Positions 1 through 64,000 of a stretch of 64,000 nucleotides of DNA are shown here, piece by piece. The position numbers and the translations under genes were made by a program. This stretch comes from Candidatus Methanomethylicaceae archaeon GD_Cm_T35_P0_bin.15 (GTDB lineage: Archaea > Thermoproteota > Methanomethylicia > Methanomethylicales > Methanomethylicaceae). A model generated the notes under the pieces. That model saw only the letters and a list, made by a program, of their open reading frames with translations. It did not search any database and was not told the origin of the DNA. Positions within the stretch are counted from its first letter, which is position 1, and every line of letters starts with the position of its first letter. The stretch is taken from positions 289,404 through 353,403 of the forward strand of contig JAULTD010000001.1 in the NCBI GenBank assembly GCA_038801785.1. The letters are read 5' to 3'.

Positions 1-2
1 CG

Positions 3-86
3 CGGGAGCGGGTCGAGGGGGCGTTGCAGCGGATCGAGAAGGCAAAGGCGCGCGGGCAGTCCAACCTCGAGAAGTGGTTCGGCTAG
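3..86 (+). CDS. fen: flap endonuclease FEN-1, extreme C-terminus only (rest lies outside the window)
   Basis: Frame 3 reads RERVEGALQRIEKAKARGQSNLEKWFG-stop. The terminal QxxLxxWF is the PCNA-interacting (PIP) box typical of archaeal FEN-1 C-termini. Only 27 codons are visible. Confidence 0.45.
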   Translation, partial: RERVEGALQRIEKAKARGQSNLEKWFG

Positions 87-138
87 CCGGCCCCATATTT
101 ATCCATCTTCGCCCAGATAAGAGGGGTGGTCGGCAGAT

Positions 139-558
139 ATGATAGAGTATACTTTCGGCGCAAGGGGCCATCCAAAGATAAGCGCGCGGCACAGGACGAC
201 CCTCGAGATCACGAGGGACGGGGAGGTGACGGAGCTGGGGGACTGCATAGTGGCGACCTCCTCGGAGGTTGGACTTGCCGGACTTCCCAGCGAGCTGAAG
301 GAGGCGGCCAGGAGGGAGGGGTCCGTGATCGCCCTGGAGATCACTGCCGGCGGGCTGACGGAGAGGATAACCGGGAGGGGGCACCCCTCGCTGACTTTCA
401 CCAGCGGGAGGGAGATGGTGGCCAGGAGGAGCGGCTATATCTGCGGGAGGACGCTCATGATAAGGGCCGACAAGTCTGCGCGCGATCTCGACAGGAGGGT
501 GGTTGAGGCCCTCAGGAAGCCGGAGACCCGCGTCAGGGTGACGATCACGGTCTTCTGA
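139..558 (+). CDS. DUF371 family protein (conserved archaeal, function unknown)
   Basis: 139-aa ORF. ARGHPKISARHRTTLEIT...GDCIVATSSE matches my recollection of the DUF371 pattern (GH.ni.a.H.tT.E.T....GDCI). Confidence 0.6.
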   Translation: MIEYTFGARGHPKISARHRTTLEITRDGEVTELGDCIVATSSEVGLAGLPSELKEAARREGSVIALEITAGGLTERITGRGHPSLTFTSGREMVARRSGYICGRTLMIRADKSARDLDRRVVEALRKPETRVRVTITVF

Positions 559-2416
559 CGCTACCGGGGGCATCGGCCGCCGGGAGGCGCGGGACGGCCG
601 GCTGAGGGGGGCAGGGTCCGGCGGTAACCGGCGCAGCAGGGTTGATAGGCAGCCTCACAGTGAAGGAGGACCCCTTGCCCGCAACGCTCTCGGCGCTTAT
701 GCTCCCGTTGTGGGCCTCGATCATCCTCTTGCAGGCAGCGAGCCCTAGACCCGTCCCCTTCGGCTTGGTCGTGAAGAGGGGCTTGAATAGCTTGAGGAAG
801 TTCTCCTCGGATATGCCCGATCCGCTGTCGCTGATCCTGGCTATTATGCTCCCCCCAGAACTCGCGAGCCTTATGTCGAGCTCCCCGCCGTTGGGCATGG
901 CCTGGATCGCGTTGGTGATGAGGTTGATGAAGACGCGCTTGATCATCGCAGGGTCCATCCTCAGGTTGGGCAGGCCGTCCTCTGTGGTGACGGAGAGGCG
1001 TATGTTCTGGGGGATGTTTGCCGTCGCGATTATCTCGCTTATAAGCTGGGGCAGGCTTGCGTCGACCAGCCTCGGCGCGGGGGGCTTGGAAAAGTCCTGC
1101 AGGTCCGAGACTATCTTGTTCATATAGTCGACCTGCTTCTCCAGCCCCTCAAGAAGTTTGGTTATGCGCTGCCGGGCATCGGACCTCATCTCCGCAGACT
1201 CGGTGATCGCCCGGGTGAGGTAGAGGGTATTGACGATCACCTGGAGCGGGTTCCGCAGGTCGTGGCTGACCATTGCAGCGGTCTCGCCTATAGTGGCCAT
1301 CCGCTCGGCGTCCCTCAGCTCGCGGGTCTTCTGCTCGACCAGGTCCTTCAGGTGCAGGGAGTAGAGCCGCAGCTCCTTCTCCATACACTTCCGAGCGGTT
1401 ATATCAATAATCGAGAAGAAGACCCTTGAGTAGTTCTTGTTGACGGGATCGACTATCCAGCTGAGGCTGATATCGATCTGCTCCCCGCTGAGTGTCCGGT
1501 TCTTGCGTTCGCTCTTGAAGTAGGTCCTGCCTTCGGCAATGACCGCCAGCTCCTGTTTAAAGTCATCGTAGGTCATGATCTTGTGGAGGTCCAAGTCCTC
1601 CAGGCTGCTGGCGCCGTAGAGGTCGAGGGTGGCCCTGTTGACGTCGACGATCCTGACCAGCGAGAGGCAGTAGGAGATCGCTTCGGGGTGGCTGTCCAAG
1701 TAGGAGCGGATGTCAGTTATGCCCGCTGCCACGAGTCTGTCGATATAACGTTTCACTTCGGAGAAATCGGTCTCCCAGAGGGAGATGGGCGAGTTCTCGA
1801 AGAGGCTCCTGTACCTCTCCTCGTTCTCGCGGAGAGCCTGCTCGGTCCGGACCCTCTCGGCATGCGCCTCGGCCGCCTCGAGGGCGCGGGAGATGTTGTG
1901 GGCGAGGTTCTTAATCGGGGGGATGAAGTACTCTGCGGGCGAGGCGGGCGATATGCTCAGCGCGCCGATTATACGGTCCTGCCGGAAGAGCGGGGTAATT
2001 ATGCATGAGCCATGATCATAATCCCTCGCATTCAGGATCAGGCTGGCGATCGGTCTCGGGAAGCAGTTCTGGATTAGTTCTGCGTCACTCACCTGCAGGG
2101 TCTTGCCTTCAAGGAGCACCTGCCTGAGCATCTCGGATCCAAGGTCGCATTCCATCTCGCCCAAGCGCCCCCCGATCAGCTCCTCGATGGACGCAACCGG
2201 CAGGGACGACATCCCGGCCAACCTCACCTTCGAGCCGTCGGGGGTCAAGAGGAGCATCCCCGCGCTGTAACCGGATCCCTCGAAGCAATCCTTGACGAGG
2301 CGGCAGATCTCGGACCTGTCGAGGGCACTCTGTATCCTCGAGGAGACCCGCTCGGCTAGACGGATGATCTCCATGAGACTGCACAGTGTCTCGCCCGTCC
2401 CCTGAGGTGTGCTCAC
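545..2416 (-). CDS. sensor histidine kinase (GAF-like N-terminus, PAS, HisKA, HATPase_c)
   Basis: H-box AAMVSHDLRNPLQ, N-box NLITNAIQAM, G1 DSGSGI, G2 GTGLGLAACK. PAS-like segment ERYRSLFENSPISLWETD. Confidence 0.85.
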   Translation of the reverse strand: MSTPQGTGETLCSLMEIIRLAERVSSRIQSALDRSEICRLVKDCFEGSGYSAGMLLLTPDGSKVRLAGMSSLPVASIEELIGGRLGEMECDLGSEMLRQVLLEGKTLQVSDAELIQNCFPRPIASLILNARDYDHGSCIITPLFRQDRIIGALSISPASPAEYFIPPIKNLAHNISRALEAAEAHAERVRTEQALRENEERYRSLFENSPISLWETDFSEVKRYIDRLVAAGITDIRSYLDSHPEAISYCLSLVRIVDVNRATLDLYGASSLEDLDLHKIMTYDDFKQELAVIAEGRTYFKSERKNRTLSGEQIDISLSWIVDPVNKNYSRVFFSIIDITARKCMEKELRLYSLHLKDLVEQKTRELRDAERMATIGETAAMVSHDLRNPLQVIVNTLYLTRAITESAEMRSDARQRITKLLEGLEKQVDYMNKIVSDLQDFSKPPAPRLVDASLPQLISEIIATANIPQNIRLSVTTEDGLPNLRMDPAMIKRVFINLITNAIQAMPNGGELDIRLASSGGSIIARISDSGSGISEENFLKLFKPLFTTKPKGTGLGLAACKRMIEAHNGSISAESVAGKGSSFTVRLPINPAAPVTAGPCPPQPAVPRLPAADAPGSVRRP

Positions 2417-2460
2417 CCTGACCTGATCCCTCCGATAAAGCTAACAGATAGCAACCATAG

Positions 2461-2484
2461 CATCCGCATCCGCATCCGCATCCG
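2461..2484. repeat. hexanucleotide tandem repeat (catccg)x4 in the spacer upstream of the kinase gene
   Basis: Four perfect consecutive copies read directly from the sequence. Confidence 0.9.
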
Positions 2485-2585
2485 TAGCAGTAAGCAAGCC
2501 GAATAGCGCCAGGCTGTCTGGAGATACTCTGATCCTCTCGATTATTATGCCTTGCGAGAGGGGATGCGCCCTGTCAGAGTGACAG

Positions 2586-3635
2586 TCAGGGCGATCGGGG
2601 CTCAGCCCAGACATCCAGAGCCACCTGCCACTCCCTCGGGGCGGTCGGCTTCACCACGCGGGTCCCTCTGATGTTGTAGCTGGCGAAGTACAGATCGGCG
2701 ACCCGCCGGAGTGCGGATTCTGCGCCCCTCAGAGGGTCCTCCTTGGCGAAGACATAGAGGTGAAGCATCCCGCCGCCCGGCTTAAGAACTCCGGCAGCGG
2801 CGTCGAGGAACTCGAGGGATCTGCCGGGGAGGTTCATGATCACCCGGTCTGCCACCGCGCCCAGCCGGGCGGCGGCGGCCCTCGCATCACCGCAGATCGG
2901 CTCGACCCTGCCGCAGAGTCTGTTGAGGGAGACGTTCTCCGAGAGGAGCCTTATCGCATCGGGGTTCAGGTCTATTGAGTACACATGTGCCATGGCGCAC
3001 TTTGCTATCATGAGGGAGAAGGGGCCTACCCCGGAGAACATGTCGACCACGGTCTCGCCATCCGCCACGGATGAGGCGACGCGGAATCGCTCCCAGCCGA
3101 GCCTAGGCGAGTAATACACCTTGGAGAGGTCCACCTTCACCCTGATGCCGTACTCGGAGTGGACGGTCTCCCACTTCTCTTCCCCTGCCACCACTTCTAA
3201 CCGAGGAACCCTGAACTCCCCGGCGACCTTCCCAGTCTTGAGCATCACTGTCCTCATTCCAGGGTTCAGCCTGAGGAGGGCCTTACCGATCTCCCCGCGG
3301 TAGGGGAGGAGGCCGTCAGAGAGTGACTCGACCACGAGTATATCGCCTACTGCATCGTAGGACCTAGGAAGGAGGGCATGGAGGTCCCGCGGCACAGCCT
3401 CACCCAGCGCCTCGCTCAGGGTCCTCGGGCGCTTGGCCGATGGCGGGAGGTCAGCAGTCGTTACTTCACCTTCGAGGGTGCAGGCCGCCTCTAGGGGCCG
3501 GAGGATCGGGATTAGGATGGAGCCTCCCTCCTCTCTGATCTTCCGCGACCTGTCGTAGAGGCCGAGCCTGAGCAGGGCCTGCCTGACGCGCTCCCCGCTG
3601 CGCTTCTCGGCCCTTATGCAGAGGTTGCTGCCCAA
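2586..3635 (-). CDS. trm5: tRNA (guanine37-N1)-methyltransferase, Trm5/Taw22 family (Met-10+ like)
   Basis: SAM-binding VVDMFSGVGPFSL, catalytic-region VIMNLPG, and overall Trm5b-like length and layout. Confidence 0.75.
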   Translation of the reverse strand: MGSNLCIRAEKRSGERVRQALLRLGLYDRSRKIREEGGSILIPILRPLEAACTLEGEVTTADLPPSAKRPRTLSEALGEAVPRDLHALLPRSYDAVGDILVVESLSDGLLPYRGEIGKALLRLNPGMRTVMLKTGKVAGEFRVPRLEVVAGEEKWETVHSEYGIRVKVDLSKVYYSPRLGWERFRVASSVADGETVVDMFSGVGPFSLMIAKCAMAHVYSIDLNPDAIRLLSENVSLNRLCGRVEPICGDARAAAARLGAVADRVIMNLPGRSLEFLDAAAGVLKPGGGMLHLYVFAKEDPLRGAESALRRVADLYFASYNIRGTRVVKPTAPREWQVALDVWAEPRSP

Positions 3636-3769
3636 TTGTGGTTACCTTTCGATCACACGATCGGCTGCTAGCACATTTATCTTTCCCGGTTTTGGGTTGA
3701 TGTTTTCCCGGGGGAGTTAGCGATTGCTTTTATGGTATGCAGCACACCTCATAGGACCAGATCACAACA

Positions 3770-4216
3770 ATGGGGGAGGGGGGTTTGGAGCAGCAAGGAT
3801 CGATCGTTGAGTTCGACTCAACTGAGCCAGACTGTTCCAGAGAGGCTCAGACGAAGTGGCGGAGGAGGGAGCGCCCGCGGCTGCGGGAACTGAAGATGCT
3901 TTCGCCGAGGCAGAGGAGGGTGGTGATAGAGCGCGACGGCAGGTGCGTGATATGCGGGAGCCTGAAGGAGCTGGAGGTGCACCATATTGAGGGCGTCCTG
4001 GCCCCTGATGGGCTGCAGAGGATAAACCATTATGACAATTTGGCTGCCCTGTGCAGGCGCTGCCACAGGGCAGTAACATTCCTGGAGCTATACCACCCGA
4101 TCCTCAATGTGAAGGCAGTGATCCCGTTCCTGAGGAGCAGGATCGGGCAGGACGGAGGGCCGCGCGAGGCATCCCGGATGGACAGGGGACAAGACAAGAA
4201 AGCTGGTCAGTCATAG
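3770..4216 (+). CDS. HNH endonuclease domain protein
   Basis: RDGRCVICGS...LEVHHIEG...NLAALCRRCHRAV is the CxxC...HH...N...CxxCH HNH signature. The start may instead be the internal ATG at 3896 (MLSPRQRR). Confidence 0.7.
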   Translation: MGEGGLEQQGSIVEFDSTEPDCSREAQTKWRRRERPRLRELKMLSPRQRRVVIERDGRCVICGSLKELEVHHIEGVLAPDGLQRINHYDNLAALCRRCHRAVTFLELYHPILNVKAVIPFLRSRIGQDGGPREASRMDRGQDKKAGQS

Positions 4217-4371
4217 GATGCGGGCAGAGCCAGCAGGGCAGGAGGGGCGTGAAGGACCGCCCCCCGGAGATCCGAGCCGACCGGATGTCTATCGGAGCAG
4301 GAAGCCTCTCCCACTTTAATACCGACCGGGGCTATTCATTACGATCGACTTGATGACGTAAGTTTGGGAAG

Positions 4372-4420
4372 TAGACCAGACCAGACTAGACCAGACTAGA
4401 CCAGACTAGACCAGACTAGG
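4372..4420. repeat. 10-bp tandem repeat (ccagactaga), four full copies plus a partial leading copy
   Basis: Read directly: tagaccaga ccagactaga ccagactaga ccagactaga ccagactagg. It lies about 100 bp beyond the 3' end of tRNA-Arg. Confidence 0.9.
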
Positions 4421-4521
4421 TTTTGTTTTACTTGGCCTCCCTGAAAACGGGGCATGCAACGTTCGTGGGCTGAAGAGCAGGGGGCGTTCGGAGCGGCTCA
4501 AACCATCGGCGTTTGGGATAA

Positions 4522-4599
4522 TGGCGGGTCCGGAGGGATTTGAACCCTCGACCAGCGACTTAGGAGGCCGTCGCGCTATCCAGTCTGCGCCACGGACCC
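4522..4599 (-). tRNA. tRNA-Arg (anticodon CCU), CCA encoded
   Basis: The reverse complement folds as a cloverleaf. Acceptor stem GGGTCCG/CGGACCC, anticodon loop CTCCTAA, T-arm GAGGG-TTCAAAT-CCCTC, discriminator G followed by CCA. Confidence 0.9.
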
Positions 4600-4643
4600 G
4601 CAGAGTTGTTCGGGCCTCTCCAGAGATTAACAATGGTTGCTAT

Positions 4644-5270
4644 TTATATTTTTAGCAGATTAAAGCTCAGCCCGCTGAGCACGTATGCGCCCAAATCGAA
4701 TACCCGGCTGGCCCTCTCGATTATTACCGAGTCGCTGGTTGCAACTATCCCGCCCCTCTTAAGCACCTCGACGTCGGCGCAGGCTTCGGCCGTGGCGCCC
4801 CCTTCGAGCGAGTTTTCCTCCAAGAGGCGCCTCGCCTCCGACGCGATCTCCCCGCTCCTGCTCACCGGGCTGTCGAAGACGAGGTGGACGCAGCTGGGGC
4901 CCAGCTCCTTCAGGGCGGCTATCACAGCCTCCAACGCAGCCGGTGCCGGAGCTGCCGAGCCATGGATCGCAGATACGTCGCGTGCGAAGCCGTCGTCACA
5001 TAGGTATACGGGGAGGCCCCTGAGGGCGCTGTCGACCGTGAGGAGGACATTGAAGCCGTCGACGGAGACGGAAGCCGACCGCACCTCGCCAGGGCCTACC
5101 GCCTTCCTCCTGTGCGACTCTGCCACGCCCTGCGGGTAGATGGCCCTGTAGAGGAGGAGCCTCTGCGATCTGTCGAGGCAGTAATGGTCCCCGACGAAGC
5201 GCACAGCGGACTCCCTAGCGTATCCGCGCTCTAGGAGGTACCGCAGGTCCTGTACAGCCTCTGCGATCAT
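4644..5270 (-). CDS. DUF434-like conserved archaeal protein
   Basis: Only the C-terminal 208 codons of the 333-aa track ORF look protein-like (MIAEAVQDLRYLLERGYARESAVRFVGDHY...). The ATG at 5270 overlaps the leuS stop as ATGA. The upstream part of the ORF is the out-of-frame shadow of leuS. Confidence 0.5.
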   Translation of the reverse strand: MIAEAVQDLRYLLERGYARESAVRFVGDHYCLDRSQRLLLYRAIYPQGVAESHRRKAVGPGEVRSASVSVDGFNVLLTVDSALRGLPVYLCDDGFARDVSAIHGSAAPAPAALEAVIAALKELGPSCVHLVFDSPVSRSGEIASEARRLLEENSLEGGATAEACADVEVLKRGGIVATSDSVIIERASRVFDLGAYVLSGLSFNLLKI

Positions 5271-8173
5271 GCCGAGCCCTCGATGTAGATCGCGGGTCTG
5301 AGGGGGATCGCCTGCCTGGACTTGCCCTTCGGGTCGTACTCGGGGGACTCGCCGAAGACATCTACCCTGCAACCGAAGTATGCGGAGAGGAACGCCGCGC
5401 TCCCGCTCAGGGCTGCGAACTCGTCTACCGGGTTCGCTATGAGCTTCGCCCTCTCCTCCTTCTGCATCGTCACTGCGGCCTGCGAGACAGAAGAGATAAA
5501 CTTGGCCGCCTCCCCGCCCCTGCCCCTCACCTCGGGATCCTTCATGGCCTCCCGGATAAGGTACTTCGGATCGGTTCCGGCATCTAGGAGCTTCAGGAGC
5601 CGGAGGTAGGCGCTCCACTTCCAGGCCGGCGCGGTGTAGTAGCATATGCGCCCAGGCGCGATGCCGGTGACCCTGACGATCTCAGAGGTGTCAGCTATCA
5701 GGTTCTTGAGGAGGTTCTCGGAGATCTCCGCCCTCTCATCGATGAGACGGGGATCGGACTTTGGCCACTCCGAGGTTGAGATGAAACCCCTGTGGCCGTA
5801 CCTCTCCCAGATCTCCTCGCAGATGTGCGGCGCGAACGGCGCCATCAGCCGCACCGTCATCTCGATCGCGTACTTGACTATGCCCCTCGTCTCCGCGTCG
5901 GCCGGCTTGGCGCGCTTGAGATACCACTGCACGTCCTGCTGGAGGACGAAGAGGGCTGTATGGATGGCCTCCCTCACCCTCAGGCAGTCCATCGAGGCGG
6001 TAACCTGGTCGATGGTCCTCTGGATGCGGCTCACTAGCCAGCGGGCGGCAGGGCTGGAGGGGGGCAGGTCCGAATCCCCGCCGCGCCCAAAGGAGGGGGC
6101 ATCGGCATCGGCATAATCCATAGCGAGGCAGTAAAAGTCCTCGAGCCTCGACCTCGTGCTCCTGGCGAGAGAGTCGCTAAAGTCGGCGTCCTGGAGGAGC
6201 TCGGAGGCGGAGAGTATGGAGGTGCGCAGGGTATCGGCTCCGTATATCCTGATGGCTCGCCTGAGGGGGACGATGTTGCCCATGGACTTGGACATCTTCT
6301 TCCCGTCCATCAGGACGCTGCCGTTGACCACTATGCGCCTTGGCCACAGCTCCTTGGGGAAGATCCCGACATGGTTGAAGATGAAGAACGTCAGGTGGTT
6401 AGGAACCAGATCCCTGCCGGAGTGCCGGCTGTCCAGAGGGTAGAAGTAGAGGAACTCGCGCCTGATCGCCTCCGCGGCCTCCCTGCCGGCAGCGAGCGAG
6501 GATGGGTCGCCCTTCCCTAGGAAGACATAGTCGAAGAACGCGTCATCGAGCTGTGAGGGCTGCAGGCCCATTTCCTTGAGCAGCCTGGATATGGCGTAGT
6601 ACGCCATGTAAATGGTCGAGTCTGAGAGGCTCTCGATGATCCAGTCCCTGTCCCACGGGAGGGGTGTGCCCAGCCCGGAGCGCCTCGCGCATGCCTTCTC
6701 CCTCAGCCAGTCCACGACGTTCTCGAACTCCTGCCGCAGGTCCTCGGGCATCAGGGACATCTCGCGGAGGTGTGCCCTGACAGCGTCCTTCCACCCCTCA
6801 TCGCCGTAGTTGATGAACCACTGGTCGCCGAGGAGGCTTACTATCACCTCGCAGCCGCACCGGCAGTATATGGGGCCGTTCAGTATCTCGCAGAAGGGGA
6901 TCGCGAGCTTGTTCTCGATCAGATCCTTCTTGACTGATTCCTTTGCCCTGCCCACGGGCAGCCCGGCGTACTTGCCGGTGTAGGGCAGCATCACCCCGCC
7001 GTGGAACTCCTTCTGGTAGACCTCCTTGGTCGCCTCCTCCGCCCTCGGGTCGTTCTGGTCCTTCACGCCCATCCTATCGACGACGTCCTGGGCGGGTATC
7101 CTAGAGTAGCCCTCGATCTTGATGACGGGGACGGGCTCTATCAGGAGGGGGGCGCCCACACAGTACTTCGCGAGCGCCTCGGGGTGCTTCGTCAAGTCCC
7201 TCAGGGCGAGGAGGTCGTAAGGGGCGTGTGCAGGGACGGACATGACGACGCCCGTGGCGTTCGAGGGGTCAACGAAGCTGGCGGGGAGGATCGGGATCCT
7301 GCTCCCGTTAATTGGATTAGTGGCGAACCTTCCGATGATGGAGGAGCCTTTCATCGTCCTCACGAGCTGGACGTCGTACGCCTGACTACTGAGCTTGCCT
7401 GCCGCCCGCTCGCTCACAATCAGCACCTCATCCCCCAGCTGGACCTCGGCGTAGATCGCCTCTGGGTTGAGCCAAATGTTCGTGACGCCGTAGATCGTCT
7501 CCGGCCTGAGGGTCGCGCAGAGCAGGGACTTTCCGTCGAGGCTGAACTTGATCGCGGTGAACTCCCCGATCTCAGGCTCAAGGTCCCCCCGCGTGTCGTG
7601 CTGCCCGACCGGGTTCCTGCAGGAGGGGCACCACCCTATGGGATGGACCCCCTTGGTGATGAATCCGCGGGAGTTGAGCTGGTGGAACTGCCACTCGATA
7701 AACCTGCTGTAGGAGGGATCGATGGTGGTGAATTCCCTCCGCCAGTCGATCGAGAAGCCCATCTCCTTCATACCTAGCTTGATCTCCGAGTGGAAGTACT
7801 TTGCTATGTTGAGCGGCTCGGTGAACGTCGCCATGGACTCCTTTGGGACGCCGTAGAGGTTCTCGAAGATCTCGATTACCTCCCTGTCGCCTGCGGCGAT
7901 CCTCTTGGCAATTGCGAGGATCGGTGTACCGGTGTAGTGGAACGCCATGGGCAGGAGGGTATTGTACCCCCTCATGCGCATGTAGCGGGCGTGGACATCT
8001 GCAAGCGTGTACGTCCGGGCATGACCGATGTGCTGGGGCGCGTTGGGGTAGGGGTACGCCACAGTCAGGTAATACTTCGGCCTGCCGTCGGGGTTGGCTT
8101 CAAAGGTCTTCGCCTCGGACCAGCGCTTCTGCCACTTCTCCTCGACCTTCTGGAAGTCGATAGTTGGAGGCAT
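5267..8173 (-). CDS. leuS: leucyl-tRNA synthetase (archaeal type)
   Basis: 968 aa. HIGH motif (PQHIGHARTY), KMSKS motif (KKMSKSMGN), and a CP1 editing region. Confidence 0.95.
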   Translation of the reverse strand: MPPTIDFQKVEEKWQKRWSEAKTFEANPDGRPKYYLTVAYPYPNAPQHIGHARTYTLADVHARYMRMRGYNTLLPMAFHYTGTPILAIAKRIAAGDREVIEIFENLYGVPKESMATFTEPLNIAKYFHSEIKLGMKEMGFSIDWRREFTTIDPSYSRFIEWQFHQLNSRGFITKGVHPIGWCPSCRNPVGQHDTRGDLEPEIGEFTAIKFSLDGKSLLCATLRPETIYGVTNIWLNPEAIYAEVQLGDEVLIVSERAAGKLSSQAYDVQLVRTMKGSSIIGRFATNPINGSRIPILPASFVDPSNATGVVMSVPAHAPYDLLALRDLTKHPEALAKYCVGAPLLIEPVPVIKIEGYSRIPAQDVVDRMGVKDQNDPRAEEATKEVYQKEFHGGVMLPYTGKYAGLPVGRAKESVKKDLIENKLAIPFCEILNGPIYCRCGCEVIVSLLGDQWFINYGDEGWKDAVRAHLREMSLMPEDLRQEFENVVDWLREKACARRSGLGTPLPWDRDWIIESLSDSTIYMAYYAISRLLKEMGLQPSQLDDAFFDYVFLGKGDPSSLAAGREAAEAIRREFLYFYPLDSRHSGRDLVPNHLTFFIFNHVGIFPKELWPRRIVVNGSVLMDGKKMSKSMGNIVPLRRAIRIYGADTLRTSILSASELLQDADFSDSLARSTRSRLEDFYCLAMDYADADAPSFGRGGDSDLPPSSPAARWLVSRIQRTIDQVTASMDCLRVREAIHTALFVLQQDVQWYLKRAKPADAETRGIVKYAIEMTVRLMAPFAPHICEEIWERYGHRGFISTSEWPKSDPRLIDERAEISENLLKNLIADTSEIVRVTGIAPGRICYYTAPAWKWSAYLRLLKLLDAGTDPKYLIREAMKDPEVRGRGGEAAKFISSVSQAAVTMQKEERAKLIANPVDEFAALSGSAAFLSAYFGCRVDVFGESPEYDPKGKSRQAIPLRPAIYIEGSA

Positions 8174-8244
8174 GGGACGATAACACCACCAAACGTTGAC
8201 GATAACCTGCTAACCTCTCATAGGATTAATCATTTTCCGTTTTT

Positions 8245-8280
8245 CCTTTCCTTTCCTTTCCTTACATTACATTACATTAC
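8245..8280. repeat. compound pentanucleotide microsatellite (ccttt)x3.8 followed by (acatt)x3.4
   Basis: Read directly in the leuS/alaS spacer. The second block overlaps the alaS stop codon. Confidence 0.9.
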
Positions 8281-11078
8281 CGTGTTCTCTCTCCTTCTAT
8301 CCCTCTCTCCTTCTCTCCCTCTGCCCTCATAGCCCTCTTCAGATCGGAGATGACCTCGCCGAACTTGGTCAAGTTCGAGGGATCCACCTTCCCTTGACCT
8401 ATATCGTCCCTGCCGCCTCCCCGGCCGCCCATGGATCGGGTTATAGAGCCAGCCAGCCTGCCGGCGTTGGCGCCGTTCCGGACGGCCGACCCGCCTGCCA
8501 CGACGACGATACTCCCGTCAGCAGCCGAGGCCAGCGCCACCACGAGATCGGGGTCGAGCTCTGCAGACCTGGACGCCAGGGCCAGCAGCTCGCCCCCCTC
8601 GAGCCTCTCGAAGACCCTCGACGCCAACTTGAACTTGCCTAACGGCTCGGCGCCGGCGATCAGCGCAGGGGAGATCTCGTTGGCCACTATCTTGCGGAGC
8701 CTCTCTATCTCCTTCCTCTGGCTTGAGAGGTCCCCTACCAGCTTCTCAGCGGCCTTCTCGATCCGCTCGACAGGTGTGTTGATGATCCCTGCCACGTTCA
8801 GGACAACGGACTCGGTAGACTGGACGGTCCTCAGGGCCGCCTCGCCTGAGGCAAACTCCAGCCTCTCGACGCCATCCTGGATCCTCTCGGACTTGATTAT
8901 CTTTATCAGCCCTATCTCGCCGGTGTTGCTGCAGTGGATGCCCCCGCAGGCCTCCACGTCCCACCCCTCTATCTCGACTATGCGTATGGTGGGGCCGTAG
9001 ACCACGCCCCCCTGGTAGAGCCGGAAGCCGAACCTCTGCTCGGCCTCGTTCCGGTCCATGAAGCGGGCGCGTATCGGCAGGAAGCTCATCACTGCGCGGT
9101 TCGCAAGAGTCTCGATCTCCCTCAGCTGGGCAGGCGTGACCTTCTCATAGTGGGAGATGTCGAGCCGGCTCCTCTCGACGCTCTTCTGCGCGCCCTCCTG
9201 CCAGACGTGCTCTCCTAGGACCGTGCGGGCTGCACCGAGGAGGATATGGGTAGAGGAGTGGTGCCTTGCGAGGGCCATCCTCCTCGGCCAGTCAACCCTG
9301 CATTCCACCTCGTCACCCGCCCTGGGCCGGACGCCTTCGGCGGCATTTACGAAGTGGACCACTATGCCCCTCGACTTTGCGACCCCTGTGACCTTGACCG
9401 CGCCCCCCTTTCCCTCCAGAGCAATGAGCTGCCCGGTATCGCTGAGCTGCCCCCCTCCCTCAGGGTAGAAGATCGTCCTGTCCAAGACGACCCTCCCCTC
9501 GCCAGCATAGAGCACCCTGGCCCTGAGAACCCCCAGCTTTGCATCGGAGTAGTAGACCAGCTCAGTCTGGGGGAGCGGGGGCATGCCTTCCAGTATGTCG
9601 GCCTCGGCGGCAGCCGCAGACTCCCGGCAGCCGGAGTGCCTCTGGGCGACGATCGTGTCGAATGTGTCGGGTATCTCGACCCTCACGCCGTTCTGCTCGC
9701 ATACCTCTTTCGCAACCTCGGGGGGGATCCCGTTCGAGTCGTAGAGCTCGATCAGGTTCTCGAGTGGGAGGGACCCGCCCCTGCTCACCTTCGGATCCCT
9801 GATCAGCCGCAGGATCAGGCTCTTGCCCTGCTCGAGCGTCTTTGTGTATCGGCTCACCTCGAGGTCGGCGACGGCTGTCACGTAGCCGATCCTCTCGGCC
9901 AGGCTGGGGAACTGATCCTTCCAGTGGTTGATCTGCATGGAGAGGAGTTCAGACAGGGGGACGTGCATGCCGATGGAGTCGCAGAGCCTCTTCGTCCTCC
10001 TCACGAGGAGACGAGCGAGGTAGCCCCCCTTGACGTTGGACGGGACGATACCATCGCCGAGCATGAACGCCAGCGCCTTTGTGTGGTCGAGGATGGCGGT
10101 CAGGGTCTCTAAGGGCTCCAGCTCGCGGGCGAGGGAGGCGGCGTCGGTCCCCATCAGGCCGGCGACGTGTTCCCTGACCGATCTCAGCGAGCCTGCGTCC
10201 ACGACGTTCATCATCCCAGCGTACTTGGTCATGGCAGCGAGCGTTTTCCTGTCGGGGAGGCTTATCCCCGCCAGCTTCACAAAGTCGTCGAGGAGGCGCC
10301 CGTAGACGGCCCCGAAAGCCGTCGGGGTCCCCTGGGAGAGCCAGGTCAGCCTCTCGAGACCGTAACCGGTATCGACTATCCTGAGGGGAAGGTCACGGTA
10401 TCCGTCAGGAACCTTCTTGTACTGCATGAATACCAGAGTGGAGACCTCTATGCCTCGGACGATCCCCTCGATGTCGGGACCGGCGTCGCCCCCGCCCTCC
10501 CACCAGTGCTCGATGTATGAGATCTCCTCGCCCCTTATCCCGAGCTCTTCTGTCAGGAGCTCGTGATGATACCTGACGGTCTCCTCCTTCCAGTAGACCT
10601 CATTCTCCCGCGAGTTGAAGGCGTGGTGTGCCATCATCTCGAATATGCTGAGGTGTCTTCCGCCGGTCTTCCCGACATTGTCCAGGTCGTTCATGCGGAT
10701 GCAGGGCTGCGAGATCGCCAGCGGGTTGAACGGGGGCGGGACCTCGCCGCTCGTGACGTGGGGCTGAAAGTCCGCTATGGACGCGATCGTCAGAAAGATG
10801 TCATCCCTCCACCGGGCGACGACGGGGTAGCGGTTCACTCTCGCGTGCCCCCTCTTCTCGAAGAAGGAGAGGAACGCTTCCCTCATCTCCTTGATCGAGT
10901 ACTGCCTCTTCGTCGGTGGATCCCCGAGGAAGGTGTAGGGCACGCAGGGGGAGTCGCCGCAGAGCTCCCTGTCCGGGTCAAGCGTCCAGAAGTACCTCCC
11001 GCAGGACCTGCACTCCTTTCTCGTAAAGCCGCGCTCGAGGAAGAACCTGAGTCGATATGCTTCGGGATCGACGATCAC
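8277..11078 (-). CDS. alaS: alanyl-tRNA synthetase
   Basis: 933 aa. Archaeal AlaRS N-terminus (FLERGFTRKECRSCGRYFWT), editing-domain HSSTHIL and CGGIHC motifs, and a C-terminal DHHA1-like part. Confidence 0.95.
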   Translation of the reverse strand: MIVDPEAYRLRFFLERGFTRKECRSCGRYFWTLDPDRELCGDSPCVPYTFLGDPPTKRQYSIKEMREAFLSFFEKRGHARVNRYPVVARWRDDIFLTIASIADFQPHVTSGEVPPPFNPLAISQPCIRMNDLDNVGKTGGRHLSIFEMMAHHAFNSRENEVYWKEETVRYHHELLTEELGIRGEEISYIEHWWEGGGDAGPDIEGIVRGIEVSTLVFMQYKKVPDGYRDLPLRIVDTGYGLERLTWLSQGTPTAFGAVYGRLLDDFVKLAGISLPDRKTLAAMTKYAGMMNVVDAGSLRSVREHVAGLMGTDAASLARELEPLETLTAILDHTKALAFMLGDGIVPSNVKGGYLARLLVRRTKRLCDSIGMHVPLSELLSMQINHWKDQFPSLAERIGYVTAVADLEVSRYTKTLEQGKSLILRLIRDPKVSRGGSLPLENLIELYDSNGIPPEVAKEVCEQNGVRVEIPDTFDTIVAQRHSGCRESAAAAEADILEGMPPLPQTELVYYSDAKLGVLRARVLYAGEGRVVLDRTIFYPEGGGQLSDTGQLIALEGKGGAVKVTGVAKSRGIVVHFVNAAEGVRPRAGDEVECRVDWPRRMALARHHSSTHILLGAARTVLGEHVWQEGAQKSVERSRLDISHYEKVTPAQLREIETLANRAVMSFLPIRARFMDRNEAEQRFGFRLYQGGVVYGPTIRIVEIEGWDVEACGGIHCSNTGEIGLIKIIKSERIQDGVERLEFASGEAALRTVQSTESVVLNVAGIINTPVERIEKAAEKLVGDLSSQRKEIERLRKIVANEISPALIAGAEPLGKFKLASRVFERLEGGELLALASRSAELDPDLVVALASAADGSIVVVAGGSAVRNGANAGRLAGSITRSMGGRGGGRDDIGQGKVDPSNLTKFGEVISDLKRAMRAEGEKERGIEGERTR

Positions 11079-11358
11079 ATTACTGCCCCCTACAGATCAT
11101 GGCAGAGGCGTGCACTGACGAGATACTGCATGCGCATGGGGATACGATCACTGGCCTCACCGTACTGATCAGCTCAATGCGGCAAACTCTATCCTGTCGG
11201 GTAAGTTAAACCTTATCATTAGGCGGTTTCCTGGGGGAAAACTCCGGCGGTCCGGGAGCCCGGAAGCATGGCATGTGGCACTGCGGGATGCGGAGGATTC
11301 TGGCAAAATACAAAATAAAAGATAGCAAGGGGCCGGGATGCCCCCTCCCCTTTGTGGT

Positions 11359-11682
11359 TTAACCGAAGAGTGAGCCCAGTCCTTCTGCCATCTCTTCCTC
11401 GGTAGCCTCTGCCTTCTTCTCAGCTTTAGCCTCCTTGGCTTCTGCTGCTGCGGCTGGAGCTGCTGCTGCGGCCGGAGCTGCTGCAACTGGAACTGCTGCA
11501 GCCTTGATTGCCTCATCGATGTTGACCTCGCCGAGAGCAGCGACGACTGCCTTTACGCGCGCGTCATCTACCTGGATACCAGCGGCAGAGAGAACGTTCT
11601 TCACTCCGTTCTCGTCTATAGGCTTCTTAGCGTTGTGGAGAAGCAGACCGGCATAAATATATTCGATCTTAATCACCCCCAA
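11359..11682 (-). CDS. rpl12: 50S ribosomal stalk protein P1 (L12e)
   Basis: IEYIYAGLLLH... N-terminus, Ala/Pro hinge, acidic tail ending EEEMAEGLGSLFG. The true start may be the GTG two codons inside the track ORF. Confidence 0.85.
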   Translation of the reverse strand: MGVIKIEYIYAGLLLHNAKKPIDENGVKNVLSAAGIQVDDARVKAVVAALGEVNIDEAIKAAAVPVAAAPAAAAAPAAAAEAKEAKAEKKAEATEEEMAEGLGSLFG

Positions 11683-11833
11683 CCAAGTTGGATTTTATAC
11701 GATAAGATTACTACTTAAATCCTTCGCCCTTAATCCCGCTGTGCTGATGCGGGTTTTGGCCCCTACGAGGATGTTGCCGGGGGCACTGCCCCCGTCGATG
11801 TCGCTGAAAGCACCGTTCCTCACCAGCAGCACC

Positions 11834-12706
11834 TCACACGGAAAGCTCTGGATGCTTCTCCGAGACCGCCTTCGCCAGCGCCGAGCCCCGCCTCTGTGCG
11901 AGCGAGACCGCCTCGCCTATTGTCTCGGGTATGGGGACCGCGGCGTTCACAGCCAAGCTCTTTGCCTCGTTGAAGCCCTTTGCCACCAGCAGCCGGATGT
12001 TCTCGGGCAGCGGGATAACTGCGCCCACCGAGAGGTTCATCGCGTTCTGGACGGCGGCTATCACGTTGGCGTTGTACTCGTCGAGGTTGATCGCAAGCAC
12101 GTCGCCGGGGATCACGCCGTTGTCGTAGCCCATCCTCAGCTTGAGGCCGACCATGATCGGTTTCAGGCCGAGCTTGCTCAGCAGGTCGGCAAGATCCGCT
12201 GAGATCGGTTCCCCCTTCTTGGCGACCACTGTATCGCTTGCGATCCAGACGTTGCCGTCCTGGATCTTGGTGGGGATCTTGGCAGCGCCGAACTTGCTGA
12301 GCACCGGCCCCGGCTGCATGCCCGTGTTCCCTGCAGTGACAGTTATGTCGTTGGGCGCTATGTCGCCCGGGGCAGCAGCTGACTCGACCTTGTTCTTCTC
12401 GAACATGAGGTAAAGCGAGAAGGGGTTCTTCTTGGAGAATATGAACGCGTTCTGCTCCGAGAGGTACTTTGATATGTCGTTGATGTTCTTGTATTTGCTG
12501 GCCAGGCTCGATATCGCTATCTTGACCAAGGTGTTCTTGGCGACGCGGATGATGAGGTCGTCCTTGAACTTCTTCTTGAGTACCTGGAGCTGGCTTGCCT
12601 TGAGCCCCCTGAGGTCTGCTATCGCGAAGACCGGGTAATCCCGGAAGCAAGCCTCCAGTTCCTTGACTATCTGCTTCTTGTCCACCGTTCTCTTCTTGAC
12701 CGGCAT
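11834..12706 (-). CDS. rplP0: 50S ribosomal stalk protein P0 (uL10)
   Basis: I take the start at the ATG at 12706 (MPVKKRTVDKKQIVKEL...), just downstream of the L1 stop at 12712. The track ORF extends further upstream as a shadow. Position between L1 and P1 is conserved synteny. Confidence 0.85.
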   Translation of the reverse strand: MPVKKRTVDKKQIVKELEACFRDYPVFAIADLRGLKASQLQVLKKKFKDDLIIRVAKNTLVKIAISSLASKYKNINDISKYLSEQNAFIFSKKNPFSLYLMFEKNKVESAAAPGDIAPNDITVTAGNTGMQPGPVLSKFGAAKIPTKIQDGNVWIASDTVVAKKGEPISADLADLLSKLGLKPIMVGLKLRMGYDNGVIPGDVLAINLDEYNANVIAAVQNAMNLSVGAVIPLPENIRLLVAKGFNEAKSLAVNAAVPIPETIGEAVSLAQRRGSALAKAVSEKHPELSV

Positions 12707-12711
12707 CTCTC

Positions 12712-13356
12712 TCACCTCACTCTCACGGGCTTGCCCATCGTCGTCTTGACAATTAGCGAGCCCAGATTCTGGTCTAGCTTGATCCGCCTGTCGACCGTTG
12801 TCAGGACGGCGTTGATGTTCTCGGCTATGTCCTTCGAGTCCATGTCCTCGGCCCCGACCCTGCATCTTATCGCAGGCTGATCGCGTATCCTGACGCGGAC
12901 GGCGTTGCGGTACCTCTTGATTATGGGCTCGACGTTGGCTGTCGGCGGGACCGGCTCAGGCATCTTGCCCCTCGGCCCCAGCACCTGCCCCAAGATCTTG
13001 CCCACGGACGCCATCAGATCGGTCCTAGCCGCCAGAAAGTCGCAGGATTGCGCCAGCTTCTTGGCAGCTTTCTTGTTGCCGGCGTACTGGTCCAGTTCCT
13101 GCCTGGTGATCACCAGGTCTGCTCCGGCCTGCCTCGCCTTCACGACCAGATCGCCGTCGGCTATGACGCAGACCTTCAGCTCCTTTCCTATCGGGTGCGG
13201 GAGGGTGACCGTCTCGTTGATCCTGTTCTCGGGAGCCTTGACGTCGAGGTTCTTGAAGTTCAGGATCAGCTCGACCCCCTGCTTGAAGTTCCTCTTTGCT
13301 GACGCGCTCTTTGCATCATCGACCGCTTTGATCAGCCTCTGCGTATCCAGTTGCAT
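12712..13356 (-). CDS. rpl1: 50S ribosomal protein uL1
   Basis: 214 aa, an L1-like sequence in the conserved L11-L1-P0-P1 order. Confidence 0.9.
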   Translation of the reverse strand: MQLDTQRLIKAVDDAKSASAKRNFKQGVELILNFKNLDVKAPENRINETVTLPHPIGKELKVCVIADGDLVVKARQAGADLVITRQELDQYAGNKKAAKKLAQSCDFLAARTDLMASVGKILGQVLGPRGKMPEPVPPTANVEPIIKRYRNAVRVRIRDQPAIRCRVGAEDMDSKDIAENINAVLTTVDRRIKLDQNLGSLIVKTTMGKPVRVR

Positions 13357-13357
13357 A

Positions 13358-13855
13358 TCAGGATGCCTCCGCCCGGGCTATCAGCTCATTGTATTGTCCC
13401 GCGTCGATCTCTTTCTGGATCTCGCGGGGGTCTTTACCGGCAACGGTAACGCCGATGCTGACGCAGGTGCCGATGACCTCCTTTAAGCATGACTTGAGCG
13501 TCCTGGCGACAGAGAGCGGGTACCTTGTCCTAGCTATCTTTATCGCCTGCTCTATGCTGAGGTCTCCCACCTTCTCCGTCTTGGAGTTACTCGAGCACTT
13601 TTCCAGACCGAGCTCTTTCACTATCAAGGCGCTGGTGGTAGGCACACCGACCTCGACCTCGAACACCTTCGTATCAGGGTCGGCGATTACTTTAACCGGA
13701 ACCTTCATTCCTTCAAAATCCTTGGTCTTCTCGTTGATAGCATTGACTACAGCGAGGATGTTGAGGCCGGTAGGCCCCAGGGTCGGCCCGATCGGGGGGC
13801 CGCCGGTCGCCTTCCCGCCGTCGACCTGGAAGTTGAAGGTTTTCTTTGCTACCAT
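13358..13855 (-). CDS. rpl11: 50S ribosomal protein uL11
   Basis: GGKATGGPPIGPTLGPTGLNI is the L11 N-terminal signature. Confidence 0.95.
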   Translation of the reverse strand: MVAKKTFNFQVDGGKATGGPPIGPTLGPTGLNILAVVNAINEKTKDFEGMKVPVKVIADPDTKVFEVEVGVPTTSALIVKELGLEKCSSNSKTEKVGDLSIEQAIKIARTRYPLSVARTLKSCLKEVIGTCVSIGVTVAGKDPREIQKEIDAGQYNELIARAEAS

Positions 13856-13856
13856 C

Positions 13857-14465
13857 TCAGTCTTCTCCTTTTCTTTCTGATTCTGGTCCTATCCCACTGT
13901 CTTCTGCTTCTTCGCCTTCATCTAGTTCCTCAAATGCCTTGAATATGTCCATCTTCCCTTCCTTGTCCGCTGCGGCGGTCTCCCTGACTTCGGCCTTGAC
14001 CGGCTCTCCGCGGGCGACCAGCTTGACCTGCTCCGCGTGCACCGTTATTGGAAGCGTGTATGGGGTCTCAAGGAGTTCCAGCGTGACCTCGCTCTTCGTC
14101 TTGTCTACGCGGGTGATCTTCGCCTGCATGCCCTTGAAGGGGCCCGCTATGATCTCCACCTTGTCATTGACGTTGAGCAGCTCTGCTACCGGCTTTGGCA
14201 GGATGAACTTCAGGACGTCGTTCACGTCCACCTTGCCGGCGACCCATCCCTTGATGTGCTTGACGTCTTCGATGGCGAGGTTGACGACGTTGGGACCGGT
14301 GGCCTCTATGAAGACGTACCCCCGGACGTCTTGGGGGGATATCACCGCCTTGCAGGGGATCTTCTTGGCGTTGCAACGCCTCTCTATGAGGAGGGCCACA
14401 TTCTGCTCCTGTCCGGCTGTCGTGCGGATTGCAAAGATACGGGAGGACCCCTTCTGATCCGACAC
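13857..14465 (-). CDS. spt5: transcription elongation factor Spt5 (NusG), with an acidic C-terminal tail
   Basis: NGN domain (IFAIRTTAGQEQNV), KOW motif (VEIIAGPFKGMQAKITRVD), synteny with SecE and L11. Confidence 0.9.
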   Translation of the reverse strand: MSDQKGSSRIFAIRTTAGQEQNVALLIERRCNAKKIPCKAVISPQDVRGYVFIEATGPNVVNLAIEDVKHIKGWVAGKVDVNDVLKFILPKPVAELLNVNDKVEIIAGPFKGMQAKITRVDKTKSEVTLELLETPYTLPITVHAEQVKLVARGEPVKAEVRETAAADKEGKMDIFKAFEELDEGEEAEDSGIGPESERKGED

Positions 14466-14469
14466 CGGA

Positions 14470-14655
14470 TTACCCCCTTACGCCTAGGATCAGCGAAGCT
14501 ATAAGCTGGATAATGAACCCGAATATGCCGATGACCAGCATCCCCAGCAAGCAGATCCTGACGGAGAGCTTGACCTCGTCGAAATCGGGCTTCCTGGAGA
14601 GCTTGAGCACCTTCCCCATCGACCGCAGGGACTCGGATATTCCCATTTGCTTCAC
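14470..14655 (-). CDS. secE: preprotein translocase subunit SecE (Sec61 gamma)
   Basis: 61 aa with one C-terminal TM helix. KPDFDEVKLSVRICLLGMLVIG resembles archaeal SecE. Conserved position upstream of Spt5. Confidence 0.75.
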   Translation of the reverse strand: MKQMGISESLRSMGKVLKLSRKPDFDEVKLSVRICLLGMLVIGIFGFIIQLIASLILGVRG

Positions 14656-14718
14656 CTAATCCTATTTAAGCAAGGCTAAAAAGTTGAAGTGCGATTTAAA
14701 GCTTTCCGAGATGGACGG

Positions 14719-15669
14719 TCAGATCCGAATGAGATCGATGTCAAGGTCCTCTGCCAGCGTGCGCGCGTATTCTTTGAAAGCCGAAGGGGTGCCCTTCCAG
14801 TCGACGACGATGGAGGAGCATCCGCCAAAGGTCTTCCTGGCGCACTGCCTGAGGATCGAGTAGTCCGAGCCCCGGCCGGGGGCCATTGCATACTTCGGGA
14901 TTATGTGCCCCAGCGCGGAGTCCTGCTGCGAGAGGACGAGACTGGTGAACTTCTCTGGGTAGTGGCCCCCTCCGAGCCCGAGGGAGCCGCCTCCTCTGAC
15001 TGGTTTTGAGATCGCGGACGCCACCGCCCGGGCAACTGCCTCACCGAGGGCGTTGTCGTTCCACGCCCCCTCATCGCTGCCTATCTCCACGAAGGTCACC
15101 GGAGGGGCCAGGGCCGTCGGGCCATGGTGTGTGGCCTCGAAGGAGACGTCTGTATCTAGGCCGAGGAGGTCCTTGGACCTCCGGAGCTCGCGTATGAGGT
15201 CGGACTGGAGGCAGGGGTTCGATATCCCCACCTGACCGGGGTTCCCGCCGAGAAGGGCCTCGTTCCTCAGGTTGCCAGGGGAGTGCGCGGTGAGGCAGCG
15301 TTTCCCGGACTCGCTCCGGTGACGGGAGAGGCAGAGGACCCACTCCCAGCCAGGATCGTCTTTGGGCACCGGCGCCTGCCCACGGTCCTGATCATGGCCC
15401 AGATCGTGATCGCGCTCCTGATCCTGACGGGGCGCCTGCCCGCCGCCACGGCCAGCCAGAACCGGCAGGGTCAGGGCGGTCAGCGACCCCCTGACGGCCA
15501 CCAGCCGCAGATCCGAGTATGGGGGGGCCCGGCCGACCAGCGAACCCCCCTCAGCGAGGCTGGTGCCAGCACCATCGCCGGCGCCGACGAAATCAATCTC
15601 TTCGAGCAGGTGGGAGGCGATGTTCCTTCCGGCGGGATCGTCTTCGGAGAAGACTAGCAGCTTTGCCAA
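14719..15669 (-). CDS. dtdA: D-aminoacyl-tRNA deacylase, archaeal DtdA type
   Basis: N-terminus MAKLLVFSEDDPAGRNIASHL and SRH.S..G...LTAHSPGN resemble the archaeal DtdA family. Confidence 0.65.
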   Translation of the reverse strand: MAKLLVFSEDDPAGRNIASHLLEEIDFVGAGDGAGTSLAEGGSLVGRAPPYSDLRLVAVRGSLTALTLPVLAGRGGGQAPRQDQERDHDLGHDQDRGQAPVPKDDPGWEWVLCLSRHRSESGKRCLTAHSPGNLRNEALLGGNPGQVGISNPCLQSDLIRELRRSKDLLGLDTDVSFEATHHGPTALAPPVTFVEIGSDEGAWNDNALGEAVARAVASAISKPVRGGGSLGLGGGHYPEKFTSLVLSQQDSALGHIIPKYAMAPGRGSDYSILRQCARKTFGGCSSIVVDWKGTPSAFKEYARTLAEDLDIDLIRI

Positions 15670-15683
15670 CTACCGCACCCGGG

Positions 15684-16610
15684 CTAGATGATGAGGGCCA
15701 TGAGGCCTTTCTGGGCGTGGAGCCGGTTCTCCGCCTGGTCGAATATTACTGAGCGGCTACTGTCGGCCACCTCGTCCGTGATCTCCTGCCCCCTGTGGGC
15801 CGGAAGGCAGTGCATCACGATCGCATCGGCGGGGGCACGAGCCATGAGGTCAGAGTTGAGCTGGTAGGGCCCGAGCGATGCAACCCTCTCCTGGGCTTCG
15901 GCTTCCTGCCCCATCGAGACCCAGACATCGGTGTAGACGACGTCGGCCTCCTTTACCGCCCCGAGATGATCCTCTGTCAGCGTCAGAGAAGCCCTGCCGA
16001 TCCCAAGGCCGCCGATGAATGAGTCCGGCGGCATGTACTTCTTGGGGGAGGCGATGGTCATCCTGCCTCCGAGCTTCAGGACGGCTTCGGTGAGGGATCG
16101 GCAGACATTGCTGTTCCCGTCCCCCACGAAGACTACGTTCACGCCCTCGATCCTCCCCTTCTTCTCAATGATTGTGAGACAGTCCCCTAGCGCCTGGCAT
16201 GGGTGGGCGGCATCGCTCAGGGCGTTTATCACGGGAGCCCGCGAGCACTCCGCCATCACCTCCAGGTCGGAGTGCTTGAAGACCCGCGCCACTATGCCGT
16301 CGGCGTACCTGTCGAGTGTCCGTGCGGTATCGGCCACGGTCTCGCCCCTCCCCAGCTGGAGCTCGTTCCAGCCAAGGGTTATCGGGTGCCCCCCGAGCTG
16401 GTAGACGCCGGTGTCGAAGGAGACGCGCGTCCGGGTGGAGGGCTTCTGGAAGATTAGCACGACGGTCTTGCCGGCAAGGTACGGGTGTATATGGTTCCCG
16501 GCTTTAAAGTCGGACTTGATGCTGCCCGATGTCTTCAGGATCTCCTGGATCTCTTCTTTGGTGAGGTCGGCGAGGGTCAGCAGGTCCCGCCCTTTGAGGC
16601 TGTTCATCAT
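15684..16610 (-). CDS. argF: ornithine carbamoyltransferase
   Basis: STRTR carbamoyl-phosphate motif, HPCQAL, DVWVSMG, HCLPAHRGQE. Confidence 0.9.
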   Translation of the reverse strand: MMNSLKGRDLLTLADLTKEEIQEILKTSGSIKSDFKAGNHIHPYLAGKTVVLIFQKPSTRTRVSFDTGVYQLGGHPITLGWNELQLGRGETVADTARTLDRYADGIVARVFKHSDLEVMAECSRAPVINALSDAAHPCQALGDCLTIIEKKGRIEGVNVVFVGDGNSNVCRSLTEAVLKLGGRMTIASPKKYMPPDSFIGGLGIGRASLTLTEDHLGAVKEADVVYTDVWVSMGQEAEAQERVASLGPYQLNSDLMARAPADAIVMHCLPAHRGQEITDEVADSSRSVIFDQAENRLHAQKGLMALII

Positions 16611-16701
16611 CTACCACCGATACTAATTTTCAGGTTTTTTTAGTAAAATAAAGTGCTTAAAACCTTTTCTGTAGAAGAAGGTGATGTAACTTCAATAGCA
16701 G

Positions 16702-17601
16702 TTATTTTTTAGGCGTTTTTGCTAAAATATTCTTAATAACCCAGTCAGGGTCGAAGGGCACCATGTCGCCGTAGGTCTGCCCGACGCCTAGGAAGAGGAT
16801 CGGCTTCTTTATCGCGCTTGAGATGGAGATCGCGGCGCCGCCCTTCGAGTCCGCGTCCACCTTAGTGAGGATGACCGCATCTATGGGGACATACCTGTTG
16901 AACTCCTCCGCCTGCTGGAGGGCGTCGTTCCCCGCGAGGGAGTCGCCAACGAATACTGTGAGGTCGGGGTGGACGACGCGGTAGATCTTCTGGAGCTCGT
17001 CCATCAGCCCCCTGTCTGTCTGCATCCTCCCCGCCGTGTCGATGAGGACCGTGTCCAAGCTGTTCGACTTTGCATATGCGACGGCATCGTAAGCCACCGC
17101 AGCCGGATCGGCCCCGTACCGGTGCTTCACGACCTTGATGCCGAGCCTCGCGGCATGCGCCTCGACCTGCTCCTCGGACCCTGCCCTGAAGGTGTCGCTG
17201 GCGGAGATCACTGTGCTGATGCCGTTGTCCATTATATACTTCGCGACCTTGGCGATGGTGGTCGTCTTCCCGGTGCCGTTGACGCCCACGAACATGATTA
17301 CGAAGGGCTTCTTCGCCTTGATCATACTGAGGAGCTCGGCGGTGGAGAGGTTCTCTTTCAGCATCTCCCTGAAGGCCGACTCGATCGCCGGCCCTGCGTC
17401 CTGGAAACGCTTCACCCTTGTCCCGAGCAGGCTGCCCTTCAGCTTGGCCGTGAGCTCCTCGGCAACCGGGAGCGCGACGTCGCACTCGATGAGGGCCAGC
17501 TGAAGGTTCCATAGGGACTCCTCCAGGTCCTTCTCGGAGAGAGACCTCGTCTGGAGGTCGTCCACAAAGCCGTCAAAGACTTTCTTGAGCTTCTCGAACA
17601 A
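16702..17601 (-). CDS. ftsY: signal recognition particle receptor FtsY
   Basis: SRP54-type GTPase motifs GVNGTGKTTTIAK, DTAGR, TKVDA. Confidence 0.9.
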   Translation of the reverse strand: MFEKLKKVFDGFVDDLQTRSLSEKDLEESLWNLQLALIECDVALPVAEELTAKLKGSLLGTRVKRFQDAGPAIESAFREMLKENLSTAELLSMIKAKKPFVIMFVGVNGTGKTTTIAKVAKYIMDNGISTVISASDTFRAGSEEQVEAHAARLGIKVVKHRYGADPAAVAYDAVAYAKSNSLDTVLIDTAGRMQTDRGLMDELQKIYRVVHPDLTVFVGDSLAGNDALQQAEEFNRYVPIDAVILTKVDADSKGGAAISISSAIKKPILFLGVGQTYGDMVPFDPDWVIKNILAKTPKK

Positions 17602-17604
17602 GGC

Positions 17605-18132
17605 TTACGCCCGCCTCGACGGGCTCTGCTGCTGGGACTGGGATTGGGACTGGGACTGCATATAGAGCTGGTCGATCCTGCCCTGAAGCTCATCCATCCT
17701 GGAAGTGACCTGCAACAGCTGGTTCTGTGCTGCAGCGATCTGCTCCTGCGCCCGCTTGGATCGGCTCTCGATCTCAGATATAGCGTCGTCCAGAGTCTTC
17801 TCGATCAAGACACCGGCGCCCACCCCGGCGATCACGGTCTTCACGTCCTGGAGCTGGACCCGGATATAGTTGCCGGCGCCTATGTGGATGAGGGTCTCAC
17901 CCTTGCCCCCCCTCGACCGGACCTCTTCGATGGCGGCTTTGCTCAGCGCCAGCTCGGTGACAGCGCCGGAGAGGACGTCGATCTGCTGCCTGACGGCGTC
18001 GGCATAGCCCCGGTAGTTGGTATACTCCTGCATCAGGGATTCCAGATCCCTCTGGGCGCCGCGGTCCTTGGGGCCAGCGGCCGGGGCCGGGGCCGGAGAT
18101 GAAGAAGGCGCTGACCGCTCCTCCCTGCTCAC
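17605..18132 (-). CDS. pfdA: prefoldin alpha subunit
   Basis: Coiled-coil / beta-hairpin / coiled-coil layout (LIHIGAGNYIRVQL...VIAGVGAGVLIEKT). The start is uncertain. The GTG at 18132 overlaps the LX stop as GTGA; the alternative ATG is at 18033. Confidence 0.7.
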   Translation of the reverse strand: MSREERSAPSSSPAPAPAAGPKDRGAQRDLESLMQEYTNYRGYADAVRQQIDVLSGAVTELALSKAAIEEVRSRGGKGETLIHIGAGNYIRVQLQDVKTVIAGVGAGVLIEKTLDDAISEIESRSKRAQEQIAAAQNQLLQVTSRMDELQGRIDQLYMQSQSQSQSQQQSPSRRA

Positions 18133-18332
18133 TCTTCGCTCACCGCTTTTGCGGGCTCTTCTATCGCTACAGACTCGATCTTTATCTGGTTTCGTTTGAG
18201 GCCGTGGCATCCGCCTAGCGTGCAGAAGGCCCTGTCGAGAGCCTGTTCTTTCTCCTCAGCCTCGATACTCTTCTTGAACTTTTCCCATCCGAACCCGGTA
18301 TTTATCTTCCCTTTGATTACAAATTTTGCCAT
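18129..18332 (-). CDS. rplX: 50S ribosomal protein LX (L18Ae/L20A family)
   Basis: 67 aa, MAKFVIKGKI... Conserved position between aIF6 and prefoldin alpha. Confidence 0.7.
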   Translation of the reverse strand: MAKFVIKGKINTGFGWEKFKKSIEAEEKEQALDRAFCTLGGCHGLKRNQIKIESVAIEEPAKAVSEE

Positions 18333-18339
18333 TTCGCCA

Positions 18340-19011
18340 TCACCTTATGAGGCCGAGAGAGGACTCGATCCGAGCCATCTCGGGGCCCGTAGTCGCCTCG
18401 CCCACTACAACGCCGTGGGAGTTGGCGGTCATCCCGATCCGCGGGTACGGAAATCCGCGGTTAATGGTAGAAACGTCGACGGGTATATTAAAAACTTCCC
18501 CAAGCCGGGAGAGCTCGCTCTCGGACGTCAGCGGGTGGCAGACCACGCCGCGGGATGTGGCGACGGCACAGGCACCCGGCATCCTGAGTGAGGCGATCGT
18601 CCCCTCGAAGACCTCGACCTTCAGGTGATCAGAGATGAGCCTCCTGAGGGTGGTGTCGGCGTCAGACCCCACCATGGCCGCGCTATCATTGACGAGCACC
18701 ATGTTCCCCAGCGCGTTCCTCTTGCCCTCGTAGACGGCGGCGGACGCGCCGGTCCCCTTCTCGATAAGGCCGATCTCTTCGTCTGTGGCGCTCGAAGGGA
18801 GGAGGACGCCCCTAGAGTTACCTACGATGAAGACCCCTAGCAGGACGCTACCTGAGATGGTGGCCCTCACGACAGGGACGTTGAGGGTCGAGGCCACCTC
18901 CTCCGCCACTTTCTCCGGCACATCCGGGGGGAGGAGGGCGTACCTGTCTGTGGCAAAGCTGAAGGCGCCCACGTTGGAGTTGCCGTAGAGGGAGAGGCGG
19001 GAGATAGACAA
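18340..19011 (-). CDS. eif6: translation initiation factor 6 (aIF6)
   Basis: 223 aa. Pentein repeat pattern (GNSNVGAF, GNMVLVND, ATSRGVVCHP, ANSHGVVVGE). Confidence 0.9.
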   Translation of the reverse strand: MSISRLSLYGNSNVGAFSFATDRYALLPPDVPEKVAEEVASTLNVPVVRATISGSVLLGVFIVGNSRGVLLPSSATDEEIGLIEKGTGASAAVYEGKRNALGNMVLVNDSAAMVGSDADTTLRRLISDHLKVEVFEGTIASLRMPGACAVATSRGVVCHPLTSESELSRLGEVFNIPVDVSTINRGFPYPRIGMTANSHGVVVGEATTGPEMARIESSLGLIR

Positions 19012-19017
19012 AAGGGA

Positions 19018-19539
19018 CTATGCCTCCGCCGGAAGGACGCGGACTGTGCCGTCTTCCAACTTCTGGACCCTGACGGAGATCCTCCTCTCGGACTTGCCCT
19101 TCCCCCTAGACCACAGGCGGTTGTTGAGGCGGTTATCGATCTTGGCCTCTGTGTCGAAGACCCTGGAGGCCATCTTCTTGACCTCGTTGACTGATTTGGG
19201 GGCAGCCTTATTGCCGTGCGACAGGAAGGCGTGCCTCAGGTTAACGGTGATGGTCTTCTCCTCGACCACCTTCCCGGCCTCTTCCTCCTTTGGTTCCTCG
19301 TGGGGCTTCCTGGCTTTCTTCCCCTTGCCCTTGCCCTTGCCCTTGTCTTTGCCGGCCCCCTCATCCCCTGCCTTGCCCCCGGCTTTCTCGGCCTTGCCTT
19401 CAGGCTTCGGCTCTGGCGCCGGTTCTGGCGCGGCCCCGATCTCGGCAGTTGAGGCTTCTGTTGGCAGGTCTTCTGGCGCGGCCTCTGCAGCGGGCACTGC
19501 GCCAGTCGGTCCGGCGGCGGGAGCGTTATCCTTGCTCAT
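19018..19539 (-). CDS. rpl31e: 50S ribosomal protein L31e, with an apparent ~90-aa low-complexity N-terminal extension
   Basis: The C-terminal ~80 aa (TITVNLRHAF...NRLWSRGKGKSERRISVRV) are L31e-like. An in-frame GTG at 19269 would give a canonical-length protein. Confidence 0.8.
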   Translation of the reverse strand: MSKDNAPAAGPTGAVPAAEAAPEDLPTEASTAEIGAAPEPAPEPKPEGKAEKAGGKAGDEGAGKDKGKGKGKGKKARKPHEEPKEEEAGKVVEEKTITVNLRHAFLSHGNKAAPKSVNEVKKMASRVFDTEAKIDNRLNNRLWSRGKGKSERRISVRVQKLEDGTVRVLPAEA

Positions 19540-19588
19540 CAGATGTCACCTTATCCTATCTCATCATACCATGCGGTATCAAATCACA

Positions 19589-19744
19589 TCATATCTTCAG
19601 CTTCTGGCTTCTCCAGTTCCTCATCTTCGGGTGGCGCCTGAACTTTCCACGGGTCTTGGCCACCACCCAGAGGGGCACCGGGCTGCTGACTTTACTCGCC
19701 TTTATGAGGCGTTTCTTCCTTGAGATGTGCTTGTTCCTTGCCAT
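19589..19744 (-). CDS. rpl39e: 50S ribosomal protein L39e
   Basis: MARNKHISRKKRLIKASKVSSPVPLWVVAKTRGKFRRHPKMRNWRSQKLKI. I take the start at the internal ATG at 19744. Confidence 0.9.
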   Translation of the reverse strand: MARNKHISRKKRLIKASKVSSPVPLWVVAKTRGKFRRHPKMRNWRSQKLKI

Positions 19745-19770
19745 GATGTAACCCTTCCCTTCAACTCCAT

Positions 19771-20109
19771 TCATATCCTTGTTATTGTGATATCTCGCTT
19801 TCGCCTCTGGAGCTCGAGCAGTATCCGCTTCAGCTGCTCGTCGTCCAGGGGGAGCTTGACGCGACCCTCCTGGGCGATCTGGATCAGCTGGAACTCGATC
19901 TGCTCGGCAAAGTCAGGCCTCACCATCTTGAGGTTGTTGAGCCTGCTGCGCGCCTCCGGCGAGAGGATCACCTTGAGCAGGTTCTGCTTCTGGGCCTCGG
20001 CCTCCTGCCGGGCGATATTCGCCCTCTCCTCCTCCGCAGCCCTCCTCCGCATCTCGGCCATCTTCCTCTGTTTGAGGACTTCGATGTCGTCGGGGTAGGG
20101 TTCGGACAT
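19771..20109 (-). CDS. PDCD5-like double-stranded DNA-binding protein
   Basis: 112 aa. ILSPEARSRLNNLKMVRPDFAEQIE matches the dsDNA_bind/PDCD5 family pattern. It is a usual neighbour of S19e and L39e. Confidence 0.8.
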   Translation of the reverse strand: MSEPYPDDIEVLKQRKMAEMRRRAAEEERANIARQEAEAQKQNLLKVILSPEARSRLNNLKMVRPDFAEQIEFQLIQIAQEGRVKLPLDDEQLKRILLELQRRKRDITITRI

Positions 20110-20122
20110 TGACTCTCGCCTT

Positions 20123-20596
20123 TTACTTAGCTTTTACAGGCAGGTACTTGCCCAGCTCGGGCATGTCCTTCTGGAGGTCTTTCATGAGCTTGTACGCGAC
20201 CCTGTCCACGAGAGAGAAGCCCTTCTCGGTGAGCACGCGCCCGTTGATACCGTCCTTCGCCACAAGGCCGGCCTTCTCAAGCTGCTGCAGGGCCTTCCTG
20301 ATGGAGGATGCCCCGGACTTGAACCCATGCTCGTTGAGCATCCCTCTCTTCATCCTCCCCCCGTAGACGGTCCTCAGGCGCTCGGTTCCGACCGGGCCCT
20401 CGATGTAGAGTCTCCTGAGCAGGGATGCGGACCTGAGGTACCAGAAGTCGTCCTGGGTGGGGACCCTCGAGACATGTGTGCCTGTCTTTGAATAGAGGGA
20501 CCACTCCGGCGGCTGGACCTCCTTCACATTCTCCTTGAGGTACTCTGCCACAGAGTTAATCAGTCTGTCAGCGGGGACGTTCTGAGCCAACGGCAA
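20123..20596 (-). CDS. rps19e: 30S ribosomal protein S19e
   Basis: VPADRLINSVAEYLK...PPEWSLYSKTGTH...WYLRSASLLRRLY is S19e-like. The track start is a TTG. Confidence 0.9.
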   Translation of the reverse strand: MPLAQNVPADRLINSVAEYLKENVKEVQPPEWSLYSKTGTHVSRVPTQDDFWYLRSASLLRRLYIEGPVGTERLRTVYGGRMKRGMLNEHGFKSGASSIRKALQQLEKAGLVAKDGINGRVLTEKGFSLVDRVAYKLMKDLQKDMPELGKYLPVKAK

Positions 20597-20771
20597 ACGA
20601 CATTCTCTCCGTTAACGATCCTCTGAGGATTAAAAGAACTATCTATATAAATTCTTTTATCTCATGCCATTGACCGGCATCGCGCGGCGGCCCGAGGTAT
20701 AGGCCGAGACGGCCGCTGACGGACCTGTAGCCGGAAAGCCTGCTTATATTCCGGCACGGGGATATTGACAT

Positions 20772-21908
20772 ATGGGTCCAGACGGAAAGTTCCGTGTGGG
20801 GATCTCTGGATCTTATGGTGGGCTGAACATAGGCGACGAGGCCATTCTGCAGAGCATCATCACCCAGCTGCGCGCCACGCTGCCAGTCGAGATCACCGTC
20901 TTCACGCGCGATGTAGAGGACACCATGCGCAGGCACAGAGTAGAGAGAGCGCTCCCCGTCCGGAGGATGACGCGCGCCGAGGTGGTGCCTGAGGTGGAGA
21001 GGCTAGACCTCTTCATCCTGGGCGGAGGGGGGATCCTCTTTGACAGTGAGGCGGAGGTGTACCTCCGGGAGGCGGAGGTCGCCCAGCAGAAGGGCGTGCC
21101 CGTGATGGTCTACGCGGTCAGTGCCGGACCGCTTCAGAGGGCTAGCGTCCAGAGGACGGTCAGGGACGTCCTCTCCGGAGTCGACGTGGTGACTGTCAGA
21201 GAGCGGATGGCAAAGAAGGCCCTCGAAGACGCGGGGGTACGGCGCGAGATAATAGTCACCGCCGACCCTTCGCTACTCCTCAAGCCGGAGCCTTTGCAGC
21301 AGGACGTCCTGGAGAAGGAGAGGCTGCATGCGGGGCACAGGCTGATCGGGATGTCTGTCCGCGAGCCGGGGCCGGCCGCCCCCGACATCGATAGCTCGAT
21401 CTACCAAAGGATCCTGGCGGACGCGGCGGATTTCATGATCGACCGCCTGAACGCGGACATAATCCTGATCCCCATGGAGCGCAATGTGCTCGACATGCAG
21501 CACTCCCATGCGGTCATCTCCAGGATGCTGCGCCCGCAGCACGCATGGGTCCTTAAGGGAGAGTATACCGCGGGGCAGCTCCTCACCCTCATGGGCCAGT
21601 TCGACTTTGCTGTGGGGATGCGCCTGCACTTCCTGATCTTTGCCGCTCTCCAAGGGGTCCCCTTTGTGGCCCTGCCCTACGCAGAGAAGGTGAGCGGGCT
21701 GCTTGACGACCTGCATGTAAGGATGCCCCCGCTGAGCCTTGTGAGCGCTGGCCGGCTGATTGCGTACATCGACCAGTCCTGGGACGAGCGGGAGGAGCTG
21801 AGGGCAAGGATCAATCAGCTGCTACCCAGGCTGAGGGAGCGCGCCCTTGAGAACAACAGGCTTGCGGTCGGGCTGCTCACCCGGAGGGCCGGGGGGCGGA
21901 ACCGGTGA
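20772..21908 (+). CDS. polysaccharide pyruvyl transferase family protein (CsaB-like)
   Basis: GISGSYGGLNIGDEAIL N-terminus and a C-terminal MRLHFLIFAALQGVPFVAL motif typical of PS_pyruv_trans. Confidence 0.7.
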   Translation: MGPDGKFRVGISGSYGGLNIGDEAILQSIITQLRATLPVEITVFTRDVEDTMRRHRVERALPVRRMTRAEVVPEVERLDLFILGGGGILFDSEAEVYLREAEVAQQKGVPVMVYAVSAGPLQRASVQRTVRDVLSGVDVVTVRERMAKKALEDAGVRREIIVTADPSLLLKPEPLQQDVLEKERLHAGHRLIGMSVREPGPAAPDIDSSIYQRILADAADFMIDRLNADIILIPMERNVLDMQHSHAVISRMLRPQHAWVLKGEYTAGQLLTLMGQFDFAVGMRLHFLIFAALQGVPFVALPYAEKVSGLLDDLHVRMPPLSLVSAGRLIAYIDQSWDEREELRARINQLLPRLRERALENNRLAVGLLTRRAGGRNR

Positions 21909-23385
21909 AGGGTGCCCCGGACCGGCCGGAAAGTATGCGTGGAGGCGGAAGGGGGGTGGCAGGGTGCCGGTTATAGGGCGAGCGGCAGGTACGGTCACGC
22001 TCCCGGCTCGAACCGCCAGGTTAGTCGACGGGGTCGACGTGCTCATCGTGGGCGGCGGGGCGGCGGGGCTGGGGGCGGCCATCGGTGCTGCCGATGCCGG
22101 TGCAAGGGTCGTGCTCGCGGAGCGTCACGGATTCCTCGGCGGCACAGCGACCGCCTCGTTGATGGTAACACTCTCCTCGTATCACACCTGGTCGCAGGAG
22201 GGAGGGGGGGCAGGGGGCGCCTCTGTCCTCTTCCCTGCGGATCACGGTCCGGGAAAGCCGGTCATAGCCGGCGTCCTCTCGAAGCTTGTGGGGCGCCTAG
22301 TGAGGAGGGGCGGCGGCATCCCGCCGTCTCGTAGGACGGGGTACGTCACCCCTTTCGATCCAGAAGTCTTCAAGCTAGTCTCCCTCGGGATGCTGGAGGA
22401 GGCGGGGGTCAGTATACTCCTCCACGCCTTCGCCAGCGGCGTCATATCCGATGCCGGGAGGTGGGGGGTCGTCTTCGAGACCAAGTCGGGCCCCCTGGTG
22501 ATCAGGGCAGACGCCGTCGTGGACTGCACCGGGGACGGCGATGTTGCGGCATATGCCGGAGCCCCTTATGAGGTGGGACGTGAGGGGAACGGCCTGGCAG
22601 AGCCTATCAGCCTCCTCTTCCTGATGGGAGGGTTCCGGCAGTCCCGCTTCGAGAACTATGTGAGGAGCCACCCGGGAGAGTGGTCAGGGGTCCACGGCCT
22701 CTGGAGCCTCATAGCAAAGGCGTCGTCTGAGGGGAGGCTCAGCCTCCCCCGCGAAGACATCCTGATGTTCGGGACGACGCGGGAGGGCTGGGTGAGCGTG
22801 AACAGCACCAGGATAGTGCGGAGGTACGGTGCAGATGTGCTGGACCTGACCGCGGCGGAGGTGGAGGGCCGCAGGCAGATGGCGCAGATCGTCTCTTTCC
22901 TCCGCGACTATGTGCCCGGCTTTGAGGGGGCGTACCTCTGCCAGAGCGGCTCAGAGGTGGGAGTCCGCGAGACCAGGAGGGTTGTCGGCAGGTACAAACT
23001 CACAGCGGAAGACATACTGCATGCCCGGAAATTCGACGACGTGATAGCCAGGGGGACCTACCCGATCGATATCCACAGCCCCGAGGGGAAGGGGACGACT
23101 CTCATAAGGGTGCCGCCAGGCGAGGCTTATGACATCCCGCTCCGCTGCCTCCTGCCGGCAGGTGTGGATGGCTTGGTCGTTGCCGGGAGGTGCATCTCGG
23201 GGACGCATGAGGCCCAGGCGTCCTACCGCGCCATGCCCATATGCGTCGCCACGGGGCAGGCGGCGGGGGTCTGCGCAGCGATCGCTTCCCGCGGCAGGAT
23301 ATCTACGCAGGAAGTAGCAGCGCCAGCCGTCCAAGACGAGCTGCTGCGGCAGGGGGCGGACCTGCGCAACATACGGGGCAGGTGA
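21847..23385 (+). CDS. FAD-dependent oxidoreductase
   Basis: Dinucleotide-binding VDVLIVGGGAAGLGAAIGAADAGARVVLAER. The start is uncertain: the track ATG overlaps the upstream gene, and the in-frame GTG at 21964 follows a purine-rich stretch. Confidence 0.7.
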   Translation: MRTTGLRSGCSPGGPGGGTGEGCPGPAGKYAWRRKGGGRVPVIGRAAGTVTLPARTARLVDGVDVLIVGGGAAGLGAAIGAADAGARVVLAERHGFLGGTATASLMVTLSSYHTWSQEGGGAGGASVLFPADHGPGKPVIAGVLSKLVGRLVRRGGGIPPSRRTGYVTPFDPEVFKLVSLGMLEEAGVSILLHAFASGVISDAGRWGVVFETKSGPLVIRADAVVDCTGDGDVAAYAGAPYEVGREGNGLAEPISLLFLMGGFRQSRFENYVRSHPGEWSGVHGLWSLIAKASSEGRLSLPREDILMFGTTREGWVSVNSTRIVRRYGADVLDLTAAEVEGRRQMAQIVSFLRDYVPGFEGAYLCQSGSEVGVRETRRVVGRYKLTAEDILHARKFDDVIARGTYPIDIHSPEGKGTTLIRVPPGEAYDIPLRCLLPAGVDGLVVAGRCISGTHEAQASYRAMPICVATGQAAGVCAAIASRGRISTQEVAAPAVQDELLRQGADLRNIRGR

Positions 23386-23417
23386 AGGCGGGGGCGGGCA
23401 GGGGGGCAGGGTGGTGT

Positions 23418-24644
23418 CTAGCCCCAGGCCGCTTCAGGCCGCCTTACGAACCCGGTCGCCCTCCGCTCGAACTTCCTGTTCCAGTGATGCCCTCTCCCGC
23501 CGTCACGGTCGCCGTAACGCTCCCTCTTGAACGGCAGAACCTTCACGCGGGGGCACTCCATCTGCGGGATTATGAACCTGCATGTGCGGGATATCCGTCT
23601 GAAGGAGTCATAGTCCTCCTCGCTCAACAGGACGACCGACTTGCCGGCCTCCCCGGCGCGGGCGGTCCGGCCTATGCGGTTCACATAGTCCTCCGCGTTC
23701 TTGGGGACGCTGTAGTTGAATATGTGCGTCACCCTCTTGAAGTCCAGACCTCTAGCCGCTATATCGGTCGCTACCAAGACCCGGATCTCCTGCCGGTGGA
23801 ATAGGCGTACTATGTGCTCCCTCCTCGGCTGCGAGAGGCCGCCGTGCAGCGCCTCGGCGTCGATGCCGTTGAGCCGCAGGTTCCTCGCGACGCTATCAGC
23901 GTCCCGCCTGGAGTTGCAGAAGACTATGGCAAGCTCGGGATCCTCCTCATTGAGGAGGTGGACGAGAAGAGAGAACTTGAGATGGCGGTCGACGTCGCAG
24001 TAGTACTGCTTGAGGAGGTTCTCGCTGACCCGGGTCTCGGTCGTGACCTTCTTGGCGCCCCTGGTGAACCCGTCCCTTATCGCATAGAGGCTCTCGGGCA
24101 TGGTGGCGCTGAACATGATCGTCTGTCTTTCCTTCGGGATCGCCCTCTCGATCTCCCGGATGTCGTCGATGAAGCCCATATCGATCATCCTGTCAGCTTC
24201 ATCGAGGATGAAGGTCTCGATGTTCCCGGTGTCCAAGGTACCGCGCCGCATGTGATCCATAACCCTCCCGGGTGTGCCGACCACTATCTCAGCCTTCCTG
24301 AGGCCTGAGACCTGGGGCGCCATCGCTGCCCCTCCGTAGATGCATTCGACGCGAACGCCCTTGGCATGCGAGAACCTTGAGAGTTCCCGGGCGATCTGCT
24401 GTGCTAGCTCCCTTGTGGGGGCCAATATGAGCGCCTGGGTCCTGATCCCGCGCCTGACCTTCTCCGCCAACGGGATGCCGAAGGCGGCGGTCTTGCCTGA
24501 TCCTGTCTCAGACTGACCCACGACATCATAACCCTCCTTTATGAGGGGGATGGTCTCTATCTGGATTCGGGTAGGCTCTCTGAAGCCGATCCGGTCCAGC
24601 GAGGCCAATACGTCTGTATCTATATCCATATCTTCGAACTGCAT
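23418..24644 (-). CDS. DEAD-box ATP-dependent RNA helicase
   Basis: Q-motif region, motif I SETGSGKT, PTRELA, DEAD (ILDEADRM), SAT, HGGLSQ, and RIGRTARAG. Confidence 0.9.
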   Translation of the reverse strand: MQFEDMDIDTDVLASLDRIGFREPTRIQIETIPLIKEGYDVVGQSETGSGKTAAFGIPLAEKVRRGIRTQALILAPTRELAQQIARELSRFSHAKGVRVECIYGGAAMAPQVSGLRKAEIVVGTPGRVMDHMRRGTLDTGNIETFILDEADRMIDMGFIDDIREIERAIPKERQTIMFSATMPESLYAIRDGFTRGAKKVTTETRVSENLLKQYYCDVDRHLKFSLLVHLLNEEDPELAIVFCNSRRDADSVARNLRLNGIDAEALHGGLSQPRREHIVRLFHRQEIRVLVATDIAARGLDFKRVTHIFNYSVPKNAEDYVNRIGRTARAGEAGKSVVLLSEEDYDSFRRISRTCRFIIPQMECPRVKVLPFKRERYGDRDGGRGHHWNRKFERRATGFVRRPEAAWG

Positions 24645-24844
24645 TTTCCTTCAACTCTTTGTATCTTGCGTCTGAAGCTACAGAAGCAATAGAATTAGCA
24701 TGACAGGCTAACGCTATCTTACTAGGCCTTTGTACTTTAGACTCTGATGGGTACGGCGACCGGCTATTTAAAGATGATGGGGAGGCACGGGGCTGCCAGA
24801 GCCGGCAAACCTTTATCAGGGGCAACGGATCAGACCCCTCCGCC

Positions 24845-25003
24845 ATGGTCAGCATCATCCTCACCAAGAACGAGCTGAGGTGGCGCATGAAGGGCGTCCC
24901 CTGGGGCACGGTGCATCCCGTATGCAGGCTCTGCAGATTCTGGTGCAAGTGCGACGAGCGCCACCTCACAGGGGCCTGCAAGACGTTCGAGGCGAACGCA
25001 TAA
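24845..25003 (+). CDS. possible small Cys-rich protein (52 aa, below the ORF-track cutoff)
   Basis: ATG...TAA ORF read by eye: MVSIILTKNELRWRMKGVPWGTVHPVCRLCRFWCKCDERHLTGACKTFEANA. It has five Cys and two His and fills an otherwise empty 450-bp spacer. No homology evidence. Confidence 0.3.
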   Translation: MVSIILTKNELRWRMKGVPWGTVHPVCRLCRFWCKCDERHLTGACKTFEANA

Positions 25004-25091
25004 CAGACGGGCCAGCGCGGAGCAGGGAGGAGGCGGACCGGAGGGGTCCTCTGCCCGCGGACGGTCCCCCCCACCTGGCCGACACCTGGAA

Positions 25092-25403
25092 TCAGTCACC
25101 CTTGCTGGCAGGGCGCTTTGCCAGGGGGTACCTCCTGAGGCTTTTGCAGCGGAGGCAGGTCACCGCCAGGTATACGCGCCGCTTCTCCCTGATCCTTACC
25201 CTGGCTGAGACACCGGGATAGAGGAAGGAGCCGCAGGACCTGCAGACGAACCGCTTCCACCTCCGGGGGATCCTGACGCGGGTCCTGCGGGAGATATTGC
25301 ATGCCATCTCGACGTACCGGTCGGAGAGATCGGGTCGCGTCCCCACACTCTCGAAGGCCATCCGGAACAGGCGATCGATCCTCTGCCGTGCGAGATCCTT
25401 CAC
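25092..25403 (-). CDS. rnp4: RNase P protein component 4 (Rpp21/Rpr2)
   Basis: RIDRLFRMA..., then Zn-ribbon CRSCGSFLYPG...CLRCKSLRRYPL. I take the start at the GTG at 25403; the track ORF extends to 25532. Confidence 0.75.
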   Translation of the reverse strand: MKDLARQRIDRLFRMAFESVGTRPDLSDRYVEMACNISRRTRVRIPRRWKRFVCRSCGSFLYPGVSARVRIREKRRVYLAVTCLRCKSLRRYPLAKRPASKGD

Positions 25404-25532
25404 AAGCGAGGCGTTGCGCAAGCAGATCACCCGGTAGTTGAAAGAGGATGGAGGCTGCCTAATATCGGTTACAGTCGCGCCCTCGTTTCCGTCTTGCAGG
25501 GCTGGCGAGCGGCAGGAGGCGGGACCGCTCAC

Positions 25533-25541
25533 CTATATAAA
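25533..25541 (+). promoter_or_regulatory. putative TATA box for nep1
   Basis: ctatataaa lies 32-40 nt upstream of the ATG at 25573 in an otherwise GC-rich spacer. This spacing fits a short or absent leader. Confidence 0.4.
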
Positions 25542-25572
25542 GGCGGAAGGGAGTTTAAAATCGGGACCGTCG

Positions 25573-26247
25573 ATGATCAGCATGATCATAGCGGAAGCGG
25601 CGCTCGAGACCGTGCCAGCCGAGATAGCGGATCATCCCTCGGTGAGGAACCAGGCAGCCAGGAGGGGAAAGGGGGCGGGGCAGATCCTGCTGGATATATC
25701 GTACCACTATGCGGCGATGAAGAGCCTCAGGAACTGGGAGAGGAGGGGCAGGCCCGACATAACCTTCATTACCCTGCTCAACCTCCTCGAGAGCCCGCTC
25801 AACTATGAGGGGCACCTCGCGGTCTATGTGCACACCCTCGAGGATCAGGTAATCTCGATGGATCCCCGGGTGAAGCTGCCGAGGAACTACTCGAGATTCG
25901 TGGGGCTGATGGAGCAGCTCTTGGAGGAAGGGAAGATCCCTCCGAAGGGAAGGCCGCTCATGGTGGTATCGAGGCAGAGTCTGGGCGACCTCCTCGCCAA
26001 GATAGGGCCCTCGAGGACAGTCGCCCTCACCGAGAGGGGGAAGAGGATCAGGCTCAGGGAGTACTGCCGGCAGCTGGCCAAGGAGAGCCCGGCCATACTG
26101 ATCGGCGGCTTCCAGAGGGGCGAGTTCCTGAAGAAGGACCTGGACCTCGCGGGCGAGAGAGTGTCGATATACGGGAAGCCCCTCGACGCCTGGGTAGCCG
26201 CCTCGGAGATGGCACACGGGCTCGAGCAGGCACTGGGGATACTCTGA
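25573..26247 (+). CDS. nep1: ribosomal RNA small subunit methyltransferase Nep1 (Emg1)
   Basis: MISMIIAEAALETVP...LLDISYHY...GRPDITFITLLNLLESPLN... is the Nep1/SPOUT pattern. Start taken at the internal ATG at 25573. Confidence 0.85.
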   Translation: MISMIIAEAALETVPAEIADHPSVRNQAARRGKGAGQILLDISYHYAAMKSLRNWERRGRPDITFITLLNLLESPLNYEGHLAVYVHTLEDQVISMDPRVKLPRNYSRFVGLMEQLLEEGKIPPKGRPLMVVSRQSLGDLLAKIGPSRTVALTERGKRIRLREYCRQLAKESPAILIGGFQRGEFLKKDLDLAGERVSIYGKPLDAWVAASEMAHGLEQALGIL

Positions 26248-26430
26248 GTCTGGTCGGACCGCAGCCCCTCTTGGGCTTTCCCGGGGAGAGGGGCTGCTGC
26301 CGGTCACCGCGCCCGTGCCCGCCGGGGGGGCGCCGGCCCCTGCCGCTGGCGTGCGTTCTAATTTATGGACGCTCGTGTTCAAATGTATAGTATAAAATAA
26401 CATCCGGGACGAGTATAGCACGGTGGGAAG

Positions 26431-28266
26431 ATGTCCAAACCTGCCCCAAACAAGCTTATACCGTATACTGTTATTGCCCTGCTCATAGGGTCTTTTATCG
26501 TTACTGTCGGCTACGTTGCCAGCGAGAGGTCTGTCACGGCGGTTCCCCTGAGAACCTTCTCCGGCATGGACGAGCTGCTGGGCTTCATCGAGAGGGGAAA
26601 GCTAGTGCAGAGCCAGTACTCGGCCTTCGGGCTCTTCCAGAGCAGGATGACCGCCCTTGAGGCGAACATCGCCGCCCAGACTGCCGATGCGAAGACCCCG
26701 GCCGGGCAGTACTCCTCGACCAACGTACAGGTAGGGGGCGTCGATGAGGCGGATATCGTGAAGACGGACGGTGAGTACCTCTATGTGGTCTCCGGCAGCA
26801 CCGTGAAGATTCTCAAGGCATCCCCGCCCGAGGAGGCGGGAGTGCTTGCCACGATCGAGACCGATGCCCCGTACAACCTCAACATCTACATAAACGGCGA
26901 CCGGCTGATCGTCCTGGAGAACAGCAACTACTACTGGATCATGGAGCCGGCTAAGGCGGATCAGGCCGGAGACCGGATGACGGTAGGGCTGGTGCCGTGG
27001 TACAGGCAGGCGGTTGCGGTGAAGGTTTACGACATCGCGGACAGGGCGAACCCCGCGCTCACCAACTGCATCGAGGTGAACGGGACGCTGATCGGCTCGA
27101 GGATGATCGGCAATTATGTCTACGTCGTCTCCAACCAGCCGGTAGTGCAGACAGACGGCACGGTGGAGATGCCCTCGATCAGGTGCAATGAGACGGTCCA
27201 GACCGTCAGGGCCGAAGAGATCAAGTACGTCGACGTGATAGCCCCATACTACCAGTTCATGACGGTCATGGCCATAGACGTCACGGGTACCGGCCAGCCG
27301 ACGCAGGAGACCTTCCTCTCGGGCTACTCCTCCACCATGTACGTCTCGCAGGAGAACATGTACCTCGTGGCGCCAAAGTCGACCATCCGGCTCATGGGTG
27401 CCGCATCCGGCGCCGATGCGTGGAAGGAGGAGACGCTCATCTACAGGCTGAGGCTCTCGGGCAGCAGCGTAAAGGTAGAGTCGAGCGGTGCGGTCCCCGG
27501 TCACGTCCTGAACCAGTTCAGTATGGACGAGAGCAACGGCTACTTCAGGGTCGCCACCAGTGAGTGGATGGTCAACGGCTCAGTCAACGGCCTGTACGTC
27601 CTGAACATGAACCTCGAGACGGTCGGGAGGCTGGAAGGCATCGCGCCCGGCGAGCAGATCTACTCGGCGAGGTTCATGGGCGATAGGTGCTACCTGGTCA
27701 CGTTCAGGCAGGTGGACCCGTTCTTCGTGATAGATCTGGCAACCCCCAGCGCGCCCAAGATACTGGGGTACCTGAAGATACCCGGATACTCCAGCTACCT
27801 GCACCCGTACGATGCTGACCACGTGATCGGCGTGGGGATCGAGAACAGCACCGTCAAGCTCTCCCTCTTTGATGTCTCGGACGTCTCCAGCCCCGAAGAG
27901 GTGGCGAAGTACGTCTTCGGTGGCATGTGGTCGAGCAGCGAGGCCCTGTACGACCATAAGGCGTTCCTCTTCGACAAGTCCAAGGGCCTGCTGGTGATCC
28001 CCGTCACGATGGGGCCAAGGTTCTACACCGGCGACTATAGGGCCATACAGGGCGCAGCGGTCTTTGACATCAGCGCCGACGACGGTTTCGTGCTGAGGGG
28101 CTTTATCTCCCACCAAGGGGACGGGGACGGGAGCGGGGAGTACCGCTATAACCTCCAGGTGAGGAGGTCGCTCTACATAGACGATACGCTCTACACGATC
28201 TCAGAGGGGAAGGTCAAGCTGAACGGTCTGACCAGTCTGGACCCCGTGAGGGAGATCCCTCTCTGA
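26431..28266 (+). CDS. secreted or membrane-anchored beta-propeller domain protein (Beta_propel, COG4880-like)
   Basis: N-terminal TM helix. VGGVDEADIVKTDGEYLYVVSG and C-terminal YSARFMGDRCYLVTFRQVDPFFVIDL, as I recall for this family. Confidence 0.65.
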   Translation: MSKPAPNKLIPYTVIALLIGSFIVTVGYVASERSVTAVPLRTFSGMDELLGFIERGKLVQSQYSAFGLFQSRMTALEANIAAQTADAKTPAGQYSSTNVQVGGVDEADIVKTDGEYLYVVSGSTVKILKASPPEEAGVLATIETDAPYNLNIYINGDRLIVLENSNYYWIMEPAKADQAGDRMTVGLVPWYRQAVAVKVYDIADRANPALTNCIEVNGTLIGSRMIGNYVYVVSNQPVVQTDGTVEMPSIRCNETVQTVRAEEIKYVDVIAPYYQFMTVMAIDVTGTGQPTQETFLSGYSSTMYVSQENMYLVAPKSTIRLMGAASGADAWKEETLIYRLRLSGSSVKVESSGAVPGHVLNQFSMDESNGYFRVATSEWMVNGSVNGLYVLNMNLETVGRLEGIAPGEQIYSARFMGDRCYLVTFRQVDPFFVIDLATPSAPKILGYLKIPGYSSYLHPYDADHVIGVGIENSTVKLSLFDVSDVSSPEEVAKYVFGGMWSSSEALYDHKAFLFDKSKGLLVIPVTMGPRFYTGDYRAIQGAAVFDISADDGFVLRGFISHQGDGDGSGEYRYNLQVRRSLYIDDTLYTISEGKVKLNGLTSLDPVREIPL

Positions 28267-28583
28267 GGCCTCACACTCCCCCTTTTTTCTATTCCTCATC
28301 TCTCCCCCTTTCCGCCTTCAGTTATTGCTGTAGATTCAAATCATCACCGGCTGAGGCGTAAACGGGGAGGTGTTCTGGCACAAAATTTCACCTTGGATCC
28401 GTACTGTCAATATCAGTCCTTAATGATAATCGGTTGTTTAGTGGCGGCTATGGGGGAAGGCCCGCAATATGGGCGCCCTGCCCAGCACCTGAACTGCCGG
28501 TTTTCGGCCGCCGTTGACTGCAGCTCATCCAGCCGATCAATATGCAAAGATTTAACTTTTCGTATGTTGAATGTGAGGACTAT

Positions 28584-29126
28584 ATGATTCCGAAAAAGGT
28601 CTTTTTCGTGAAGGGGGTCGGCATCCATAAGGAGAGGCTATCTTCCTTTGAGCTGGCCCTCAGGGATGCAGGGATAGAGAGGTTCAACCTGGTATACGTC
28701 TCGAGCATCTATCCTCCCAACTGCAAGATAATAACGAAGGAGGAGGGGCTCAGGGAACTCTCCCCGGGACAGATAATTTATTGTGTGATGGCGAGGAACG
28801 AGACCAACGAGCCGAACAGGCTTATCGCCGCCGCAGTCGGCCTTGCCATCCCTCACGATAAGACGCTCTATGGCTACCTCTCGGAGCACCACTCCTACGG
28901 CGAGAAGGGCGAGTATGCGGGAGAGTACGCGGAGGACCTTGCAGCCACTATGCTCGCCACCACGCTCGGCATCCCGTTCGACCTCAACCAGGCATGGGAC
29001 GAGAGGAAGCAGATCTACAAGGCGAGCGGACACATAATCAGGACGACCCACATTCACCAGTCGGCCGAAGGCCACAAGGCCGGGCTGTGGACTACGGTAA
29101 TCGCCGCTGCAGTATTCATAACATGA
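28584..29126 (+). CDS. pdaD: pyruvoyl-dependent arginine decarboxylase
   Basis: [45 protein letters not shown] contains the self-cleavage SS site region. Start taken at the internal ATG at 28584. Confidence 0.85.
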
Positions 29127-29195
29127 CTGGAATCGCCAGCTGGCGAGAGAGGCAGAATGCCCGAAGCGCGGGGGAGACGGGGCCTGGCTTGGCCT

Positions 29196-29215
29196 GACCC
29201 GACCCGACCCGACCC
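29196..29215. repeat. pentanucleotide tandem repeat (gaccc)x4
   Basis: Read directly, between the convergent pdaD and GNAT genes. Confidence 0.9.
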
Positions 29216-29217
29216 GG

Positions 29218-29961
29218 CTACCTGCTCGAGAGGCGGTTCGGTATGGGGCAGGTCTGTTTCTCATACGGGACGAGTGGGACCCTAGGGACCGTGAGGCGCA
29301 CCCTCTGCGGCATCCTCCGCGAAGCGGCGTCAAGCAGATCGTCCTTCTCGTATCCGTACGTGACGTGGTAGATCATCTCTATGCACTGTATGACAAAGTT
29401 GCTCGGCAGCTCGGCCATATCCTTGCAGGGGAACATCATAAGGTACATCTCCTCGGGCTTGGTCCCGTCCTGCGGCGGCAGGGCGTAGTGGACTCCCTCG
29501 AGGAGCCTTGCACCGAGTTTGGTGTAGAACCTTATCCGGTCGAGCCTCGTCTTCTGCTCCTTCGGATCGCTCGCGTCCTCTTTCTGGACCTCAAAGAGGA
29601 GGCCCAGCGGGTCCGGGAGGAGCCGGTAGAGTTCCTTGAGCGTATGCTTGAAGAGGCATGCGCCCACCCCTCTTCGCTGGTGGGATGGTGCCACCGCCAG
29701 ATAGTCGAGGAAGGCGACGCCCATATTGGGGAAGAGATCCACGAGGGATATGCCGATTACCATGGGACCCTCTGTTGCAACATAGAGGTGGTATGGCGCA
29801 AACCTGAGTGCGCGCATTATCTCTTCCAACGGCCATAGCTCCACCGGCGGAAATGACGACTGGTAAAGTTGCATCGCCTGTCTGAAGCGGGGATCACTGA
29901 GATCCCGGATCTCGCTTATGGAGAAATTACTACAACATTGTAGTGTCATAAAATGGATCAC
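29218..29961 (-). CDS. GNAT family N-acetyltransferase
   Basis: Acetyl-CoA binding motif LAVAPSHQRRGVGACLFKHTLKEL (Q/RxxGxG/A). Confidence 0.7.
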   Translation of the reverse strand: MIHFMTLQCCSNFSISEIRDLSDPRFRQAMQLYQSSFPPVELWPLEEIMRALRFAPYHLYVATEGPMVIGISLVDLFPNMGVAFLDYLAVAPSHQRRGVGACLFKHTLKELYRLLPDPLGLLFEVQKEDASDPKEQKTRLDRIRFYTKLGARLLEGVHYALPPQDGTKPEEMYLMMFPCKDMAELPSNFVIQCIEMIYHVTYGYEKDDLLDAASRRMPQRVRLTVPRVPLVPYEKQTCPIPNRLSSR

Positions 29962-30029
29962 TTGTCTAGCGACGAACCAGAATCATGAGGTTCTCCTTTT
30001 CATCGCCTACACCACCAGTAAAAATGGCG

Positions 30030-30260
30030 TTACTTAAAAAGTTTGTCGGTCGAGCGGGCAATCCGACGGGTTAGGATGCGGCCGCCGGGATTCGAACCCG
30101 GGATCCGAAGCTTGGGAAGGAAACTCTTGGAAAGAGTTTCATCAGAAACGGCAATTTTGATGATGTTCTGCGGGGTTGTACTGTACAGGGAAGCCAGCTC
30201 CTTCAGGCGCCCGGCTACGTCTTCAGGGACGGTCAGGACCTTGTAGCCTTTCCTGGGCAT
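30030..30260 (-). CDS. integrase N-terminal fragment Int(N), reading through the left att into flanking DNA
   Basis: Codons 1-47 (30260-30120) are element-encoded (MPRKGYKVLTVPEDVAGRLKELASLYSTTPQNIIKIAVSDETLSKSF). Codon 48 starts exactly at the first att base. The att translation LPKLRIPGSNPGGRI is the same at both ends. Confidence 0.7.
   Translation of the reverse strand: MPRKGYKVLTVPEDVAGRLKELASLYSTTPQNIIKIAVSDETLSKSFLPKLRIPGSNPGGRILTRRIARSTDKLFK
30074..30119. repeat. att site, left copy (orphan 3' half of tRNA-Gly(CCC))
   Basis: ggatgcggccgccgggattcgaacccgggatccgaagcttgggaag, identical to 39816-39861. The flanking bases differ on both sides. Confidence 0.95.
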
Positions 30261-30314
30261 AAGTGCTCGGCTACCGTATGTCAGAAGAGACGGAAGAGGT
30301 TATCGGTACATAGG

Positions 30315-31493
30315 TTACATATACTTACAGAGTCCAGCAATACGCTGGTGTAGCAGTTTTTTATCCTTAATATAACCTGCAGAATCTCGATCATTAATAT
30401 ATTCCCCACTGACTGCCAGTTCTTTCTTACTAGCTGTCACTTCATGAATTTTGGATAGATAATTAATTCTTGGTAGTGCCTTAGACAACTCCTTTTCATC
30501 GTTGGTAGCGGTAAGTAAGTAATGCAGATACTCCATATCTTTACTATTATTTTCAACAGCTAAGTCATGAGCTATTTTATCAGGATCAGGACTATAATGT
30601 ACAAAATCTTTGATGCCTAGATCATCCCTATCAAAGAACATTGTGGTTATTTTTCCTATTCCACCGCGTTTTCTTTTAATAAAGATACCATTTTCAATAC
30701 AGAAGATATCGCCAAGTCGGTATTCAGAGAAGTGTGTGCAAGATAAATGATCGTCAAACTTCCTCTTTACATCCGTCATAATTATCGCAATATTTTCGTT
30801 TTTTAGTGTGTCCCAAACATAATCGTAGTTTATAGCGACCTCTTCATAAGGATGGAAAATTAGGCCAAGGAGGTTAATAGTTCCACTCGCACTCTGGTTT
30901 TTAACGAAGTCAACTATTTGCTTAAAGTGCTTCTCATCATGTTTAAGATCCAAGAAAAAGATAGGTTCCATTCCTTCCTCCAGAATATTGTCATGTATTC
31001 CTTTGAGAATATCAAGTTGCGCTAAATTACCTAGATGAGGGACTGCCAGCAAGTTACTCTCTTTATTTTGAAGCGTGGTCTCTAGACTAAAAGTCATCCT
31101 TAGAAATTTCTCGTAGGTGGTCCTGCTTATACAAGATAGCCCACTTTGACATGGTTGCACCAGTATCAGAGGTAAAGATGCGTGGATCCCTCGTTTCATA
31201 ACGTTTTCAGCGTCAGTGTAGACATCTGAATACCCTTGGTTTTCCGAAAGAAACCTAGCTGTACAATCAGAACCTAATTTGTATGGCAGGAATAGGATGT
31301 CACTATCGTTAAGCAATGGTGTAGCAATGGGCACTTTCTTCTTGGCGTTGAGTTCCGATCGTGTTATGGATCTAAAAGGCGTTTTGAAGGTAATTCCATT
31401 TATTTGGATCTCGGTGGTCCTGCAACGATAGAATAGTTCAGACTTACGGTCTTTTTCATCAACATTATTTACGTGTACTTTAACTTTACTCAT
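30315..31493 (-). CDS. 392-aa protein of unknown function (third gene of the coupled operon)
   Basis: The ATG at 31493 overlaps the upstream stop as ATGA. AT-rich codon usage. Alternating hydrophobic strand-like segments (ILFLPY, LILVQP, LLAVPHL, IFFLDLK, LLGLIF, IAIIMTDVK). I recognise no family. Confidence 0.6.
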   Translation of the reverse strand: MSKVKVHVNNVDEKDRKSELFYRCRTTEIQINGITFKTPFRSITRSELNAKKKVPIATPLLNDSDILFLPYKLGSDCTARFLSENQGYSDVYTDAENVMKRGIHASLPLILVQPCQSGLSCISRTTYEKFLRMTFSLETTLQNKESNLLAVPHLGNLAQLDILKGIHDNILEEGMEPIFFLDLKHDEKHFKQIVDFVKNQSASGTINLLGLIFHPYEEVAINYDYVWDTLKNENIAIIMTDVKRKFDDHLSCTHFSEYRLGDIFCIENGIFIKRKRGGIGKITTMFFDRDDLGIKDFVHYSPDPDKIAHDLAVENNSKDMEYLHYLLTATNDEKELSKALPRINYLSKIHEVTASKKELAVSGEYINDRDSAGYIKDKKLLHQRIAGLCKYM

Positions 31494-32050
31494 CCTCGCC
31501 CGCGTCCCCAAGTAATTCCTTTGTATTTTTTCTTGAGTTCCGATTTATCTATAAACTCTGGATAATGTTCGTAAGCATAACGGAGTATGCCATCGGTACC
31601 TAGTTCATCCCACCCCTTCCGGTACGAACGGACTTTTTCAATAACGCGCTCGGGGATTTTACATAGTCGACCCTTGGCGTAGACGCTTCCCCTTTTAGTT
31701 AGTACAAAGGACTCATTTCGGGTATTTTTCTTACCCCTGCGTTCGATATACCCTGCGAGCTCAAGGTCTTTGAGAAGCTCCGCTATCTTGAAGCTGTACA
31801 TTCCAAATCGAAATGGGACATAGTGTAGGTCTTCAAGCGAAGTATTTTCGTAGTGTTTCCGTAGTATTTCCTCGTTAAGGAGGAACACTTCTTTCATGAA
31901 TAGAGTTCTACCATAAATTGGTTTATCATACGAGTTGAGTAATAACAGCACGATCTCGCTGGCAGTTAGCTGTGGAGGAGTTATTTTATCATATGCTCTA
32001 AGTGCCTCCTCAAAAGTGTAGAGTTTCGTCTTATCTTCTATAACGTTCAT
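31490..32050 (-). CDS. YwgA-like / Panacea (DUF4065)-like wHTH protein, copy 1
   Basis: GRTLFMKEVFLLNEE...YVPFRFGMYSFKIAELLKDLELAGYIERRG parallels the KLQKxxYxxxx...FxxYGPYSxxL...L...G pattern. The ATG at 32050 overlaps the upstream stop as ATGA. Confidence 0.55.
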   Translation of the reverse strand: MNVIEDKTKLYTFEEALRAYDKITPPQLTASEIVLLLLNSYDKPIYGRTLFMKEVFLLNEEILRKHYENTSLEDLHYVPFRFGMYSFKIAELLKDLELAGYIERRGKKNTRNESFVLTKRGSVYAKGRLCKIPERVIEKVRSYRKGWDELGTDGILRYAYEHYPEFIDKSELKKKYKGITWGRGRG

Positions 32051-32529
32051 AGTCGCACCTCTACCAGATCGCCCGCCTTGAAGTTTTTGCATGCATCCGT
32101 TTTAATCCTGTAAACTTTCAGGAAATAACGCTTGCCATTATGAAGCAACCATAGGTGTAGTGGTGGATTTCTCTGGGTTATTTCTTGCTTAATGCTATCT
32201 TGTAGCGATTGAGTTGGTCTAGTTATATACTGTAACTCCGTAACGAGGTCGGTCAAAGTGATTCCAGCTATCTTCATTTGCGCTACAGTTTCCTCTGGAT
32301 ACAAAATTCCCTCGGCAAAGCAACCGGGTTCGATTACTTCGTATTTAGTCCCGCAAGCGTGGCAATTCTTTTGTGGTATGCCCTGTACCGCATAGACGCG
32401 TGGTTTGCCAAAAGACATGGTACCGATTTTAGGAAGTTGTAGAGTCCAAGGGCTGCTTATTTGTTCAAGTGTGATCGTTTCTACAGAGCCGGCCCCACAA
32501 TAAGGGCAGTAAGCGGGCAAAGATGCCAA
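32047..32529 (-). CDS. Zn-ribbon protein, unknown function (first gene of the coupled operon)
   Basis: CPYC (aa 8-11) and CHAC (aa 56-59) pairs, followed by an ~90-aa C-terminal domain with no motif I recognise. Confidence 0.5.
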   Translation of the reverse strand: MASLPAYCPYCGAGSVETITLEQISSPWTLQLPKIGTMSFGKPRVYAVQGIPQKNCHACGTKYEVIEPGCFAEGILYPEETVAQMKIAGITLTDLVTELQYITRPTQSLQDSIKQEITQRNPPLHLWLLHNGKRYFLKVYRIKTDACKNFKAGDLVEVRL

Positions 32530-32968
32530 CCGAGCGCCTCACTTGAATTATGTCTGTTAATATAATTTAGACTGTTTATAAGCTATATCAAAAATTGTAC
32601 GATACCACAAAGTATCAGAGGTTAAGAGTCTAAACTAGTTATTTATTTTTATCAGACATAGGGTAACTATAACGCTCCAATTTTGGTAGCATTTATGAGT
32701 TTTATTTTCACCCCTCCCTCCCGCCGTAACCACCTTTCCCGAGTCCTTTTACCCTCCCGCCTACTACAAAGGACGGGAAGCGCTATGCATTCACAGCCGA
32801 CCCTGGAGGATCTGGGCGAGGAGCTCTTCAACGGGAAGGTAAAGTGCCAGAAGTGCGGGAAGTGGTGCATGTCCTGGCTCGGGCTGGCCGTACGCACTTC
32901 GGCAAGCGCCACGGGAAGCGCCTGGCGGAGGCCACGTGGGAGGACCTGGGGAAGGTGGGAGGATCCTG

Positions 32969-33130
32969 ATGGGCTGGAGGGAGTGCGAGGACGTCCTGGA
33001 GCTCGCGCTGCTAAAGATGCGCAGGTGCCGATCCGCGGAGGAGTGCAGGGGAGCGGTGGCGGATATCTTGGCGCTGGTCAAGGAAAGGAAGTTCGAGAGG
33101 CTGAAGGAGGAGCTGGGGGTGATGGAGTGA
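32969..33130 (+). CDS. possible small helical protein (53 aa) inside a GC-rich patch of the element
   Basis: MGWRECEDVLELALLKMRRCRSAEECRGAVADILALVKERKFERLKEELGVME. Its ATG overlaps the TGA of an upstream reading frame (TGATG). Confidence 0.3.
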   Translation: MGWRECEDVLELALLKMRRCRSAEECRGAVADILALVKERKFERLKEELGVME

Positions 33131-33254
33131 TGATAGTATGTTGATTAGACCTTGTCATTAAAAACTAAAATTTTTTAAAGCCAAAAAGTGATAGTGTCTT
33201 TATAATAAGAATATATTTTAGAGAAGATGGGTTTAGAAATGGGTTGGAATAGAA

Positions 33255-33698
33255 ATGGTCACCGGCGACAGAAAGAAACTCCTGACATATTTAAAATATA
33301 CTGGGAGCGAATCGATAGCTACCTTAAAAGACAGAAAAATAGCACAGAAAAAAATTTACCTTTTGCAGCGAATTGGACTGGACTTGGGATACCATTTCGG
33401 TTGGTACATCTATGGTCCGTATTCGCCTCGTCTAGCCGATGATCTATACGAAGCCTTTGATGCTCAAGACACTAAAGATATGCCGCTAGAGCAGGAAGAA
33501 AAAAATTGTTTAGACAAGTTGAACTCAATCCTGTCAAAACTTCCAGAAGACCAAAAGGACTATTGGCTTGAGCTCTTGGCATCTTTAGATGTAGTGAAAA
33601 AGAAAGAGCTTCTCAAGAAACTTAAACCGAATAAGTTTAAAGATGAAGATATCATGCGCAGTGAGGCTTTGCTTGAGAGATACTTAAGGCGAACGTAG
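33255..33698 (+). CDS. YwgA-like / Panacea (DUF4065)-like wHTH protein, copy 2
   Basis: KIAQKKIYLLQRIGLDLGYHFGWYIYGPYSPRLADDLYEAF closely follows the KLQKLLY...F.W.YGPYS..L pattern. Its stop TAG is immediately followed by the ATG of the HD gene. Confidence 0.65.
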   Translation: MVTGDRKKLLTYLKYTGSESIATLKDRKIAQKKIYLLQRIGLDLGYHFGWYIYGPYSPRLADDLYEAFDAQDTKDMPLEQEEKNCLDKLNSILSKLPEDQKDYWLELLASLDVVKKKELLKKLKPNKFKDEDIMRSEALLERYLRRT

Positions 33699-35069
33699 AT
33701 GCGTCCACATGACATTTATGATTCTGTACATGGCTACATCCACATAACAGCTGAGGGGGACGACATAGTAGCCGACCCTTATTTTCAGAGACTTAGGAGG
33801 GTACACCAGCTCGGCCTTGGAAACATGGTATTTCCCAGCGCAGAGCATACGCGTTTTTCCCATTCATTAGGCGTAATGCACATAGTGACAAAGATGGTAG
33901 ACGCATTGAACAATAACGTCGGAAGCAATTCACAGCTCATTGATAAGGACGATAAAAACCTCTTACGCGTCGCAGGTCTTCTTCACGATGTAGGGCATAT
34001 GCCTTTCTCGCACTTCTTGGAAGATGTAGCCAAATCTATGGGCAGTACTATCAGGCACGAAGATTTGGCTGGAAAGATAATTAAAGAGACCGGTCTTAAA
34101 GATGAGGTAGAAAAAGCGGTCGGTAATAAGGTGGAGGAAGTAATTTCCCTCATAAACAAAACTTATGAGTTGGACCTCGATGAAGCAGAAAAAAGAGGGC
34201 AAACTAACGCTCATGTGCTGAATAGTTTAATAAGTTCCGAGCTCGACGCTGACCGCATAGACTACTTGTTGAGGGATGCTTATCACATAGGCATCCCGTA
34301 CGGCAGTTTTGACCTAAATAGGATTTTAAATACCATGATCGTTGCAAAAACGGATGACGGTTCAATGGTTCCCGCTCTTAAAAGGAAGGCGAGACTTGCT
34401 GCCGAAAATTACATTATGGCCAGGCTGCACATGTATGAGGCGGTGTATCTTCACAAAACTATAGGTGCTTTCAATTGTATCCTAAGGGAGCTTTACATCC
34501 AAGGAATTAACGAAGGGATCCTTCCAAGCTTTGAGGAAATGGAAAGCCAAATAACCGAAGATTCTTTCTTCTGTACTTTTGACGATTATTATGTCCTCTC
34601 ACAAATACTCCATCACGATTACCGTAGCGATCACCATAAAAAATTGAAAAAGATGTTCATTGAAAGGCGCCCATTAAAACTTGCATATGAAGTAAAAAAA
34701 TCGAGAGGAACCGTAAATCCTCATGATGTAACCGCAAGTTGGATCGCATTAACTGACATATCAAAAATAAAGGATGAATTTTGCAAAAAGTACGGTCTCA
34801 AACCAGAATCAATTTTCTTTGAAGAGCCAAAGTTATCCGCTCTAAAGGTAAAACTAGATACTGCGGATTATGAGGATGCAATATACATCGAAGACGGCGA
34901 AGGCCACGCGGAGCCCATCAATAAGAATAAAGAGTCTTTCGTAGAATCCCTGCTAAAATATAACATGGATGTAAAGCGCGTTTACACATTTGAAGAGAGT
35001 GTAGAAAAAGTAAAAGAGGCAATAAAAAAAGAAATTGGAAAAAAGAAGGAAGAATACGATCTAAATTAA
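33699..35069 (+). CDS. HD-domain phosphohydrolase, SAMHD1 / dGTPase-like (COG1078 type)
   Basis: RFSHSLGVMHI, GLLHDVGHMPFSH and ELDADRIDYLLRDAY correspond to the H...HD...D metal-site motifs of SAMHD1-like dNTP triphosphohydrolases. Confidence 0.8.
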   Translation: MRPHDIYDSVHGYIHITAEGDDIVADPYFQRLRRVHQLGLGNMVFPSAEHTRFSHSLGVMHIVTKMVDALNNNVGSNSQLIDKDDKNLLRVAGLLHDVGHMPFSHFLEDVAKSMGSTIRHEDLAGKIIKETGLKDEVEKAVGNKVEEVISLINKTYELDLDEAEKRGQTNAHVLNSLISSELDADRIDYLLRDAYHIGIPYGSFDLNRILNTMIVAKTDDGSMVPALKRKARLAAENYIMARLHMYEAVYLHKTIGAFNCILRELYIQGINEGILPSFEEMESQITEDSFFCTFDDYYVLSQILHHDYRSDHHKKLKKMFIERRPLKLAYEVKKSRGTVNPHDVTASWIALTDISKIKDEFCKKYGLKPESIFFEEPKLSALKVKLDTADYEDAIYIEDGEGHAEPINKNKESFVESLLKYNMDVKRVYTFEESVEKVKEAIKKEIGKKKEEYDLN

Positions 35070-35218
35070 TCCAACGCCATCGATACAACCATTACGTTGA
35101 CTTTATGATCTCTTAGTGCCATAAAAAGGTTGTAATTGCGCGGTAGAAGTCGTGAGCTAAATTAATGAAAAATTAATTATTAATAAAAGTTAAACCTATA
35201 AAATGGCAGCGACTAAAG

Positions 35219-38200
35219 ATGACGTTTGAAGAGTCTTTTAAGAAATACCTGGAGGCAGCTTCCTCTGCCGGCACGCACCAGGCAAAGATGATCGCGTTTA
35301 CAATTTTCCTTAGCGAGGTCTTCGGAAAGTCGAGCTATGAGATCATCCAGGATGTAGAGAAGTACGTCTCAACTCGGGACAAAATAAGCATGATGACCAT
35401 AAAAGGCCGAATGGACATGCACTTTGGGCAGACAATCATCGAGTTCAAACTCAATCTTTCGCGCGAGCTGGAAGCGGCAAAGGAGGAGCTGGCCAGGTAC
35501 GCAAAGATCATGCGGAGCAATCGGCAGAAGGTCGGCGAGTGCATAGTGACGGACGGCCTGATCTTCAAAGTAATGGTTGTAGGCGACGAAGCAAAAGAAG
35601 TAAGAGAGATCGACTTCCGCAAGGTGCCGCCGGAAACGGCGATCCTTTTCCTCGACACTTACCTATTCAGCGCCAGGAAGAAGCCTACCGCAGAAGACCT
35701 CGCCATGCGGTTCGGCCCCGGCTCGCCGGTCTACGAGGAAGTAGTAGGCGGACTGACCCCTCTCTTCGGCAACATGCAAATTCCCATAAAGTTCCAGCTG
35801 TGGCAGAGGAACATGCAGATAGTTTACGGGAACGCGCCCCCAGACGAGGCTTTTGTGTCCCAGACTTATCTCATGGTCCTGGTAAGGCTGCTTTTACTGA
35901 GGTATTTGACCGGAAGAGCGCCCCCATTGCTCGACGGCCTGAACGGCAAAATCTTCCAAGAACAAGGAATCCACATCATTGAGGAAGATTTCTTCTCTTG
36001 GATTTTTGATCAGAGGTGCTGGCCGCAGATCGAACCTCTCGTCAATACGATGGTCGATGCGCTCGAATGCTACGATCTCAGCGAGATCGACGAAGACGTC
36101 TTCAAAGAGATCTACCAGGAAATCATAAAGCGCGGCGAGAGGCACAGGATCGGCGAATATTATACGCCTGAGTGGTTGGCGGAACTTACTCTCAACGAGG
36201 CAATTAAAGCGATAGGCCAGGAAAAGAAGTTCACGGTGCTGGACCCCGCGTGCGGCTCAGGCACGTTCCTGACGAAGGCAGTCATCCATCTGAAGAGGAA
36301 CGGGGCTTCGCTCAAAGAAGTCTTGGAAAGCGTTTACGGGATAGATTTGAATCCGCTGGCCATAGAGATTTCGAGGACAAACTACCTCCTGGCGCTTGGC
36401 AGGCTCATTGAGAAGCGGAAAGGGCCGATTTTCATACCCGTGTTCATGGCGGATTCGATAAAGCTGCCGGATGTCCGTAGAGAGGTCATGTACGGCGAGC
36501 CCATCCTCGCCATAGACGTCGACGAGAAATTGCAGCTGAACCTCCCGTTGGAAGTAGCGCTGGATGACAACAAACTGAAAGAGGACCTGAAGCTTTTCGA
36601 GGATATCCTGAGGGAGTACAGGACGGGCAGACTGTCTAAACCGCTGGCGCTCAAGGCCTTTGAAAGCATGTGCGGGCACAGGGAGGCGCTCAAGGAAATA
36701 CTGAAGGAAACGCTGCAGAAGATAATGGATCTAATAGACGTCGACAAGGACTCGATCTGGGTCTTCATGATGCGCAATATTTACGCGCCGTTGAGGATGA
36801 AAGAGAAAAAGTTCGACTTGGTCGTCGGGAACCCTCCCTGGGTGTCGTTCAAGTTCATCGAAAATGTCGAGTACCAGAAATTTATCAAAAAGACGGTGTT
36901 CGAATATGGGCTATTGAGTCCAAAACAAACGGACCTTTTCACGCAGATTGACACATCAACTGCATTCTACACCAAGGTAGCTGACATTTATCTTAAGGAT
37001 AGCGGCATCCTGGCGTTCGTCATGCCCAAGAGCGTCCTCACAGGAGCCAAACAGCATGAGGCATTCAAGAAACAACTCCATCCACCAATGAGGGTTTTGG
37101 GAATACACGACGTGGGTGAGGTTAAACCCCTTTTCAACGTAAAGGCGTGCATAATTATTGCCCAGAAAGGGGGAGCGACTACTTTTCCAGTGCCAGCGGG
37201 CATATGGTCTGGCGAATTGTCCAAGAAAAACGCTTTACTAAAAGACGCCAAGAAGGTTCTTGAATTGAGGGAGTCAAAGTATGTTCCACCAAAAAAGAGT
37301 GATAAAACGAGCCCGTATCATGGTGAGATGCTCTCTGGTGCAGGGATTTATCCTCGGACTTTATGGTTTGTGAAATTCGTGCCAAGCAGCTTTGGGGTCA
37401 ATCTAGAAGAGCCTTTGGTAGAAAGCCTGATTTTGCCCGACGCTAAGGCGCCTTGGAAGAGCGTAATGCTGAAGGGCAGCGTTGAGAAAGATTTTGTATT
37501 TGCCACAATGACCGGAAAGGATTTGCTCCCCTTCAAGCCGCAGTTCAAGGCGGTCGTTCTTCCGATTGAAAAAGGTTCCTACAAATACAAGATTCTCACT
37601 CCGGAGGAGTTAAGGGGAAAGGGCAAGTTAAAGATGGCAAATTGGGTTGAGACAGCAAATAAATATTGGTCTTCACTGGCGACAAAGACTTCGATAGCAA
37701 ACTTTCCCACCCCAATGGATTACATGAACTACCACAATAAGCTAGAGCTGCAAAGGACGAACCTTCGTTATTACGTGGTTTATACCGCGTCCGGTACACA
37801 CATCGCGGCTGCTGTAGTGGATACAAAAAACCTACCGCCGTTCCAGGTCGACGGCGCCAAGATACGCCCCAACGGCTTCGTCGCGGATTATAAGACCTTC
37901 TGGTTCGGCACGAATAATGCAAATGAAGCATCTTACTTGGTGGCCATATTGAACTCGAATGTTATGGATGAGATGATCAAGCCGCACCAGTCAGAAGGGG
38001 CCTTTGGAGCAAGAGACATCTGCAGATTGCCCTTCGAGTTCAACATACCTGAATACGACCCAAACAACGGTATTCACACAGCGCTTGCCGTACTGGGGGC
38101 CGAAGCAGCGAAGGAAGCGGATCGCCTCCCCAGAGCGTCCAGGATGAAAATAAAGGCGAAGATTCCCCAGATGCAGATGATAGATGAACTTACCAAGAAA

Positions 38201-38272
38201 CTATTAATGCAAAATAGATCAGACGTCTTGAGGCGTCAGGAATTAACTGATAAACGATCTAACGATTGCTAA
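35219..38272 (+). CDS. MmeI-like type IIL/IIG restriction-modification enzyme (nuclease, N6-adenine methyltransferase and TRD in one chain)
   Basis: N-terminus QAKMIAFTIFLSEVFGK...GRMDMHFGQTIIEFK gives a D-x8-ExK nuclease motif, like MmeI. Methyltransferase motif I LDPACGSGTFL and motif IV VVGNPPWV. A long C-terminal target-recognition region follows. Confidence 0.75.
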   Translation: MTFEESFKKYLEAASSAGTHQAKMIAFTIFLSEVFGKSSYEIIQDVEKYVSTRDKISMMTIKGRMDMHFGQTIIEFKLNLSRELEAAKEELARYAKIMRSNRQKVGECIVTDGLIFKVMVVGDEAKEVREIDFRKVPPETAILFLDTYLFSARKKPTAEDLAMRFGPGSPVYEEVVGGLTPLFGNMQIPIKFQLWQRNMQIVYGNAPPDEAFVSQTYLMVLVRLLLLRYLTGRAPPLLDGLNGKIFQEQGIHIIEEDFFSWIFDQRCWPQIEPLVNTMVDALECYDLSEIDEDVFKEIYQEIIKRGERHRIGEYYTPEWLAELTLNEAIKAIGQEKKFTVLDPACGSGTFLTKAVIHLKRNGASLKEVLESVYGIDLNPLAIEISRTNYLLALGRLIEKRKGPIFIPVFMADSIKLPDVRREVMYGEPILAIDVDEKLQLNLPLEVALDDNKLKEDLKLFEDILREYRTGRLSKPLALKAFESMCGHREALKEILKETLQKIMDLIDVDKDSIWVFMMRNIYAPLRMKEKKFDLVVGNPPWVSFKFIENVEYQKFIKKTVFEYGLLSPKQTDLFTQIDTSTAFYTKVADIYLKDSGILAFVMPKSVLTGAKQHEAFKKQLHPPMRVLGIHDVGEVKPLFNVKACIIIAQKGGATTFPVPAGIWSGELSKKNALLKDAKKVLELRESKYVPPKKSDKTSPYHGEMLSGAGIYPRTLWFVKFVPSSFGVNLEEPLVESLILPDAKAPWKSVMLKGSVEKDFVFATMTGKDLLPFKPQFKAVVLPIEKGSYKYKILTPEELRGKGKLKMANWVETANKYWSSLATKTSIANFPTPMDYMNYHNKLELQRTNLRYYVVYTASGTHIAAAVVDTKNLPPFQVDGAKIRPNGFVADYKTFWFGTNNANEASYLVAILNSNVMDEMIKPHQSEGAFGARDICRLPFEFNIPEYDPNNGIHTALAVLGAEAAKEADRLPRASRMKIKAKIPQMQMIDELTKKLLMQNRSDVLRRQELTDKRSNDC

Positions 38273-38949
38273 AAGTTGTAGGGCCTCCCTACCTCGTATA
38301 TCTCTTTTGATATCTTTTTCAACTCTTTAAAATAGCCCTTCGGGTACTTTTTCCAATTTATTTTTCTGACCAGGTCTCTGACTTCGTCGGACACACCGCT
38401 GCCAACGTATCATTCCCTATCCTGCTGGGCTTTGGCGTGGTGGCAATAGTTCTGGGATATGCGATCGCGAATATACGCCAGAAGAAGCCGCAGCCGCCCA
38501 TAGTGGTCCAGGTGCAGTCCAAGTACCTCAGGAAGAAGGGCAGGGGACAGGCATGACCAAGCTCCTGTCCTTGGTCGCCTGCATGTGCTTCAATGGTATC
38601 CTCTCATCCAATATGTCCTCAGCTACGCTCTACCGACTAGTGCAAGCTGGAAGATGCACTTTACTGATAGATGAATCGGAGGACTTAGCTAATCCTGAGA
38701 GGCGCCAGGACTTAATCGACTGACCGGCTTTCGGGCTTACTTTTTTTTCGCCCGTTAGATTACAAAAGAGCTGTTTTGTAATGTGTTCCGGTTTCAGCCT
38801 CTGAACTCCATAAAATAGCAGAACTGGAGTACTATATAAAAATAAAATAATATGCGGGCTTTAGGGGGAAGCATCATTGCCCCCTTTCCCTGAGAGCTGA
38901 CCGAGTTACGACAACATCCTCGCCAGCGGGAACGCTTAGCAATGATACT

Positions 38950-39765
38950 TTATGTTAGAACCTTCAGCCCTGCCCGGTCGTATATTGCCTTAAGGTTTTC
39001 AGGCGAATAATCGCTGTAATGCTTGGCCAGCACAGACCGGGGGACCCTGCCCTGGAAGGCGTCGATGAACCTGTCTGCCACGCCCAGACGGGCCATCTCA
39101 TTCGAAAACCAGAACCTCAGCACTTTGGGAGTTATCTTCAGCCCGGTCTTCTTCTGGGCTATGACGAAGAGGCAGGACTTGTCGGAGCCTCTGATAGAGA
39201 AGAGGTTCTCGGACTTGTGCTTGCTTTTCATCCACGCCCCCAACAGGTCCTCGAACTCGCCGTTGTAGAACGTCATGAAGGACCTCTTGGTCCTGGTGGC
39301 ATGCTGGGGAGTGATCATCCTCAGGCCAGTGTTTACGTTAGAGACCTTCAGCCCCAGCAGCTCGGCCCTTCTCAACCCGGTGACAGCGTACCCCACGAAT
39401 GCCAGCCGCTCGTAGTCCTCATCCAGGGCAGAGTAGAACTCTGCGAGCTCTTTCCTGGAGGGCATGCTCATTATGGGCGGGTCCACCTGCTTTATCTTGA
39501 AAGGCAGCTTCACGTCCTGATACTTGGCATAGGCGATAAACGACTTCAGGTAGTTGTTGAAGGTGTTCGGGTTCTCTAACTGCGCCAGGAAGGAGCGCAT
39601 GGCGTCTATCGTGAACGGGTTTGCTGAGAGGTACTTGCGGAGGTTTCCGGTGTACTTCTGGGCGGTCTTCCGGCTTATGTCCAGGTCAGTCAGGCAGAAC
39701 TCCTGGAACTTCAGTACTGTACCAGCATCGAACCCTGTACTGTACCCGTTTCGCGGTTGTTGCAA
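38950..39765 (-). CDS. integrase C-terminal fragment Int(C), tyrosine recombinase catalytic domain
   Basis: GLRRAELLGLK (catalytic Arg region), and RVPRSVLAKHY near the C-terminus (second Arg and Tyr). The track start is a TTG. The frame stays open upstream through the att copy as far as a TAG at 39865-39867. Confidence 0.8.
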   Translation of the reverse strand: MQQPRNGYSTGFDAGTVLKFQEFCLTDLDISRKTAQKYTGNLRKYLSANPFTIDAMRSFLAQLENPNTFNNYLKSFIAYAKYQDVKLPFKIKQVDPPIMSMPSRKELAEFYSALDEDYERLAFVGYAVTGLRRAELLGLKVSNVNTGLRMITPQHATRTKRSFMTFYNGEFEDLLGAWMKSKHKSENLFSIRGSDKSCLFVIAQKKTGLKITPKVLRFWFSNEMARLGVADRFIDAFQGRVPRSVLAKHYSDYSPENLKAIYDRAGLKVLT

Positions 39766-39815
39766 AAGCGTCTTTCTTGGTAAAGCTTCTTTGACGCCGA
39801 CAAAGAAGGTTTGAT

Positions 39816-39861
39816 GGATGCGGCCGCCGGGATTCGAACCCGGGATCCGAAGCTTGGGAAG
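39816..39861. repeat. att site, right copy (within the intact tRNA-Gly)
   Basis: Identical 46-mer to 30074-30119. Confidence 0.95.
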
Positions 39862-39894
39862 CTTCTATCCTAGACCGGACTAGACCACGGCCGC
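39819..39894 (-). tRNA. tRNA-Gly (anticodon CCC), no encoded CCA
   Basis: Reverse complement: GCGGCCG acceptor stem, anticodon arm GAAGC-TTCCCAA-GCTTC, T-arm CCGGG-TTCGAAT-CCCGG, CGGCCGC, discriminator A. Confidence 0.9.
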
Positions 39895-40062
39895 TCGTTG
39901 TAAGTGACATGCTCGCTCCTATTAATAATTAATTGTGGACCTGGTCGGAAGCGATAGCATTGCGTGCACAATCCGTTCCGTGGTTGAGGCATGAGTCCTT
40001 GTTGGATGCTGAAGATCCGCACCGCAGACAATGCTGGCAGAGTGCCCCGTCGGCCAGTCCAG

Positions 40063-40506
40063 TCAAGACTCAGCATTTATCTGGAAGATGCAGCCCTTGT
40101 CGCCCTTGGCTAGACATTCGGTCTCAGTCACCTTCAAAGGCCTGCGAAAAGCTCGGCTCAGGAAGCCCTCCAAGTAGCCCTTGAAGAAGTAGCAGATCGG
40201 CTGCTTGGATGCGCCGTACTGCCTTGCCTCGAAGCAGTCGGTCATAAAAACCTTGCCAGTGCCATCGGGGCTCAGTTCGAACCTCAGCTCGCCCCACCGC
40301 TCCTCCCGTTTGCGCTGGACGATGCCCTCGAGCAGGCCGCTCGTGCTGGAATGCTCCTGCATCAGACGCTCGCAAGAGCGGACGCCGCACCCTTTCCCAA
40401 CATCATAAAAGATTGCAAAGGCACCCGTGGAAAAGCGCTCCTCAAGTATGTTTTTAAAATCCGCGAAAGTCGAGTCGCGCATGATAAAGGCTTTGCAGTC
40501 CTTCAA
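40063..40506 (-). CDS. V4R (4-vinyl reductase) domain protein
   Basis: 147 aa with conserved Cys positions (GKGCG...CYFFKGYLEGF...ETECLAKGDKGCIF), typical of stand-alone V4R small-molecule-binding domains. Confidence 0.7.
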   Translation of the reverse strand: MKDCKAFIMRDSTFADFKNILEERFSTGAFAIFYDVGKGCGVRSCERLMQEHSSTSGLLEGIVQRKREERWGELRFELSPDGTGKVFMTDCFEARQYGASKQPICYFFKGYLEGFLSRAFRRPLKVTETECLAKGDKGCIFQINAES

Positions 40507-40740
40507 GAACCGGGAGATGGAAACGCTTTCCCGAAGATCCTTGCCCTCTTTAGCCGTTTGCTCCCCCCCTCATGCAGAGCAGTTGATTGGTAAATCGTAT
40601 TAAGGATACTTATAAGGGTTCTCGAAAATAGCTAAAAACCATCACAGCATCGCAACCGGCGCCACGAATCGGCCCAAATCTGCTCCTTTTTCAGTAAAGT
40701 CATGAGACAGGGCCTTCGAGACCAAAACGCCGAGGATCGT

Positions 40741-41110
40741 GGGGAGGAGGGCTGAGTGAGAAACTGGTCCGCCGAATATGGTGCTAGCTGTTGGTCACCG
40801 GTCTAGGATGATCATCAGACCCACTTAGAGGCGCTAGCCTCCCGGAGGGAGACCCTGTCGGTACCGCTCCGAGAACGTTCGCGGTCTATTTTGGAAAGCC
40901 CGGCTGAGAAGCGGGTATCCGCATGCACTATTCAGACGGCAGCCCGGGCATGAGGGAGAGCCTCTCGCAGTCAGCAGTCGTCCGGGCGAGAGCGACGCTT
41001 GGTCATATCGGCCGCAAGGCCGAAGCGGATGTTTGATTATGACTAAGGCGGCTTGCTTACGCTCTCCGGACTCACAGAACTGGGACGCCTGCCTGAGATC
41101 ACCCCAATAT
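40741..41110 (+). ncRNA. candidate structured RNA of unknown class
   Basis: No ORF of 60 aa or more on either strand across 40594-41032 despite high GC. GNRA-capped hairpins on the plus strand: UCGGCC-GCAA-GGCCGA and CCGGCU-GAGA-AGCGGG. Also a 7-bp helix CUCUCGC...GCGAGAG. Boundaries and strand are guesses. Confidence 0.25.
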
Positions 41111-41250
41111 GAGAGACGACCTTTCTCAAAAGAGTTCCTTTCCAGTTATCGATTAGATATGTGTACACATACTGTATATCTGTTGCGCACGTATACACAA
41201 CTTTGGAAAGATTTATAATCTGTAGCATTATCTTTGCATTAGATACATAG

Positions 41251-42276
41251 ATGGAAACTATGACTTCGAGGCCTGCCACTAGTTCATATTATATCGCCAT
41301 AGCAGGCGACAGTAGGCTGATCCATCTGTTTGAGCACCTCGTGACCGAGTCCAAGAGCATGCTTATCCCCTCCTTCGATCCCTACACGGGCTACGCCTAC
41401 CCGGACATAATGCAGGTATGCAGCGCCTCGCCTCAGGAGTCCCTGGAGATTGCGGACAAGATACTCTCGCTGGGCCTGGGCACCAAGGAATATCATGACC
41501 AGGTCCTGCGGTGCCCCTACTGCGGGGCAGAGCAGATAAAGGTGGTATTCCACTGCCCCTTCTGCAACTCGACCCAGCTCTACAAAGAGCTCCTTCTGGA
41601 GCATATCCATGACGGTGTAATAGGCCCCGTTTCGAGGTTCAAGCGCAACGGGGATGCCCTCGTCTGCCCGAGCTGCGGGGCTCGACTCTCTGAGGAAGGG
41701 AGGGACTATCGCACTGTTGGCGTCTGGTACAGGTGTCTGGGCTGCTACAAGCAGGCACCCACTCCCAAGATAGCTTATTCATGCAGGGGTTGCAGGAAGG
41801 AGGTGACGGCCCACGGGCTCGTCGTGTCGTCCATCTGGTCCTTGGCCATCAACAAGGAGGCTTTGAGGGAGTTTTCGAGGTTGCACATTGCCATCAGGCC
41901 CGTAGTCGATCTCCTGAGAAGATCCGGCTACATAACGAACTCCCCGGCAGCATTGACCGGGAGGTCAGGAGTAGTCCACTCCTTTGATGTCGTCGGCCTA
42001 GACAGGACGGGAAGGACCGTTGCGGCGGACATCATGGTCTCCAAAGAGGTCTTGGATGAGTCTGTTATAGTGCGCCTCTTTGCGAAGGTTCTGGACACCA
42101 GCCCGACCAAGACAGTCCTGATCTGCGTCCCGGGTATGGCAGAGACTGCCAAGAAGCTGGCGTCTACTTATGGGATAATTATCCTGGAGGGACGTTCGGT
42201 CAGCGAGGCCATAGCACCGCTCCCGGACATCCTAGCGCCACAGCAGTCAGACCCCGGGCAGGTGGCACCCCAGTAG
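41251..42276 (+). CDS. multi-Zn-ribbon protein with a C-terminal alpha/beta domain, unknown function
   Basis: Five CxxC pairs (CPYC, CPFC, CPSC, CLGC, CRGC). The C-terminal segment SGVVHSFDVVGLDRTGRTVAADIMVSKE...VLICVPG is reminiscent of restriction-endonuclease-fold domains. Divergent from the pilus operon. Confidence 0.45.
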   Translation: METMTSRPATSSYYIAIAGDSRLIHLFEHLVTESKSMLIPSFDPYTGYAYPDIMQVCSASPQESLEIADKILSLGLGTKEYHDQVLRCPYCGAEQIKVVFHCPFCNSTQLYKELLLEHIHDGVIGPVSRFKRNGDALVCPSCGARLSEEGRDYRTVGVWYRCLGCYKQAPTPKIAYSCRGCRKEVTAHGLVVSSIWSLAINKEALREFSRLHIAIRPVVDLLRRSGYITNSPAALTGRSGVVHSFDVVGLDRTGRTVAADIMVSKEVLDESVIVRLFAKVLDTSPTKTVLICVPGMAETAKKLASTYGIIILEGRSVSEAIAPLPDILAPQQSDPGQVAPQ

Positions 42277-42385
42277 ATGCTGCCCGACGGCCACCGACCG
42301 CCGTTCCCGTATCCGTATAGGGGCGCCCGCATCCGAACCTAGGCGCCGTATGTTCCTCGGGAAGGGGGAGCCGCTGATCCGTCGA

Positions 42386-43213
42386 TCAAGTTACGAGAAC
42401 CGCGAAGGTCAGAAGGGTCAGGAAGAGCATCACCACTATATGCTTCAGGCCCGCAGAGATGGCACCCTCGCCCATCTTCCCCGCCACCAGCCCTGAGAAT
42501 ACGCCCTGGATGACACTCAGGTAGAGGAAGAGCCTCCGGTAGGTCTCGTACTCTGCCTGGGCCATGAATATCATAGTCCCGCTCAGCCCCAGAACCGGGA
42601 GGAAGAACTGATTGAGGAGGACTACCAGCGTAACCAGGAGGACGCCGTAGGCGATATACGTGACCGCTACATAGAGCCTCATCGTTCCCCTTCTCTCCGC
42701 ATCCATGGTCAGCACAAGCCTCATGTAGTTGGAGAGTGTCCTTACCACCTTGGAGACGTCCCCTCCGGAGTGGCTCGTCTCGGCGATTATAAGGCTCGCG
42801 TTCTTCACAAGCTTCGACCCCACCCTCCTCGCGAATGAGAGGAGGGCTTCCTCCAGAGTCATCCCCAGCCTGATCTGTGCCAGAACCTTTCTCAGCTCCC
42901 GCGATGCCGCCCCATAATCCCTCATAATCGCCGTCTCGAAGGCCCTGAGGAAGGTCATCCCTGTCACCTGTGCCTCCGCTATGTCATACAGGATGTCGGG
43001 CATCCTGGCCTCGACCGCCCTCCTCCACCTGAACTCGAGGTAGTCGAGGACGCCGACCGGAAGGAGGGCGATCATCAGTCCTATGATAAAGATATAGTCT
43101 GCCAGCCTCGGATTGCTCGCGAGCATTATGACCCCCACGGAGGCTATCAGTAGCCCTGCGGCGGCGGCCGTGGCGAAGAGGGCGTACTTCTCCTTCCTAG
43201 ATATGGGGAACAA
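42386..43213 (-). CDS. type IV pilus platform protein, half-size (T2SSF domain, TadC/FlaJ-like)
   Basis: 275 aa. TM helices flank a cytoplasmic helical domain. Adjacent to a paralogous half-size gene and the secretion ATPase. Confidence 0.7.
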   Translation of the reverse strand: MFPISRKEKYALFATAAAAGLLIASVGVIMLASNPRLADYIFIIGLMIALLPVGVLDYLEFRWRRAVEARMPDILYDIAEAQVTGMTFLRAFETAIMRDYGAASRELRKVLAQIRLGMTLEEALLSFARRVGSKLVKNASLIIAETSHSGGDVSKVVRTLSNYMRLVLTMDAERRGTMRLYVAVTYIAYGVLLVTLVVLLNQFFLPVLGLSGTMIFMAQAEYETYRRLFLYLSVIQGVFSGLVAGKMGEGAISAGLKHIVVMLFLTLLTFAVLVT

Positions 43214-43215
43214 TG

Positions 43216-44106
43216 CTACTCCTCCTTGGGAACCGAGGCGTCAACTATGATCAGTATGGCCGATGAGATCACAGGTATCAGCAGGAAGATGGCAAAGTAG
43301 AGGGTCGCCAGTATGTTGATCCCTCCTCCCCCCACCAGGGACATGGCGGCCAGCATGATTATGATCACGAGGGGCAGGACGATGCCGCCAGTCACGTAGA
43401 CCTCGGCAAGGACACTCAGCATGTCGAGGGACTTCTTCATCGAGATCCTCCGGAGCCTCATGTAGTGCCTGCTCTGCAGGTGGAGGTAGCGCTTCAGGTC
43501 GCCCCCGGTCCTCTCGACCATCAGTATCCCCCTCAGCAGGTCGGCGAACTGCTTTGATGAGGACTCGTCGGCCCCCCTCCGCAGCGAGGTGTAAAAGTCC
43601 TCGCCTAAGACGTCCATCCTCCGGACGACCTCCGAGAGCTCGTCCTTGATGGTGGCATCCAGGTCTGAGGCGGAGAGGCTCTTGAAGATCCTCTCGGGTA
43701 TGACGCCTGCCCCGGCCAGTATGGCCATGTAATTAACGGCGAAGTTCATCTCCCTCTCGATGGTACTCTTCCTGCTGTTGGCAGATATCGTCGGACGGGT
43801 GTACATTATCCAGAAGGCGATACCGCCGGCCAGGAACCCTATGCCCAGGCTCATGGCTATGGCATAGAGGGGCACCGTCCGCAGGATCAGGACGGCGAGG
43901 GAGGCGGAGAAGGCGATCAGCAACGCTATTATGGTGACCATCAGCATTTTGCTGACATACTTAGAGAGCGTAATCTTCATCCCGGCTCTCTTAAGATCGT
44001 TCTCGAGGTCCTCGAAGTAGGGGAGGAGCAGATCCAGTCTTCTCCCCAGTAGCGAGTATGCGAGCTTGGAGAAGTTGGGGAGGCGGACTGACCTCCTCTT
44101 CTTCAT
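43216..44106 (-). CDS. type IV pilus platform protein, half-size (T2SSF domain, TadB/FlaJ-like)
   Basis: 296 aa with the same TM / helical-domain / TM layout. It ends 2 nt before the next gene. Confidence 0.7.
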   Translation of the reverse strand: MKKRRSVRLPNFSKLAYSLLGRRLDLLLPYFEDLENDLKRAGMKITLSKYVSKMLMVTIIALLIAFSASLAVLILRTVPLYAIAMSLGIGFLAGGIAFWIMYTRPTISANSRKSTIEREMNFAVNYMAILAGAGVIPERIFKSLSASDLDATIKDELSEVVRRMDVLGEDFYTSLRRGADESSSKQFADLLRGILMVERTGGDLKRYLHLQSRHYMRLRRISMKKSLDMLSVLAEVYVTGGIVLPLVIIIMLAAMSLVGGGGINILATLYFAIFLLIPVISSAILIIVDASVPKEE

Positions 44107-44253
44107 GATGGATCACCAAGCCTCGGTCCTGCCAGCCGGCGGGGCCTGATCTCTTGACAACAGTGAGCGGCCCTGCCGGGGACACGGGCAGAGGATAACT
44201 CGGGACGCCCCCCTAACTTATTCGTGACGCATCGTCCTGGGCTCTTATTCGGG

Positions 44254-45795
44254 TTAGTCAGGGTTTGCATTGCTGACACCGTCGGAAACACCTGCTTCGG
44301 GTATCTCGGACATGTTGTCCACCAGGGCCATTCTGAAGACCCTGTCCCTGTCAGCATAGTACTCCCTCAGCAGGTTCCCTATCTCGAGGTACCTTCTGAT
44401 CGACTTGTTCGCCATCCACCCCAAGATTACCTTCCTCGCAGCTATCTCGGAGCGGATCTCTTCGAGTGGGATCCCCCTCTCCTGGGCTATGCTTTTCAGG
44501 AGGGCACTCTCGGAGAGGAAGGTGTGCGCGTCATTCGCATGGTCCCACTTCACCAATGGGTTCAGGATGAGCTCGTTCTTCTCATTGTCGTACCCGGCCA
44601 CCTCGGTCACGTCGACCGTCCTCCGGGCAGACTTGTCGCCGACCTTCACCTTCCTCTGGATCATTATGATGTCGATTAGCCCCACGAGCATCTTGGGGAT
44701 GTTCATGGGCGCGCTCTCCAGCCTGTTCAGTACGCCCTGGACGTTCTCCGCGTGGATTGTTGCCTGGACGCCGTGGCCCGTCGCCAGTGCTTGGAAGAGG
44801 GTGTAGGCCTCGGCCCCCCTGATCTCGCCCACCAGTATGTAGTCAGGCCTCTGCCTCAGCGCGTTCTTGAGAAGGTCGAAGAGGGTTATGGCGCTCTCCT
44901 TCTTGCCGAACCCTGTCCTGGTTGCCATGGGGATCCAGTTGGTGTGGGGGATGTTCAGTTCGGGCGTCTCCTCTATCGAGACCACCTTCATGTCGGGCCT
45001 GATGAACATGGAGATGCAGTTGAGCATGGTCGTCTTCCCCGATGCGACCTCGCCCACGACGAGGATCGAGCTCTTGTTCTCGACGGCATACCAGAGATAG
45101 GCGGCCAGCTCAGCCGAGAGGGTCCCCATCTGGATGAGGTCGACTATGGTCATGGGGTCTGCCCTGAACCGCCGTATTGTGAAGGTGGTGCCCTTTCGGG
45201 AGATCTCGGAGCCGTAGGTGGCGTTTACCCTGCTCCCGTCGGGAAGGGAGCCGTCGAGGATGGGGTTGGCTATGGACAGGTGTTTCCCGCACCGGTAGGC
45301 CAACCTCACCACGAACCTGTTGAGCTCCTCCTCGGTATTGAAGAGGATGTTCGTGCGGATGGACTCGTACTCCCGGTGCCAGACGTATATGGGCACGCCG
45401 ACACCGTCGCATGAGATGTCCTCTATAAAGTGGTCTTTCATGAGTGGGTCGATCCTCTCAAAGCCCAGGGAGTCGCGCTTTATGTAGAAGAGGAGTTTGT
45501 TCAGGAGCCCCTCGTCTGCCTTTATCCGGTAGTCCTTGATTATCCTGCGCACCTCGTTCTCGACGATGGCGGAGGCGTTCCCCCCGTCGAGCTCCTTCAC
45601 GTCTATGTCGATCTCGTCGAGGAAGATCTTCTTGATCTTCTTCAGGAGGGCCTCGTCTTCGGGGGTGAGGGTCGGCATGATGAGCTTGTAGAGGTTCTCC
45701 TTCGTGGCAGGGTCCTCCAGAATCGCCACGTAGACGTAGGGTTCCTCGATGGGGTAGGTGGACCTGAAGCCACTAGAGTCCTGCGCACTCATCAC
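44254..45795 (-). CDS. type II/IV secretion system ATPase (FlaI/TadA/GspE family)
   Basis: Walker A VGEVASGKTT, SIEETPEL, Walker B/Asp box PDYILVGEIRGAEA, His box ATIHA. Confidence 0.9.
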   Translation of the reverse strand: MMSAQDSSGFRSTYPIEEPYVYVAILEDPATKENLYKLIMPTLTPEDEALLKKIKKIFLDEIDIDVKELDGGNASAIVENEVRRIIKDYRIKADEGLLNKLLFYIKRDSLGFERIDPLMKDHFIEDISCDGVGVPIYVWHREYESIRTNILFNTEEELNRFVVRLAYRCGKHLSIANPILDGSLPDGSRVNATYGSEISRKGTTFTIRRFRADPMTIVDLIQMGTLSAELAAYLWYAVENKSSILVVGEVASGKTTMLNCISMFIRPDMKVVSIEETPELNIPHTNWIPMATRTGFGKKESAITLFDLLKNALRQRPDYILVGEIRGAEAYTLFQALATGHGVQATIHAENVQGVLNRLESAPMNIPKMLVGLIDIIMIQRKVKVGDKSARRTVDVTEVAGYDNEKNELILNPLVKWDHANDAHTFLSESALLKSIAQERGIPLEEIRSEIAARKVILGWMANKSIRRYLEIGNLLREYYADRDRVFRMALVDNMSEIPEAGVSDGVSNANPD

Positions 45796-46018
45796 TGCCT
45801 ATTCTCCTTCCTCGCTATATGTCGGCACACCCTTTATTTTGCTTGTGATACCATTATTCGCCAGAGCGGCAAGGGTAATCCAGCGCAGGGTCTTCCATTA
45901 CCGACATCCAAGACGGGCGCGGGCTTGCAAGGTGCGGAGAGTGTGTTTACTGGCTTGGCAGACGGTTCAGGCAGTGCGGAGAGCGGCAACTAAGCGGTGA
46001 TCTGTTTTCTCAACAGAT

Positions 46019-46293
46019 AAAAACATTTTGTATATTTTTATCCAAAGCGTTTTAAGCAACGTTTATATACACATTTCATCCGCTAAATAGCGGTTGATGG
46101 TAGACTATGCTGACGATCAAGAGCAAGTGTAGAACAGACAAAGGAGTCTCGCCGATAATAGCGACGCTGTTATTGATAGTCATAGCTGTGGCAGCGGCAG
46201 TTGTCACTTATACGTTCGTAATGGGGTTCGTGGGCACCAGCAGCCAGAATACAGGGCCGTCGGGGCAGCTCACCTATGACACCTACTCTGTGA
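46019..46293. repeat. duplicated pilin promoter plus 5' coding block, copy A
   Basis: Aligns by eye with 52820-53095 with one 1-nt indel and a handful of substitutions. Confidence 0.9.
46062..46069 (+). promoter_or_regulatory. putative TATA box of pilin gene A
   Basis: tttatata lies 38-45 nt upstream of the ATG at 46107. The identical element is found before pilin gene B. Confidence 0.45.
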
Positions 46294-46592
46294 CAGGTGA
46301 TGCGACCAACTCTAATTTCACAGTCTATGTAAGAAATACGGGTGGAAAATCGGTCACGCTTAGTACGGTATATGTTGATGGTGTTTCATACACCTATGCC
46401 ACTGGAAATACTAGTGTACCGCAGACTGCATACTCTTGGGCTTTCACAGTTAGCGGGGCAACACAGGTTTTAGATGTTGCTCAAGTCGGCACATTATATG
46501 TAAACAGTAGCGGACTGAACCCCGCTCAGTGGCATACAGTGAAGATCGTATGCATCGACGGGACTGCCTTGGAGTTCAGCGTAAAGAAGTAA
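46107..46592 (+). CDS. archaeal type IV pilin (class III signal peptide), paralog A
   Basis: MLTIKSKCRTDKG|VSPIIATLLLIVIAVAAAVVTYTFV: a basic leader, then KG|VS, then a hydrophobic helix. Confidence 0.8.
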   Translation: MLTIKSKCRTDKGVSPIIATLLLIVIAVAAAVVTYTFVMGFVGTSSQNTGPSGQLTYDTYSVTGDATNSNFTVYVRNTGGKSVTLSTVYVDGVSYTYATGNTSVPQTAYSWAFTVSGATQVLDVAQVGTLYVNSSGLNPAQWHTVKIVCIDGTALEFSVKK

Positions 46593-46617
46593 CTTTTTGA
46601 TCTTTTTCTTCCCCTTT
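46515..46617. repeat. duplicated pilin 3' coding block plus terminator, copy A
   Basis: Identical by eye to 53269-53371. Confidence 0.9.
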
Positions 46618-46640
46618 TTCTTATCTTATTTCTATGTTTT
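46593..46640 (+). terminator. T-rich putative archaeal terminator after pilin A
   Basis: Runs ctttttga tctttttctt cccctttttc directly after the TAA. Confidence 0.4.
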
Positions 46641-46752
46641 AGCATGAATGCCTTCGCAGAATTAAATAAATACCAGCATGAGAGGTTCCGAAATCGTCCC
46701 CGCCACGGGAGGATTGATGACCCTTAGGAGCATACAGGAAAAGAGCCGCGTG

Positions 46753-47670
46753 TCAGGTCCCTTTAATCAGGCTGACAAAGTCGCAGTTGACAAAGTTCAT
46801 GGTCAGGAAGGGCTCTCCAGTCCATCTGCTGTATAGTACGGTCACGGTGTAGACCGCCCCGGGAGAGCATTGGAATTCCACATAACCTGAAGCCGCGGTG
46901 CTCCATCCAGAATCTATGCCCAGCTCGTGCACTATGATCCGGCAGTCCTCGTTCACGTAGTAGTTCAGGTAGACGGTTGAGTTGAGCGTCACTACCCGTG
47001 TGGTTGCATTGAACCCCACCTTTGTGTAGGGGCCGAATATCGGATCGTTCGATGCCGCCCCCCACGTGAAGGTCAGGCTGGCGGTCTCCCAGTAGCTCTC
47101 CCCCAATTTAGTATCGAATACCTTCCGTTCCGAGAGGTTGTACCACTGGACGTACCACCTCCCCGCCTCCATTATGTCTATCACAGACAGCCCCGTCCCC
47201 CCGACTCCGCCGCCCTCGCCCTCGCTTGCCTGTGTACCGGAGAAGAGGTTGCCCCTGCTCGTGACCACCTTCGACGCCGTCATACTTACGTAAGGTATGG
47301 TCGTGTTTATGGAGACCCTCATCTTGGCGGGCACCGCCCATTCGCCGGTCTGGACGGTGTGGTTCGACCATATCTGCGTAATGACGATCGTCCTGGGCGT
47401 CGGGTTGCTGGCCTCCACCAGGAGCATACCTGAGGAGTTCATAAAGCTCAGCTTCAGCTCTTCCATCATCCGCAGGTTTTGGAACTCTTGATCCTCCCTC
47501 ACAGTGTCGATATAGTTGGCATAGCTCTGCGCCCAAGCAAGCATCGCAGTCATCGCGACGGTGAATATTAGTAAGAAGATCATCGCGCCTATCACAGTGC
47601 TTACCCCTCGGCGCCGGCGACTGATCGGCAAACGCAGAGGCTCAGAGCCTGACCATCTCTTCATAAACAT
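46753..47670 (-). CDS. pilin-like protein with class III signal peptide (305 aa)
   Basis: ISRRRRG|VSTVIGAMIFLLIFTVAMTAML N-terminus. Confidence 0.65.
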   Translation of the reverse strand: MFMKRWSGSEPLRLPISRRRRGVSTVIGAMIFLLIFTVAMTAMLAWAQSYANYIDTVREDQEFQNLRMMEELKLSFMNSSGMLLVEASNPTPRTIVITQIWSNHTVQTGEWAVPAKMRVSINTTIPYVSMTASKVVTSRGNLFSGTQASEGEGGGVGGTGLSVIDIMEAGRWYVQWYNLSERKVFDTKLGESYWETASLTFTWGAASNDPIFGPYTKVGFNATTRVVTLNSTVYLNYYVNEDCRIIVHELGIDSGWSTAASGYVEFQCSPGAVYTVTVLYSRWTGEPFLTMNFVNCDFVSLIKGT

Positions 47671-48073
47671 TCCCCAAGGAGCTTGCGATGCTTACCGAGC
47701 AGATCGACCCGCTGAGCACCATGACGGGGGTTGTTCCGTTTACCCAGGCCCAGTACCCCGGCATAATCTCAATAGGCTCTGAGAGGGGCAGATTTGTCCC
47801 GTTGAGGAATAGGGCCGCGATCGTTACGGGCGTCCTGCCGTAATTATAGACGGCAACCGAGATCGTGTTTGTCCCTGACTTGAGGGTATCGACTATCACG
47901 AACCTCTCCATCACGATGCCGGCATTCAGCGTGTTGACCTCGCCAATCGCCGAGGTCGTGCCGGAGAAGTACCCCGCGCTGTATGTGAAGAGGGCTACGC
48001 CTATCGACGAGACGACGACGATCATCAAAAGGGTGGCGACGATCTCACTGACCCCTCTAGACAAACGCTGCAC
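47642..48073 (-). CDS. pilin-like protein with class III signal peptide (143 aa)
   Basis: MQRLSRG|VSEIVATLLMIVVVSSIGVAL N-terminus. Confidence 0.7.
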   Translation of the reverse strand: MQRLSRGVSEIVATLLMIVVVSSIGVALFTYSAGYFSGTTSAIGEVNTLNAGIVMERFVIVDTLKSGTNTISVAVYNYGRTPVTIAALFLNGTNLPLSEPIEIMPGYWAWVNGTTPVMVLSGSICSVSIASSLGNVYEEMVRL

Positions 48074-48344
48074 CGATCTTACCGATTCTTTTTAGGGCTA
48101 TATAACGACCTCGGAGTGGGGGCGGACCAGTGCCGCGGAGGGCGGCTCCCCGCATGCCGCGAATGTTGCATCGGCGGGAGCGTTGCCGGCGCAGCCGCTG
48201 GTGATCTCTCCGGGCGCACTGATGGGTTGACGCCCCGGCCGTCTATCTGGGCTGAGGCGCCGTGCATAGGTCAAAACCGTGCGGTATCGAATCCAAATCG
48301 AAACAGATTAATTCGCTGCTCGATAGAGGTGGGAGCGGTGCCTT

Positions 48345-51300
48345 ATGTTGTCCCGCCGGAGGGGAGTGTCCCCTGTAATAGCGTCGATCCTTTTGATCGT
48401 GATAGTCGTCGCATCATCAGCCGTGGTTTATTCGGCAACAAACTCTCTGAGCCTGACGCCTAAGGCAGACGCTCCTGCGATACTGGAGAACCTGAAGATA
48501 ATACAGGTCTCGGCCGACGCCAGCGTTATCTACCTCTTCATCCTGAACAGGGGCGGCGTAGACACCGCCATCGACTCCGTTTATGTAGAGTCCTGCGGCG
48601 GGGAGCTCCTCCTCAGGTACCCCGTCAGTGTAGACGTACCCGCTGGGGAGACTGTAAGTGTGGCCATCCCGAAGGGCGGGCTGGACCTGTCCAAGCCGCT
48701 CAACTTCAAGATAGCAGCCCGGAAAGGCTACTCTGCCTCGACCCTGGCTATTGTACAGCCCCTGCTGGTCTCGCCCGTCCCCTCATCGCGCGAGCATTTC
48801 CCTCAGGCATATTCTGTTGCTACAGGCACCTACGCCGCAGGCGTCCTGCCAGACTCCGTCCAGCATGTGGACGGCGCATACTTCGGCGTGACCTCAGCCC
48901 CGGCCTATGTCAGCCCCGCTTACTCACCGGCTGCGTACAGCGTCCAGACCGGCTCATATGTAAACGGGAGCGCGCCCCTCCTCTCGATCCAAGACGGCCA
49001 GAGCATGTGCTTCCTCAGCTCCGCGTCGACGCAGATCAGCCGGACTTATTACTCCACGGGCTATACCATCGTCAACGGTACGCTCGCCGGAGGCTCGCTC
49101 CCGGATACCTACGCCAACGACACTGCAGCGCTGATCTTCGATTCCTATGATGTCCCGGCTTCAATGCTATACCCTCTCCCGAACATGAACCTCACCTCCG
49201 GCGGAGATTATTGGCAGGCGTCCTCGTCGGAGGCTGCACCGTCGGTAGGGCCCTCTTCTGTAACGAACGCCTCCTCAGACTTTGTATTTGCGGGCCAGAG
49301 GGCGGTGGCGAGGACCGGGGATGCCAACAGCACCATACACGTCATATACACCGATAACTCCTACCTGCGATACGCCGTAAGCGTTGACGGCGGCAGGTCA
49401 TTCGTTGACCATGCCTATATCAGCAACACTCTCGGCGGGGGCGAGCTCGGGATGCACCCGGCCATCGCCCCGGACGTAAACAACAACCTCCACATAGCCT
49501 ACGAGTGGAGCAGCACCTCGCCGAACGAGATAGGGTACCTATTATTCGGCTACAACTCGAGCTATGGTGGAAACCCACAGTCCTCCCCTGCCTACCTGCA
49601 GGCAACGGGCACCACCAGCCTCGCCGCCCACTTTATTGCCTTCTCCTCGGAGCTTGAGACAGTCCAGCTGTACCTGGGGAATGCCAGCTCCTCCTCGGCA
49701 CTCCTCACGGTCGAACTCCGGACGGCTGCGGCGGACGGGACGCCTGATCTGAGCCCCTCGGGCTTGGTAGCGAGCGCCACCCTAGACCAGGTGCCTGCGT
49801 CCATGGGCTGGGTCAACGCCACGCTCGGTGCGACCCTCGAGGCGGGGGCGGTCTATGCCATAGTCTTGGACGCCAGCGGCGGCGCCTTCAGGTGGGGCTA
49901 CACCGAGACAGGGTACACCGGCACGAGGGGAGGGTGGTCCTACACCTCAGGGGCATGGACCGAGAGCGCCGCACGGAACTTCTGCTTCGCCGTCCCCGGC
50001 TGGCCGGGGTGGACGTTCTCGGCACCGACCGCGGTCAGGTCGGTCTCCACCGGGACGACCCTCAACAGGCCCGCGATCGCGGTCTATCCCTACCTCACTG
50101 GGACTGACCAGAGCTTTAGCACCGGGACCTCGACCGCCGCGGTTTATGGCTCGAACTATTATGCCCAGTCGTTTACCCCCCTCCAGACGAACCTTGCCGG
50201 CGTGATGCTATACCTCAGCACGACCGGGAGCCCCGATCACCTCCGTGTGGAAGTCAGGGTGGCCAATGGCGCCGCCCCTGATATGTCCGACGCGGGCCTC
50301 CTCTCGTCGGGATATATCGACGGGGGGAGGACCTCGGCAACTCCGCAGTGGTACGACTGCGCCCTCACCCGGCAGATACAGCTCAACGCCTCCCAGACAT
50401 ACTGGATAGTTCTCAAGTCGCCCTCCTCCCCGGCCGGTAACTACTGGTCTTGGAGTTATAATGCCGCCGGAGGCTACGCCGGCGGAAATGCGGCAGAGAG
50501 CACCAGTGGCGGAGGCACGTGGACGGCGAGGGCATGGGACTTCCGGTTCATGACGTGCACTGAACTCGACGAGAGGCCCGCCATCGCCTGGCATTACCAG
50601 CAGTCGAGGCCGGCCAGGCTGCGGATCGAGTTCCTCCGCTGTATCCCAGAGGCCGACCCCGCCTCGACGTCGAGCTGGATGAACATGGCGGGCACTAGCA
50701 CGACCCCCGACATCCTCTATTCGGCAAACACCGCGGACACGACGACCCGTCTGGCCATCGCAGCGCAGCCCAACACAAACGCCCTCTACGTCTTCTATGC
50801 CAGATCAGGCACGCTCAGGTACAACCGCATCTACGGCTGGAACCCCGTAACCGGGAACTGGGGCAGCGCGAGCTCCGCTGCGACCGTTCTGACGGGCGTG
50901 TCGAATAACGAGTTCTCGGCAGCCCCTAACGCCGCGAGCGACACCGTGGTCCTCACAGCGGTCACCGCCGCAACAGGCTATACGAACGTCTACTACTACG
51001 ATTCGAGAAACACCCGCGTGGACATCTCGCCTGCGTCTACCCCCATGCGGAACGCCTCTGCGACAGTCATAGCCGGCAGGATCTATGTCGTATACAACAA
51101 CGCCACCAATATATCGTACCAGTACTATGACGGGGCATGGTCGGGCGAGGTCCGCTTCTACAACGGTACGTCGTCCTCCGCTCCGAATGCCGTATACGCT
51201 CCCCGCGCATCCTCGGTGGACTTTGTCTGGCTGAGCGGCCCGTCCTCGCTATCATACGGCTCGGTCTACCCGACCGGCATCGTGAACTTCACAGGGCCGA

Positions 51301-52814
51301 CCTACGATCCCGGCAACGGAAACCCCTCGGGGAGCGGGGGCGGCTCCATCTACGCCCAGGCCGACGATCACTTCGTCGACTACTCCTTCCACAGGGCGAA
51401 CTATACATTCTACAGCGGGTTCACTACGCCCACGACATGGGGCACGCCTAACGCGAGCTTTGCGTGGAGGTTCGACCTCTCGGGCAGCAGCAGCTATCCC
51501 TACGGTACCTCCGACGGTGTGACGCTCTACTCGGTCCGCCTCATAGTTGCGGACTCATCCGGCAACGACCTCTTCCTGCTGTATACCGATGACAACGGCG
51601 GCGCGGGATGGAGAGGAACCTCGGTCGGGTACTTCTACCGGACAGGCATCAGCGCGGACTATCCCATGGCGCCTGCCACCGCGTACCGGCTGAAGGTCGT
51701 ATTCGACGTCGGCTGCTCCGACCCCGGAGACCTTTCGAAGGTGACGTTCAGGGTTGACGACGTGGGCATCTCCTTCCAGAGCTTCGCCTCCTATCTCGAT
51801 CTGGAGTTCTACGGCCCCGGCGATACCGACGACTGGGATTCGATATGCCTCGATATCGTCTCTAGGGTATCCACGGTCCCGACGAGCATGCTCGTGAGGG
51901 TGTACAATTATGCCCTCGATCGGTATCCTCTGAGCGGCGAGCAGGGCTACTTCAATTACACCGTCACCACGGCGGAGGAGGAGAGCCGGACCCTCCAGAT
52001 CACGTCCGGCGCCAACAACTTTAGGGCCGCCGACGGGAGTTGGAGGATCAGTATAAACGGAAGCGCCGAGTTGGCGGGCTTCCAGTTCGCCTTGAACATG
52101 CTGGATTTCGCCCCGCGGGTGAACGTCCACTCCGCATCTGTCGAGTTCAGCGGGGCGAGCGACGTGGACGACTGGCTCGCCATCTTATGGGGCGCTACAC
52201 ATGCCTTCAGCACACCGACCGTCGAGGTTACGATCCAGCTCTACAACTATACCGCCTCAGCCTATCCCTCCTCGGGATTTGGCTACTACGCTTACACGTC
52301 GGGGCAGGCCTACACGTATGAGCCTGCTTCCGGGACTACCTCGGACAACGCTGCCGACTACAGGGACGCCTCGGGCAACTGGAGGATGCTCGTCACGGCG
52401 ACCAAGGTAGGGAGCCCCTTCTACATGCTCAGCGATTATATCCTGTACTCGCCGACAGAGACGGCCCAAGAGGCAGTGGATGCCTGCTTCATCTTCACGG
52501 GCGTGAACGCGGGGTATTTGCTCAATATGACCTATAACATGACGTCCCTCCTCAGCGTCGGCTCCCTCAACGTGACGTTCCAGATATGGGACTACTCGGC
52601 CTCGAGGTGGAGCGGCATCTACTCCACGACGTATACTTCCAGCCCCGCCCCCAACACGCCCCAGAGTGCCCTGATAGTGGTGACCTCAGATCTGCAGAGG
52701 TATGTGAGTTCGGGCGAGACGAGGGTGAGGGTCAGCACGGAGTCGCTGACGTCATCATTCAACTTCAGCGCAGACCAAGTGGAGCTTACCGTCTGGGCGT
52801 TAGGCTTTGCCTGA
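48345..52814 (+). CDS. giant (1489 aa) pilin-like surface protein with class III signal peptide
   Basis: MLSRRRG|VSPVIASILLIVIVVASS N-terminus. Asp-box-like SVDGGRSF. An internally duplicated ~130-aa module. S/T/Y/A-rich beta-type composition. Confidence 0.75.
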   Translation: MLSRRRGVSPVIASILLIVIVVASSAVVYSATNSLSLTPKADAPAILENLKIIQVSADASVIYLFILNRGGVDTAIDSVYVESCGGELLLRYPVSVDVPAGETVSVAIPKGGLDLSKPLNFKIAARKGYSASTLAIVQPLLVSPVPSSREHFPQAYSVATGTYAAGVLPDSVQHVDGAYFGVTSAPAYVSPAYSPAAYSVQTGSYVNGSAPLLSIQDGQSMCFLSSASTQISRTYYSTGYTIVNGTLAGGSLPDTYANDTAALIFDSYDVPASMLYPLPNMNLTSGGDYWQASSSEAAPSVGPSSVTNASSDFVFAGQRAVARTGDANSTIHVIYTDNSYLRYAVSVDGGRSFVDHAYISNTLGGGELGMHPAIAPDVNNNLHIAYEWSSTSPNEIGYLLFGYNSSYGGNPQSSPAYLQATGTTSLAAHFIAFSSELETVQLYLGNASSSSALLTVELRTAAADGTPDLSPSGLVASATLDQVPASMGWVNATLGATLEAGAVYAIVLDASGGAFRWGYTETGYTGTRGGWSYTSGAWTESAARNFCFAVPGWPGWTFSAPTAVRSVSTGTTLNRPAIAVYPYLTGTDQSFSTGTSTAAVYGSNYYAQSFTPLQTNLAGVMLYLSTTGSPDHLRVEVRVANGAAPDMSDAGLLSSGYIDGGRTSATPQWYDCALTRQIQLNASQTYWIVLKSPSSPAGNYWSWSYNAAGGYAGGNAAESTSGGGTWTARAWDFRFMTCTELDERPAIAWHYQQSRPARLRIEFLRCIPEADPASTSSWMNMAGTSTTPDILYSANTADTTTRLAIAAQPNTNALYVFYARSGTLRYNRIYGWNPVTGNWGSASSAATVLTGVSNNEFSAAPNAASDTVVLTAVTAATGYTNVYYYDSRNTRVDISPASTPMRNASATVIAGRIYVVYNNATNISYQYYDGAWSGEVRFYNGTSSSAPNAVYAPRASSVDFVWLSGPSSLSYGSVYPTGIVNFTGPTYDPGNGNPSGSGGGSIYAQADDHFVDYSFHRANYTFYSGFTTPTTWGTPNASFAWRFDLSGSSSYPYGTSDGVTLYSVRLIVADSSGNDLFLLYTDDNGGAGWRGTSVGYFYRTGISADYPMAPATAYRLKVVFDVGCSDPGDLSKVTFRVDDVGISFQSFASYLDLEFYGPGDTDDWDSICLDIVSRVSTVPTSMLVRVYNYALDRYPLSGEQGYFNYTVTTAEEESRTLQITSGANNFRAADGSWRISINGSAELAGFQFALNMLDFAPRVNVHSASVEFSGASDVDDWLAILWGATHAFSTPTVEVTIQLYNYTASAYPSSGFGYYAYTSGQAYTYEPASGTTSDNAADYRDASGNWRMLVTATKVGSPFYMLSDYILYSPTETAQEAVDACFIFTGVNAGYLLNMTYNMTSLLSVGSLNVTFQIWDYSASRWSGIYSTTYTSSPAPNTPQSALIVVTSDLQRYVSSGETRVRVSTESLTSSFNFSADQVELTVWALGFA

Positions 52815-52819
52815 TCTAC

Positions 52820-53095
52820 AAAAACATTTTTTTATATTTTTATCCAAAGCGTTTTAAGCAACGTTTATATACACATTTCATTCGCTAAATAGCGGTTGAT
52901 GGTAGACTATGCTGACGATCAAGAGCAAGTGTAGAACAGACAAAGGAGTCTCGCCGATAATAGCGACGCTGTTATTGATAGTCATAGCGGTGGCAGCGGC
53001 AGTCGTCACTTATACGTTCGTCATGGGGTTCCTGGGCACCAGCAGCCAGAATACAGGGCCGTCGGGGCAGCTCACCTATGACAGCTACTCTGTGA
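52820..53095. repeat. duplicated pilin promoter plus 5' coding block, copy B
   Basis: See copy A at 46019-46293. Confidence 0.9.
52864..52871 (+). promoter_or_regulatory. putative TATA box of pilin gene B
   Basis: tttatata lies 38-45 nt upstream of the ATG at 52909. Confidence 0.45.
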
Positions 53096-53346
53096 GCGGC
53101 AGTTCTGGGAACTATACGTATACGATCTATGTAAGAAATACTGGCGGAAAATCGGTAACGGTAGATCAAGTGTATGTCGACGGTAGCGCCGGTTCGTGGT
53201 TCTTTGGAGGCGGTAGTAACACCTTAGATGTTGCTAGTGTCGGGACATTGTATATAACCAATAGTAGCCTGAACCCCGCTCAGTGGCATACAGTGAAGAT
53301 CGTATGCATCGACGGGACTGCCTTGGAGTTCAGCGTAAAGAAGTAA
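52909..53346 (+). CDS. archaeal type IV pilin (class III signal peptide), paralog B
   Basis: Same first ~60 and last ~25 residues as paralog A, with a different central region. Confidence 0.8.
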   Translation: MLTIKSKCRTDKGVSPIIATLLLIVIAVAAAVVTYTFVMGFLGTSSQNTGPSGQLTYDSYSVSGSSGNYTYTIYVRNTGGKSVTVDQVYVDGSAGSWFFGGGSNTLDVASVGTLYITNSSLNPAQWHTVKIVCIDGTALEFSVKK

Positions 53347-53371
53347 CTTTTTGATCTTTTTCTTCCCCTTT
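53269..53371. repeat. duplicated pilin 3' coding block plus terminator, copy B
   Basis: Identical by eye to 46515-46617. Confidence 0.9.
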
Positions 53372-53396
53372 CCTTTTTTCCCATTTTCCCATTTTT
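53347..53396 (+). terminator. T-rich putative terminator after pilin B
   Basis: ctttttgatctttttcttcccctttccttttttcccattttcccattttt follows the TAA. Confidence 0.4.
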
Positions 53397-53472
53397 GCAT
53401 CTGATGCATTTCAGTTGCCTAAAAATAGTAAGGGCCTGCCGGAAGCAGGCATTTTTCAGACTTGGGATGGCA

Positions 53473-54000
53473 TCATGGGGATACATATGCCTGAAGGGAC
53501 GGTACCAGCTTGCCGTTATGGATCTCGTTGCCGTCCGCGGATATGTCCAGAGTAATGCTAACCGATTCGCCGGGGTCCAGCACCAGCGGGCTGCTGAAGT
53601 GGACTTTCAGCCCGGTCTGGCTGCCGCTGGGTATCGTCAGGGGGACGGTCTCGTTGCCTATCACCGCTGTGGCGGCCGAGCTCATGAGGCGGATCTGTGA
53701 GTAGTTACCGGCGGGGATACTAAAGTTCCCGAGACTCTCGGCGGAGTTGACCAGCTGGAGCAGGTCTATAGTCGTCGTGTTGCCGCTGAGCGTTATCCAC
53801 GTTCCATTCCCGCTGCCTACGGCGCAGATCTCAATCCTGTCGAATGTGATGTATATGTGAGTCACGTTCTCGCTGTACCGCGGCGGGTCGGTGACGTAGA
53901 TCTTGACCGTTCCCATCGCGCTTACAGGCTGGCTCATCAGGGCGAACCCCGCCACTGCGAGCAGCGCTATCGCTCCCGCTATCACCAGTTTCGCGTTCAT
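53473..54000 (-). CDS. DUF4382-like secreted or anchored protein
   Basis: Signal/anchor MNAKLVIAGAIALLAVAGFALM. Then GTVKIYVTDPP...ITFDRIEI... and IRLMSS...GLKVHFSSPLVLDPGESVSITLD, as I recall for DUF4382. Confidence 0.55.
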   Translation of the reverse strand: MNAKLVIAGAIALLAVAGFALMSQPVSAMGTVKIYVTDPPRYSENVTHIYITFDRIEICAVGSGNGTWITLSGNTTTIDLLQLVNSAESLGNFSIPAGNYSQIRLMSSAATAVIGNETVPLTIPSGSQTGLKVHFSSPLVLDPGESVSITLDISADGNEIHNGKLVPSLQAYVSP

Positions 54001-54181
54001 ACCTGATCGGCCACCGGGTATCCGGTCTAGCGTTATTTAGAGGTAGTGGAGTTCAAAAATTCGAACTTGCCGCAAGCGCTTGAGGGGCACCATGCGGCAT
54101 GATGTTCAGTTGTCCCCCTGCCGGCGATAGATGGAAAGGGCAAAAGAAAGAAAGGGGTTGCCGAGACCGGCTGCCCGTTCC

Positions 54182-56389
54182 TTACATGGAGAGGAAGTCC
54201 TGCGGCTTCGGCGGCTCTGGCGAGAGGCCCTTCCGCTCGCGTATCTTCCTCACGGTGTCGCCTACCATGCTCGACGGGACAGGCGCCCAGTGGGCGAACT
54301 CTGTGCCCCAGAAGGCCTTGCCCGCGGTGGCGCTCCTCAGCTGGTCGGAGAGATCGAACGTCTCCGAGACAGGCAGTTCGGCCACCATATGCATCACCTG
54401 GCCCATCTGGTCCAGGGTGATGATCTTGCCGCGCTTGCCCGCGACGATCCTGGTTACCCCGCCCAGAAAGTCCTGCGGGACCTTCATGTCGAGCTTCATG
54501 ATCGGCTCGAGGAGGATGGGGTTGCCCGAGAGGAAGCCCGCAAACATCGTGTCGCGTATGGCCGGCATGATCTGAGACGGCCCTCTGTGTGCGGTGTCCT
54601 CGTGGACGTTGGCATCGGTCAGCTTCACCTTGATCCCCCTGACTGGCTCCCTCGCGAGCGGGCCCTCCGCCATGTTTATCCGGAATGCCTGCAGTATGGT
54701 GTCCTTGATCTCCCGTATATACTGGAGACCCTTTGTGGCGTCGACGAAGACGTTTATGAAGGGATCGACCGCCCAGATGTTCCGAGCCTCGTCCGTATCC
54801 CACCCCGCCTGTTCCCTCAGGAGCTTTGCGCGCTCTTTCGTGTCCTGATCCTCGTGCACTAGCCCCTGCTGGATGAGGTTGACCGTCTGCTCGTTGAGCG
54901 GCTCGACTATGGCGTAGAGCCGGTTGTGCTTGTTGGGGGACTTGCCCTCGAACGGCCCTGCCTGCTTGGTTATGCTCTCCCTGTAGACCACGATCGGCGG
55001 GGTGGTCGTGATCTCTATGCCCCCTGTCCTCTGCTTGAGGTCCCAGAGCGCGATCTCGAGGTGGAGGCTCCCCATGCCCGCGATCAGGTACTCTCCGGTC
55101 TCCTGGTTGATCTTCACGGAGAGGGTCGGGTCCTCGATCGCCATCTTGTGGAGGGCGTCGATGAGCTTCGGGAGGTCCCTGCTGTATTTCGGCTCTATCG
55201 CCACCGTGACGACTGGGTCGCTGATGTACTTCATCTTCTCGAAGGGCGCCATGTTCTCCTTGTCGGCCGGCCGGACCAGAGTCTCACCCGACCGGGCGTT
55301 CTCGAGTCCCAGGAGGGCAACGATGTTGCCGGCGGCCATCTCGGGGCAGATCTCGCGGTAGGGGCCCATGTAGAGGCTCACCTGCTGTGTCCTTCCCTCC
55401 CCCTTGGACATCAGCCCGAAGACGCTCTCGCCTTCGTGAACCGTACCGGAGAAGATCCTGCCGGTGACGACAGGACCGGCGTGCGGGTCGACGATGACCT
55501 TGTTGACGCAGATCACGAGCGGACCTTTCTCGTCGCAGTTGAGCATAGCCTGGCCTATCGGCGTGTTGATGTCCCCCTTCCAGATCTTCGGGATCCTATA
55601 CTTCTGGGCCTCGACGGGGTTCGGTATGTGGTCAACCACCATGTCCAAGATCGCTATGTGGAGCGGGAACTCTTTCTGCAGCTTCTCGATCTCGCCCTTG
55701 TTGTAGACGTCGATGATGTCGGAGAACTTCATCCCTTTCGACTGGATGAGCTGGAAGGTAAATCCCCACTTGTGGAGGGCCGAGCCGAAGGCCACCTGGC
55801 CCTTCATCGGGTTAACCTTCCACTTCTCCTTGAACTCATCGTCAGCGTAGGTCTGTATGAGGCTGTTAAAGTCACGGATGATCTTCATCAGCCTCTCTTG
55901 GACCTCCTGCGGGGGGAGTCTGAGCTCCTTGATCAGCCGGTCGATCTTGTTGACGTAGAGGAGCGGCCGGACCTTCTCTTCCATAGCCTGCCTCAGGACG
56001 GTCTCGGTCTGGGTCATCAGCCCTTCCACGCTGTCCACGACGACGATACCACCGTCCATTACCCGCAGGGAGCGGGTGACGTGGCCTGTAAAGTCGACGT
56101 GTCCGGGGGTGTCGACCAGGTTGATCACATAGTTCTGGTTGTTCCTCTCGTGCAGGAGGCTGACGTTCGCAGCCTTGACGGTCATCTGCCTCAGCTGCTC
56201 GATCTCGACGTAATCAAGCGCGAGGGCCTGGGCCGCGATCTTCTGCGAGATCAGCCCTGCCCCTGCTAGCAGGCTGTCCGAGAGGGTAGTCTTGCCGTGG
56301 TCGACGTGGGCAAGAGTACCTATGTTCCGGATGTTCGCCTTGTTACTCATCAGTTTGATTATCTCTTCAGTCTGTTTGTACTTCGGCAA
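54182..56389 (-). CDS. fusA: translation elongation factor 2 (aEF-2)
   Basis: 735 aa. G1 AHVDHGKTT, G3 DTPGHVDF, and the diphthamide-region HEDTAHRG. Confidence 0.95.
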   Translation of the reverse strand: MPKYKQTEEIIKLMSNKANIRNIGTLAHVDHGKTTLSDSLLAGAGLISQKIAAQALALDYVEIEQLRQMTVKAANVSLLHERNNQNYVINLVDTPGHVDFTGHVTRSLRVMDGGIVVVDSVEGLMTQTETVLRQAMEEKVRPLLYVNKIDRLIKELRLPPQEVQERLMKIIRDFNSLIQTYADDEFKEKWKVNPMKGQVAFGSALHKWGFTFQLIQSKGMKFSDIIDVYNKGEIEKLQKEFPLHIAILDMVVDHIPNPVEAQKYRIPKIWKGDINTPIGQAMLNCDEKGPLVICVNKVIVDPHAGPVVTGRIFSGTVHEGESVFGLMSKGEGRTQQVSLYMGPYREICPEMAAGNIVALLGLENARSGETLVRPADKENMAPFEKMKYISDPVVTVAIEPKYSRDLPKLIDALHKMAIEDPTLSVKINQETGEYLIAGMGSLHLEIALWDLKQRTGGIEITTTPPIVVYRESITKQAGPFEGKSPNKHNRLYAIVEPLNEQTVNLIQQGLVHEDQDTKERAKLLREQAGWDTDEARNIWAVDPFINVFVDATKGLQYIREIKDTILQAFRINMAEGPLAREPVRGIKVKLTDANVHEDTAHRGPSQIMPAIRDTMFAGFLSGNPILLEPIMKLDMKVPQDFLGGVTRIVAGKRGKIITLDQMGQVMHMVAELPVSETFDLSDQLRSATAGKAFWGTEFAHWAPVPSSMVGDTVRKIRERKGLSPEPPKPQDFLSM

Positions 56390-56537
56390 CTTCCTACGCC
56401 TCGCTGGATATTAAGGCGAAAGACTGCGAGGTTATTAAGTTTTTTCAATGCGGGGCCACCGCTGCGGGTCGTAGGGTAGGGGGCACGGTCCGCAGACGGC
56501 GGTGGGGATAGGGCAGGGCCCAGAAAAGAGGGGGGAG

Positions 56538-57149
56538 TTACTCGATCGTCGCGTGCCTCCGCTTCAGGTCCATCTCAGTCTTCCCCAGGCGCTTCATCAG
56601 CTCTGCGACGAGGCTGTCAAGGAAGACGTTGAGCGTTATCTCGAAGAGCGTGCCGAGCGGGGCGAGCGGCTCGTGCTCACCGAGGATCTGCCGGACTGCA
56701 TAGTCGTCCTCCGTGACCAGCTTAGTCCTGCCGGGGATTACGACTGTGTGGTCGGCGAGCTTGGCGAGCGGCGAGTCCCTGTGGGAGCTTATCGCCAGGA
56801 CCTTCGCCCGCATCTCCTTAGCGGCCACCGAGGCGCTGACCACAAGCTTGGTGCTGCCCGAACCGGAGATGGAGAGTATGAGGTCGCCCTCGCCGACCGC
56901 CGGCGTGATCGTCTCGCCGAAGACGTAGACGTTGAAGCCGAGGTGCATGAGGCGCATGGCGAAGGCCCTCCCGGCCAGGCCGGACCTCCCGGCGCCGATG
57001 ACGAGAACCTTGCGGGAGTCCTTCAGGTTCTCGAGCAACATCTCGATGCCCTTCTCGACCGATTCGTCGTTTATGACCTTTGACGCATAGAGGACGTAGT
57101 TAGCCATTTCCTGCATTATCCTTTTGACCAAGCTCCCTTCGGTGGACAT
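56538..57149 (-). CDS. hxlB: 6-phospho-3-hexuloisomerase (SIS domain)
   Basis: VLVIGAGRSGLAGRAFAMRLMHLGFNVYV...ILSISGSGST is PHI-like. Start taken at the ATG at 57149; the upstream part of the track ORF overlaps ecfT. Confidence 0.75.
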   Translation of the reverse strand: MSTEGSLVKRIMQEMANYVLYASKVINDESVEKGIEMLLENLKDSRKVLVIGAGRSGLAGRAFAMRLMHLGFNVYVFGETITPAVGEGDLILSISGSGSTKLVVSASVAAKEMRAKVLAISSHRDSPLAKLADHTVVIPGRTKLVTEDDYAVRQILGEHEPLAPLGTLFEITLNVFLDSLVAELMKRLGKTEMDLKRRHATIE

Positions 57150-57241
57150 ACAGCATCGAATCTGTGCGGAGACCAAGTGAGATTTAACCTCTTCGGCGAA
57201 GCGCGCCCAGATCCGGCGGGCGGGCCGGGGCTTACCTAGTG

Positions 57242-58000
57242 CTAAGGCACCCCCAGCACGAACCTCAGGGAGAGGATGAGGAGGAACGAGACCACGGTCA
57301 CGGCTATGAAGGCGTAATCCCCGCCCCTGAGTGTGAGGACGTAGAGCGGGCACCTCTTCTTGCTGGCGCCGAAAGCCCTTGACTCCATGGCATCGGCGAC
57401 CAGTTCGGCCCTCCTGAACGAGCTGATTATCAGGGGGATGAGGATGGGCACGTAGTTCTTAACGCGCTGGATGAGGCTGCCTTTCTCGAGCTCCAGCCCC
57501 CTGGACCTCTGGGCATCGATGATGATCTGCGCCTCCCTGCTCAGGGTCGGCACGAACCGCATAGCCATGTTGAAGGTGAGGGCATAGTCGTACGGGACCC
57601 TGAGCTGTACCATCGACTGCGCCAGGTCCTCGGGGGAGGTGGTGAGGAAGAATGCCGAGAAGACTGAGATCAGCGTTATGAACCGGAGGGACATCGAGAT
57701 GCCGGAGAGCGCCGCGTCCAGGAGGGGGTAGGACATAAAGATCATGGCGATGAAGTTGAAGGTGAATATGAAGACTATGAAGAAGAGTGAGCCCCTGATA
57801 GAGCGGGACCATCTGTCCGAGACCTTGCCCAGGGCGACAAGGGGGAGCGATGATGCGAAGATCAGGAGGAGGACGAGGAGGTTCGCGAAGTAGACTGCCA
57901 GTGCCGCGAAGAGGAGAACGTAGATCATCTTCGACCTGGGGTCGAGCCTGTGGACGGCCGAGGTCCCCCGCCTGTACCCGAAGCCCTGGAGGGTCTTCAC
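57242..58000 (-). CDS. ecfT: ECF transporter transmembrane component EcfT (CbiQ family)
   Basis: Multi-TM protein with a conserved ARG...R motif region (IIIDAQRSRGLE). Follows two ABC ATPase genes. Confidence 0.8.
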   Translation of the reverse strand: MKTLQGFGYRRGTSAVHRLDPRSKMIYVLLFAALAVYFANLLVLLLIFASSLPLVALGKVSDRWSRSIRGSLFFIVFIFTFNFIAMIFMSYPLLDAALSGISMSLRFITLISVFSAFFLTTSPEDLAQSMVQLRVPYDYALTFNMAMRFVPTLSREAQIIIDAQRSRGLELEKGSLIQRVKNYVPILIPLIISSFRRAELVADAMESRAFGASKKRCPLYVLTLRGGDYAFIAVTVVSFLLILSLRFVLGVP

Positions 58001-58800
58001 CGCCTGGCACCCCTGACGGCGTTCACTACTGCCTCGAGGTCGATCGAGGGCTCGGCCAGGCCGAGTTCCCAGGAGATCTCGGCGAGTTGGGGAGGGAGGA
58101 GGGACGCGCTCTCCAGGTACGCCCGGTTCACGAGAAGGTCGGCGGACCGCCCGTCTGCCAGCACCTTCCCGCGGGACATTATGATGGTCCTCGGGATGAA
58201 CTCGGCAACGAACTCCATGTCGTGTGTGACCGTGATCACAGTCTTGCCGGAGTCGTTGAGCCTGGTGAGGAGGGAGGCCAGCCGGGACTTTTGCCTGCTG
58301 TCCTGCCCCGTGGTCGGCTCGTCCATGACGATGATCTGCGGGTCGTAGCAGAGGACGGACGCCAGGGCAAGGCGCTTCCTCTCCCCGCCGCTGAGCGTCA
58401 GGGGCGATCGGTTGCGGTACTCGCCGAGCTCAAACGCCTCCAGCGCCCACTCGACCCGCCTGGACGCCTCGCCAGCCGGCACGCCGAAGTTGGCGAGGGC
58501 GAAGGAGAGCTCCTTCTCGACGGTCTCGGCGAAGAGCTGGTGGTCGGGGTTCTGGAAGACGAGCCCCACCTTCCTTGCCAGCGTGGCGACGGTCGCCTCC
58601 CTGGTATCGGTGCCGTCGACGGTGACCGTGCCCCTCTGGGGCTTGAGCAGGCCGTTGAAGTGCTTCACGAGCGTCGTCTTGCCGGCGCCGTTCTCGCCTA
58701 TCAGGGCGACGAGTTCGCCGTCCCCTATGCTGAGGGAGACAGAGTCCAGCACCTGCCTCCCGGGCTCGTAGGCGTACGAGACGTCCCTGACAACGATCAC
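57997..58800 (-). CDS. ecfA: ECF transporter ATPase component (EcfA2/CbiO)
   Basis: Walker A GENGAGKTT, signature LSGGERKR, Walker B IIVMDEPT. 4-nt overlaps with both neighbours. Confidence 0.85.
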   Translation of the reverse strand: MIVVRDVSYAYEPGRQVLDSVSLSIGDGELVALIGENGAGKTTLVKHFNGLLKPQRGTVTVDGTDTREATVATLARKVGLVFQNPDHQLFAETVEKELSFALANFGVPAGEASRRVEWALEAFELGEYRNRSPLTLSGGERKRLALASVLCYDPQIIVMDEPTTGQDSRQKSRLASLLTRLNDSGKTVITVTHDMEFVAEFIPRTIIMSRGKVLADGRSADLLVNRAYLESASLLPPQLAEISWELGLAEPSIDLEAVVNAVRGARR

Positions 58801-59645
58801 GCGGCCTCACCCCGCCTCAGGGCGGAGGCCAGTTCCCTGGAGGAGAGCGGGCGGTCGCCAGGCAGGCCGCGCCCGAGCCTCTTCGCGACCACGATCGCCT
58901 TCGGTATGCCGACGCCTATCCTCTCGGCCAAGTCGGAGTAGAGGACTTCTCGGGGGCTGCCGTCCAGGGCTATCCTGCCGCAGTCGAGGATCATGCACCT
59001 GCTGGCTATCTCGGCGAGCATCTCGAGTCTGTGCTCTACAATAATTATCGTGACGCCCGAGGCGTTGAGGCGGCTCAGCACGGAGATGACGGACTTTGCG
59101 CTGACGGGGTCGAGGTTAGCGGTCGGCTCGTCTAGGACGAGGACCTTTGGCTTCATCGCCAGGAGGGCAGCGATCGCGACCTTCTGCTGCTCGCCGCCCG
59201 AGAGCTCCTCGGGGGATTTGTGCATCAGGTGCGAGATCCCCACCGTCGAGAGGGCCTCGCTGACCCTCCGCCTGATCTCCTCCCTCGGGAGGGCAAGGTT
59301 CTCCGGGCCGAAGGCGACCTCGCGCTCCACGCTCGTGCAGAAGAGTTCATTCTCGGGGTTCTGGAAGACCAGCCCAGCCCTCCGCGCTATCTCGTGGATC
59401 GGGCTGGAAGTGGTCGGGATGCCGTCGATGAGGACGTCTCCGGTGAAGCTCCCGCCGTATGAGTTCGGTATCAGCCCGTTCAGGCATTTGCAGAACGTCG
59501 TCTTCCCGCAGCCGCTCGGCCCAGTGACGAGTATGAACTCGCCCTCCTCGGCCGAGAAGCTCACATCAATAAGGCACGGCGAAGGCGAGTCGGGGTAGCT
59601 GTAGGACACGCCGCGTACCTCGATGAGCGCCAAGCCGATCACCAC
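58797..59645 (-). CDS. ecfA: ECF transporter ATPase component (EcfA1/CbiO)
   Basis: Walker A GPSGCGKTT, signature LSGGEQQKV, Walker B VLVLDEPT. Confidence 0.85.
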   Translation of the reverse strand: MVIGLALIEVRGVSYSYPDSPSPCLIDVSFSAEEGEFILVTGPSGCGKTTFCKCLNGLIPNSYGGSFTGDVLIDGIPTTSSPIHEIARRAGLVFQNPENELFCTSVEREVAFGPENLALPREEIRRRVSEALSTVGISHLMHKSPEELSGGEQQKVAIAALLAMKPKVLVLDEPTANLDPVSAKSVISVLSRLNASGVTIIIVEHRLEMLAEIASRCMILDCGRIALDGSPREVLYSDLAERIGVGIPKAIVVAKRLGRGLPGDRPLSSRELASALRRGEAA

Positions 59646-59698
59646 GCAGTACCAGAAGCAGTATTCAGGGAAGCCGAAGTTCTAATAAAGGTAGCTAC

Positions 59699-60706
59699 TC
59701 ATTTTTTGGTAGGTATCTCCCTGAGGGGACCGGTCTTCTCTGCGATCAGGGCGAGTGCGCGGGACTCGATCTCCTGGGCGTCGCCCTTCACGTTGACGCT
59801 CGCAGCGGTAGGGTGCCCTCCACCCTGTCCGGAGAAGGACTCTGCGAGCATCTTCATGACGTCCCGGGCCAGGTTCAGGCCGGTCTTCTTGGAGATGGCA
59901 TCGGTGGATCTGGCCGAGACCCTCACGGATCTGCCGTCGGCGCTGACCACGACGGCGACGTCGGCACCGAGGTCGGTCAGAGCCCTGGCGACTGACGCCT
60001 CATAGGAGCCTATGCCGGAGAGGGCGACCACCCAGTCGCCCGGCGCCCCCGACGACCGGAAGAGGCGGAGGCGGCTCGCCCCTTTCAGCTTTGCGATCCT
60101 CTCCGAGATGTCCTGTTCGGAGGTCAGCAGCTGCAACACCTTCGACGGGCTGGATCCTAGCCTGACCAGCCTAGCCGCTGTGCCGAGCGCGGTCTCGGGC
60201 AGGATTAGGAACCGCCTCGAGTCGTAGATGATGCCTGCAAGGAGGGCGTCGAGCGCCTTCCGGTCAAGGGAGCTGCGCCTGCTGCCGAGGGCCTCGAAGA
60301 CTATCTCGCAGGTCGAGGACCGCGCCTTGACTATCGAGAAGCTCGCGTTTTTCAATGTCTTCTCATCGGGGACGTGGTGATCGATAAGCGCATACGGCGT
60401 CCCTGCCTTCTCCATCTGGACCTTCAAAGCCGGCACCTGGTCGATGGAGGGCATATCGAGGAAGAGGTAGAGGTCGGTTGCCTCCGGCGGCGTCGGGACG
60501 ACACGAACACCCAGGTATTCGATCAGCTTAGAGGAGGCGGTGTTGGTCCCTTCGGGGGCGAGGATCGTGATTAGCGGCCCCCCGGCCTGCGACTCTGAAG
60601 CGGCGAGCAGGGCGTAGGCTGCGCCTATGCAGTCGGGGTCGGCGTTGGGGTGGCAGACGGCGGTCACCTTCCTGAAACGCGAGATAAAGTCGAGGAGCCT
60701 GGCCAA
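59699..60706 (-). CDS. DHH/DHHA1 family phosphoesterase (NrnA-like)
   Basis: Motifs CHPNADPDCIGAA, LIDHH and the DHHA1 motif GGGHPTAAS. Confidence 0.8.
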   Translation of the reverse strand: MARLLDFISRFRKVTAVCHPNADPDCIGAAYALLAASESQAGGPLITILAPEGTNTASSKLIEYLGVRVVPTPPEATDLYLFLDMPSIDQVPALKVQMEKAGTPYALIDHHVPDEKTLKNASFSIVKARSSTCEIVFEALGSRRSSLDRKALDALLAGIIYDSRRFLILPETALGTAARLVRLGSSPSKVLQLLTSEQDISERIAKLKGASRLRLFRSSGAPGDWVVALSGIGSYEASVARALTDLGADVAVVVSADGRSVRVSARSTDAISKKTGLNLARDVMKMLAESFSGQGGGHPTAASVNVKGDAQEIESRALALIAEKTGPLREIPTKK

Positions 60707-60707
60707 G

Positions 60708-60974
60708 CTAGACCCTCATCTTCGAGTCGATTGCGGAGAGGGCGGCATCGGAGGCCTCGTCGGCCAAGGCGTCCGCGTCCATGCCCGGCAGCGGCTCAAG
60801 CTCGATCGAGACGTCCACCGTGAAGGTGGCACCATCCTTGTCATAGGTGACAAGGACGTCAAGGGACTTTATGAGGCGCTTGTCGACCTTGGAGAGGACG
60901 TACTGCCGAGCGGCGGCCTCTGCGATCTCGCAGACCTCCGCCAGGGTATCGTCCGCGGTCATAAAATGCTTCAC
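60708..60974 (-). CDS. DUF3194-like small protein
   Basis: 88 aa. Conserved position downstream of prefoldin beta in archaeal exosome superoperons. The family assignment is from memory. Confidence 0.5.
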   Translation of the reverse strand: MKHFMTADDTLAEVCEIAEAAARQYVLSKVDKRLIKSLDVLVTYDKDGATFTVDVSIELEPLPGMDADALADEASDAALSAIDSKMRV

Positions 60975-61351
60975 GATCCGGGCAGCGGCCCTCTTCCCGC
61001 GAGGTTGACCTGCTCCATGATGGTCCGTCTCAGATCTTCGAGCTGCTGCTTCAGCCTCTGCTCCTGCCTCTCGATCGTCTTCATCCTGAGGTCGAGCTCC
61101 TCCTTCCGCTCGTTCAGCTCGGCCACGATCTTCCCCTTCTCGGTCTTGAAGAGCAGGATCCCCACAGACTTGTAGATGACGGCGTCATCTGCTAGGTTTT
61201 TGCTCTCGTTCAGGGCCCTCTCGACATCCTTGGTCTCGAGATCGAACTGCTGCTTTCTTATGAGGATGGCCCTGAGCTGCTCCTGCATCTCCTGGAACCG
61301 CACCAACTGGTTCTGTACTTGCGGCGGGATCTGTTCGGCCATTTTAATCAC
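60971..61351 (-). CDS. pfdB: prefoldin beta subunit
   Basis: Coiled-coil / hairpin / coiled-coil layout: QNQLVRFQEMQEQL...VIYKSVGILLFKTEK...LEDLRRTI. Confidence 0.85.
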   Translation of the reverse strand: MIKMAEQIPPQVQNQLVRFQEMQEQLRAILIRKQQFDLETKDVERALNESKNLADDAVIYKSVGILLFKTEKGKIVAELNERKEELDLRMKTIERQEQRLKQQLEDLRRTIMEQVNLAGRGPLPGS

Positions 61352-61652
61352 CCTTCAATGAAACAACACTTAAAGAAGTAGAGATCCACCTTATATAAGA
61401 GTTGAGTAGGGCCCTCAAGGCAGCGATGCTGATGGCCTCTATCTCCATGCAGAGGAGAGTGCCGTCCACATAGATCGCGGTCCTGGATGCCTTCGATCTT
61501 GCGGATTCGACTTCGGGGAGGAGGGCCTCTGCGAGCTTCTCTGCGGTCTCGCGGTCGCCTATCTCAAAGCATGTCTTTGAGGTTATCAGGGCCCACCGCC
61601 CCCTCCGAAACCTTCCCGTGTGCGTTGTGCTGCAGGTCCCTCTCCCCTGCAT
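61344..61652 (-). CDS. pcc1: KEOPS complex subunit Pcc1
   Basis: EIGDRETAEKLAEALLPE...LLCMEIEAISIAALRALLNSYIRWIS matches the Pcc1/CTAG pattern. The N-terminal ~20 residues of the ORF are doubtful. Confidence 0.7.
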   Translation of the reverse strand: MQGRGTCSTTHTGRFRRGRWALITSKTCFEIGDRETAEKLAEALLPEVESARSKASRTAIYVDGTLLCMEIEAISIAALRALLNSYIRWISTSLSVVSLKGD

Positions 61653-61710
61653 AGGTCTTTACCCGTTCTCATCCTCATCTGCATCCACATCTTCGCCGTC
61701 ATATTCACCG

Positions 61711-62250
61711 TCATCTGAAGCCCTTTACCATGATCCTCGGCCCGCACGGCGCGCCGCTGGCGCGCTCCATGAAGGACACCTCTGCCAGGCAGTTCTTGCT
61801 CGGCTCGAACCTGAGCTCGGCAACTCCGGCGTCCCTGCCCGTGTGGCCGCATTCCCGGGCGACACCCCCCGGCGGCCCGACTGCCAGACGGAATGCCCCG
61901 TAGACGGCCTGGAGGGATCGGTCTTCCGGGGGAATCAGCTCGAGCCTCCTCGCCCTCCTGCTTGCGGTGAACCCCCCGAGTTCCCGCATCAGGATCACGC
62001 GGCCGATAAGGATGGAGACGATGACACCCCCGCCGGGCTCGTAGCACTCTATCAGGCGGGGGTCCCCGTATCTGCTGCTGATGAGCCATACCCTCCCGGC
62101 GCCGATGCCGGCGGCATAAGCAGAGACGAGCGCCATGCATGACTTGCCCCTCTTGAGATAAGAGAAATCGGAGGATGCCGATACCAAGTCGTTGCAGAGC
62201 GTCCTAGTCCTCGGGCTCGGCCTGTGGGAGGTGCAGAGGAGGATGGTCAT
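61711..62250 (-). CDS. Brix domain ribosome biogenesis protein
   Basis: MTILLCTSHRPSPRTRTLCNDL... resembles archaeal Brix/Imp4-like proteins. Superoperon position. Confidence 0.7.
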   Translation of the reverse strand: MTILLCTSHRPSPRTRTLCNDLVSASSDFSYLKRGKSCMALVSAYAAGIGAGRVWLISSRYGDPRLIECYEPGGGVIVSILIGRVILMRELGGFTASRRARRLELIPPEDRSLQAVYGAFRLAVGPPGGVARECGHTGRDAGVAELRFEPSKNCLAEVSFMERASGAPCGPRIMVKGFR

Positions 62251-62269
62251 GATTGCATGACCATCCAGC

Positions 62270-62551
62270 CTACTTTCTTGCGCCCTTTTCTTCAGATTTG
62301 AACTCTTCTGGCGTGAGGGTCTTCCCCAGCGTCGTCTGGGCCACGTAGGCGCCGCCGGCGAACTTTAGGCCGCAGGCGCGGCACGTCCATATCCCTGCTG
62401 CGGACCTGCTGATAGTTCCTATGGACTTGCAGCTGGGGCACCGCTGCTTCTGGGAAGCTTTCTGCTCTATCACGAGCAGCCTCTTCCTCGGGCTGGAGCC
62501 GTATCTGGGTCCGAACCTTCCCGCCGATTTGACGGATCTAGTCTTACCCAT
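62270..62551 (-). CDS. rpl37ae: 50S ribosomal protein L37Ae (eL43)
   Basis: GRFGPRYG...CPSCKS...WTCRACGLKFAGGAY Zn-ribbon. Confidence 0.9.
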   Translation of the reverse strand: MGKTRSVKSAGRFGPRYGSSPRKRLLVIEQKASQKQRCPSCKSIGTISRSAAGIWTCRACGLKFAGGAYVAQTTLGKTLTPEEFKSEEKGARK

Positions 62552-63353
62552 CTGTCTTCACCAACGGAGGAACATATTTTCGCAGCCACTGGCTTTTAAC
62601 CTTAGCCGTCTCCACTGCCCGGGTTATCTCGTCGAAGGTCATACTGCCGGCCTCTCCCTTCTGCATTGCACAGATCTTTCCGTCTTCCGTGAAGTTGACG
62701 CTGAGCCTGCAGTCCATGACCTCCTCCTCCTCGAGGGTGGGATCGACGAAGAGCTTGTCCCCTATCTTAGCCAAGGTTACCGTGACCGGCCTGTCGCGGA
62801 GGGGGACCGGCTGCTTCTCGTCCAGTATCTTGATCTCGTCCCCTTCTACGACCGCCTTGGGCATGGTCGATGTCAGGAGGGCGCTCAGCGCTGCTAGCGC
62901 GGCAGCATCAATCAGGTTGCCGCCGTGATCGAGGATGTAGATGTCCACCCACGCGATCCAGACCTTCTTGCCCGGCACGAGGCAGAGCTTGGAGGTGTCC
63001 AATATCTTGGACTCCCTCAGCCCCCTATCCACGACTCGCGCCAGTTCGATCGCGTTCTCGTTCGGCGGACCCGGTTCGAAGTCCGGCGAGGCGATGGGTA
63101 CGAACTCGGCGCTGACCGAGAGGACACCGTCGTTAGGGGTGTCGGGGAACGGGTCGCCTATCTCGTACTTCACGCCCGCCAGGACCTGGGTCTTACCCAG
63201 GTTGCAGGTAGCAGAACCGTTGGCCTTCTCTATCACGCCAGTCTTGATAGTGATCTCGCGGTAATCGGTCAGGGACCTGCCGTCCATCCTCTGACCCGTC
63301 TCCGCCAGCTCGGCGATCTGCCTCCTCTTGACTACAGGTATTACGCGGGCCAT
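62544..63353 (-). CDS. rrp42: exosome complex component Rrp42
   Basis: RNase PH-like fold: RMDGRSLTDYREITIKTGVIEKANGSA... Follows Rrp41. Confidence 0.85.
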   Translation of the reverse strand: MARVIPVVKRRQIAELAETGQRMDGRSLTDYREITIKTGVIEKANGSATCNLGKTQVLAGVKYEIGDPFPDTPNDGVLSVSAEFVPIASPDFEPGPPNENAIELARVVDRGLRESKILDTSKLCLVPGKKVWIAWVDIYILDHGGNLIDAAALAALSALLTSTMPKAVVEGDEIKILDEKQPVPLRDRPVTVTLAKIGDKLFVDPTLEEEEVMDCRLSVNFTEDGKICAMQKGEAGSMTFDEITRAVETAKVKSQWLRKYVPPLVKTDG

Positions 63354-63356
63354 CTT

Positions 63357-64000
63357 TCATGCCTCCTCGCTGTTGTTGGTCGATACCTTGAAGTGCTCCT
63401 CCAGAGCCGCTTTCTGCATTGCATATATATCGGCGCACCCCTTCTTGGCCAGTTCCAAGGACTTGATGAACTCCTCATGGGTGAGGGAGCCGTCCATCTG
63501 GAGGAGGGTCACCATGTCCTTTGAGGGCAGCATCGCCACAGGCATGTCCGCCTCCCCCTCTTTGTCCTCCTTGTCCATGACATCGAGGACTAGCTGCCCC
63601 TCGACCTTGCCCACCGCGATGCTGCTGACCAGATCCAGCATCGGAATTCCCGCGTCCGCGAGCGCCAGGGACGCGGCGTTGATGCCTGCGCACCTTGTAC
63701 TCCCGTCTGCCTGAAGCACCTCGATATAGATATCCAACATCGTGCGGGGGTAGAGTTCCGCGAAGATTGCGGGTTCCAGAGCCTCCCGTATGACCTTAGA
63801 GAGCTCTATCTCCCGCCTGCTGGGCGCGGGGGACTTGCGCTCCTCGACCGAGAAGGGCGCCATATGGTATCTCGACCTGATCAGGCACCTGTCCGAGAGG
63901 GCCAAGTGCTTGGGGTGGATCTCCCGAGGCCCATAAACGGCAGCGAGGATCTTCGTCCTGCCCAGCTCGATGTAAGCGGATCCGTCCGCGTTCTGCAGGA
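63357..64000 (-). CDS. rrp41: exosome complex exonuclease Rrp41 (N-terminus lies outside the window)
   Basis: RNase PH domain: [23 protein letters not shown]. The frame stays open from 63906 to the window edge ([26 protein letters not shown]). Confidence 0.85.

Follow-up and report, generated by a model that had tools for sequence, protein, structure and literature searches.

In the 64,000-nucleotide stretch of archaeal DNA analysed here (the window), a first-pass annotation had marked a 9.7-kb AT-rich integrative element in a tRNA-Gly(CCC) gene and described it as a defence island, which raises the questions of what kind of element this is, how it was integrated, and what its genes do. The 46-bp direct repeats claimed as its boundaries are exact and occur only twice, at 30074-30119 (attL) and 39816-39861 (attR), and shuffled sequences gave zero matches to the 46-mer even with up to 3 mismatches. 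In attR, the att core forms the 3' portion of an intact tRNA-Gly(CCC) gene (39819-39894, minus strand; identified by both ARAGORN and Rfam, 61.7 bits), the integration target (attB) in regenerated form, and attL is an orphan copy of the same portion; the repeat starts 3 nt 5' of the anticodon and ends 3 nt beyond the tRNA 3' end. A JGI metagenome contig (L095) contains a single att copy and no insert. Its positions 8235-14288 correspond to window positions 45872-39816 and its positions 14243-20891 to window positions 30119-23466, with 99.36% identity to the right flank and 99.59% to the left flank; the two alignments overlap by exactly 46 bp, which is att, and the tRNA at the empty site is 100% identical to that of the window. 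Since L095 is near-identical at both flanks and carries one att without an insert, the element is a precise 9,742-bp insertion.

We interpret this insertion, with a probability of about 0.88, as an archaeal mobile element that was integrated by an SSV-type (type I, "suicidal") tyrosine integrase into a Methanomethylicia-related host. The compositional contrast that had been noted by eye was confirmed by calculation, as the GC content of the unique interior (9,696 bp) is 0.459 vs 0.599 in the rest of the window, where 1-kb windows showed a standard deviation of 0.035 and a minimum of 0.469. The shift is uneven: GC3 is host-like (0.66-0.78) in int and a small-gene cassette and 0.35-0.44 in the AT-rich cargo modules. 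The element is a mosaic, in which a host-adapted backbone (int and the small zinc-finger/53-aa cassette), shared with a fusellovirus-like episome from the same class of archaea, has two recently acquired AT-rich cargo modules between its pieces. In agreement with the first-pass annotation, Pfam and PHROG searches detected no capsid, terminase or recognisable replication genes among the genes of the element.

The genes of the first cargo module lie on the plus strand. A 147-aa YwgA-like protein (33255-33698), encoded immediately 5' of the HD gene, gave weak matches to PDC-M19A and to the central/C-terminal part of DarG outside the macrodomain, and has a "Y.YGPYS" motif in common with SSV4 ORF159a. 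It is followed by a 456-aa HD phosphohydrolase (33699-35069) of the SAMHD1/EF1143 dNTP-triphosphohydrolase family (Pfam HD, 8.6e-15, and HD_assoc_2), which matched the PDB entries 2hek (1e-38) and 2o6i (EF1143, 6.5e-35) as well as SAMHD1 (5e-23) but stayed far under the cut-off of the NCBIfam anti-phage dGTPase models (27 vs 400 bits). The third protein is a 1017-aa single-chain Type IIG (MmeI/Eco57I-like) restriction-modification enzyme (35219-38272; PADLOC REase_MTase_IIG, 8.3e-90) with Pfam matches to N6_Mtase, Eco57I and MmeI_Mtase. A 33%-identical homologue retains the N-terminal D66-X8-E75-X-K77 motif, an NPPW motif is visible in the translation, and the solved MmeI structure gave no sequence match at E <= 0.001. 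PADLOC, Pfam and PDB matches thus uphold the restriction-modification enzyme and the HD hydrolase that had been named as cargo. An anti-viral function is established for restriction-modification and SAMHD1-like enzymes, and Tal et al. 2022 reportedly described one for bacterial dNTPases. Module 1 is predicted most likely to shield host and element against DNA that enters the cell, through restriction and perhaps through depletion of dNTPs; for the pair of HD and YwgA-like proteins, a putative defence role is suggested by analogy.

The second cargo module, on the minus strand, is a three-gene operon, and this operon is what is new here, the type of element being already known. Its first gene encodes a 160-aa Zn-ribbon protein (32047-32529) with CxxC...CxxC ligands, conserved as C8, C11 and C56 in alignment A5; homologues are found upstream of the other two genes in L005, L086 and L104, and L087 and L091 have analogous proteins there. 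The second gene encodes a 186-aa YwgA-like/SSV-ORF159a-like protein (31490-32050; PHROG 24871, 4e-17; PADLOC PDC-M19A, 8e-9) with 32% identity to SSV3/4/5 ORF159a (E 3e-12), which co-occurs with the product of the third gene in 6 lineages of archaeal mobile elements. That product, a 392-aa protein (P0001; 30315-31493), had been listed as a mere unknown, a label that does not do justice to its place in a conserved operon of archaeal mobile elements and to its TIM-barrel fold, which resembles tRNA-guanine transglycosylase (TGT). It matched no Pfam, NCBIfam, PADLOC or PHROG family, and its own family comprises 94 representatives among 1.84 billion proteins. The AF2 model (pLDDT 94.8) found its best PDB folds with Foldseek in tRNA-guanine transglycosylase (1wkd/1wkf; TM 0.54-0.56, probability 1.00). 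Pfam TGT was matched by one of 60 family members (6e-5), no more than 35 N-terminal residues could be aligned in a profile-profile comparison with a Tgt alignment (E 0.037, probability 1.4%), and the protein lacks both the Zn site of TGT (CxCxxC...H) and the DSGGFQ motif. The kinship to TGT suggested by the model would be one of fold only. No preQ0 pathway genes were present near the gene, and PADLOC matched it to no known defence system. Tentatively, module 2 may consist of an enzyme of the nucleic-acid base-exchange or glycosylase type and two partners that bind nucleic acids, and may modify DNA or RNA in a conflict with the restriction systems of host or competitors.

The description of the locus as a defence island fits the restriction-modification enzyme and the HD hydrolase. 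The "YwgA-like adaptor" label has weak PADLOC and NCBIfam matches and the shared motif behind it, and nothing beyond these; the description is therefore only partly backed for the cargo as a whole. The cargo might instead serve the element, with the restriction-modification enzyme and the pairs of YwgA-like protein and enzyme acting as toxin-antitoxin-like addiction modules and the TIM-barrel operon modifying the element's DNA so that it escapes host restriction. This is consistent with the occurrence of the operon on integrated elements that carry orphan Dam-type and N4/N6 methyltransferases (L087-L094) and beside integrase remnants (L003-L005), and with its position in the circular form, directly upstream of int and in the same direction. 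The weak DarG match of the 147-aa protein is to a portion of an antitoxin, and the YGPYS motif resembles the GPV signature carried by Panacea antitoxins (PMC8832971). However, there was no Panacea (PF13274) hit at a threshold as lenient as E <= 10, recognisable toxin families were absent, and the anti-viral functions of the module 1 enzymes point the other way. We consider a cargo that serves the element possible rather than probable.

Between the two modules lies the GC-rich backbone cassette (32680-33140, GC 0.60), which is 72.6% identical to L067 at the nucleotide level. According to six-frame translation, its small C2H2 zinc-finger gene (32785-32969, plus strand) needs a +1 frameshift near 32860 and is a probable pseudogene. 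The following gene for a 53-aa helical protein (32969-33130, plus strand) overlaps the preceding stop codon (TGATG) and has 75% amino acid identity to its counterpart in L067. A homologue of this protein is also encoded by a fusellovirus-like episome (contigs L096 and L097), and L096 encodes a fusellovirus DnaA-like protein (PHROG 5484, 1.3e-25). Because int and the 53-aa gene are common to these bearers of a DnaA-like protein and the 186-aa protein has a homologue in ORF159a of SSV3/4/5, the element could be read as a degraded fusellovirus-like provirus that lost its virion and DnaA-like replication genes and received cargo in their place. A 0.68-kb non-coding or decayed spacer (38273-38949; short ORFs at 38358-38522, minus strand, and 38553-38723, plus strand) adjoins the integrase gene at the position that the DnaA-like gene has in SSV4 and L096. 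Against such an origin, no remnant of DnaA-like or structural genes was detected in the element; the spacer resembled neither the L096 nor the SSV4 DnaA-like protein and gave no Pfam match. In addition, SSV-type integrases are found on plasmids too (PMC7253208). The perfect att repeats and the 99.5%-identical genome without the element indicate a recent integration, which would have left little time for decay in situ, so that the element probably arrived already in its 9.7-kb form. Decay from a provirus appears rather unlikely. That reading concerns the origin of the element and not the mechanism of its integration, and is compatible with the SSV-type interpretation.

As had been claimed, a tyrosine recombinase gene lies next to the tRNA, but it is not intact. 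The catalytic fragment, intC (38950-39815, minus strand; Pfam Phage_integr_3, 1.8e-7, and Phage_integrase), has its first in-frame start at a TTG at 39765, giving 271 aa, and its stop-to-stop frame is closed at the att border by a stop just upstream of attR, inside the tRNA. The other fragment, intN (30030-30260, minus strand), has 47 element-encoded codons (30260 to 30120, beginning MPRKGYKVLTVPEDV) and then runs through attL into the flank to a stop at 30030. When the circular junction was rebuilt, the 47-codon ORF read through att into intC without a stop, yielding 350 aa. The first-pass annotation had an implicit model of a lambda/pNOB8-type (type II) island, that is, a self-excising one with an intact 271-aa integrase, a separate attP, and an independent small RHH regulator or excisionase at the left end. 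The 271-aa ORF with its TTG start, the many entries of this integrase family annotated at 270-300 aa and the RHH-like look of the left-end ORF are in line with this model, yet it is contradicted by the single frame across attP, by the stop at the att border, by homologues of 349-390 aa that hold both parts in one protein, and by the intact int of L096/L097, and we regard it as very improbable. These homologues have the same MPRKGY... N-terminal domain (P0005, P0024, P0041 and others match intN) and, between the N- and C-parts, a "GSNP"-type peptide translated from a tRNA T-arm. The int gene of L096/L097 itself includes a tRNA-like stretch and maps to both ends of the element with an overlap at att, residues 24-83 of the L096 protein matching window positions 30260-30081 at 64.5%. 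Among 124 intC homologues, R132, K160, R217, H249 and other residues are invariant, and Pfam detected PF16795, which has been described as the marker domain of suicidal integrases (PMC8371274). By these sequence features, the integrase is of the SSV type, its gene cut into intN and intC by integration.

The SSV-type interpretation implies a circular form with a 46-bp attP, identical to the 3' part of tRNA-Gly(CCC), inside a 350-codon int. Recombination of attP with the tRNA gene regenerated the tRNA and split int, so that intN (47 codons and att) came to lie at the left end and intC at the right end, directly 3' of the tRNA gene and in its orientation; the attP in int, the tRNA regeneration and the splitting are demonstrated by the sequence. 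Read-through from the tRNA promoter might allow expression of intC from the TTG at 39765. In its integrated state, the element lacks a complete integrase and probably cannot move by itself; it would stay trapped until a related episome provides the enzyme. Of 80 related genomic integrases, about 20 are located 50-130 bp downstream of a tRNA and on its strand, and the three closest (59-61% identity) are all at tRNA-Gly(CCC). In L011, L057 and L058, repeats of a tRNA 3' part delimit 3-8-kb elements, and in L011 an intN homologue adjoins attL. That the sample contained the element as a circular episome next to an unoccupied tRNA-Gly site, and that the two were threaded together via the 46-mer during assembly, is hardly credible: although the window was drawn from a 547-kb metagenome-assembled contig, both junctions were seen in one assembly and two independent Logan contigs of the element (L001, L002) end short of them, a 46-bp sequence is shorter than both the reads and the final k-mers that assemblers usually work with, so that the two junctions must have been read through, the tRNA-intC ... 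intN-attL layout recurs in those three genomes, and even such an artefact would leave the element and its attP-in-int organisation unaffected.

The closest known systems are SSV1/SSV2, pXQ1, pSSVi, pTN3/TKV4 and the pT26-2 family (She et al. 2001; Badel et al. 2020, PMC7253208; Badel et al. 2021, PMC8371274). Like these, the element has a PF16795 catalytic domain, attP within the int ORF, int(N) and int(C) at opposite ends, and an att core of 40-50 bp that begins shortly before the anticodon and ends a few nucleotides beyond the tRNA 3' end. In contrast to the elements of Sulfolobales, Thermococcales and Archaeoglobales, its host is Methanomethylicia-related, and relatives occur in Bathyarchaeia, Hadarchaeia and Nitrososphaeria. 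It also differs in an integrase N-terminal domain that opens with an RHH-like MPRKGY motif and in a cargo of restriction-modification enzyme, HD dNTPase and uncharacterised operon, with no recognisable replication or virion genes; int and tRNA are parallel here but antiparallel in pT26-2 (PMC7253208). With Fuselloviridae (SSV1-SSV10 and related spindle-shaped viruses), the element shares the integrase type, the SSV3/4/5 ORF159a homologue and a small C2H2 zinc-finger gene of a kind typical of SSVs, and its nearest episomal relative (L096) bears the DnaA-like hallmark gene, whereas DnaA-like, VP1/VP3-like capsid and other SSV core genes were undetected in the element itself. The Type IIG enzyme resembles MmeI-family Type IIG/IIL enzymes in its single chain of ~1000 aa, N-terminal D-X8-E-X-K nuclease motif, gamma-class N6-adenine methyltransferase with NPPW and C-terminal specificity region, but only its central 460 aa match the profiles. 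The HD protein shares the HD domain and associated helical region with SAMHD1, EF1143 and bacterial anti-phage dGTPase (E 1e-38 to 5e-23 vs solved members), but remains under the NCBIfam dGTPase equivalog cut-offs and is paired with a small YwgA-like protein. For the 392-aa protein, TGT/DpdA is the best structural match, and DpdA-type enzymes are carried by viruses too, for DNA modification (PMC6884629). At its N-terminus, a beta-hairpin and the "TPxF/R" motif after it align with "TPxFMPVGT" of Tgt; unlike TGT/DpdA, to which it has no significant sequence or profile similarity, it has a C-terminal helical bundle, in which E358 and Y374 are invariant, and its TIM barrel is always encoded together with Zn-ribbon and YwgA-like proteins.

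The region from 30074 to 39861 is a precise 9,742-bp insertion, for which the empty attB site is present in a near-identical genome. Two window proteins encoded to the right of the element, at a distance of up to 12 kb, cluster at at least 90% identity with proteins encoded on L095, a JGI metagenome contig of 36 kb that is syntenic with the window and carries, in this order, the genes for the V4R protein, the tRNA-Gly, the acetyltransferase, and the arginine decarboxylase. On this contig ~490 bp separate the V4R and acetyltransferase genes. In blastn alignments, L095 positions 8235-14288 corresponded to window positions 45872-39816 with 99.36% identity and positions 14243-20891 to window positions 30119-23466 with 99.59% identity. 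The contig holds one att copy, and its two alignments with the window overlap by exactly 46 bp. The comparison with a relative having an empty tRNA-Gly site, which the first-pass annotation had proposed, thus turned out in favor of an insertion, with a single att copy between flanks that are 99.4 to 99.6% identical. As the empty attB was found in a near-identical genome, the insertion must be recent, and we regard the element as genuine; its attL and attR junctions rest on metagenome assembly.

The window contains exactly two copies of the 46-mer GGATGCGGCCGCCGGGATTCGAACCCGGGATCCGAAGCTTGGGAAG, at 30074-30119 and 39816-39861, as direct repeats, and shuffled sequence gave 0 matches to it even when three mismatches were allowed. 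ARAGORN and Rfam agree on a tRNA-Gly(CCC) gene at 39819-39894 on the minus strand. The right att copy reaches from 3 nt before the anticodon to 3 nt after the 3′ terminus of this tRNA, and the left copy is an orphan. The GC content was 0.459 in the 9,696-bp interior versus 0.599 in the remaining window (1-kb windows with a standard deviation of 0.035 and a minimum of 0.469). No further Rfam family and no other meaningful repeat were detected in the element. The factual content of the first-pass annotation, namely an AT-rich element between perfect 46-bp direct repeats, of which the right one is the 3′ part of an intact tRNA-Gly(CCC) gene and the left one an orphan, was therefore borne out in all parts.

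The flanks encode LeuRS, AlaRS, FlaI, arginine decarboxylase, and further housekeeping proteins and show 67 to 78% nucleotide identity and partial synteny to metagenome-assembled genomes (MAGs) of Ca. Methanomethylicus, Ca. Methanosuratincola, and one Thermoproteota bin, which indicates that the host is a Methanomethylicia-related archaeon. Although the window and L095 are otherwise 99.4 to 99.6% identical, a patch with a GC content of 0.47 at 46019-46617 shares only 84.5% identity with L095 positions 1136-1719. The gene overlapped by this patch is pilin/archaellin-like (Pilin_N; Flagellin_arch-type in L095), and the patch therefore looks like a hypervariable surface-protein locus.

The first-pass annotation had placed a tyrosine recombinase next to the tRNA and interpreted the element as a compact mobile defense island. 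This was right in outline, but it missed that the integrase gene is split. The ORF at the right end (intC, 38950-39765, minus strand, 271 aa) matches the Pfam families Phage_integr_3 (PF16795; 31.7 bits versus a cutoff of 27, E value of 1.8e-7) and Phage_integrase. The ORF at the left end (intN, minus strand) comprises 76 codons, runs from 30260 to 30030, and thus begins within the element and crosses attL. When the predicted circular attP was rebuilt by joining 39815 to 30120 via one att copy, the left-end ORF continued in frame and free of stop codons through att and 17 further codons into the integrase, giving a protein of 350 aa. Where Int(N) and Int(C) meet, the protein reads LPKLRIPGSNPGGRI, which the 46-mer encodes in sense orientation. 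Eight homologues of 349 to 390 aa share the N-terminal sequence MPRKGY(K/R)S(I/L)T, and these full-length proteins carry a GSNP/SNP-type peptide, the translation of a tRNA T-arm, at the same position. One of them (P0005) is encoded by an intact single gene on two MAG contigs, L096 and L097; its residues 24 to 83 match window positions 30260-30081 (64.5%), and its residues 74 to 372 match positions 39852-38953 (55%). The int gene of L096 holds a tRNA-like 26-mer. In the integrated form, the intC frame has a stop exactly at the attR border, and its first start codon is a TTG at 39765. An alignment of 30 sequences revealed R132, K160, R217, H249, Y250, and Y262 of Int(C) as invariant and R240 and R243 as near-invariant, so that Int(C) appears to have the conserved catalytic residues of tyrosine recombinases.

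In SSV-type integrases attP lies within int, and after integration one end of the element carries int(N) and the other int(C) (PMC7253208); the PF16795 catalytic domain is a hallmark of this type (PMC8371274), and att consists of 40 to 50 bp of the tRNA 3′ part (PMC7253208, PMC8371274). Judged by sequence, the integrase is accordingly classified as SSV-type (type I, "suicidal"), its gene having been split by integration. A pNOB8-type (type II) or lambda-like element, in which attP is separate and int stays intact, is contradicted by the single ORF across attP and by the full-length homologues, and the pNOB8-type reading is also opposed by the closure of the intC frame at attR and by the L096 int gene, which maps to both ends. 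The sequence GTACTGTACC occurs twice, 23 bp apart, at 39714-39753 in the 5′ part of intC, 60 to 100 bp from the att core; the pair could be arm-type integrase binding sites or due to chance.

The sequence shows that attP in int and attB in tRNA-Gly recombined inside their common 46-bp core, and that this event regenerated the tRNA and split int. The first-pass annotation overstated the autonomous mobility of the element. From the literature on SSV-type integrases, the integrated copy would be devoid of a functional full-length integrase, and for its excision an integrase from a related episome would be needed. By itself, Int(C) may retain weak activity, judging from the same literature, and might be expressed from the tRNA promoter with the TTG start. 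The cargo probably provides the host with restriction immunity and possibly with immunity by dNTP depletion; such predicted immunity would favor keeping the trapped element.

We obtained 124 integrase homologues, mostly from Methanomethylicia, Bathyarchaeia, Hadarchaeia, Nitrososphaeria, and other Thermoproteota, and PF16795 is present in all close homologues. Of 80 genomic loci, about 20 have a same-strand tRNA gene whose end lies 50 to 130 bp upstream of the integrase gene, and the three nearest relatives (59 to 61% identity; loci L006, L010, and L011) are located at tRNA-Gly(CCC). Elements of 3.2 to 7.6 kb bounded by repeats of the tRNA 3′ part were found at three loci (L011, L057, and L058), and at L011 an intN homologue adjoins attL. 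The L011 element (9872-13124), from a Methanosuratincola MAG, is an older 3.2-kb element in the same tRNA-Gly(CCC), with a frameshifted intC, att copies differing by 1 to 2 nt, and an intN remnant beside attL; its cargo consists of a membrane protein and a V4R-domain protein. In a Nitrososphaeria MAG (L048), the stretch just upstream of a tRNA-Cys that is followed by a related integrase encodes (3485-6736) a homologue with 33% identity to the Type IIG enzyme of the element.

A 262-aa protein of L096 (3618-4406) matches a fusellovirus DnaA-like replication protein (PHROG 5484, 1.3e-25), which indicates that this integrase family is also carried by fusellovirus-like episomes. Both L096 (1-12857) and L097 (1-8665) are binned in Methanomethylicia MAGs and encode an intact 349-aa SSV-type integrase, their ORFs other than int and the DnaA-like gene of L096 being orphans; they probably represent a fusellovirus-like episome that belongs to a methanogen-related lineage of Thermoproteota. 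A metagenome scan with the rebuilt 350-aa integrase yielded four relatives with 41 to 42% identity and no episomal copy of the window element.

Within the element, intN is followed on the minus strand by an overlapping operon of three genes for a 160-aa Zn-ribbon protein, a 186-aa protein, and a 392-aa protein. On the plus strand, a C2H2 Zn-finger gene with a frameshift and a gene for a 53-aa protein (GC content, 0.60 to 0.64) precede the genes for a 147-aa YwgA-like protein, a 456-aa HD protein, and a restriction-modification enzyme of 1017 aa; the right end consists of a 0.68-kb spacer and intC. The GC3 values are 0.66 to 0.78 for int and the small-gene cassette, 0.72 to 0.86 for host genes, 0.64 for the restriction-modification gene, and 0.35 to 0.44 for the operon and the YwgA-HD pair. 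L096 and L097 have int and the 53-aa gene in common with the element, and the small-gene cassette is shared with another comparison locus (L067). The GC3 split and this sharing argue for an element composed of a host-adapted backbone and two foreign cargo modules. Each AT-rich cargo module was found with 100% identity in Logan contigs of run SRR25293830 (L001 and L002), which end at the borders of the GC-rich backbone (30278, 32923/33091, and 38989; int and the Zn-finger/53-aa cassette). This suggests either that several elements in SRR25293830 share backbone pieces or that episomal and integrated forms coexist.

The small C2H2 gene (32785-32969; C-X2-C-X12-H-X5-H) has a +1 frameshift near 32860 and could be a pseudogene or subject to programmed frameshifting. 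The same frameshifted sequence is present in the separately assembled contig L002, which may share reads with the MAG of the window. In agreement with the first-pass annotation, neither Pfam nor PHROG recognized a capsid, terminase, or replication protein among the element proteins. Nor was there a match to the Fuselloviridae core proteins, a DnaA-like AAA+ protein and capsid proteins of the VP1/VP3 type, and tblastn of the element with the DnaA-like proteins of L096 and SSV4 gave nothing significant. A short ORF at 38553-38723 ("TLLIDESEDL") was considered as a remnant of a fusellovirus DnaA-like gene and rejected, as it showed no similarity.

The 1017-aa protein matches the PADLOC model REase_MTase_IIG (8.3e-90) and the Pfam families N6_Mtase (1.3e-19), Eco57I (7.5e-16), and MmeI_Mtase, and it contains an NPPW motif. 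Its N-terminal nuclease motif KGRxDx8EFK (D66..E75xK77) is kept in a 33%-identical homologue. These features identify it as a predicted single-chain MmeI/Eco57I-like Type IIG restriction-modification enzyme, which would combine a PD-(D/E)xK nuclease, a gamma N6A methyltransferase, and a specificity domain. The 456-aa HD protein matches 2hek (1e-38), EF1143/2o6i (6.5e-35), and SAMHD1 (5e-23), the latter two over ~260 residues, and also has the Pfam domain HD_assoc_2, which places it in the SAMHD1/EF1143-type dNTP-triphosphohydrolase family as a putative member. Against the anti-phage dGTPase model (PADLOC dGTPase/NCBIfam NF041026) it scored 27.4 bits versus a cutoff of 400, with ~60 N-terminal residues matching, and no relatives of it were found in viral contigs. 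The 147-aa protein gave only weak matches, to DarG outside its macrodomain and to the PADLOC candidate PDC-M19A, and a literature search on YwgA and PDC-M19 returned nothing relevant. BLASTP detected no similarity between the two YwgA-like proteins (147 and 186 aa). The view that the element carries defense cargo is thus upheld by the restriction-modification enzyme and the HD hydrolase, but the label was overstated for the unidentified genes.

The AT-rich operon (32529-30315) lies directly upstream of int in the circular form and is read in the same direction. The 392-aa gene is always preceded by a gene for a 186- to 233-aa homologue of the 186-aa protein, and in six of six lineages a 150- to 180-aa Zn-ribbon protein is encoded upstream of this pair. 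These lineages are the window, the loci L003 to L005 (64% identity), L086 (41%), and L104 (32%), and two integrated elements of Thermoplasmatales (21% identity) with Dam-type methyltransferases and integrases. At the Thermoplasmatales loci (L087 to L094) the distant operon homologues lie in integrated elements alongside MethyltransfD12, N4/N6 methyltransferases, an Mrr_N protein, and integrases. Downstream of the operon in L003 (6896-6970 and 7727-7846), and also in L004 and L005, two decayed intC remnants of the window integrase family were found, suggesting repeated integrations or the decay of operon-carrying elements. In L086, the operon homologue is followed by an ORF with a PD-(D/E)xK-like motif (DLVLE...LEAKFKK; 3565-3957) that the end of the contig truncates; this ORF may be the start of an operon-linked restriction enzyme. 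Homologues of the 186-aa protein occur in the fuselloviruses SSV3, SSV4, and SSV5 (ORF159a, 32% identity, E value of 3e-12); a search of viral contigs gave no relatives of it or of the 392-aa protein. A single-sequence AlphaFold2 model of the 186-aa protein was unusable (pLDDT 38.8).

None of the families in Pfam, NCBIfam, PADLOC, or PHROGs matched the 392-aa protein. Among 5.8 billion proteins, a word-indexed search gave one relative besides itself, and an exhaustive HMMER search of 1.84 billion representatives gave 94 relatives; a word-indexed search with the family profile yielded only 7 proteins. AlphaFold2 modeling with a 60-sequence alignment (pLDDT 94.8, pTM 0.93) predicted a three-stranded sheet, a TIM barrel, and then a helical bundle. 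The top three folds in the PDB were those of TGT/QTRT1, namely bacterial 1wkd and 1wkf (E value of 3e-6, TM scores of 0.54 to 0.56) and human QTRT1, and generic TIM barrels ranked below TGT with query-normalized TM scores of 0.3 to 0.38. According to this model, the protein is predicted to be TGT-like in fold.

At the sequence level, the protein has no Pfam TGT match, and 1 of 60 relatives matches at 6e-5. An hhalign comparison with a 7-sequence Tgt alignment was not significant (E value of 0.037, probability of 1.4%, 35 columns), nor was that with E. coli Tgt, and both covered only the N-terminal 35 to 38 residues ("R..G......TPxF"). The family profile gave only spurious matches to MCM4 among PDB sequences, and a PDB search with P0188 gave no match. 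P39, R41, H254, E358, and Y374 are invariant in the family, and the near-invariant residues include R25, K51, R244, S251, D262, and E351. Neither the TGT zinc site CxCxxC...H nor DSGGFQ was seen in the family, and the invariant columns contain no conserved cysteine cluster; the conserved LGD262(I/V) might be the counterpart of GxD(280)MF in TGT, an equivalence that no alignment backs. As the fold match is accompanied by neither a significant Tgt profile match nor the zinc site nor DSGGFQ, we did not assign the protein to TGT or DpdA.

Our preferred guess is that the operon specifies a base-exchange or glycosylase-type activity on nucleic acids, together with two partner proteins that bind nucleic acids. 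The main alternative is a toxin-antitoxin-like arrangement, for which the Panacea domain (DUF4065, PF13274) lent no support, as it gave no match at an E value of up to 10 for both YwgA-like proteins, SSV4 ORF159a, and a 233-aa protein of L091. YwgA-like proteins adjoin the TIM-barrel protein in the operon and the SAMHD1-like HD protein elsewhere in the element. Extending the base-exchange or glycosylase reading, we consider it a tentative possibility, at roughly three chances in ten, that the operon encodes an undescribed three-component system of archaeal viruses and plasmids that exchanges or removes a DNA or RNA base, serving as a way to modified DNA that bypasses DpdA or as a new conflict effector, and that small YwgA-like proteins are interchangeable partners controlling different nucleic-acid or nucleotide enzymes.

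The filled and empty sites in genomes with ~99.5% identity provide a clean natural case of integration by a "suicidal" integrase. The element broadens the range of this archaea-only integrase class, and that of fusellovirus-like elements, to include the methanogen-related Methanomethylicia as well as relatives in Bathyarchaeia, Hadarchaeia, and Nitrososphaeria. The element also presents an SSV-type element as a vehicle for restriction and predicted nucleotide-depletion genes, which bears on how archaea acquire defense genes and why self-inactivating integrases persist. Real potential for discovery lies in one part only, the TGT-like operon of three genes, which is rare (94 representatives in 1.84 billion proteins) and, with its confidently modeled TGT-like enzyme, is a candidate for a new nucleic-acid modification or defense activity. 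The type of element is already known, so that the window element adds a member to it from a new host lineage. Compared to pT26-2, int and the tRNA gene are parallel in the window element, and with the Fuselloviridae it shares only the integrase type and the ORF159a homologue.

Follow-up and report, generated by a model that had tools for sequence, protein, structure and literature searches.

On the best reading of the evidence, a three-gene cassette of a Candidatus Methanomethylicaceae archaeon is probably an undescribed conflict or toxin-antitoxin-like module, whose effector would be derived from the tRNA-guanine transglycosylase (TGT) superfamily. All positions below refer to the window, the whole stretch of 64,000 nucleotides that was analysed, and the cassette features are as follows:

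32047 to 32529, minus strand: g1, 160 aa, TTG start at 32529, with a CPYC...CHAC zinc ribbon (open reading frame listing and minus-strand reading).
31490 to 32050, minus strand: g2, 186 aa from an ATG, a predicted winged-helix protein.
30315 to 31493, minus strand: g3, 392 aa from an ATG, a predicted (beta/alpha)8 barrel of the TGT superfamily.
32530 to 32625, minus strand: putative promoter and leader of the cassette, with the A/T-rich TATA-like boxes TTATAAA and AAATTATATTA, read from the sequence alone.

The preliminary description had reported three minus-strand genes chained by ATGA overlaps, and these were seen again in the open reading frame listing and in the reading of the strand: the ATGA at 32050-32047 holds the start of g2 and the stop of g1, and that at 31493-31490 holds the start of g3 and the stop of g2. 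The start codons chosen for g2 and g3 (186 and 392 aa) match the lengths of their homologues (186 and 389 aa at locus L003, 186 and 402 aa at locus L005), and the g1 homologue of L003 (56% identity) likewise has a TTG start. In the putative leader, the sequence GTGAGG was located 6 nt ahead of the g1 TTG; the sigma-70 promoter model is unsuited to archaea. The whole cassette measures only 2.2 kb.

All three genes recur jointly at other loci, with protein identities of 56-69%, in keeping with their earlier description as a conserved coupled unit. The dN/dS ratios, calculated with saturated dS, were 0.125 for g1 and 0.10 for both g2 and g3 (range 0.10-0.13), and purifying selection acts on all three. 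Joint recurrence and these low ratios indicate that g1, g2 and g3 are real genes and not chance open reading frames.

The cassette is carried by a 9.7-kb low-GC element, integrated at the tRNA-Gly(CCC) of the archaeal genome and bounded by a 46-nt direct repeat with 100% identity (30074-30119 and 39816-39861). The GC content of the island is 38-48%, versus ~60% in the flanks. Besides the cassette, the element contains only an integrase, a type IIG restriction-modification (RM) enzyme and an HD-domain gene with its partner:

30074 to 30119, no strand: attL, left copy of the 46-nt perfect repeat pair.
33255 to 33698, plus strand: small YwgA-like/g2-like protein that abuts the HD gene, with PADLOC DarG segment and PDC-M19A matches.
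33699 to 35069, plus strand: HD-domain dGTPase-like protein (HD 8.6e-15, HD_assoc_2 5e-7, PADLOC dGTPase 7.5e-10).
35219 to 38272, plus strand: type IIG restriction-modification enzyme, 1017 aa (PADLOC REase_MTase_IIG 8.3e-90; Pfam N6_Mtase, Eco57I and MmeI_Mtase).
38950 to 39765, minus strand: tyrosine integrase of the archaeal phage integrase type (PF16795 1.8e-7, PF00589 1.1e-5).
39816 to 39861, no strand: attR, right copy of the repeat, inside the tRNA-Gly(CCC) gene (39819-39894, minus strand).

The repeats, the tRNA target, the drop in GC and the integrase bear out the earlier placement of the cassette on a mobile element beside an RM enzyme. An adjoining SAMHD1-like module with a paralogous partner had also been proposed, and the HD gene was indeed found with a small g2-related partner: profiles of the g2 family and of this partner aligned with hhalign at E=3e-4 over 75 columns, with K..yLL...YGPYS in common. 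The HD pair is thus, as judged by sequence resemblance, a second 'small wHTH-like partner plus enzyme' pair on the element that carries the cassette.

The largest protein, g3, had no match in Pfam, NCBIfam, PADLOC or PHROG family scans and no match to Pfam TGT (PF01702) at E<=1; the same model matches one of 92 g3 relatives, at 6.2e-5. The family consists of 118 cluster representatives (E<=1e-3) among 1.84 billion proteins, with members of ~390 aa. An AF2 model of g3 (pLDDT 94.4, pTM 0.93) has eight strand/helix repeats, which build a (beta/alpha)8 barrel flanked by an antiparallel sheet at the N-terminus and a helical domain at the C-terminus. When this model was compared with the PDB using Foldseek, as the preliminary description had proposed, the top nine matches were all TGT/QTRT1 structures (E=3.7e-7 to 8e-5, probability 1.00, TM 0.45-0.60), and the first other fold in the list was TrpA at 6e-4. 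A fold search against BFVD gave weak, mostly unnamed matches only.

Motifs point the same way. The N-terminal motif R..G.h.T..G.h.TP of g3 precedes strand 1 (T38 kept in 86% and P39 in 100% of members); in hhalign comparisons the family motif R..R...I...G..TP (positions 23-40) falls on residues 11-28 of E. coli Tgt, and a second alignment places positions 22-57 on Tgt 11-46. A TGT-like N-terminal hairpin, which had been suggested earlier as a weak idea, is therefore backed by both the Foldseek matches and the G..TP alignment. At the other end, the SKVHE helix of the family aligns on the Tgt helix bearing the zinc-ligand His, with H350 (85% conserved) aligned to that ligand. The window g3 has no Cys at the TGT zinc-site positions; the motif CxCxxC(~30)H is kept in 7 of 121 g3 relatives, and the TGT HMM aligns two relatives (P0072 and P0112) over CDCxxC...H. 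Its retention at the homologous place suggests that the zinc site is ancestral and was lost in the branch of the window g3. The zinc-keeping subgroup aligns full-length with Tgt at E=2e-4, in a low-confidence alignment that is weakest in mid-barrel.

Global hhalign of the g3 family against a seven-sequence bacterial TGT alignment was unsuccessful, and local mode returned the N- and C-terminal motifs only. Searches of PDB sequences with g3 profiles returned nothing meaningful, and a profile of the zinc-keeping members found no PDB sequence at E<=1, so that the homology between g3 and TGT rests on fold and motifs. Taken with the predicted model, these point to g3 as a divergent TGT-superfamily barrel protein.

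The putative active site departs from that of TGT. On strand 8, LGDIFC or GID(T/S)FS of the g3 family aligns with GIDMFDC of TGT, and the window g3 has a Cys at the column of the nucleophile Asp (Z. mobilis D280, DpdA D256, Cap10 D248). Among 92 members this column holds S (38), A (25), C, V and G (6 each), L (5) or T (4), and never D. The nucleophile Asp and two further active-site aspartates are reported to be invariant in TGT and DpdA (PMC10164549). By strand order only, the acid/base Asp of TGT (TDSGG; D102/D95) and the base-recognition Asp (DEC; D156/D130) would correspond to Q113-P114 and P152 of g3. Since all characterised TGT, DpdA and Cap10 enzymes require the nucleophile Asp that g3 lacks, g3 could be non-catalytic, like eukaryotic QTRT2.

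The family has a conserved set of its own: T38-P39-x-R41, K51, Q113-P114, P152, D182 (80% conserved, on strand 5), R244, S251, H254 and D262, followed in the C-terminal part by H350-E351, S355, E358, Y374 and K378. Of these, P39, R41, P152, R244, H254, D262, E351, E358 and Y374 each recur in 92-100% of members, and all are present in the window g3. In the AF2 model, the near-invariant charged residues lie at the C-terminal ends of the barrel strands. TIM-barrel enzymes have their active sites at these strand ends. It is possible, though we hold it rather doubtful, that g3 represents a new catalytic class in the TGT fold, acting via R41/H254/D262/E351/E358/Y374 within a mainly archaeal anti-virus system of integrative elements and proviruses, with a Panacea-like g2 and a zinc-ribbon g1; its chemistry would be new to the superfamily and might be, for example, the hydrolytic removal of bases from DNA or tRNA, or the cleavage or capture of a nucleotide signal. 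A PD-(D/E)xK nuclease site, proposed earlier for the segments IFFLDLK and IAIIMTDVK, was rejected: these are predicted barrel strands 5 and 7 of a TIM-barrel fold, and, of the motif residues, D182 is well conserved but the others are not (K184 in 25/92, D241 in 37/92 and K243 in 10/92 members).

The second protein, g2, carries the motif K..FLL ... Y(G)PYS ... GILRYVY. It matches PADLOC PDC-M19A at 6.4e-9 and phrog_24871 at 4.5e-17; g2 and its homologues match PDC-M19A at 6.4e-9, 1.8e-7 and 1e-4, with only the first ~130 of 294 profile positions covered. In a model of a type I S subunit, the g2 domain also matches an extension at the C-terminus, and a PDB profile search with g2 returned MarR-type winged helices. 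The matches to a DarG segment belong to the adjoining HD partner gene and not to g2. The earlier YwgA/Panacea label stands in part: among 45 relatives, 13 match DUF4364 and one matches SocA_Panacea (PF13274) weakly, at 5e-5, whereas no Pfam model, Panacea included, passes threshold for the window g2. From these weak matches, g2 may be a DUF4364/Panacea-like winged-helix protein. Literature searches on YwgA, on DUF4364 and on Panacea with transglycosylase found nothing relevant.

In g1, a ribbon with C8-x2-C11 ... C56-x2-C59 is followed by a C-terminal alpha/beta domain; C8, C11 and C56 are invariant among seven homologues. No match was found in Pfam, NCBIfam, PADLOC or PHROG scans, a PDB search with the g1 profile gave nothing meaningful, and the single-sequence AF2 model (pLDDT 35) was unusable. 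A separate g1, recognised by HMM or as a CxxC homologue, lies upstream of g2 in 26 cassettes, about half; the ribbon is fused to the g2 N-terminus at six loci (L101, L183, L122, L204, L215 and L189), and a ~95-aa DUF4258-like gene occupies the place of g1 in six cassettes (L118, L138, L189, L200, L215 and L217). These small proteins align with the g1 C-terminal domain in hhalign (E=0.005, 57 columns, probability 7%) and MAFFT gives the same placement; Pfam DUF4258 is matched by only 1 of 31 sequences. The idea that g1 replaces in trans the lost zinc domain of g3 was discarded, because L101 carries both a zinc-keeping g3 and a g2-fused ribbon, which argues against simple compensation.

Family loci were found with a hand-made back-translated DNA pattern. 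A g2 homologue lies directly upstream of g3, on the same strand, at 52 of the 55 metagenomic loci with at least 600 nt of upstream sequence, and gene calls give this adjacency at no fewer than 44 of 52 non-redundant loci. The two genes overlap by 4 nt in the window and at L001, L006 and L226. No g2 was seen at L212 and possibly also at L198, L202 and L203. As for the co-occurrence of the three genes that was to be surveyed, g2 goes with g3, and g1 is a gene of its own in roughly half of the cassettes and part of g2 elsewhere; g3 is the largest and most conserved component, and g2 is the only other universal one.

Apart from two archaeal hosts, the cassettes come from unassigned metagenomic contigs. 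One copy (L226) resides in a provirus of Methanothermococcus okinawensis IH1, a methanogen available in culture, with the structural module on one side and the MCM/integrase module on the other. Pattern scans with a two-sequence alignment found no g3-family member in 185,579 species-representative genomes and no relative in viral contigs; tblastn of g3 against phage and plasmid collections gave no match, and a word-indexed homologue search returned g3 with one homologue and g1 itself only. GC content across the family loci ranges from 27 to 66%. By raw neighbour counts, the neighbourhoods are rich in RM and transposase/mobile-element genes, as had been looked for in the proposed survey of g3 homologues: among the neighbours at other loci are RM enzymes (IIG, ISP and type I), methyltransferases, Mrr, EcoRV, dCTP-deaminase-like proteins, SMC/AAA_23, a STAND-TPR protein, transposases and integrases, and 126 further neighbours include eight DNA methylases and three type I S subunits.

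We tentatively favour, at somewhat less than an even chance, a self-contained conflict module (of defence or addiction type) of archaeal integrative elements and proviruses, with g3 as the effector. Here g3 comes from the TGT superfamily with a rebuilt active site, having lost the covalent-catalysis Asp and, in this branch, the zinc cluster; a new, near-invariant Arg/His/Asp/Glu/Tyr set would line the barrel on its C-terminal face as well as the helical domain that follows. The ligand of g3 would most likely still be a nucleotide or nucleic-acid base, within tRNA or DNA, to be cleaved or excised hydrolytically or else sequestered. g2, whose gene usually overlaps that of g3, is probably a stoichiometric, antitoxin-like partner that would hold g3 inactive or target it, and g1 probably works via g2 as a sensing or nucleic-acid-binding extension. 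What the analysis itself shows is the fold and homology of g3, its lack of the catalytic Asp, the tight linkage of g2 and g3, the fusions of g1 with g2, purifying selection and a setting of mobile elements and RM genes; the substrate, any toxic effect, a neutralising role of g2 and a phenotype against viruses are what we infer. The defence-island context is suggestive and not proof. TGT homologues take part in defence as DpdA (PMC10164549), Cap10 (bioRxiv 10.1101/2025.04.06.647259) and in BRC systems (PMC12839542).

Three other explanations were weighed. The cassette could be an RM accessory, with g3 a DpdA-like DNA base-exchange or excision enzyme that g1 and g2 target to DNA; its activity would then be a second self-mark (e.g. 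from host preQ0) or a glycosylase-type restriction beside the adjacent methyltransferase. Archaea make preQ0 for archaeosine. The cassette immediately follows, in the same orientation, a type IIG enzyme at L010 and L012 and a type II methyltransferase at L009; at L179 a type ISP enzyme precedes it by two genes, type I systems adjoin at L141 and L192, and IIG enzymes occur on the window element and at L106 and L137. The methylases and S subunits among the further neighbours, the S subunit-like extension recognised in g2 and the precedent of DpdA (PMC10164549) would fit as well. We nevertheless think this quite unlikely: the g3 family has no recognisable counterpart of the three invariant aspartates of TGT and DpdA (PMC10164549), with Asp never in the nucleophile column, and neither the window island nor the 25 families listed for 126 neighbours contain a homologue of DpdB (ParB-like ATPase), DpdC (DUF328), QueC, QueD or QueE or any preQ0 gene. 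Many cassettes, e.g. those at L002, L112 and L128 and in the L226 provirus, lack an RM gene within four genes; since any defence island contains RM genes more often than other genes, adjacency may be mere co-location.

It is also unlikely, in our estimate, that g3 has a TGT fold without catalytic activity and serves as a sensor or scaffold that recognises nucleobases, modified nucleic acids or viral proteins, with toxicity residing elsewhere, e.g. in the g1 C-terminal domain, which may be related to the DUF4258 (RelE/ParE-clan) small toxins. Loss of the catalytic Asp would agree with this, as would the existence of QTRT2, a known non-catalytic TGT paralogue, the pocket of Cap10, which binds a protein N-terminus, and the DUF4258-like genes that replace g1 in variant cassettes and align on its C-terminal domain. 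That last link is weak in its hhalign probability and Pfam support, however, and the near-invariant charged residues of g3 sit where TIM barrels have active sites, in the component that, with g2, is the universal one. Least probable, and in our view very unlikely, is a regulatory or metabolic module that hitch-hikes on the mobile element, e.g. two DNA-binding regulators with a TIM barrel for nucleoside or base salvage. Although g2 is MarR-type wHTH-like, g1 resembles a zinc-ribbon DNA binder, neither g1 nor g3 matches a known defence model in PADLOC and TIM barrels are mostly metabolic enzymes, the family is rare and patchy (118 clusters in 1.84 billion proteins, none in the genome pattern scan or the phage and plasmid collections), its loci differ widely in GC, and RM genes and transposases dominate the neighbours, with no conserved metabolic partner. 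Accessory conflict genes typically show this combination of rarity, GC spread and neighbours.

The recognition of TGT-fold proteins as parts of immunity is recent, with DpdA marking DNA and Cap10 handling a deazaguanine-protein conjugate. If the conflict-module reading is true, the cassette would be a third TGT-fold immunity branch and, with the canonical aspartate gone and a new conserved site in its place, could reveal new nucleic-acid or nucleobase chemistry. The theme of a small Panacea/YwgA-like partner plus an enzyme would extend to a new fold, with two such pairs on one element. The small size of the cassette makes the hypothesis directly testable.

Compared with known systems, g3 shares with TGT/QTRT1 (PF01702) the (beta/alpha)8 barrel of ~380 aa, the N-terminal three-stranded sheet, the C-terminal helical subdomain, G..TP before strand 1, G(I/L)D at strand 8, a hairpin after the barrel and, in seven relatives, the CxCxxC...H zinc site. 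It differs in its ~10% identity, the absence of the zinc cysteines, the change of D280 (Z. mobilis numbering) to Cys (Ser/Ala in relatives) and a TDSGG general-acid motif that is unrecognisable; it occurs on mobile elements behind a wHTH gene (52/55) and not with queuosine-pathway genes. DpdA is likewise a TGT-superfamily protein in a conflict system, often near restriction genes, but retains all three aspartates of the active site and depends on DpdB, DpdC and genes for making preQ0 (PMC10164549); its solved structure, 7ui4, is absent from the 50 Foldseek matches listed for g3. Eukaryotic QTRT2, to which g3 is likened for the Asp loss, is a catalytically dead TGT fold conserved as a partner subunit, but E. 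coli Tgt as a query still detects it by sequence (E ~5e-24), and it pairs with catalytic QTRT1, whereas g3 has no accompanying catalytic TGT.

Cap10 of type IV CBASS (deazaguanylation) resembles g3 in having a TGT fold with the zinc site lost and the nucleic-acid-binding surfaces remodelled, in an anti-phage role, and it forms a tight complex with a partner protein. Unlike g3, it retains D248, the nucleophile Asp, together with the Asp/Ser residues that read the base, and is linked to a CD-NTase and the QueC-like Cap9, which were found neither on the island nor among the surveyed neighbours. The PADLOC candidate PDC-M19 is approached through the PDC-M19A matches of g2 and its homologues; these are confined to the start of the profile, and g1 and g3 have no PADLOC model. 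With Panacea (PanA/SocA) pairs and DarTG, the cassette has in common a small upstream gene overlapping the enzyme gene and the single weak SocA_Panacea match, while the HD partner gene matches a DarG segment and gives the element a similar small protein paired with the HD enzyme; it differs in that g2 falls below the Pfam Panacea threshold, DUF4364 is the commoner match and a third component, the zinc ribbon, is present. A single literature search found no TGT barrel, the putative toxin fold, linked to a Panacea-type antitoxin. In gene order, with its 4-nt overlaps and g2 upstream of g3, the predicted cassette resembles type II toxin-antitoxin systems.

The three-gene cassette was defined from the ORF listing and by direct reading of the strand. 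Its genes are as follows:

30315-32529, minus strand, the whole cassette
TTG start at 32529, minus strand, g1 (160 aa), Zn-ribbon protein with CPYC at residues 8-11 and CHAC at residues 56-59
ATG start at 32050, minus strand, g2 (186 aa)
ATG start at 31493, minus strand, g3 (392 aa)

The translational coupling reported in the preliminary description was borne out: the g2 start and g1 stop both lie within the ATGA at 32050-32047, and the g3 start and g2 stop within the ATGA at 31493-31490. The shorter g2 and g3 starts chosen there agree with the lengths of the homologues (186 and 389-402 aa). The whole cassette recurs in sediment metagenomes (loci L001-L003), with protein identities to the window of 56% (g1), 69% (g2) and 64% (g3), and dN/dS values (Nei-Gojobori) of 0.125, 0.10 and 0.10, respectively, at a dS of ~2. 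All three are genuine conserved genes. A 17-nt direct repeat, AGTATCAGAGGT(A/T)AAGA (16/17 identical), is found within g3 (31162-31178) and ~85 nt upstream of the g1 start (32611-32627); it could be a chance occurrence or an operator-like site.

The cassette occupies the left-hand end of an element of 9.7 kb (30074-39861) at tRNA-Gly(CCC), part of which is the right copy of the bounding repeat. The GC content is 0.38-0.48 inside the element, against ~0.60 in the flanks. The host is archaeal: the closest species representative, judged by its DEAD-box helicase (66% identity), is an uncultured Nitrososphaerota MAG. The bounding repeat, and the four genes carried besides the cassette, are:

30074-30119 and 39816-39861, perfect 46-nt direct repeat (att) bounding the element
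33255-35069, plus strand, small YwgA-like gene (147 aa) abutting an HD/dGTPase-like gene (456 aa; HD + HD_assoc_2), together the HD pair
35219-38272, plus strand, type IIG restriction-modification (RM) enzyme (1017 aa)
38950-39765, minus strand, intact archaeal-type tyrosine integrase

This integrative element is complete, with a cargo of defence-type genes only (cassette, HD pair and type IIG RM enzyme); no replication genes were seen between 30074 and 39861. The HD pair is reminiscent of B. subtilis ywfO-ywgA and of the anti-phage dGTPases. A 76-aa ORF (30030-30260, minus strand) begins MPRKGYKVLTVPEDVAGRLKELA..., has a ribbon-helix-helix-like look, starts inside the element and crosses attL into the tRNA-derived repeat, so that its C-terminus would differ between the integrated and the excised element; the product could be a regulator or an excisionase. 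The cassette and the HD pair are separated by a divergent intergenic region of 0.6 kb (32630-33250), with G-rich stretches, only doubtful ORFs (e.g. 32683-33144, plus strand) and no Rfam match. About 6 kb past the island, a second GC dip (45500-47500; 0.47-0.51 against ~0.58) may be a further foreign insert.

Window g3 was recognised by none of the curated libraries searched (Pfam, NCBIfam, PADLOC, PHROGs). When 1.84 billion cluster representatives were searched exhaustively with HMMER, 118 relatives were recovered at E<=1e-3, of which 67 also passed E<=1e-10; almost all were full-length (~380-420 aa). The family is rare: no match was obtained in phage or plasmid collections, and none by a two-sequence-alignment pattern scan of 185,579 species genomes. 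Structure prediction followed by a Foldseek search, the check that had been suggested for g3, was carried out with AlphaFold2 and a 92-sequence alignment (pLDDT 94.4, pTM 0.93). The model runs from an N-terminal three-stranded sheet through eight beta/alpha repeats and a beta-hairpin to a C-terminal helical bundle, and its nine best matches in the PDB were tRNA-guanine transglycosylases (TGTs; E=3.7e-7 to 7.7e-5, TM up to 0.60), followed by tryptophan synthase alpha as the next fold (6e-4).

Three sequence remnants of the g3 family are colinear with TGT. The family motif R..R...I...G..TP matches E. coli Tgt residues 11-28 by alignment, which upholds the TGT-like N-terminal hairpin noticed earlier, and the conserved SKVHE helix aligns to the Tgt helix bearing the zinc-ligand histidine. 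Two members were aligned by the TGT HMM through CDCxxC...H, and the zinc motif CxCxxC(~30)H is complete, at the same position, in 7/121 members. Pfam TGT was reached by a single member out of 92 (6e-5), and the zinc-keeping subgroup gave a full-length alignment to Tgt (E=2e-4, low confidence). We conclude from these matches that g3 truly belongs to the TGT superfamily, as a very divergent member, and that its zinc cluster was lost in the window branch. The PD-(D/E)xK nuclease site proposed earlier was rejected, since its motifs form strands 5 and 7 of the barrel, and few members of the family share their Lys residues. Directly downstream of one zinc-keeping homologue (locus L100, 1323-1478), a gene cut off by the contig end opens with HNH-nuclease-like sequence, ...YGNHDSDHGWEIH.

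The three active-site aspartates are reported to be invariant in TGT and DpdA, and their mutation to abolish exchange (PMC10164549). TGT GIDMFDCV aligns with GID(T/S)FS(I/V) in the g3 family (LGDIFCI in the window), so the near-invariant D262 (window numbering) corresponds to the first, non-catalytic Asp of TGT. The nucleophile column holds Ser (38), Ala (25), Cys, Val or Gly (6 each) among 92 sequences and Asp in none; Cap10, like TGT and DpdA, retains this Asp. By strand order only, the other two TGT aspartates would land on Q113-P114 and P152. Judged on its sequence, g3 is no canonical transglycosylase. Family-conserved residues, all retained in the window, are P39 (100%), R41 (98%), P152 (95%), D182 (80%), R244 (92%), H254 (99%), D262 (98%), E351 (93%), E358 (100%) and Y374 (99%), together with T38, K51, S251, H350, S355 and K378. 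Most of the conserved residues map either to the C-terminal strand ends of the predicted barrel or to the helical domain that follows it. In TIM barrels the active site is formed by the C-terminal strand ends, and the C-terminal helical domain of TGT is its substrate-binding subdomain.

The g2 product is a predicted winged-helix protein. It matches PADLOC PDC-M19A (6.4e-9, over the N-terminal 130/294 positions), the C-terminal extension of a type I S-subunit model (5e-6) and phrog_24871; domain searches of 45 homologues returned DUF4364 in 13 and SocA_Panacea in one, and a PDB profile search led to MarR-type wHTH proteins. The g2 family also aligns with the small protein ahead of the HD gene (hhalign E=3e-4, shared K..(F/Y)LL...Y(G)PYS); thus the element bears two pairs of small partner and enzyme. 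Another such pair may be present in L002 (1287-2943, minus strand), where a DUF8098 protein with a g2/Panacea-like N-terminus (KLQK..F....YGGY), divergent from the closest homologous cassette, is followed by a DUF8169 protein.

Linkage was surveyed by scanning metagenome contigs with the back-translated motif HE-x3-S-x2-EF-x6-I-x7-Y-x3-K (120 loci, the family gene in 79; 69 surveyed loci non-redundant). A g2 homologue lies closely upstream of g3 on the same strand in 52 of the 55 loci with >=600 nt upstream; by gene calls, the arrangement holds for at least 44 among 52 non-redundant loci. The two genes usually overlap, and a ~180-200-aa gene stands between them in L146, L181, L190 and L201. 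Genes of the g1 type (CxxC...CxxC) precede g2 in 26 cassettes, and a zinc ribbon is fused to the g2 N-terminus in L101, L183, L122, L204, L215 and L189, a Rosetta-stone pattern which suggests that g1 acts together with g2. In place of the Zn-ribbon g1, six cassettes open with a gene for a ~95-aa DUF4258-like (RelE/ParE-clan) protein (L118 3251-3538; L138 1828-2118; L189; L200; L215; L217); its weak alignment with the g1 C-terminal domain serves as a lead only.

RM genes recur around the cassette: type IIG enzymes directly ahead of it (L010, L012) or present at the locus (L106, L137), a type II methyltransferase directly ahead (L009), a type ISP enzyme two genes upstream (L179) and flanking type I systems (L141, L192). 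They would also fit an RM-linked module for DNA base exchange or base excision; many cassettes lack a nearby RM gene, and we regard this reading as unlikely. The families most often met in a set of 126 further neighbours were transposases (IS240, rve, IS66), DNA methylases, type I S subunits, ResIII helicases, Mrr and EcoRV nucleases and dCTP-deaminase-like proteins. A tailed provirus of Methanothermococcus okinawensis IH1 (CP002792.1, around 317-319 kb) harbours one copy (L226 8945-11200; 171 + 183 + 347 aa), with structural genes on one side and an MCM/integrase module on the other. Its g3 stops early, frameshifted near the C-terminus, and the conserved C-terminal segment SKFHEF...EF...YI...DKK resumes in another frame past an A-rich run; the shift would mark a pseudogene or else be a sequencing error. 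These neighbourhoods are suggestive of conflict genes carried as accessories of mobile elements; a regulatory or metabolic module without a conflict role, to which the winged helix of g2 would be suited, is very unlikely.

If g3 were a non-catalytic sensor and another component the toxic one, this would agree with the missing nucleophile and less well with the conserved strand ends; this reading is unlikely. The best-supported reading, tentatively held at somewhat below even confidence, is that the cassette is a stand-alone putative three-protein conflict module. In such a module g3 would be the effector, derived from a TGT but rebuilt in its active site, g2 its obligate Panacea-like partner, probably inhibitory or targeting, and g1 a Zn-ribbon accessory working through g2. 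Of the preliminary interpretation, the TGT-like hairpin and the conserved cassette on a mobile element stand, and the PD-(D/E)xK site does not.

The cassette was compared with TGT/QTRT1, DpdA, Cap10, QTRT2, Panacea TA pairs and PADLOC PDC-M19. By their defining tests it was assigned to none of the functional systems, the likeness to Panacea TA pairs lying in gene order and weak g2 matches, and it is placed by fold alone, in the TGT superfamily. As predicted here, g3 is a new branch of this known superfamily, in a new gene-neighbourhood architecture.

Follow-up and report, generated by a model that had tools for sequence, protein, structure and literature searches.

Two small Panacea-like proteins, each encoded beside an unrelated enzyme, on an integrative element of a Methanomethylicaceae archaeon

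The element and its genes

The window, that is the whole stretch of 64,000 nucleotides analysed here, carries what its sequence identifies as a mobile integrative element of ~9.7 kb, seated in a tRNA-Gly gene of the archaeal genome. GC content falls over 30–39 kb of the window, and the following features were identified:

30074..30119, no strand: left attachment site, a perfect 46-nt direct repeat that copies the 3' part of the tRNA-Gly gene and is 100% identical to 39816–39861
30315..31493, minus strand: predicted diverged TGT-superfamily (tRNA-guanine transglycosylase / DpdA-like) TIM-barrel protein, 392 aa, without the CxCxxC zinc motif
31490..32050, minus strand: S1, a winged-helix protein of 186 aa, Panacea/YwgA/DarG-C-like, which carries an invariant WG[RK]G[RK]G tail at its C-terminus; its gene shares an ATGA with the neighbouring gene on either side
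32047..32529, minus strand: Zn-ribbon protein (CPYC...CHAC), 160 aa, first gene of a three-gene cassette (ORF list, profile scan)
33255..33698, plus strand: S2, a 147-aa YwgA/DarG-C/Panacea-like protein, matched directly by our own Panacea HMM (E 7.2e-5)
33699..35069, plus strand: HD phosphohydrolase of the EF1143/SAMHD1 type (HD + HD_assoc_2), 456 aa, from Pfam and PDB matches; accessory paralogue, on a long branch, of a gene that belongs to the archaeal core
35219..38272, plus strand: type IIG (MmeI/Eco57I-like) restriction-modification (RM) protein, 1017 aa (PADLOC REase_MTase_IIG, 8.3e-90; Pfam N6_Mtase, Eco57I, MmeI_Mtase)
38950..39765, minus strand: archaeal tyrosine integrase, catalytic part (PF16795, 1.8e-7; PF00589, 1.1e-5)
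39816..39894, minus strand: tRNA-Gly(CCC) at 39819–39894, with the right copy of the 46-nt repeat at 39816–39861

Both small open reading frames are in the ORF list with the coordinates, strands and lengths given in a preliminary description of the locus, and each lies directly upstream of a larger gene, as that description had it: the ATG of the 392-aa gene overlaps the S1 stop codon (ggATGAgt, 31490–31493), and the HD gene begins with an ATG at 33699, directly after the TAG of S2 (33696–33698). The arrangement proposed there, one small gene with one large gene, holds for S2 and the HD gene, but S1 belongs to a three-gene rather than a two-gene module, the stop codon of the upstream Zn-ribbon gene overlapping the S1 ATG (ctATGAac, 32047–32050). 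Module A would accordingly comprise the Zn-ribbon protein, S1 and the TGT-fold protein, predicted to be translationally coupled, and module B would comprise S2 coupled in the same manner to the HD (d)NTP phosphohydrolase. Literature searches found no paper describing either module.

Relationship of S1 and S2 to Panacea and DarG

The two small proteins had been described as sharing a core pattern and as YwgA/Panacea-like. Profile–profile alignment (hhalign) pairs precisely the motifs that had been noted, R-x-x-QKKIYLLQ with GRTLLMKEVFLL and GPYSP with GPYSF, but the direct comparison is borderline (E=0.0025–0.01, probability 4–12%) and pairwise BLASTP finds no significant similarity between S1 and S2 (E=35). 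Chance does not account for the similarity, however, since each family also matches third parties. Against a reference profile built from seven archaeal PF13274 proteins that score above threshold, hhalign gave a probability of 96.6% and E 5.5e-10 for the S1 family and 76% and E 2.3e-5 for the S2 family, while reversed or unrelated controls gave P 0.39–0.81. PADLOC model PDC-M19A is matched by both in the same region of the profile (S1 6.4e-9, S2 7.4e-4), and both match phrog_14939 (S1 1.9e-7, S2 6e-3); S1 homologues in other genomes match our own Panacea HMM at 1e-12 to 5e-5, and members of both families carry the JGI label 'uncharacterized protein YwgA'. Both proteins lie below the gathering threshold of Pfam PF13274 SocA_Panacea (DUF4065; 25.7 bits), with no match at E<=1 for either in a Pfam scan, weak matches in 4 of 18 S1 relatives (best E 0.016) and 0 of 34 S2 relatives, and none in a scan of the whole genome G000. 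On the profile–profile and fold evidence, S1 and S2 are distantly related members of the Panacea/YwgA/DarG-C superfamily.

The fold evidence comes from the AlphaFold model of S1, whose top Foldseek match and best solved-structure match is the DarG C-terminal domain (7yk3_B; E 2.8e-4, 184 columns, TM-score 0.47, identity 16–17%). The same chain is matched in sequence by the S2 profile (E 1.4e-3), the match including the WLELLAS motif opposite ELLAST, and in the deposited DarT–DarG complex (7yk3) this domain is the toxin's partner. DarG-C was not matched when our own thin Panacea profile was searched against the PDB. The likeness to DarG is confined to its C-terminal-domain region: S2 matches positions 189–226 of the 338 in NCBIfam NF048014, scoring 21.8 bits where the cut-off is 250. 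DarG of DarTG systems joins an N-terminal macrodomain to the C-terminal DarT-binding domain and has DarT adjacent, and neither macrodomain nor DarT is found among the neighbours in the window.

S1 and S2 have the same core as PanA–PanT (Kurata et al. 2022, PMC8832971) and SocA: a K/R-x-hydrophobic helix, the motif [FY]GP[YF]S and then a winged helix. S1 has in addition a further conserved helix at its C-terminus and a WGRGRG tail. Panacea domains are reported to counteract a wide range of unrelated toxins by binding them directly, and PanA–PanT, like S1 and S2, shows tight pairing with many unrelated enzymes and mobile or patchy loci, with three-gene variants known (PMC8832971). The gene-pairing pattern by which PanAT systems are recognised (PMC8832971), overlap or abutment with conserved adjacency, is present at both small genes. 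The earlier idea of one small domain serving unrelated partners, as Panacea antitoxins do, is borne out, each small protein being conserved beside its own partner in many other genomes. TGT-fold and SAMHD1-type HD partners receive no mention in the main text of PMC8832971.

These pairings suggest two undescribed defence or toxin–antitoxin-like modules. The explanation towards which we lean, with modest confidence, is that the cargo of the element consists of two independent modules beside the type IIG restriction enzyme, each made up of an unrelated enzyme and a small keeper of the Panacea/DarG-C type that silences or regulates it. The fold of this superfamily is winged-helix-derived, and in PanA and DarG it binds and silences the cognate toxin; the small protein would likewise complex with its partner and keep the latter's activity off or under control, to be freed by some trigger, for example infection by a virus or the element being lost.

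After 7yk3, the Foldseek matches of S1 are MarR/PadR DNA-binding regulators, and a purely transcriptional role is therefore possible. S1 and S2 would then be ordinary winged-helix autoregulators of their operons, resembling Panacea and DarG-C through shared fold ancestry only, and the enzymes would be constitutive housekeeping-type proteins or cargo. Weak Pfam winged-helix matches (HTH_27, DUF4364, PadR-like) occur among S1 relatives in keeping with this, and the extra small PadR/HxlR gene found upstream in some cassettes shows that such operons can be under winged-helix regulation. However, S1 is kept even where that separate regulator is present, each small gene overlaps its partner gene and co-varies with it over large distances, and what matches the small proteins best in structure and sequence is a toxin-binding domain rather than a DNA-bound regulator. 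We consider a transcriptional role decidedly unlikely, and the distribution of the HD partner (below) also speaks against it.

The HD enzyme and its S2 partner

The earlier designation of the HD enzyme as SAMHD1-like is supported by its PDB matches (2hek 1.3e-38, 2o6i 6.5e-35, SAMHD1 5e-23), and both of its domains exceed their Pfam cut-offs (PF01966, 55.5 bits against 22; PF19276 HD_assoc_2, 29.8 bits against 23.1). The metal site is retained (H55, H95-D96, D183/D185), so that by sequence the protein has the H...HD...D site and HD-associated region of the SAMHD1/EF1143 type, with the same architecture and metal ligands as SAMHD1 and Enterococcus EF1143. Like the single-gene anti-phage dGTPases it lies on a mobile element beside an RM system, but those lack a Panacea-like partner. 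The NCBIfam anti-phage dGTPase models NF041026 and NF003701 match the HD core alone, with 27–29 bits against cut-offs of 383–400, and the PADLOC dGTPase model covers just residues 28–110.

A core orthologue of this gene is present in 194 of 201 genomes of the phylum. In the tree, Panacea-like neighbours accompany only long-branch extra HD copies, which fall outside the 100/99-supported core clade, and none was found beside the 23 core copies examined, a distribution that argues against simple autoregulation of a housekeeping operon. In all four loci found from S2 relatives, an HD+HD_assoc_2 gene directly follows the S2-type gene, and the adjacency is kept in at least six loci; in two loci the Panacea-like gene is downstream of the HD gene instead, and no partner was detected for the long-branch HD genes at L088 and L103. 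The S2–HD pairing thus recurs widely. In Bacillus subtilis, ywgA presumably adjoins the HD gene ywfO, as the preliminary description has it; literature searches turned up nothing on what YwgA or YwfO does.

If S2 is a keeper, the freed HD enzyme would deplete nucleotides, and the accessory and core copies would offer a clean natural experiment in the conversion of a housekeeping nucleotide hydrolase into a regulated defence effector.

The three-gene cassette and the TGT fold

The cassette order is Zn-ribbon protein, Panacea-like S1 and a TGT-like protein of ~390 aa. In all S1-anchored loci the S1-type gene immediately precedes the TGT-like gene, and it does so too in 10 of the 11 close members among loci found from the TGT-like protein; the adjacency of S1 and its partner is kept in more than ten loci, and Zn-ribbon homologues precede S1 in L003, L005, L011, L012, L015–L018, L065 and L073–L076. 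The TGT-like family is rare and patchy, occurring in 9/401 and 7/401 genomes of two phyla. In four loci from Archaeoglobaceae MAGs and metagenome contigs (L003, L011, L012, L015) the cassette is embedded in a type I restriction operon, flanked by hsdM and hsdS.

The 392-aa protein, previously called unknown, can be assigned from hhalign, PF01702 and an ArcTGT HMM to the TGT/DpdA superfamily as a highly diverged member, an assignment that is new here. Its family comprises 235 representatives. The window clade (A6) aligns with a branch that keeps the zinc motif (A8) at E 4.4e-45, and A8 aligns with ArcTGT over 291–319 columns (probability 92% local and 97% global; E 6.6e-7 over 291 columns), against 0.13 for a reversed control. 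The Pfam scan gave no PF01702 match in the window protein itself, and among 81 family members PF01702 is the top recurrent Pfam family (best E 6.2e-5); our ArcTGT HMM matches the same C-terminal region in dozens of members. Within the TGT superfamily the family is nonetheless set apart by its scores, PF01702 and the NCBIfam TGT models all falling below threshold. In scans of the same 81 members, PADLOC yielded no DpdA model, each of its models matching one member at most (best E 0.0019); NCBIfam likewise yielded no DpdA model, and gave TGT matches in single members only (0.034 and 0.082). The AlphaFold model is a beta/alpha barrel (pLDDT 74.9) whose structure matches are to generic TIM-barrel folds only. 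Features common to ArcTGT and the family extend over the whole barrel: an R..L.I...G..I.TP N-terminal motif, a G-x-D strand and a C-terminal H-[NE]-x helix.

The CxCxxC...H zinc motif is kept in 13 of 124 full-length representatives; in 111 others, and in the window protein, CxCxxC is absent and the His (SKIHEV) alone is kept. In the remote hhalign alignment, the positions of Zymomonas mobilis TGT D102, D156 and D280 (of which we take D102 and D280 to be catalytic and D156 to be substrate-binding) are occupied by Tyr, Ser-Ile-Pro and Ser/Cys/Val, and the G-x-D position, three residues earlier, holds an invariant Asp (D262 in the window protein). Over the active-site loop (246–282, pLDDT <50) the AlphaFold model cannot be relied on, so the evidence of missing aspartates is not decisive. 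Because the canonical aspartates, as judged by alignment, and the zinc site of the window clade are missing, the protein may be a non-catalytic binder rather than a toxin, or it may, like Cap10 of type IV CBASS, be a remodelled non-canonical TGT. The family shares defence-type neighbourhoods with DpdA (PMC10164549) and Cap10 (bioRxiv 10.1101/2025.04.06.647259), but in place of QueC-, DpdB- or CD-NTase-like partners the cassette has Panacea-like and Zn-ribbon proteins.

TGT homologues modify DNA in Dpd and are proposed to do so in BREX-related systems (PMC10164549, PMC12839542). The 392-aa protein could likewise be a DpdA-like enzyme that inserts 7-deazaguanine, made from host preQ0, into DNA (or tRNA), with S1 and the Zn-ribbon protein targeting or loading it and the product serving as a second self-mark or anti-restriction mark for the neighbouring RM system. 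The homology spans the whole catalytic domain, the position between hsdM and hsdS would suit such a mark, and the host genome encodes QueC (1.2e-54) and ArcTGT, so that preQ0 should be available. Set against these points are the non-Asp residues at the three canonical positions, the lack of DpdB- or DpdC-like genes in the cassette and the failure of any DpdA model to match the 81 members; we regard a modification enzyme as unlikely.

The gene prrC is described as lying between hsdM and hsdS, and the cassette occupies the same position. By analogy, the TGT-fold protein could be a latent tRNA-targeting effector, restrained via S1 by the restriction complex and freed once a virus has put restriction out of action. 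Binding of tRNA is a property of the TGT fold, and an S1-like domain matches the C-terminus of the PADLOC type I specificity-subunit model PDLC03184 (E 5e-6). However, the cassettes of the window, L001, L005, L016 and L019 have no type I RM neighbour, and the cassette must therefore also work alone; the tRNA-binding or catalytic step of the TGT-fold protein is moreover itself a proposal. Such a guard of restriction seems very unlikely to us.

On the keeper explanation that we prefer, the freed TGT-fold protein would act on or bind nucleic acid, possibly at the bases of tRNA or DNA. If the small proteins are keepers, the Panacea principle of one neutraliser fold with many effectors would extend to archaea, and two effector classes, SAMHD1-type nucleotide hydrolases and a TGT-fold protein, would be newly tied to Panacea. 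The TGT-fold family itself, with ~235 representative clusters that have no threshold match in Pfam or NCBIfam, recurs within type I restriction operons, and working out what reaction it performs could uncover a new kind of base transaction on nucleic acids in virus–host conflict, to be placed beside the deazaguanine insertion into DNA by DpdA and the protein deazaguanylation by Cap10. A bolder version, which we put forward only tentatively, is that the cassette forms an archaeal module for immunity or addiction that has not been described before and is functionally tied to type I restriction operons: its re-tooled effector, lacking the zinc site and canonical aspartates, would attack or sense a nucleobase in tRNA or DNA and be silenced by its Panacea-type partner, while similar partners would license accessory SAMHD1-like dNTPases as nucleotide-depletion effectors.

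The surroundings of both modules are those of defence islands. Neighbouring genes include type IIG RM genes in the window, L010 and L017, an NgoPII RM system and DndB in L018, and HEPN_AbiV, PLD-helicase and Fic genes at S1 and S2 loci.

A tRNA-associated integrative element with two gene modules

The window has a G+C content of ~60%, with an island of 41–50% at about 30–39 kb that is flanked by a perfect 46-nt direct repeat. The right repeat copy is the 3' part of a tRNA-Gly(CCC) gene and an archaeal tyrosine integrase is encoded beside it; both modules are thus part of an integrative element of 9.7 kb, which also carries a type IIG restriction-modification protein of 1017 aa (PADLOC 8.3e-90). 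The features are:

30074–30119 and 39816–39861, left and right copies of the direct repeat
32529→30315, minus strand, module A, an operon of a 160-aa Zn-ribbon protein, S1 (186 aa, 31490–32050) and a 392-aa protein
33255–33698, plus strand, module B, S2 (147 aa)
33699–35069, plus strand, module B, HD protein (456 aa)
38950–39765, archaeal tyrosine integrase
39819–39894, tRNA-Gly(CCC)

The coordinates and junctions in the preliminary description held when the open reading frames and junction sequences were checked: the genes of module A overlap by ATGA at 32047–32050 and 31490–31493, and in module B the TAG of S2 (33696–33698) is followed directly by the ATG of the HD gene at 33699. A 76-aa open reading frame at 30030–30260 was discounted as it overlaps the att repeat. 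The host archaeon, represented by an assembly of 8 contigs and 1.49 Mb with 75% completeness (G000), encodes ArcTGT, QueC, a pyruvoyl arginine decarboxylase and a TackOD1 protein.

Relationship of S1 and S2 to each other and to Panacea

It had been proposed that S1 and S2 share one core pattern. This likeness is not seen pairwise, as BLASTP detects no similarity between the two proteins (E=35), and direct profile-profile comparison of alignments of 34 S2 relatives (A1) and 18 S1 relatives (A2) is borderline (E 0.01 / 0.0025) but does pair the motifs originally noted; it becomes significant via third parties. Compared by hhalign with a Panacea reference profile of seven archaeal proteins above the threshold of Pfam PF13274 (SocA_Panacea, DUF4065), the S1 family scores 96.6% probability (E 5.5e-10) and the S2 family 76% (E 2.3e-5), while reversed or unrelated control alignments gave P 0.39–0.81. 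PADLOC PDC-M19A and phrog_14939 are each matched by S1 and S2 in the same region, and the JGI label 'YwgA' is attached to relatives of both. The S2 profile matches by sequence the C-terminal domain of DarG in the DarT-DarG complex 7yk3 (E 1.4e-3), with WLELLAS aligned to ELLAST, and S2 is also matched by the DarG models of PADLOC and NCBIfam. For the AlphaFold model of S1 (pLDDT 85.6) the top PDB hit is 7yk3_B (Foldseek E 2.8e-4, 184 columns, TM 0.47); the Panacea profile (A7), searched against the PDB, did not recover DarG-C.

The suggested affiliation with DUF4065/YwgA therefore stands in the hhalign comparisons and fails at the Pfam PF13274 threshold, which neither S1 nor S2 reaches; on their sequences, the two are best classed as superfamily relatives of Panacea and not as members by the curated model. 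S1 and S2 belong to one superfamily, characterised members of which bind and neutralise toxins. The next Foldseek matches of the S1 model after 7yk3_B are MarR/PadR winged-helix regulators, as might be expected if S1 and S2 were plain transcriptional regulators; weighing this with the toxin-neutralising relatives, we regard such a role as distinctly unlikely.

An invariant W-G-[RK]-G-[RK]-G tail closes all 18 S1 relatives in A2 (31490–31510 in the window), and the motif GWDELGTDGILRYVY ahead of it is conserved. The tail is absent in S2 and in canonical Panacea proteins and, with the preceding motif, is a candidate for interaction or for nucleic-acid binding.

Module A and its transglycosylase-like protein

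Coupling of S1 to a larger downstream gene, noted in the window, recurs: each S1 relative examined has a homologous 381–408-aa gene directly downstream, overlapping or abutting, and a homologous Zn-ribbon gene lies upstream of all except one. A genome search with the profile of the 392-aa family, which is independent of S1, found the family in 9/401 genomes of the window's phylum, in none of the 31 genomes of its taxonomic family besides G000, and in 7/401 genomes of the phylum of the Archaeoglobus MAG. An S1-type gene lies directly upstream in 10 of 11 close family members, and these upstream proteins match the Panacea HMM at 1e-12 to 5e-5.

The 392-aa protein had been considered an unknown, and searched alone it is named by no library (Pfam, NCBIfam, PHROGs, PADLOC). 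A word-indexed homologue search gave one relative only; an exhaustive profile search gave 235 representative clusters, nearly all of 370–430 aa. Its AlphaFold model (11 sequences, pLDDT 74.9, segment 246–282 unreliable) shows a beta/alpha barrel, a beta-sheet at the N-terminus and a bundle of helices at the C-terminus. Foldseek searches of PDB and BFVD returned assorted generic TIM barrels only (E at least 6e-3), with a phage queuine tRNA-ribosyltransferase at rank 21 (E 0.11), thus the fold search alone gives no support for a tRNA-guanine transglycosylase (TGT). PDB sequence-profile searches with two family alignments (A4, and A8 of the zinc-keeping branch) yielded no TGT match, only a weak one to sugar-isomerase TIM barrels, and no recurrent defence family emerged when 81 members were searched against PADLOC and NCBIfam.

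Among the same 81 members, the top recurrent Pfam family is PF01702 TGT (2 members, best E 6.2e-5), and NCBIfam TGT models give weak matches. An ArcTGT HMM built from 30 genomes matches dozens of members at one region, the zinc subdomain and next helix (best E 2.5e-6), and several also at the N-terminal R..G.l.t..G.veTP strand. C-x-C-P-x-C...H is kept in 13/124 full-length representatives, and hhalign aligns A8 to ArcTGT in 291 columns (92% probability, E 6.6e-7; global 97%, 1.2e-10; reversed control 0.13) and to A6, the window's own clade, at E 4.4e-45. This chain of profiles identifies the 392-aa family as a diverged branch of the TGT/DpdA superfamily.

The window's clade is without the three zinc cysteines, the His alone being kept (SKIHEV). 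The canonical TGT aspartates, D102, D156 and D280 in Z. mobilis, correspond in the family alignment to Tyr, Ser-Ile-Pro and Ser/Cys/Val, positions to be read with the unreliability of the model at 246–282. The family has near-invariant residues of its own, P39, R41, K51, P152, R244, H254, D262, F287, E351, E358 and Y374. Remodelled TGT folds have precedent in defence, in DpdA (PMC10164549), the TGT of BREX-related systems (PMC12839542) and Cap10 of type IV CBASS (bioRxiv 10.1101/2025.04.06.647259). Setting the DpdA precedent beside the residues aligned at the aspartate positions, we consider a DpdA-like modification module unlikely.

Four loci, three from Archaeoglobaceae (L011, L012, L015) and one on an ENA metagenome contig (L003), have the three-gene cassette inside a type I restriction-modification operon, flanked by hsdM and hsdS, and there the stop and start codons overlap. 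A further match of S1 is to the last 120 residues of the PADLOC type I specificity-subunit model PDLC03184 (positions 431–552 of 554, E 5e-6), suggesting that an S1-like domain can be fused to HsdS. Such operons would suit a PrrC-like restriction guard, a role for module A that is compatible with S1 keeping an effector in check and to which we give only a slim chance. Cassettes are also found beside a type IIG enzyme (L017), NgoPII restriction-modification, Vsr and DndB genes (L018), and an integrase and RHH element (L016).

Further TGT-like proteins of ~365–370 aa, with CxCxxC...H and GVD[ST] and no functional annotation, are encoded in other loci:

L070:1471–2568, stand-alone zinc-keeping relative
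L071:1441–2541, stand-alone zinc-keeping relative
L079:1495–2607, stand-alone zinc-keeping relative
L057:2637–3749, matches the ArcTGT HMM and not the 392-aa family profile

Neither S1 nor a Zn-ribbon gene lies beside the three distant stand-alone relatives. A complementary pattern is apparent in these few loci, as the cassette proteins, which have a Zn-ribbon gene, are without CxCxxC, while the stand-alone relatives keep it and have no such gene. Derivation of the Zn-ribbon protein as a split-off zinc subdomain was rejected (hhalign of A8 against the Zn-ribbon alignment, P 0.09). Short proteins of 303–311 aa (L058:3204–4139, L059:2971–3882) match the ArcTGT HMM in two distinct stretches (E 5e-15 to 7e-18) and are a further truncated TGT paralogue alongside full-length ArcTGT in the same genomes.

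Module B, its HD protein and the proposed role of the small proteins

The HD protein matches Aquifex 2hek (1.3e-38), Enterococcus EF1143 (6.5e-35) and SAMHD1 (5e-23) and has the metal ligands H...HD...D, in agreement with the SAMHD1-like identity first assigned to it. The placement of S2 upstream of this partner recurs in 4/4 S2 relatives with fetched contigs, each followed immediately by a 434–497-aa HD (+HD_assoc_2) gene; neighbours across these loci are PLD-SNF2 helicase, AAA_15/DUF4276, UvrD, Fic, type IIG methylase and HEPN_AbiV genes.

An HD homologue with 30–36% identity occurs in 194/201 genomes of the phylum and is thus a core gene. Only 4 of the best 29 HD loci have an S2/Panacea-like neighbour (upstream in two, downstream in two; one is bona fide Panacea by the Panacea HMM, 2.3e-15), and all four are in genomes with two HD copies. 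In a maximum-likelihood tree, the 23 core HDs that have no partner group in a single clade (100/99) congruent with taxonomy; the eight partner-associated HDs, the window's among them, all fall outside it on long branches, as do two unpartnered HDs. The Panacea-like partner therefore goes with accessory, fast-evolving HD paralogues.

Each small protein is tightly and conservedly coupled to a different enzyme, and the modules have an accessory, mobile, defence-island distribution. On balance we lean towards both being keeper-effector modules, in which each small protein would bind its partner and hold it inactive or regulated. Once freed, the HD enzyme would hydrolyse (d)NTPs, and the TGT-fold protein would act on or sense a base in tRNA or DNA.

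Among known systems PanA-PanT comes closest; the paper on it (PMC8832971) is silent in its main text on HD or transglycosylase partners, and its search at the Pfam threshold would have missed S1 and S2. Our literature search found no paper describing module A or module B, and nothing relevant on ywgA, ywfO, PDC-M19 or HD_assoc_2. We rate the novelty as new partners for Panacea-type modules, with a real chance that the putative TGT-fold effector is something new.

The island copy (33699–35069) is the only HD homologue found in G000, and a core copy (36% identity) is present in 17/17 sampled genomes of the same taxonomic family; either the missing 25% of the assembly contains the core gene of G000, or that gene was replaced by the island copy. 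At least six genomes of family f3 (G060, G189, G012, G140, G196, G100) have a core HD gene with a single in-frame TGA, a recurrence that points to a conserved split, to recoding or to a programmed event more than to assembly error; in G001 the core gene has an in-frame TAA. At locus L096 (G119:C192), an HD gene sharing 42% identity with that of the window, with an in-frame TAG, is followed by a bona fide Panacea gene (HMM E 2.3e-15), and this could be a module B copy that is decaying or recoded, its gene order reversed.
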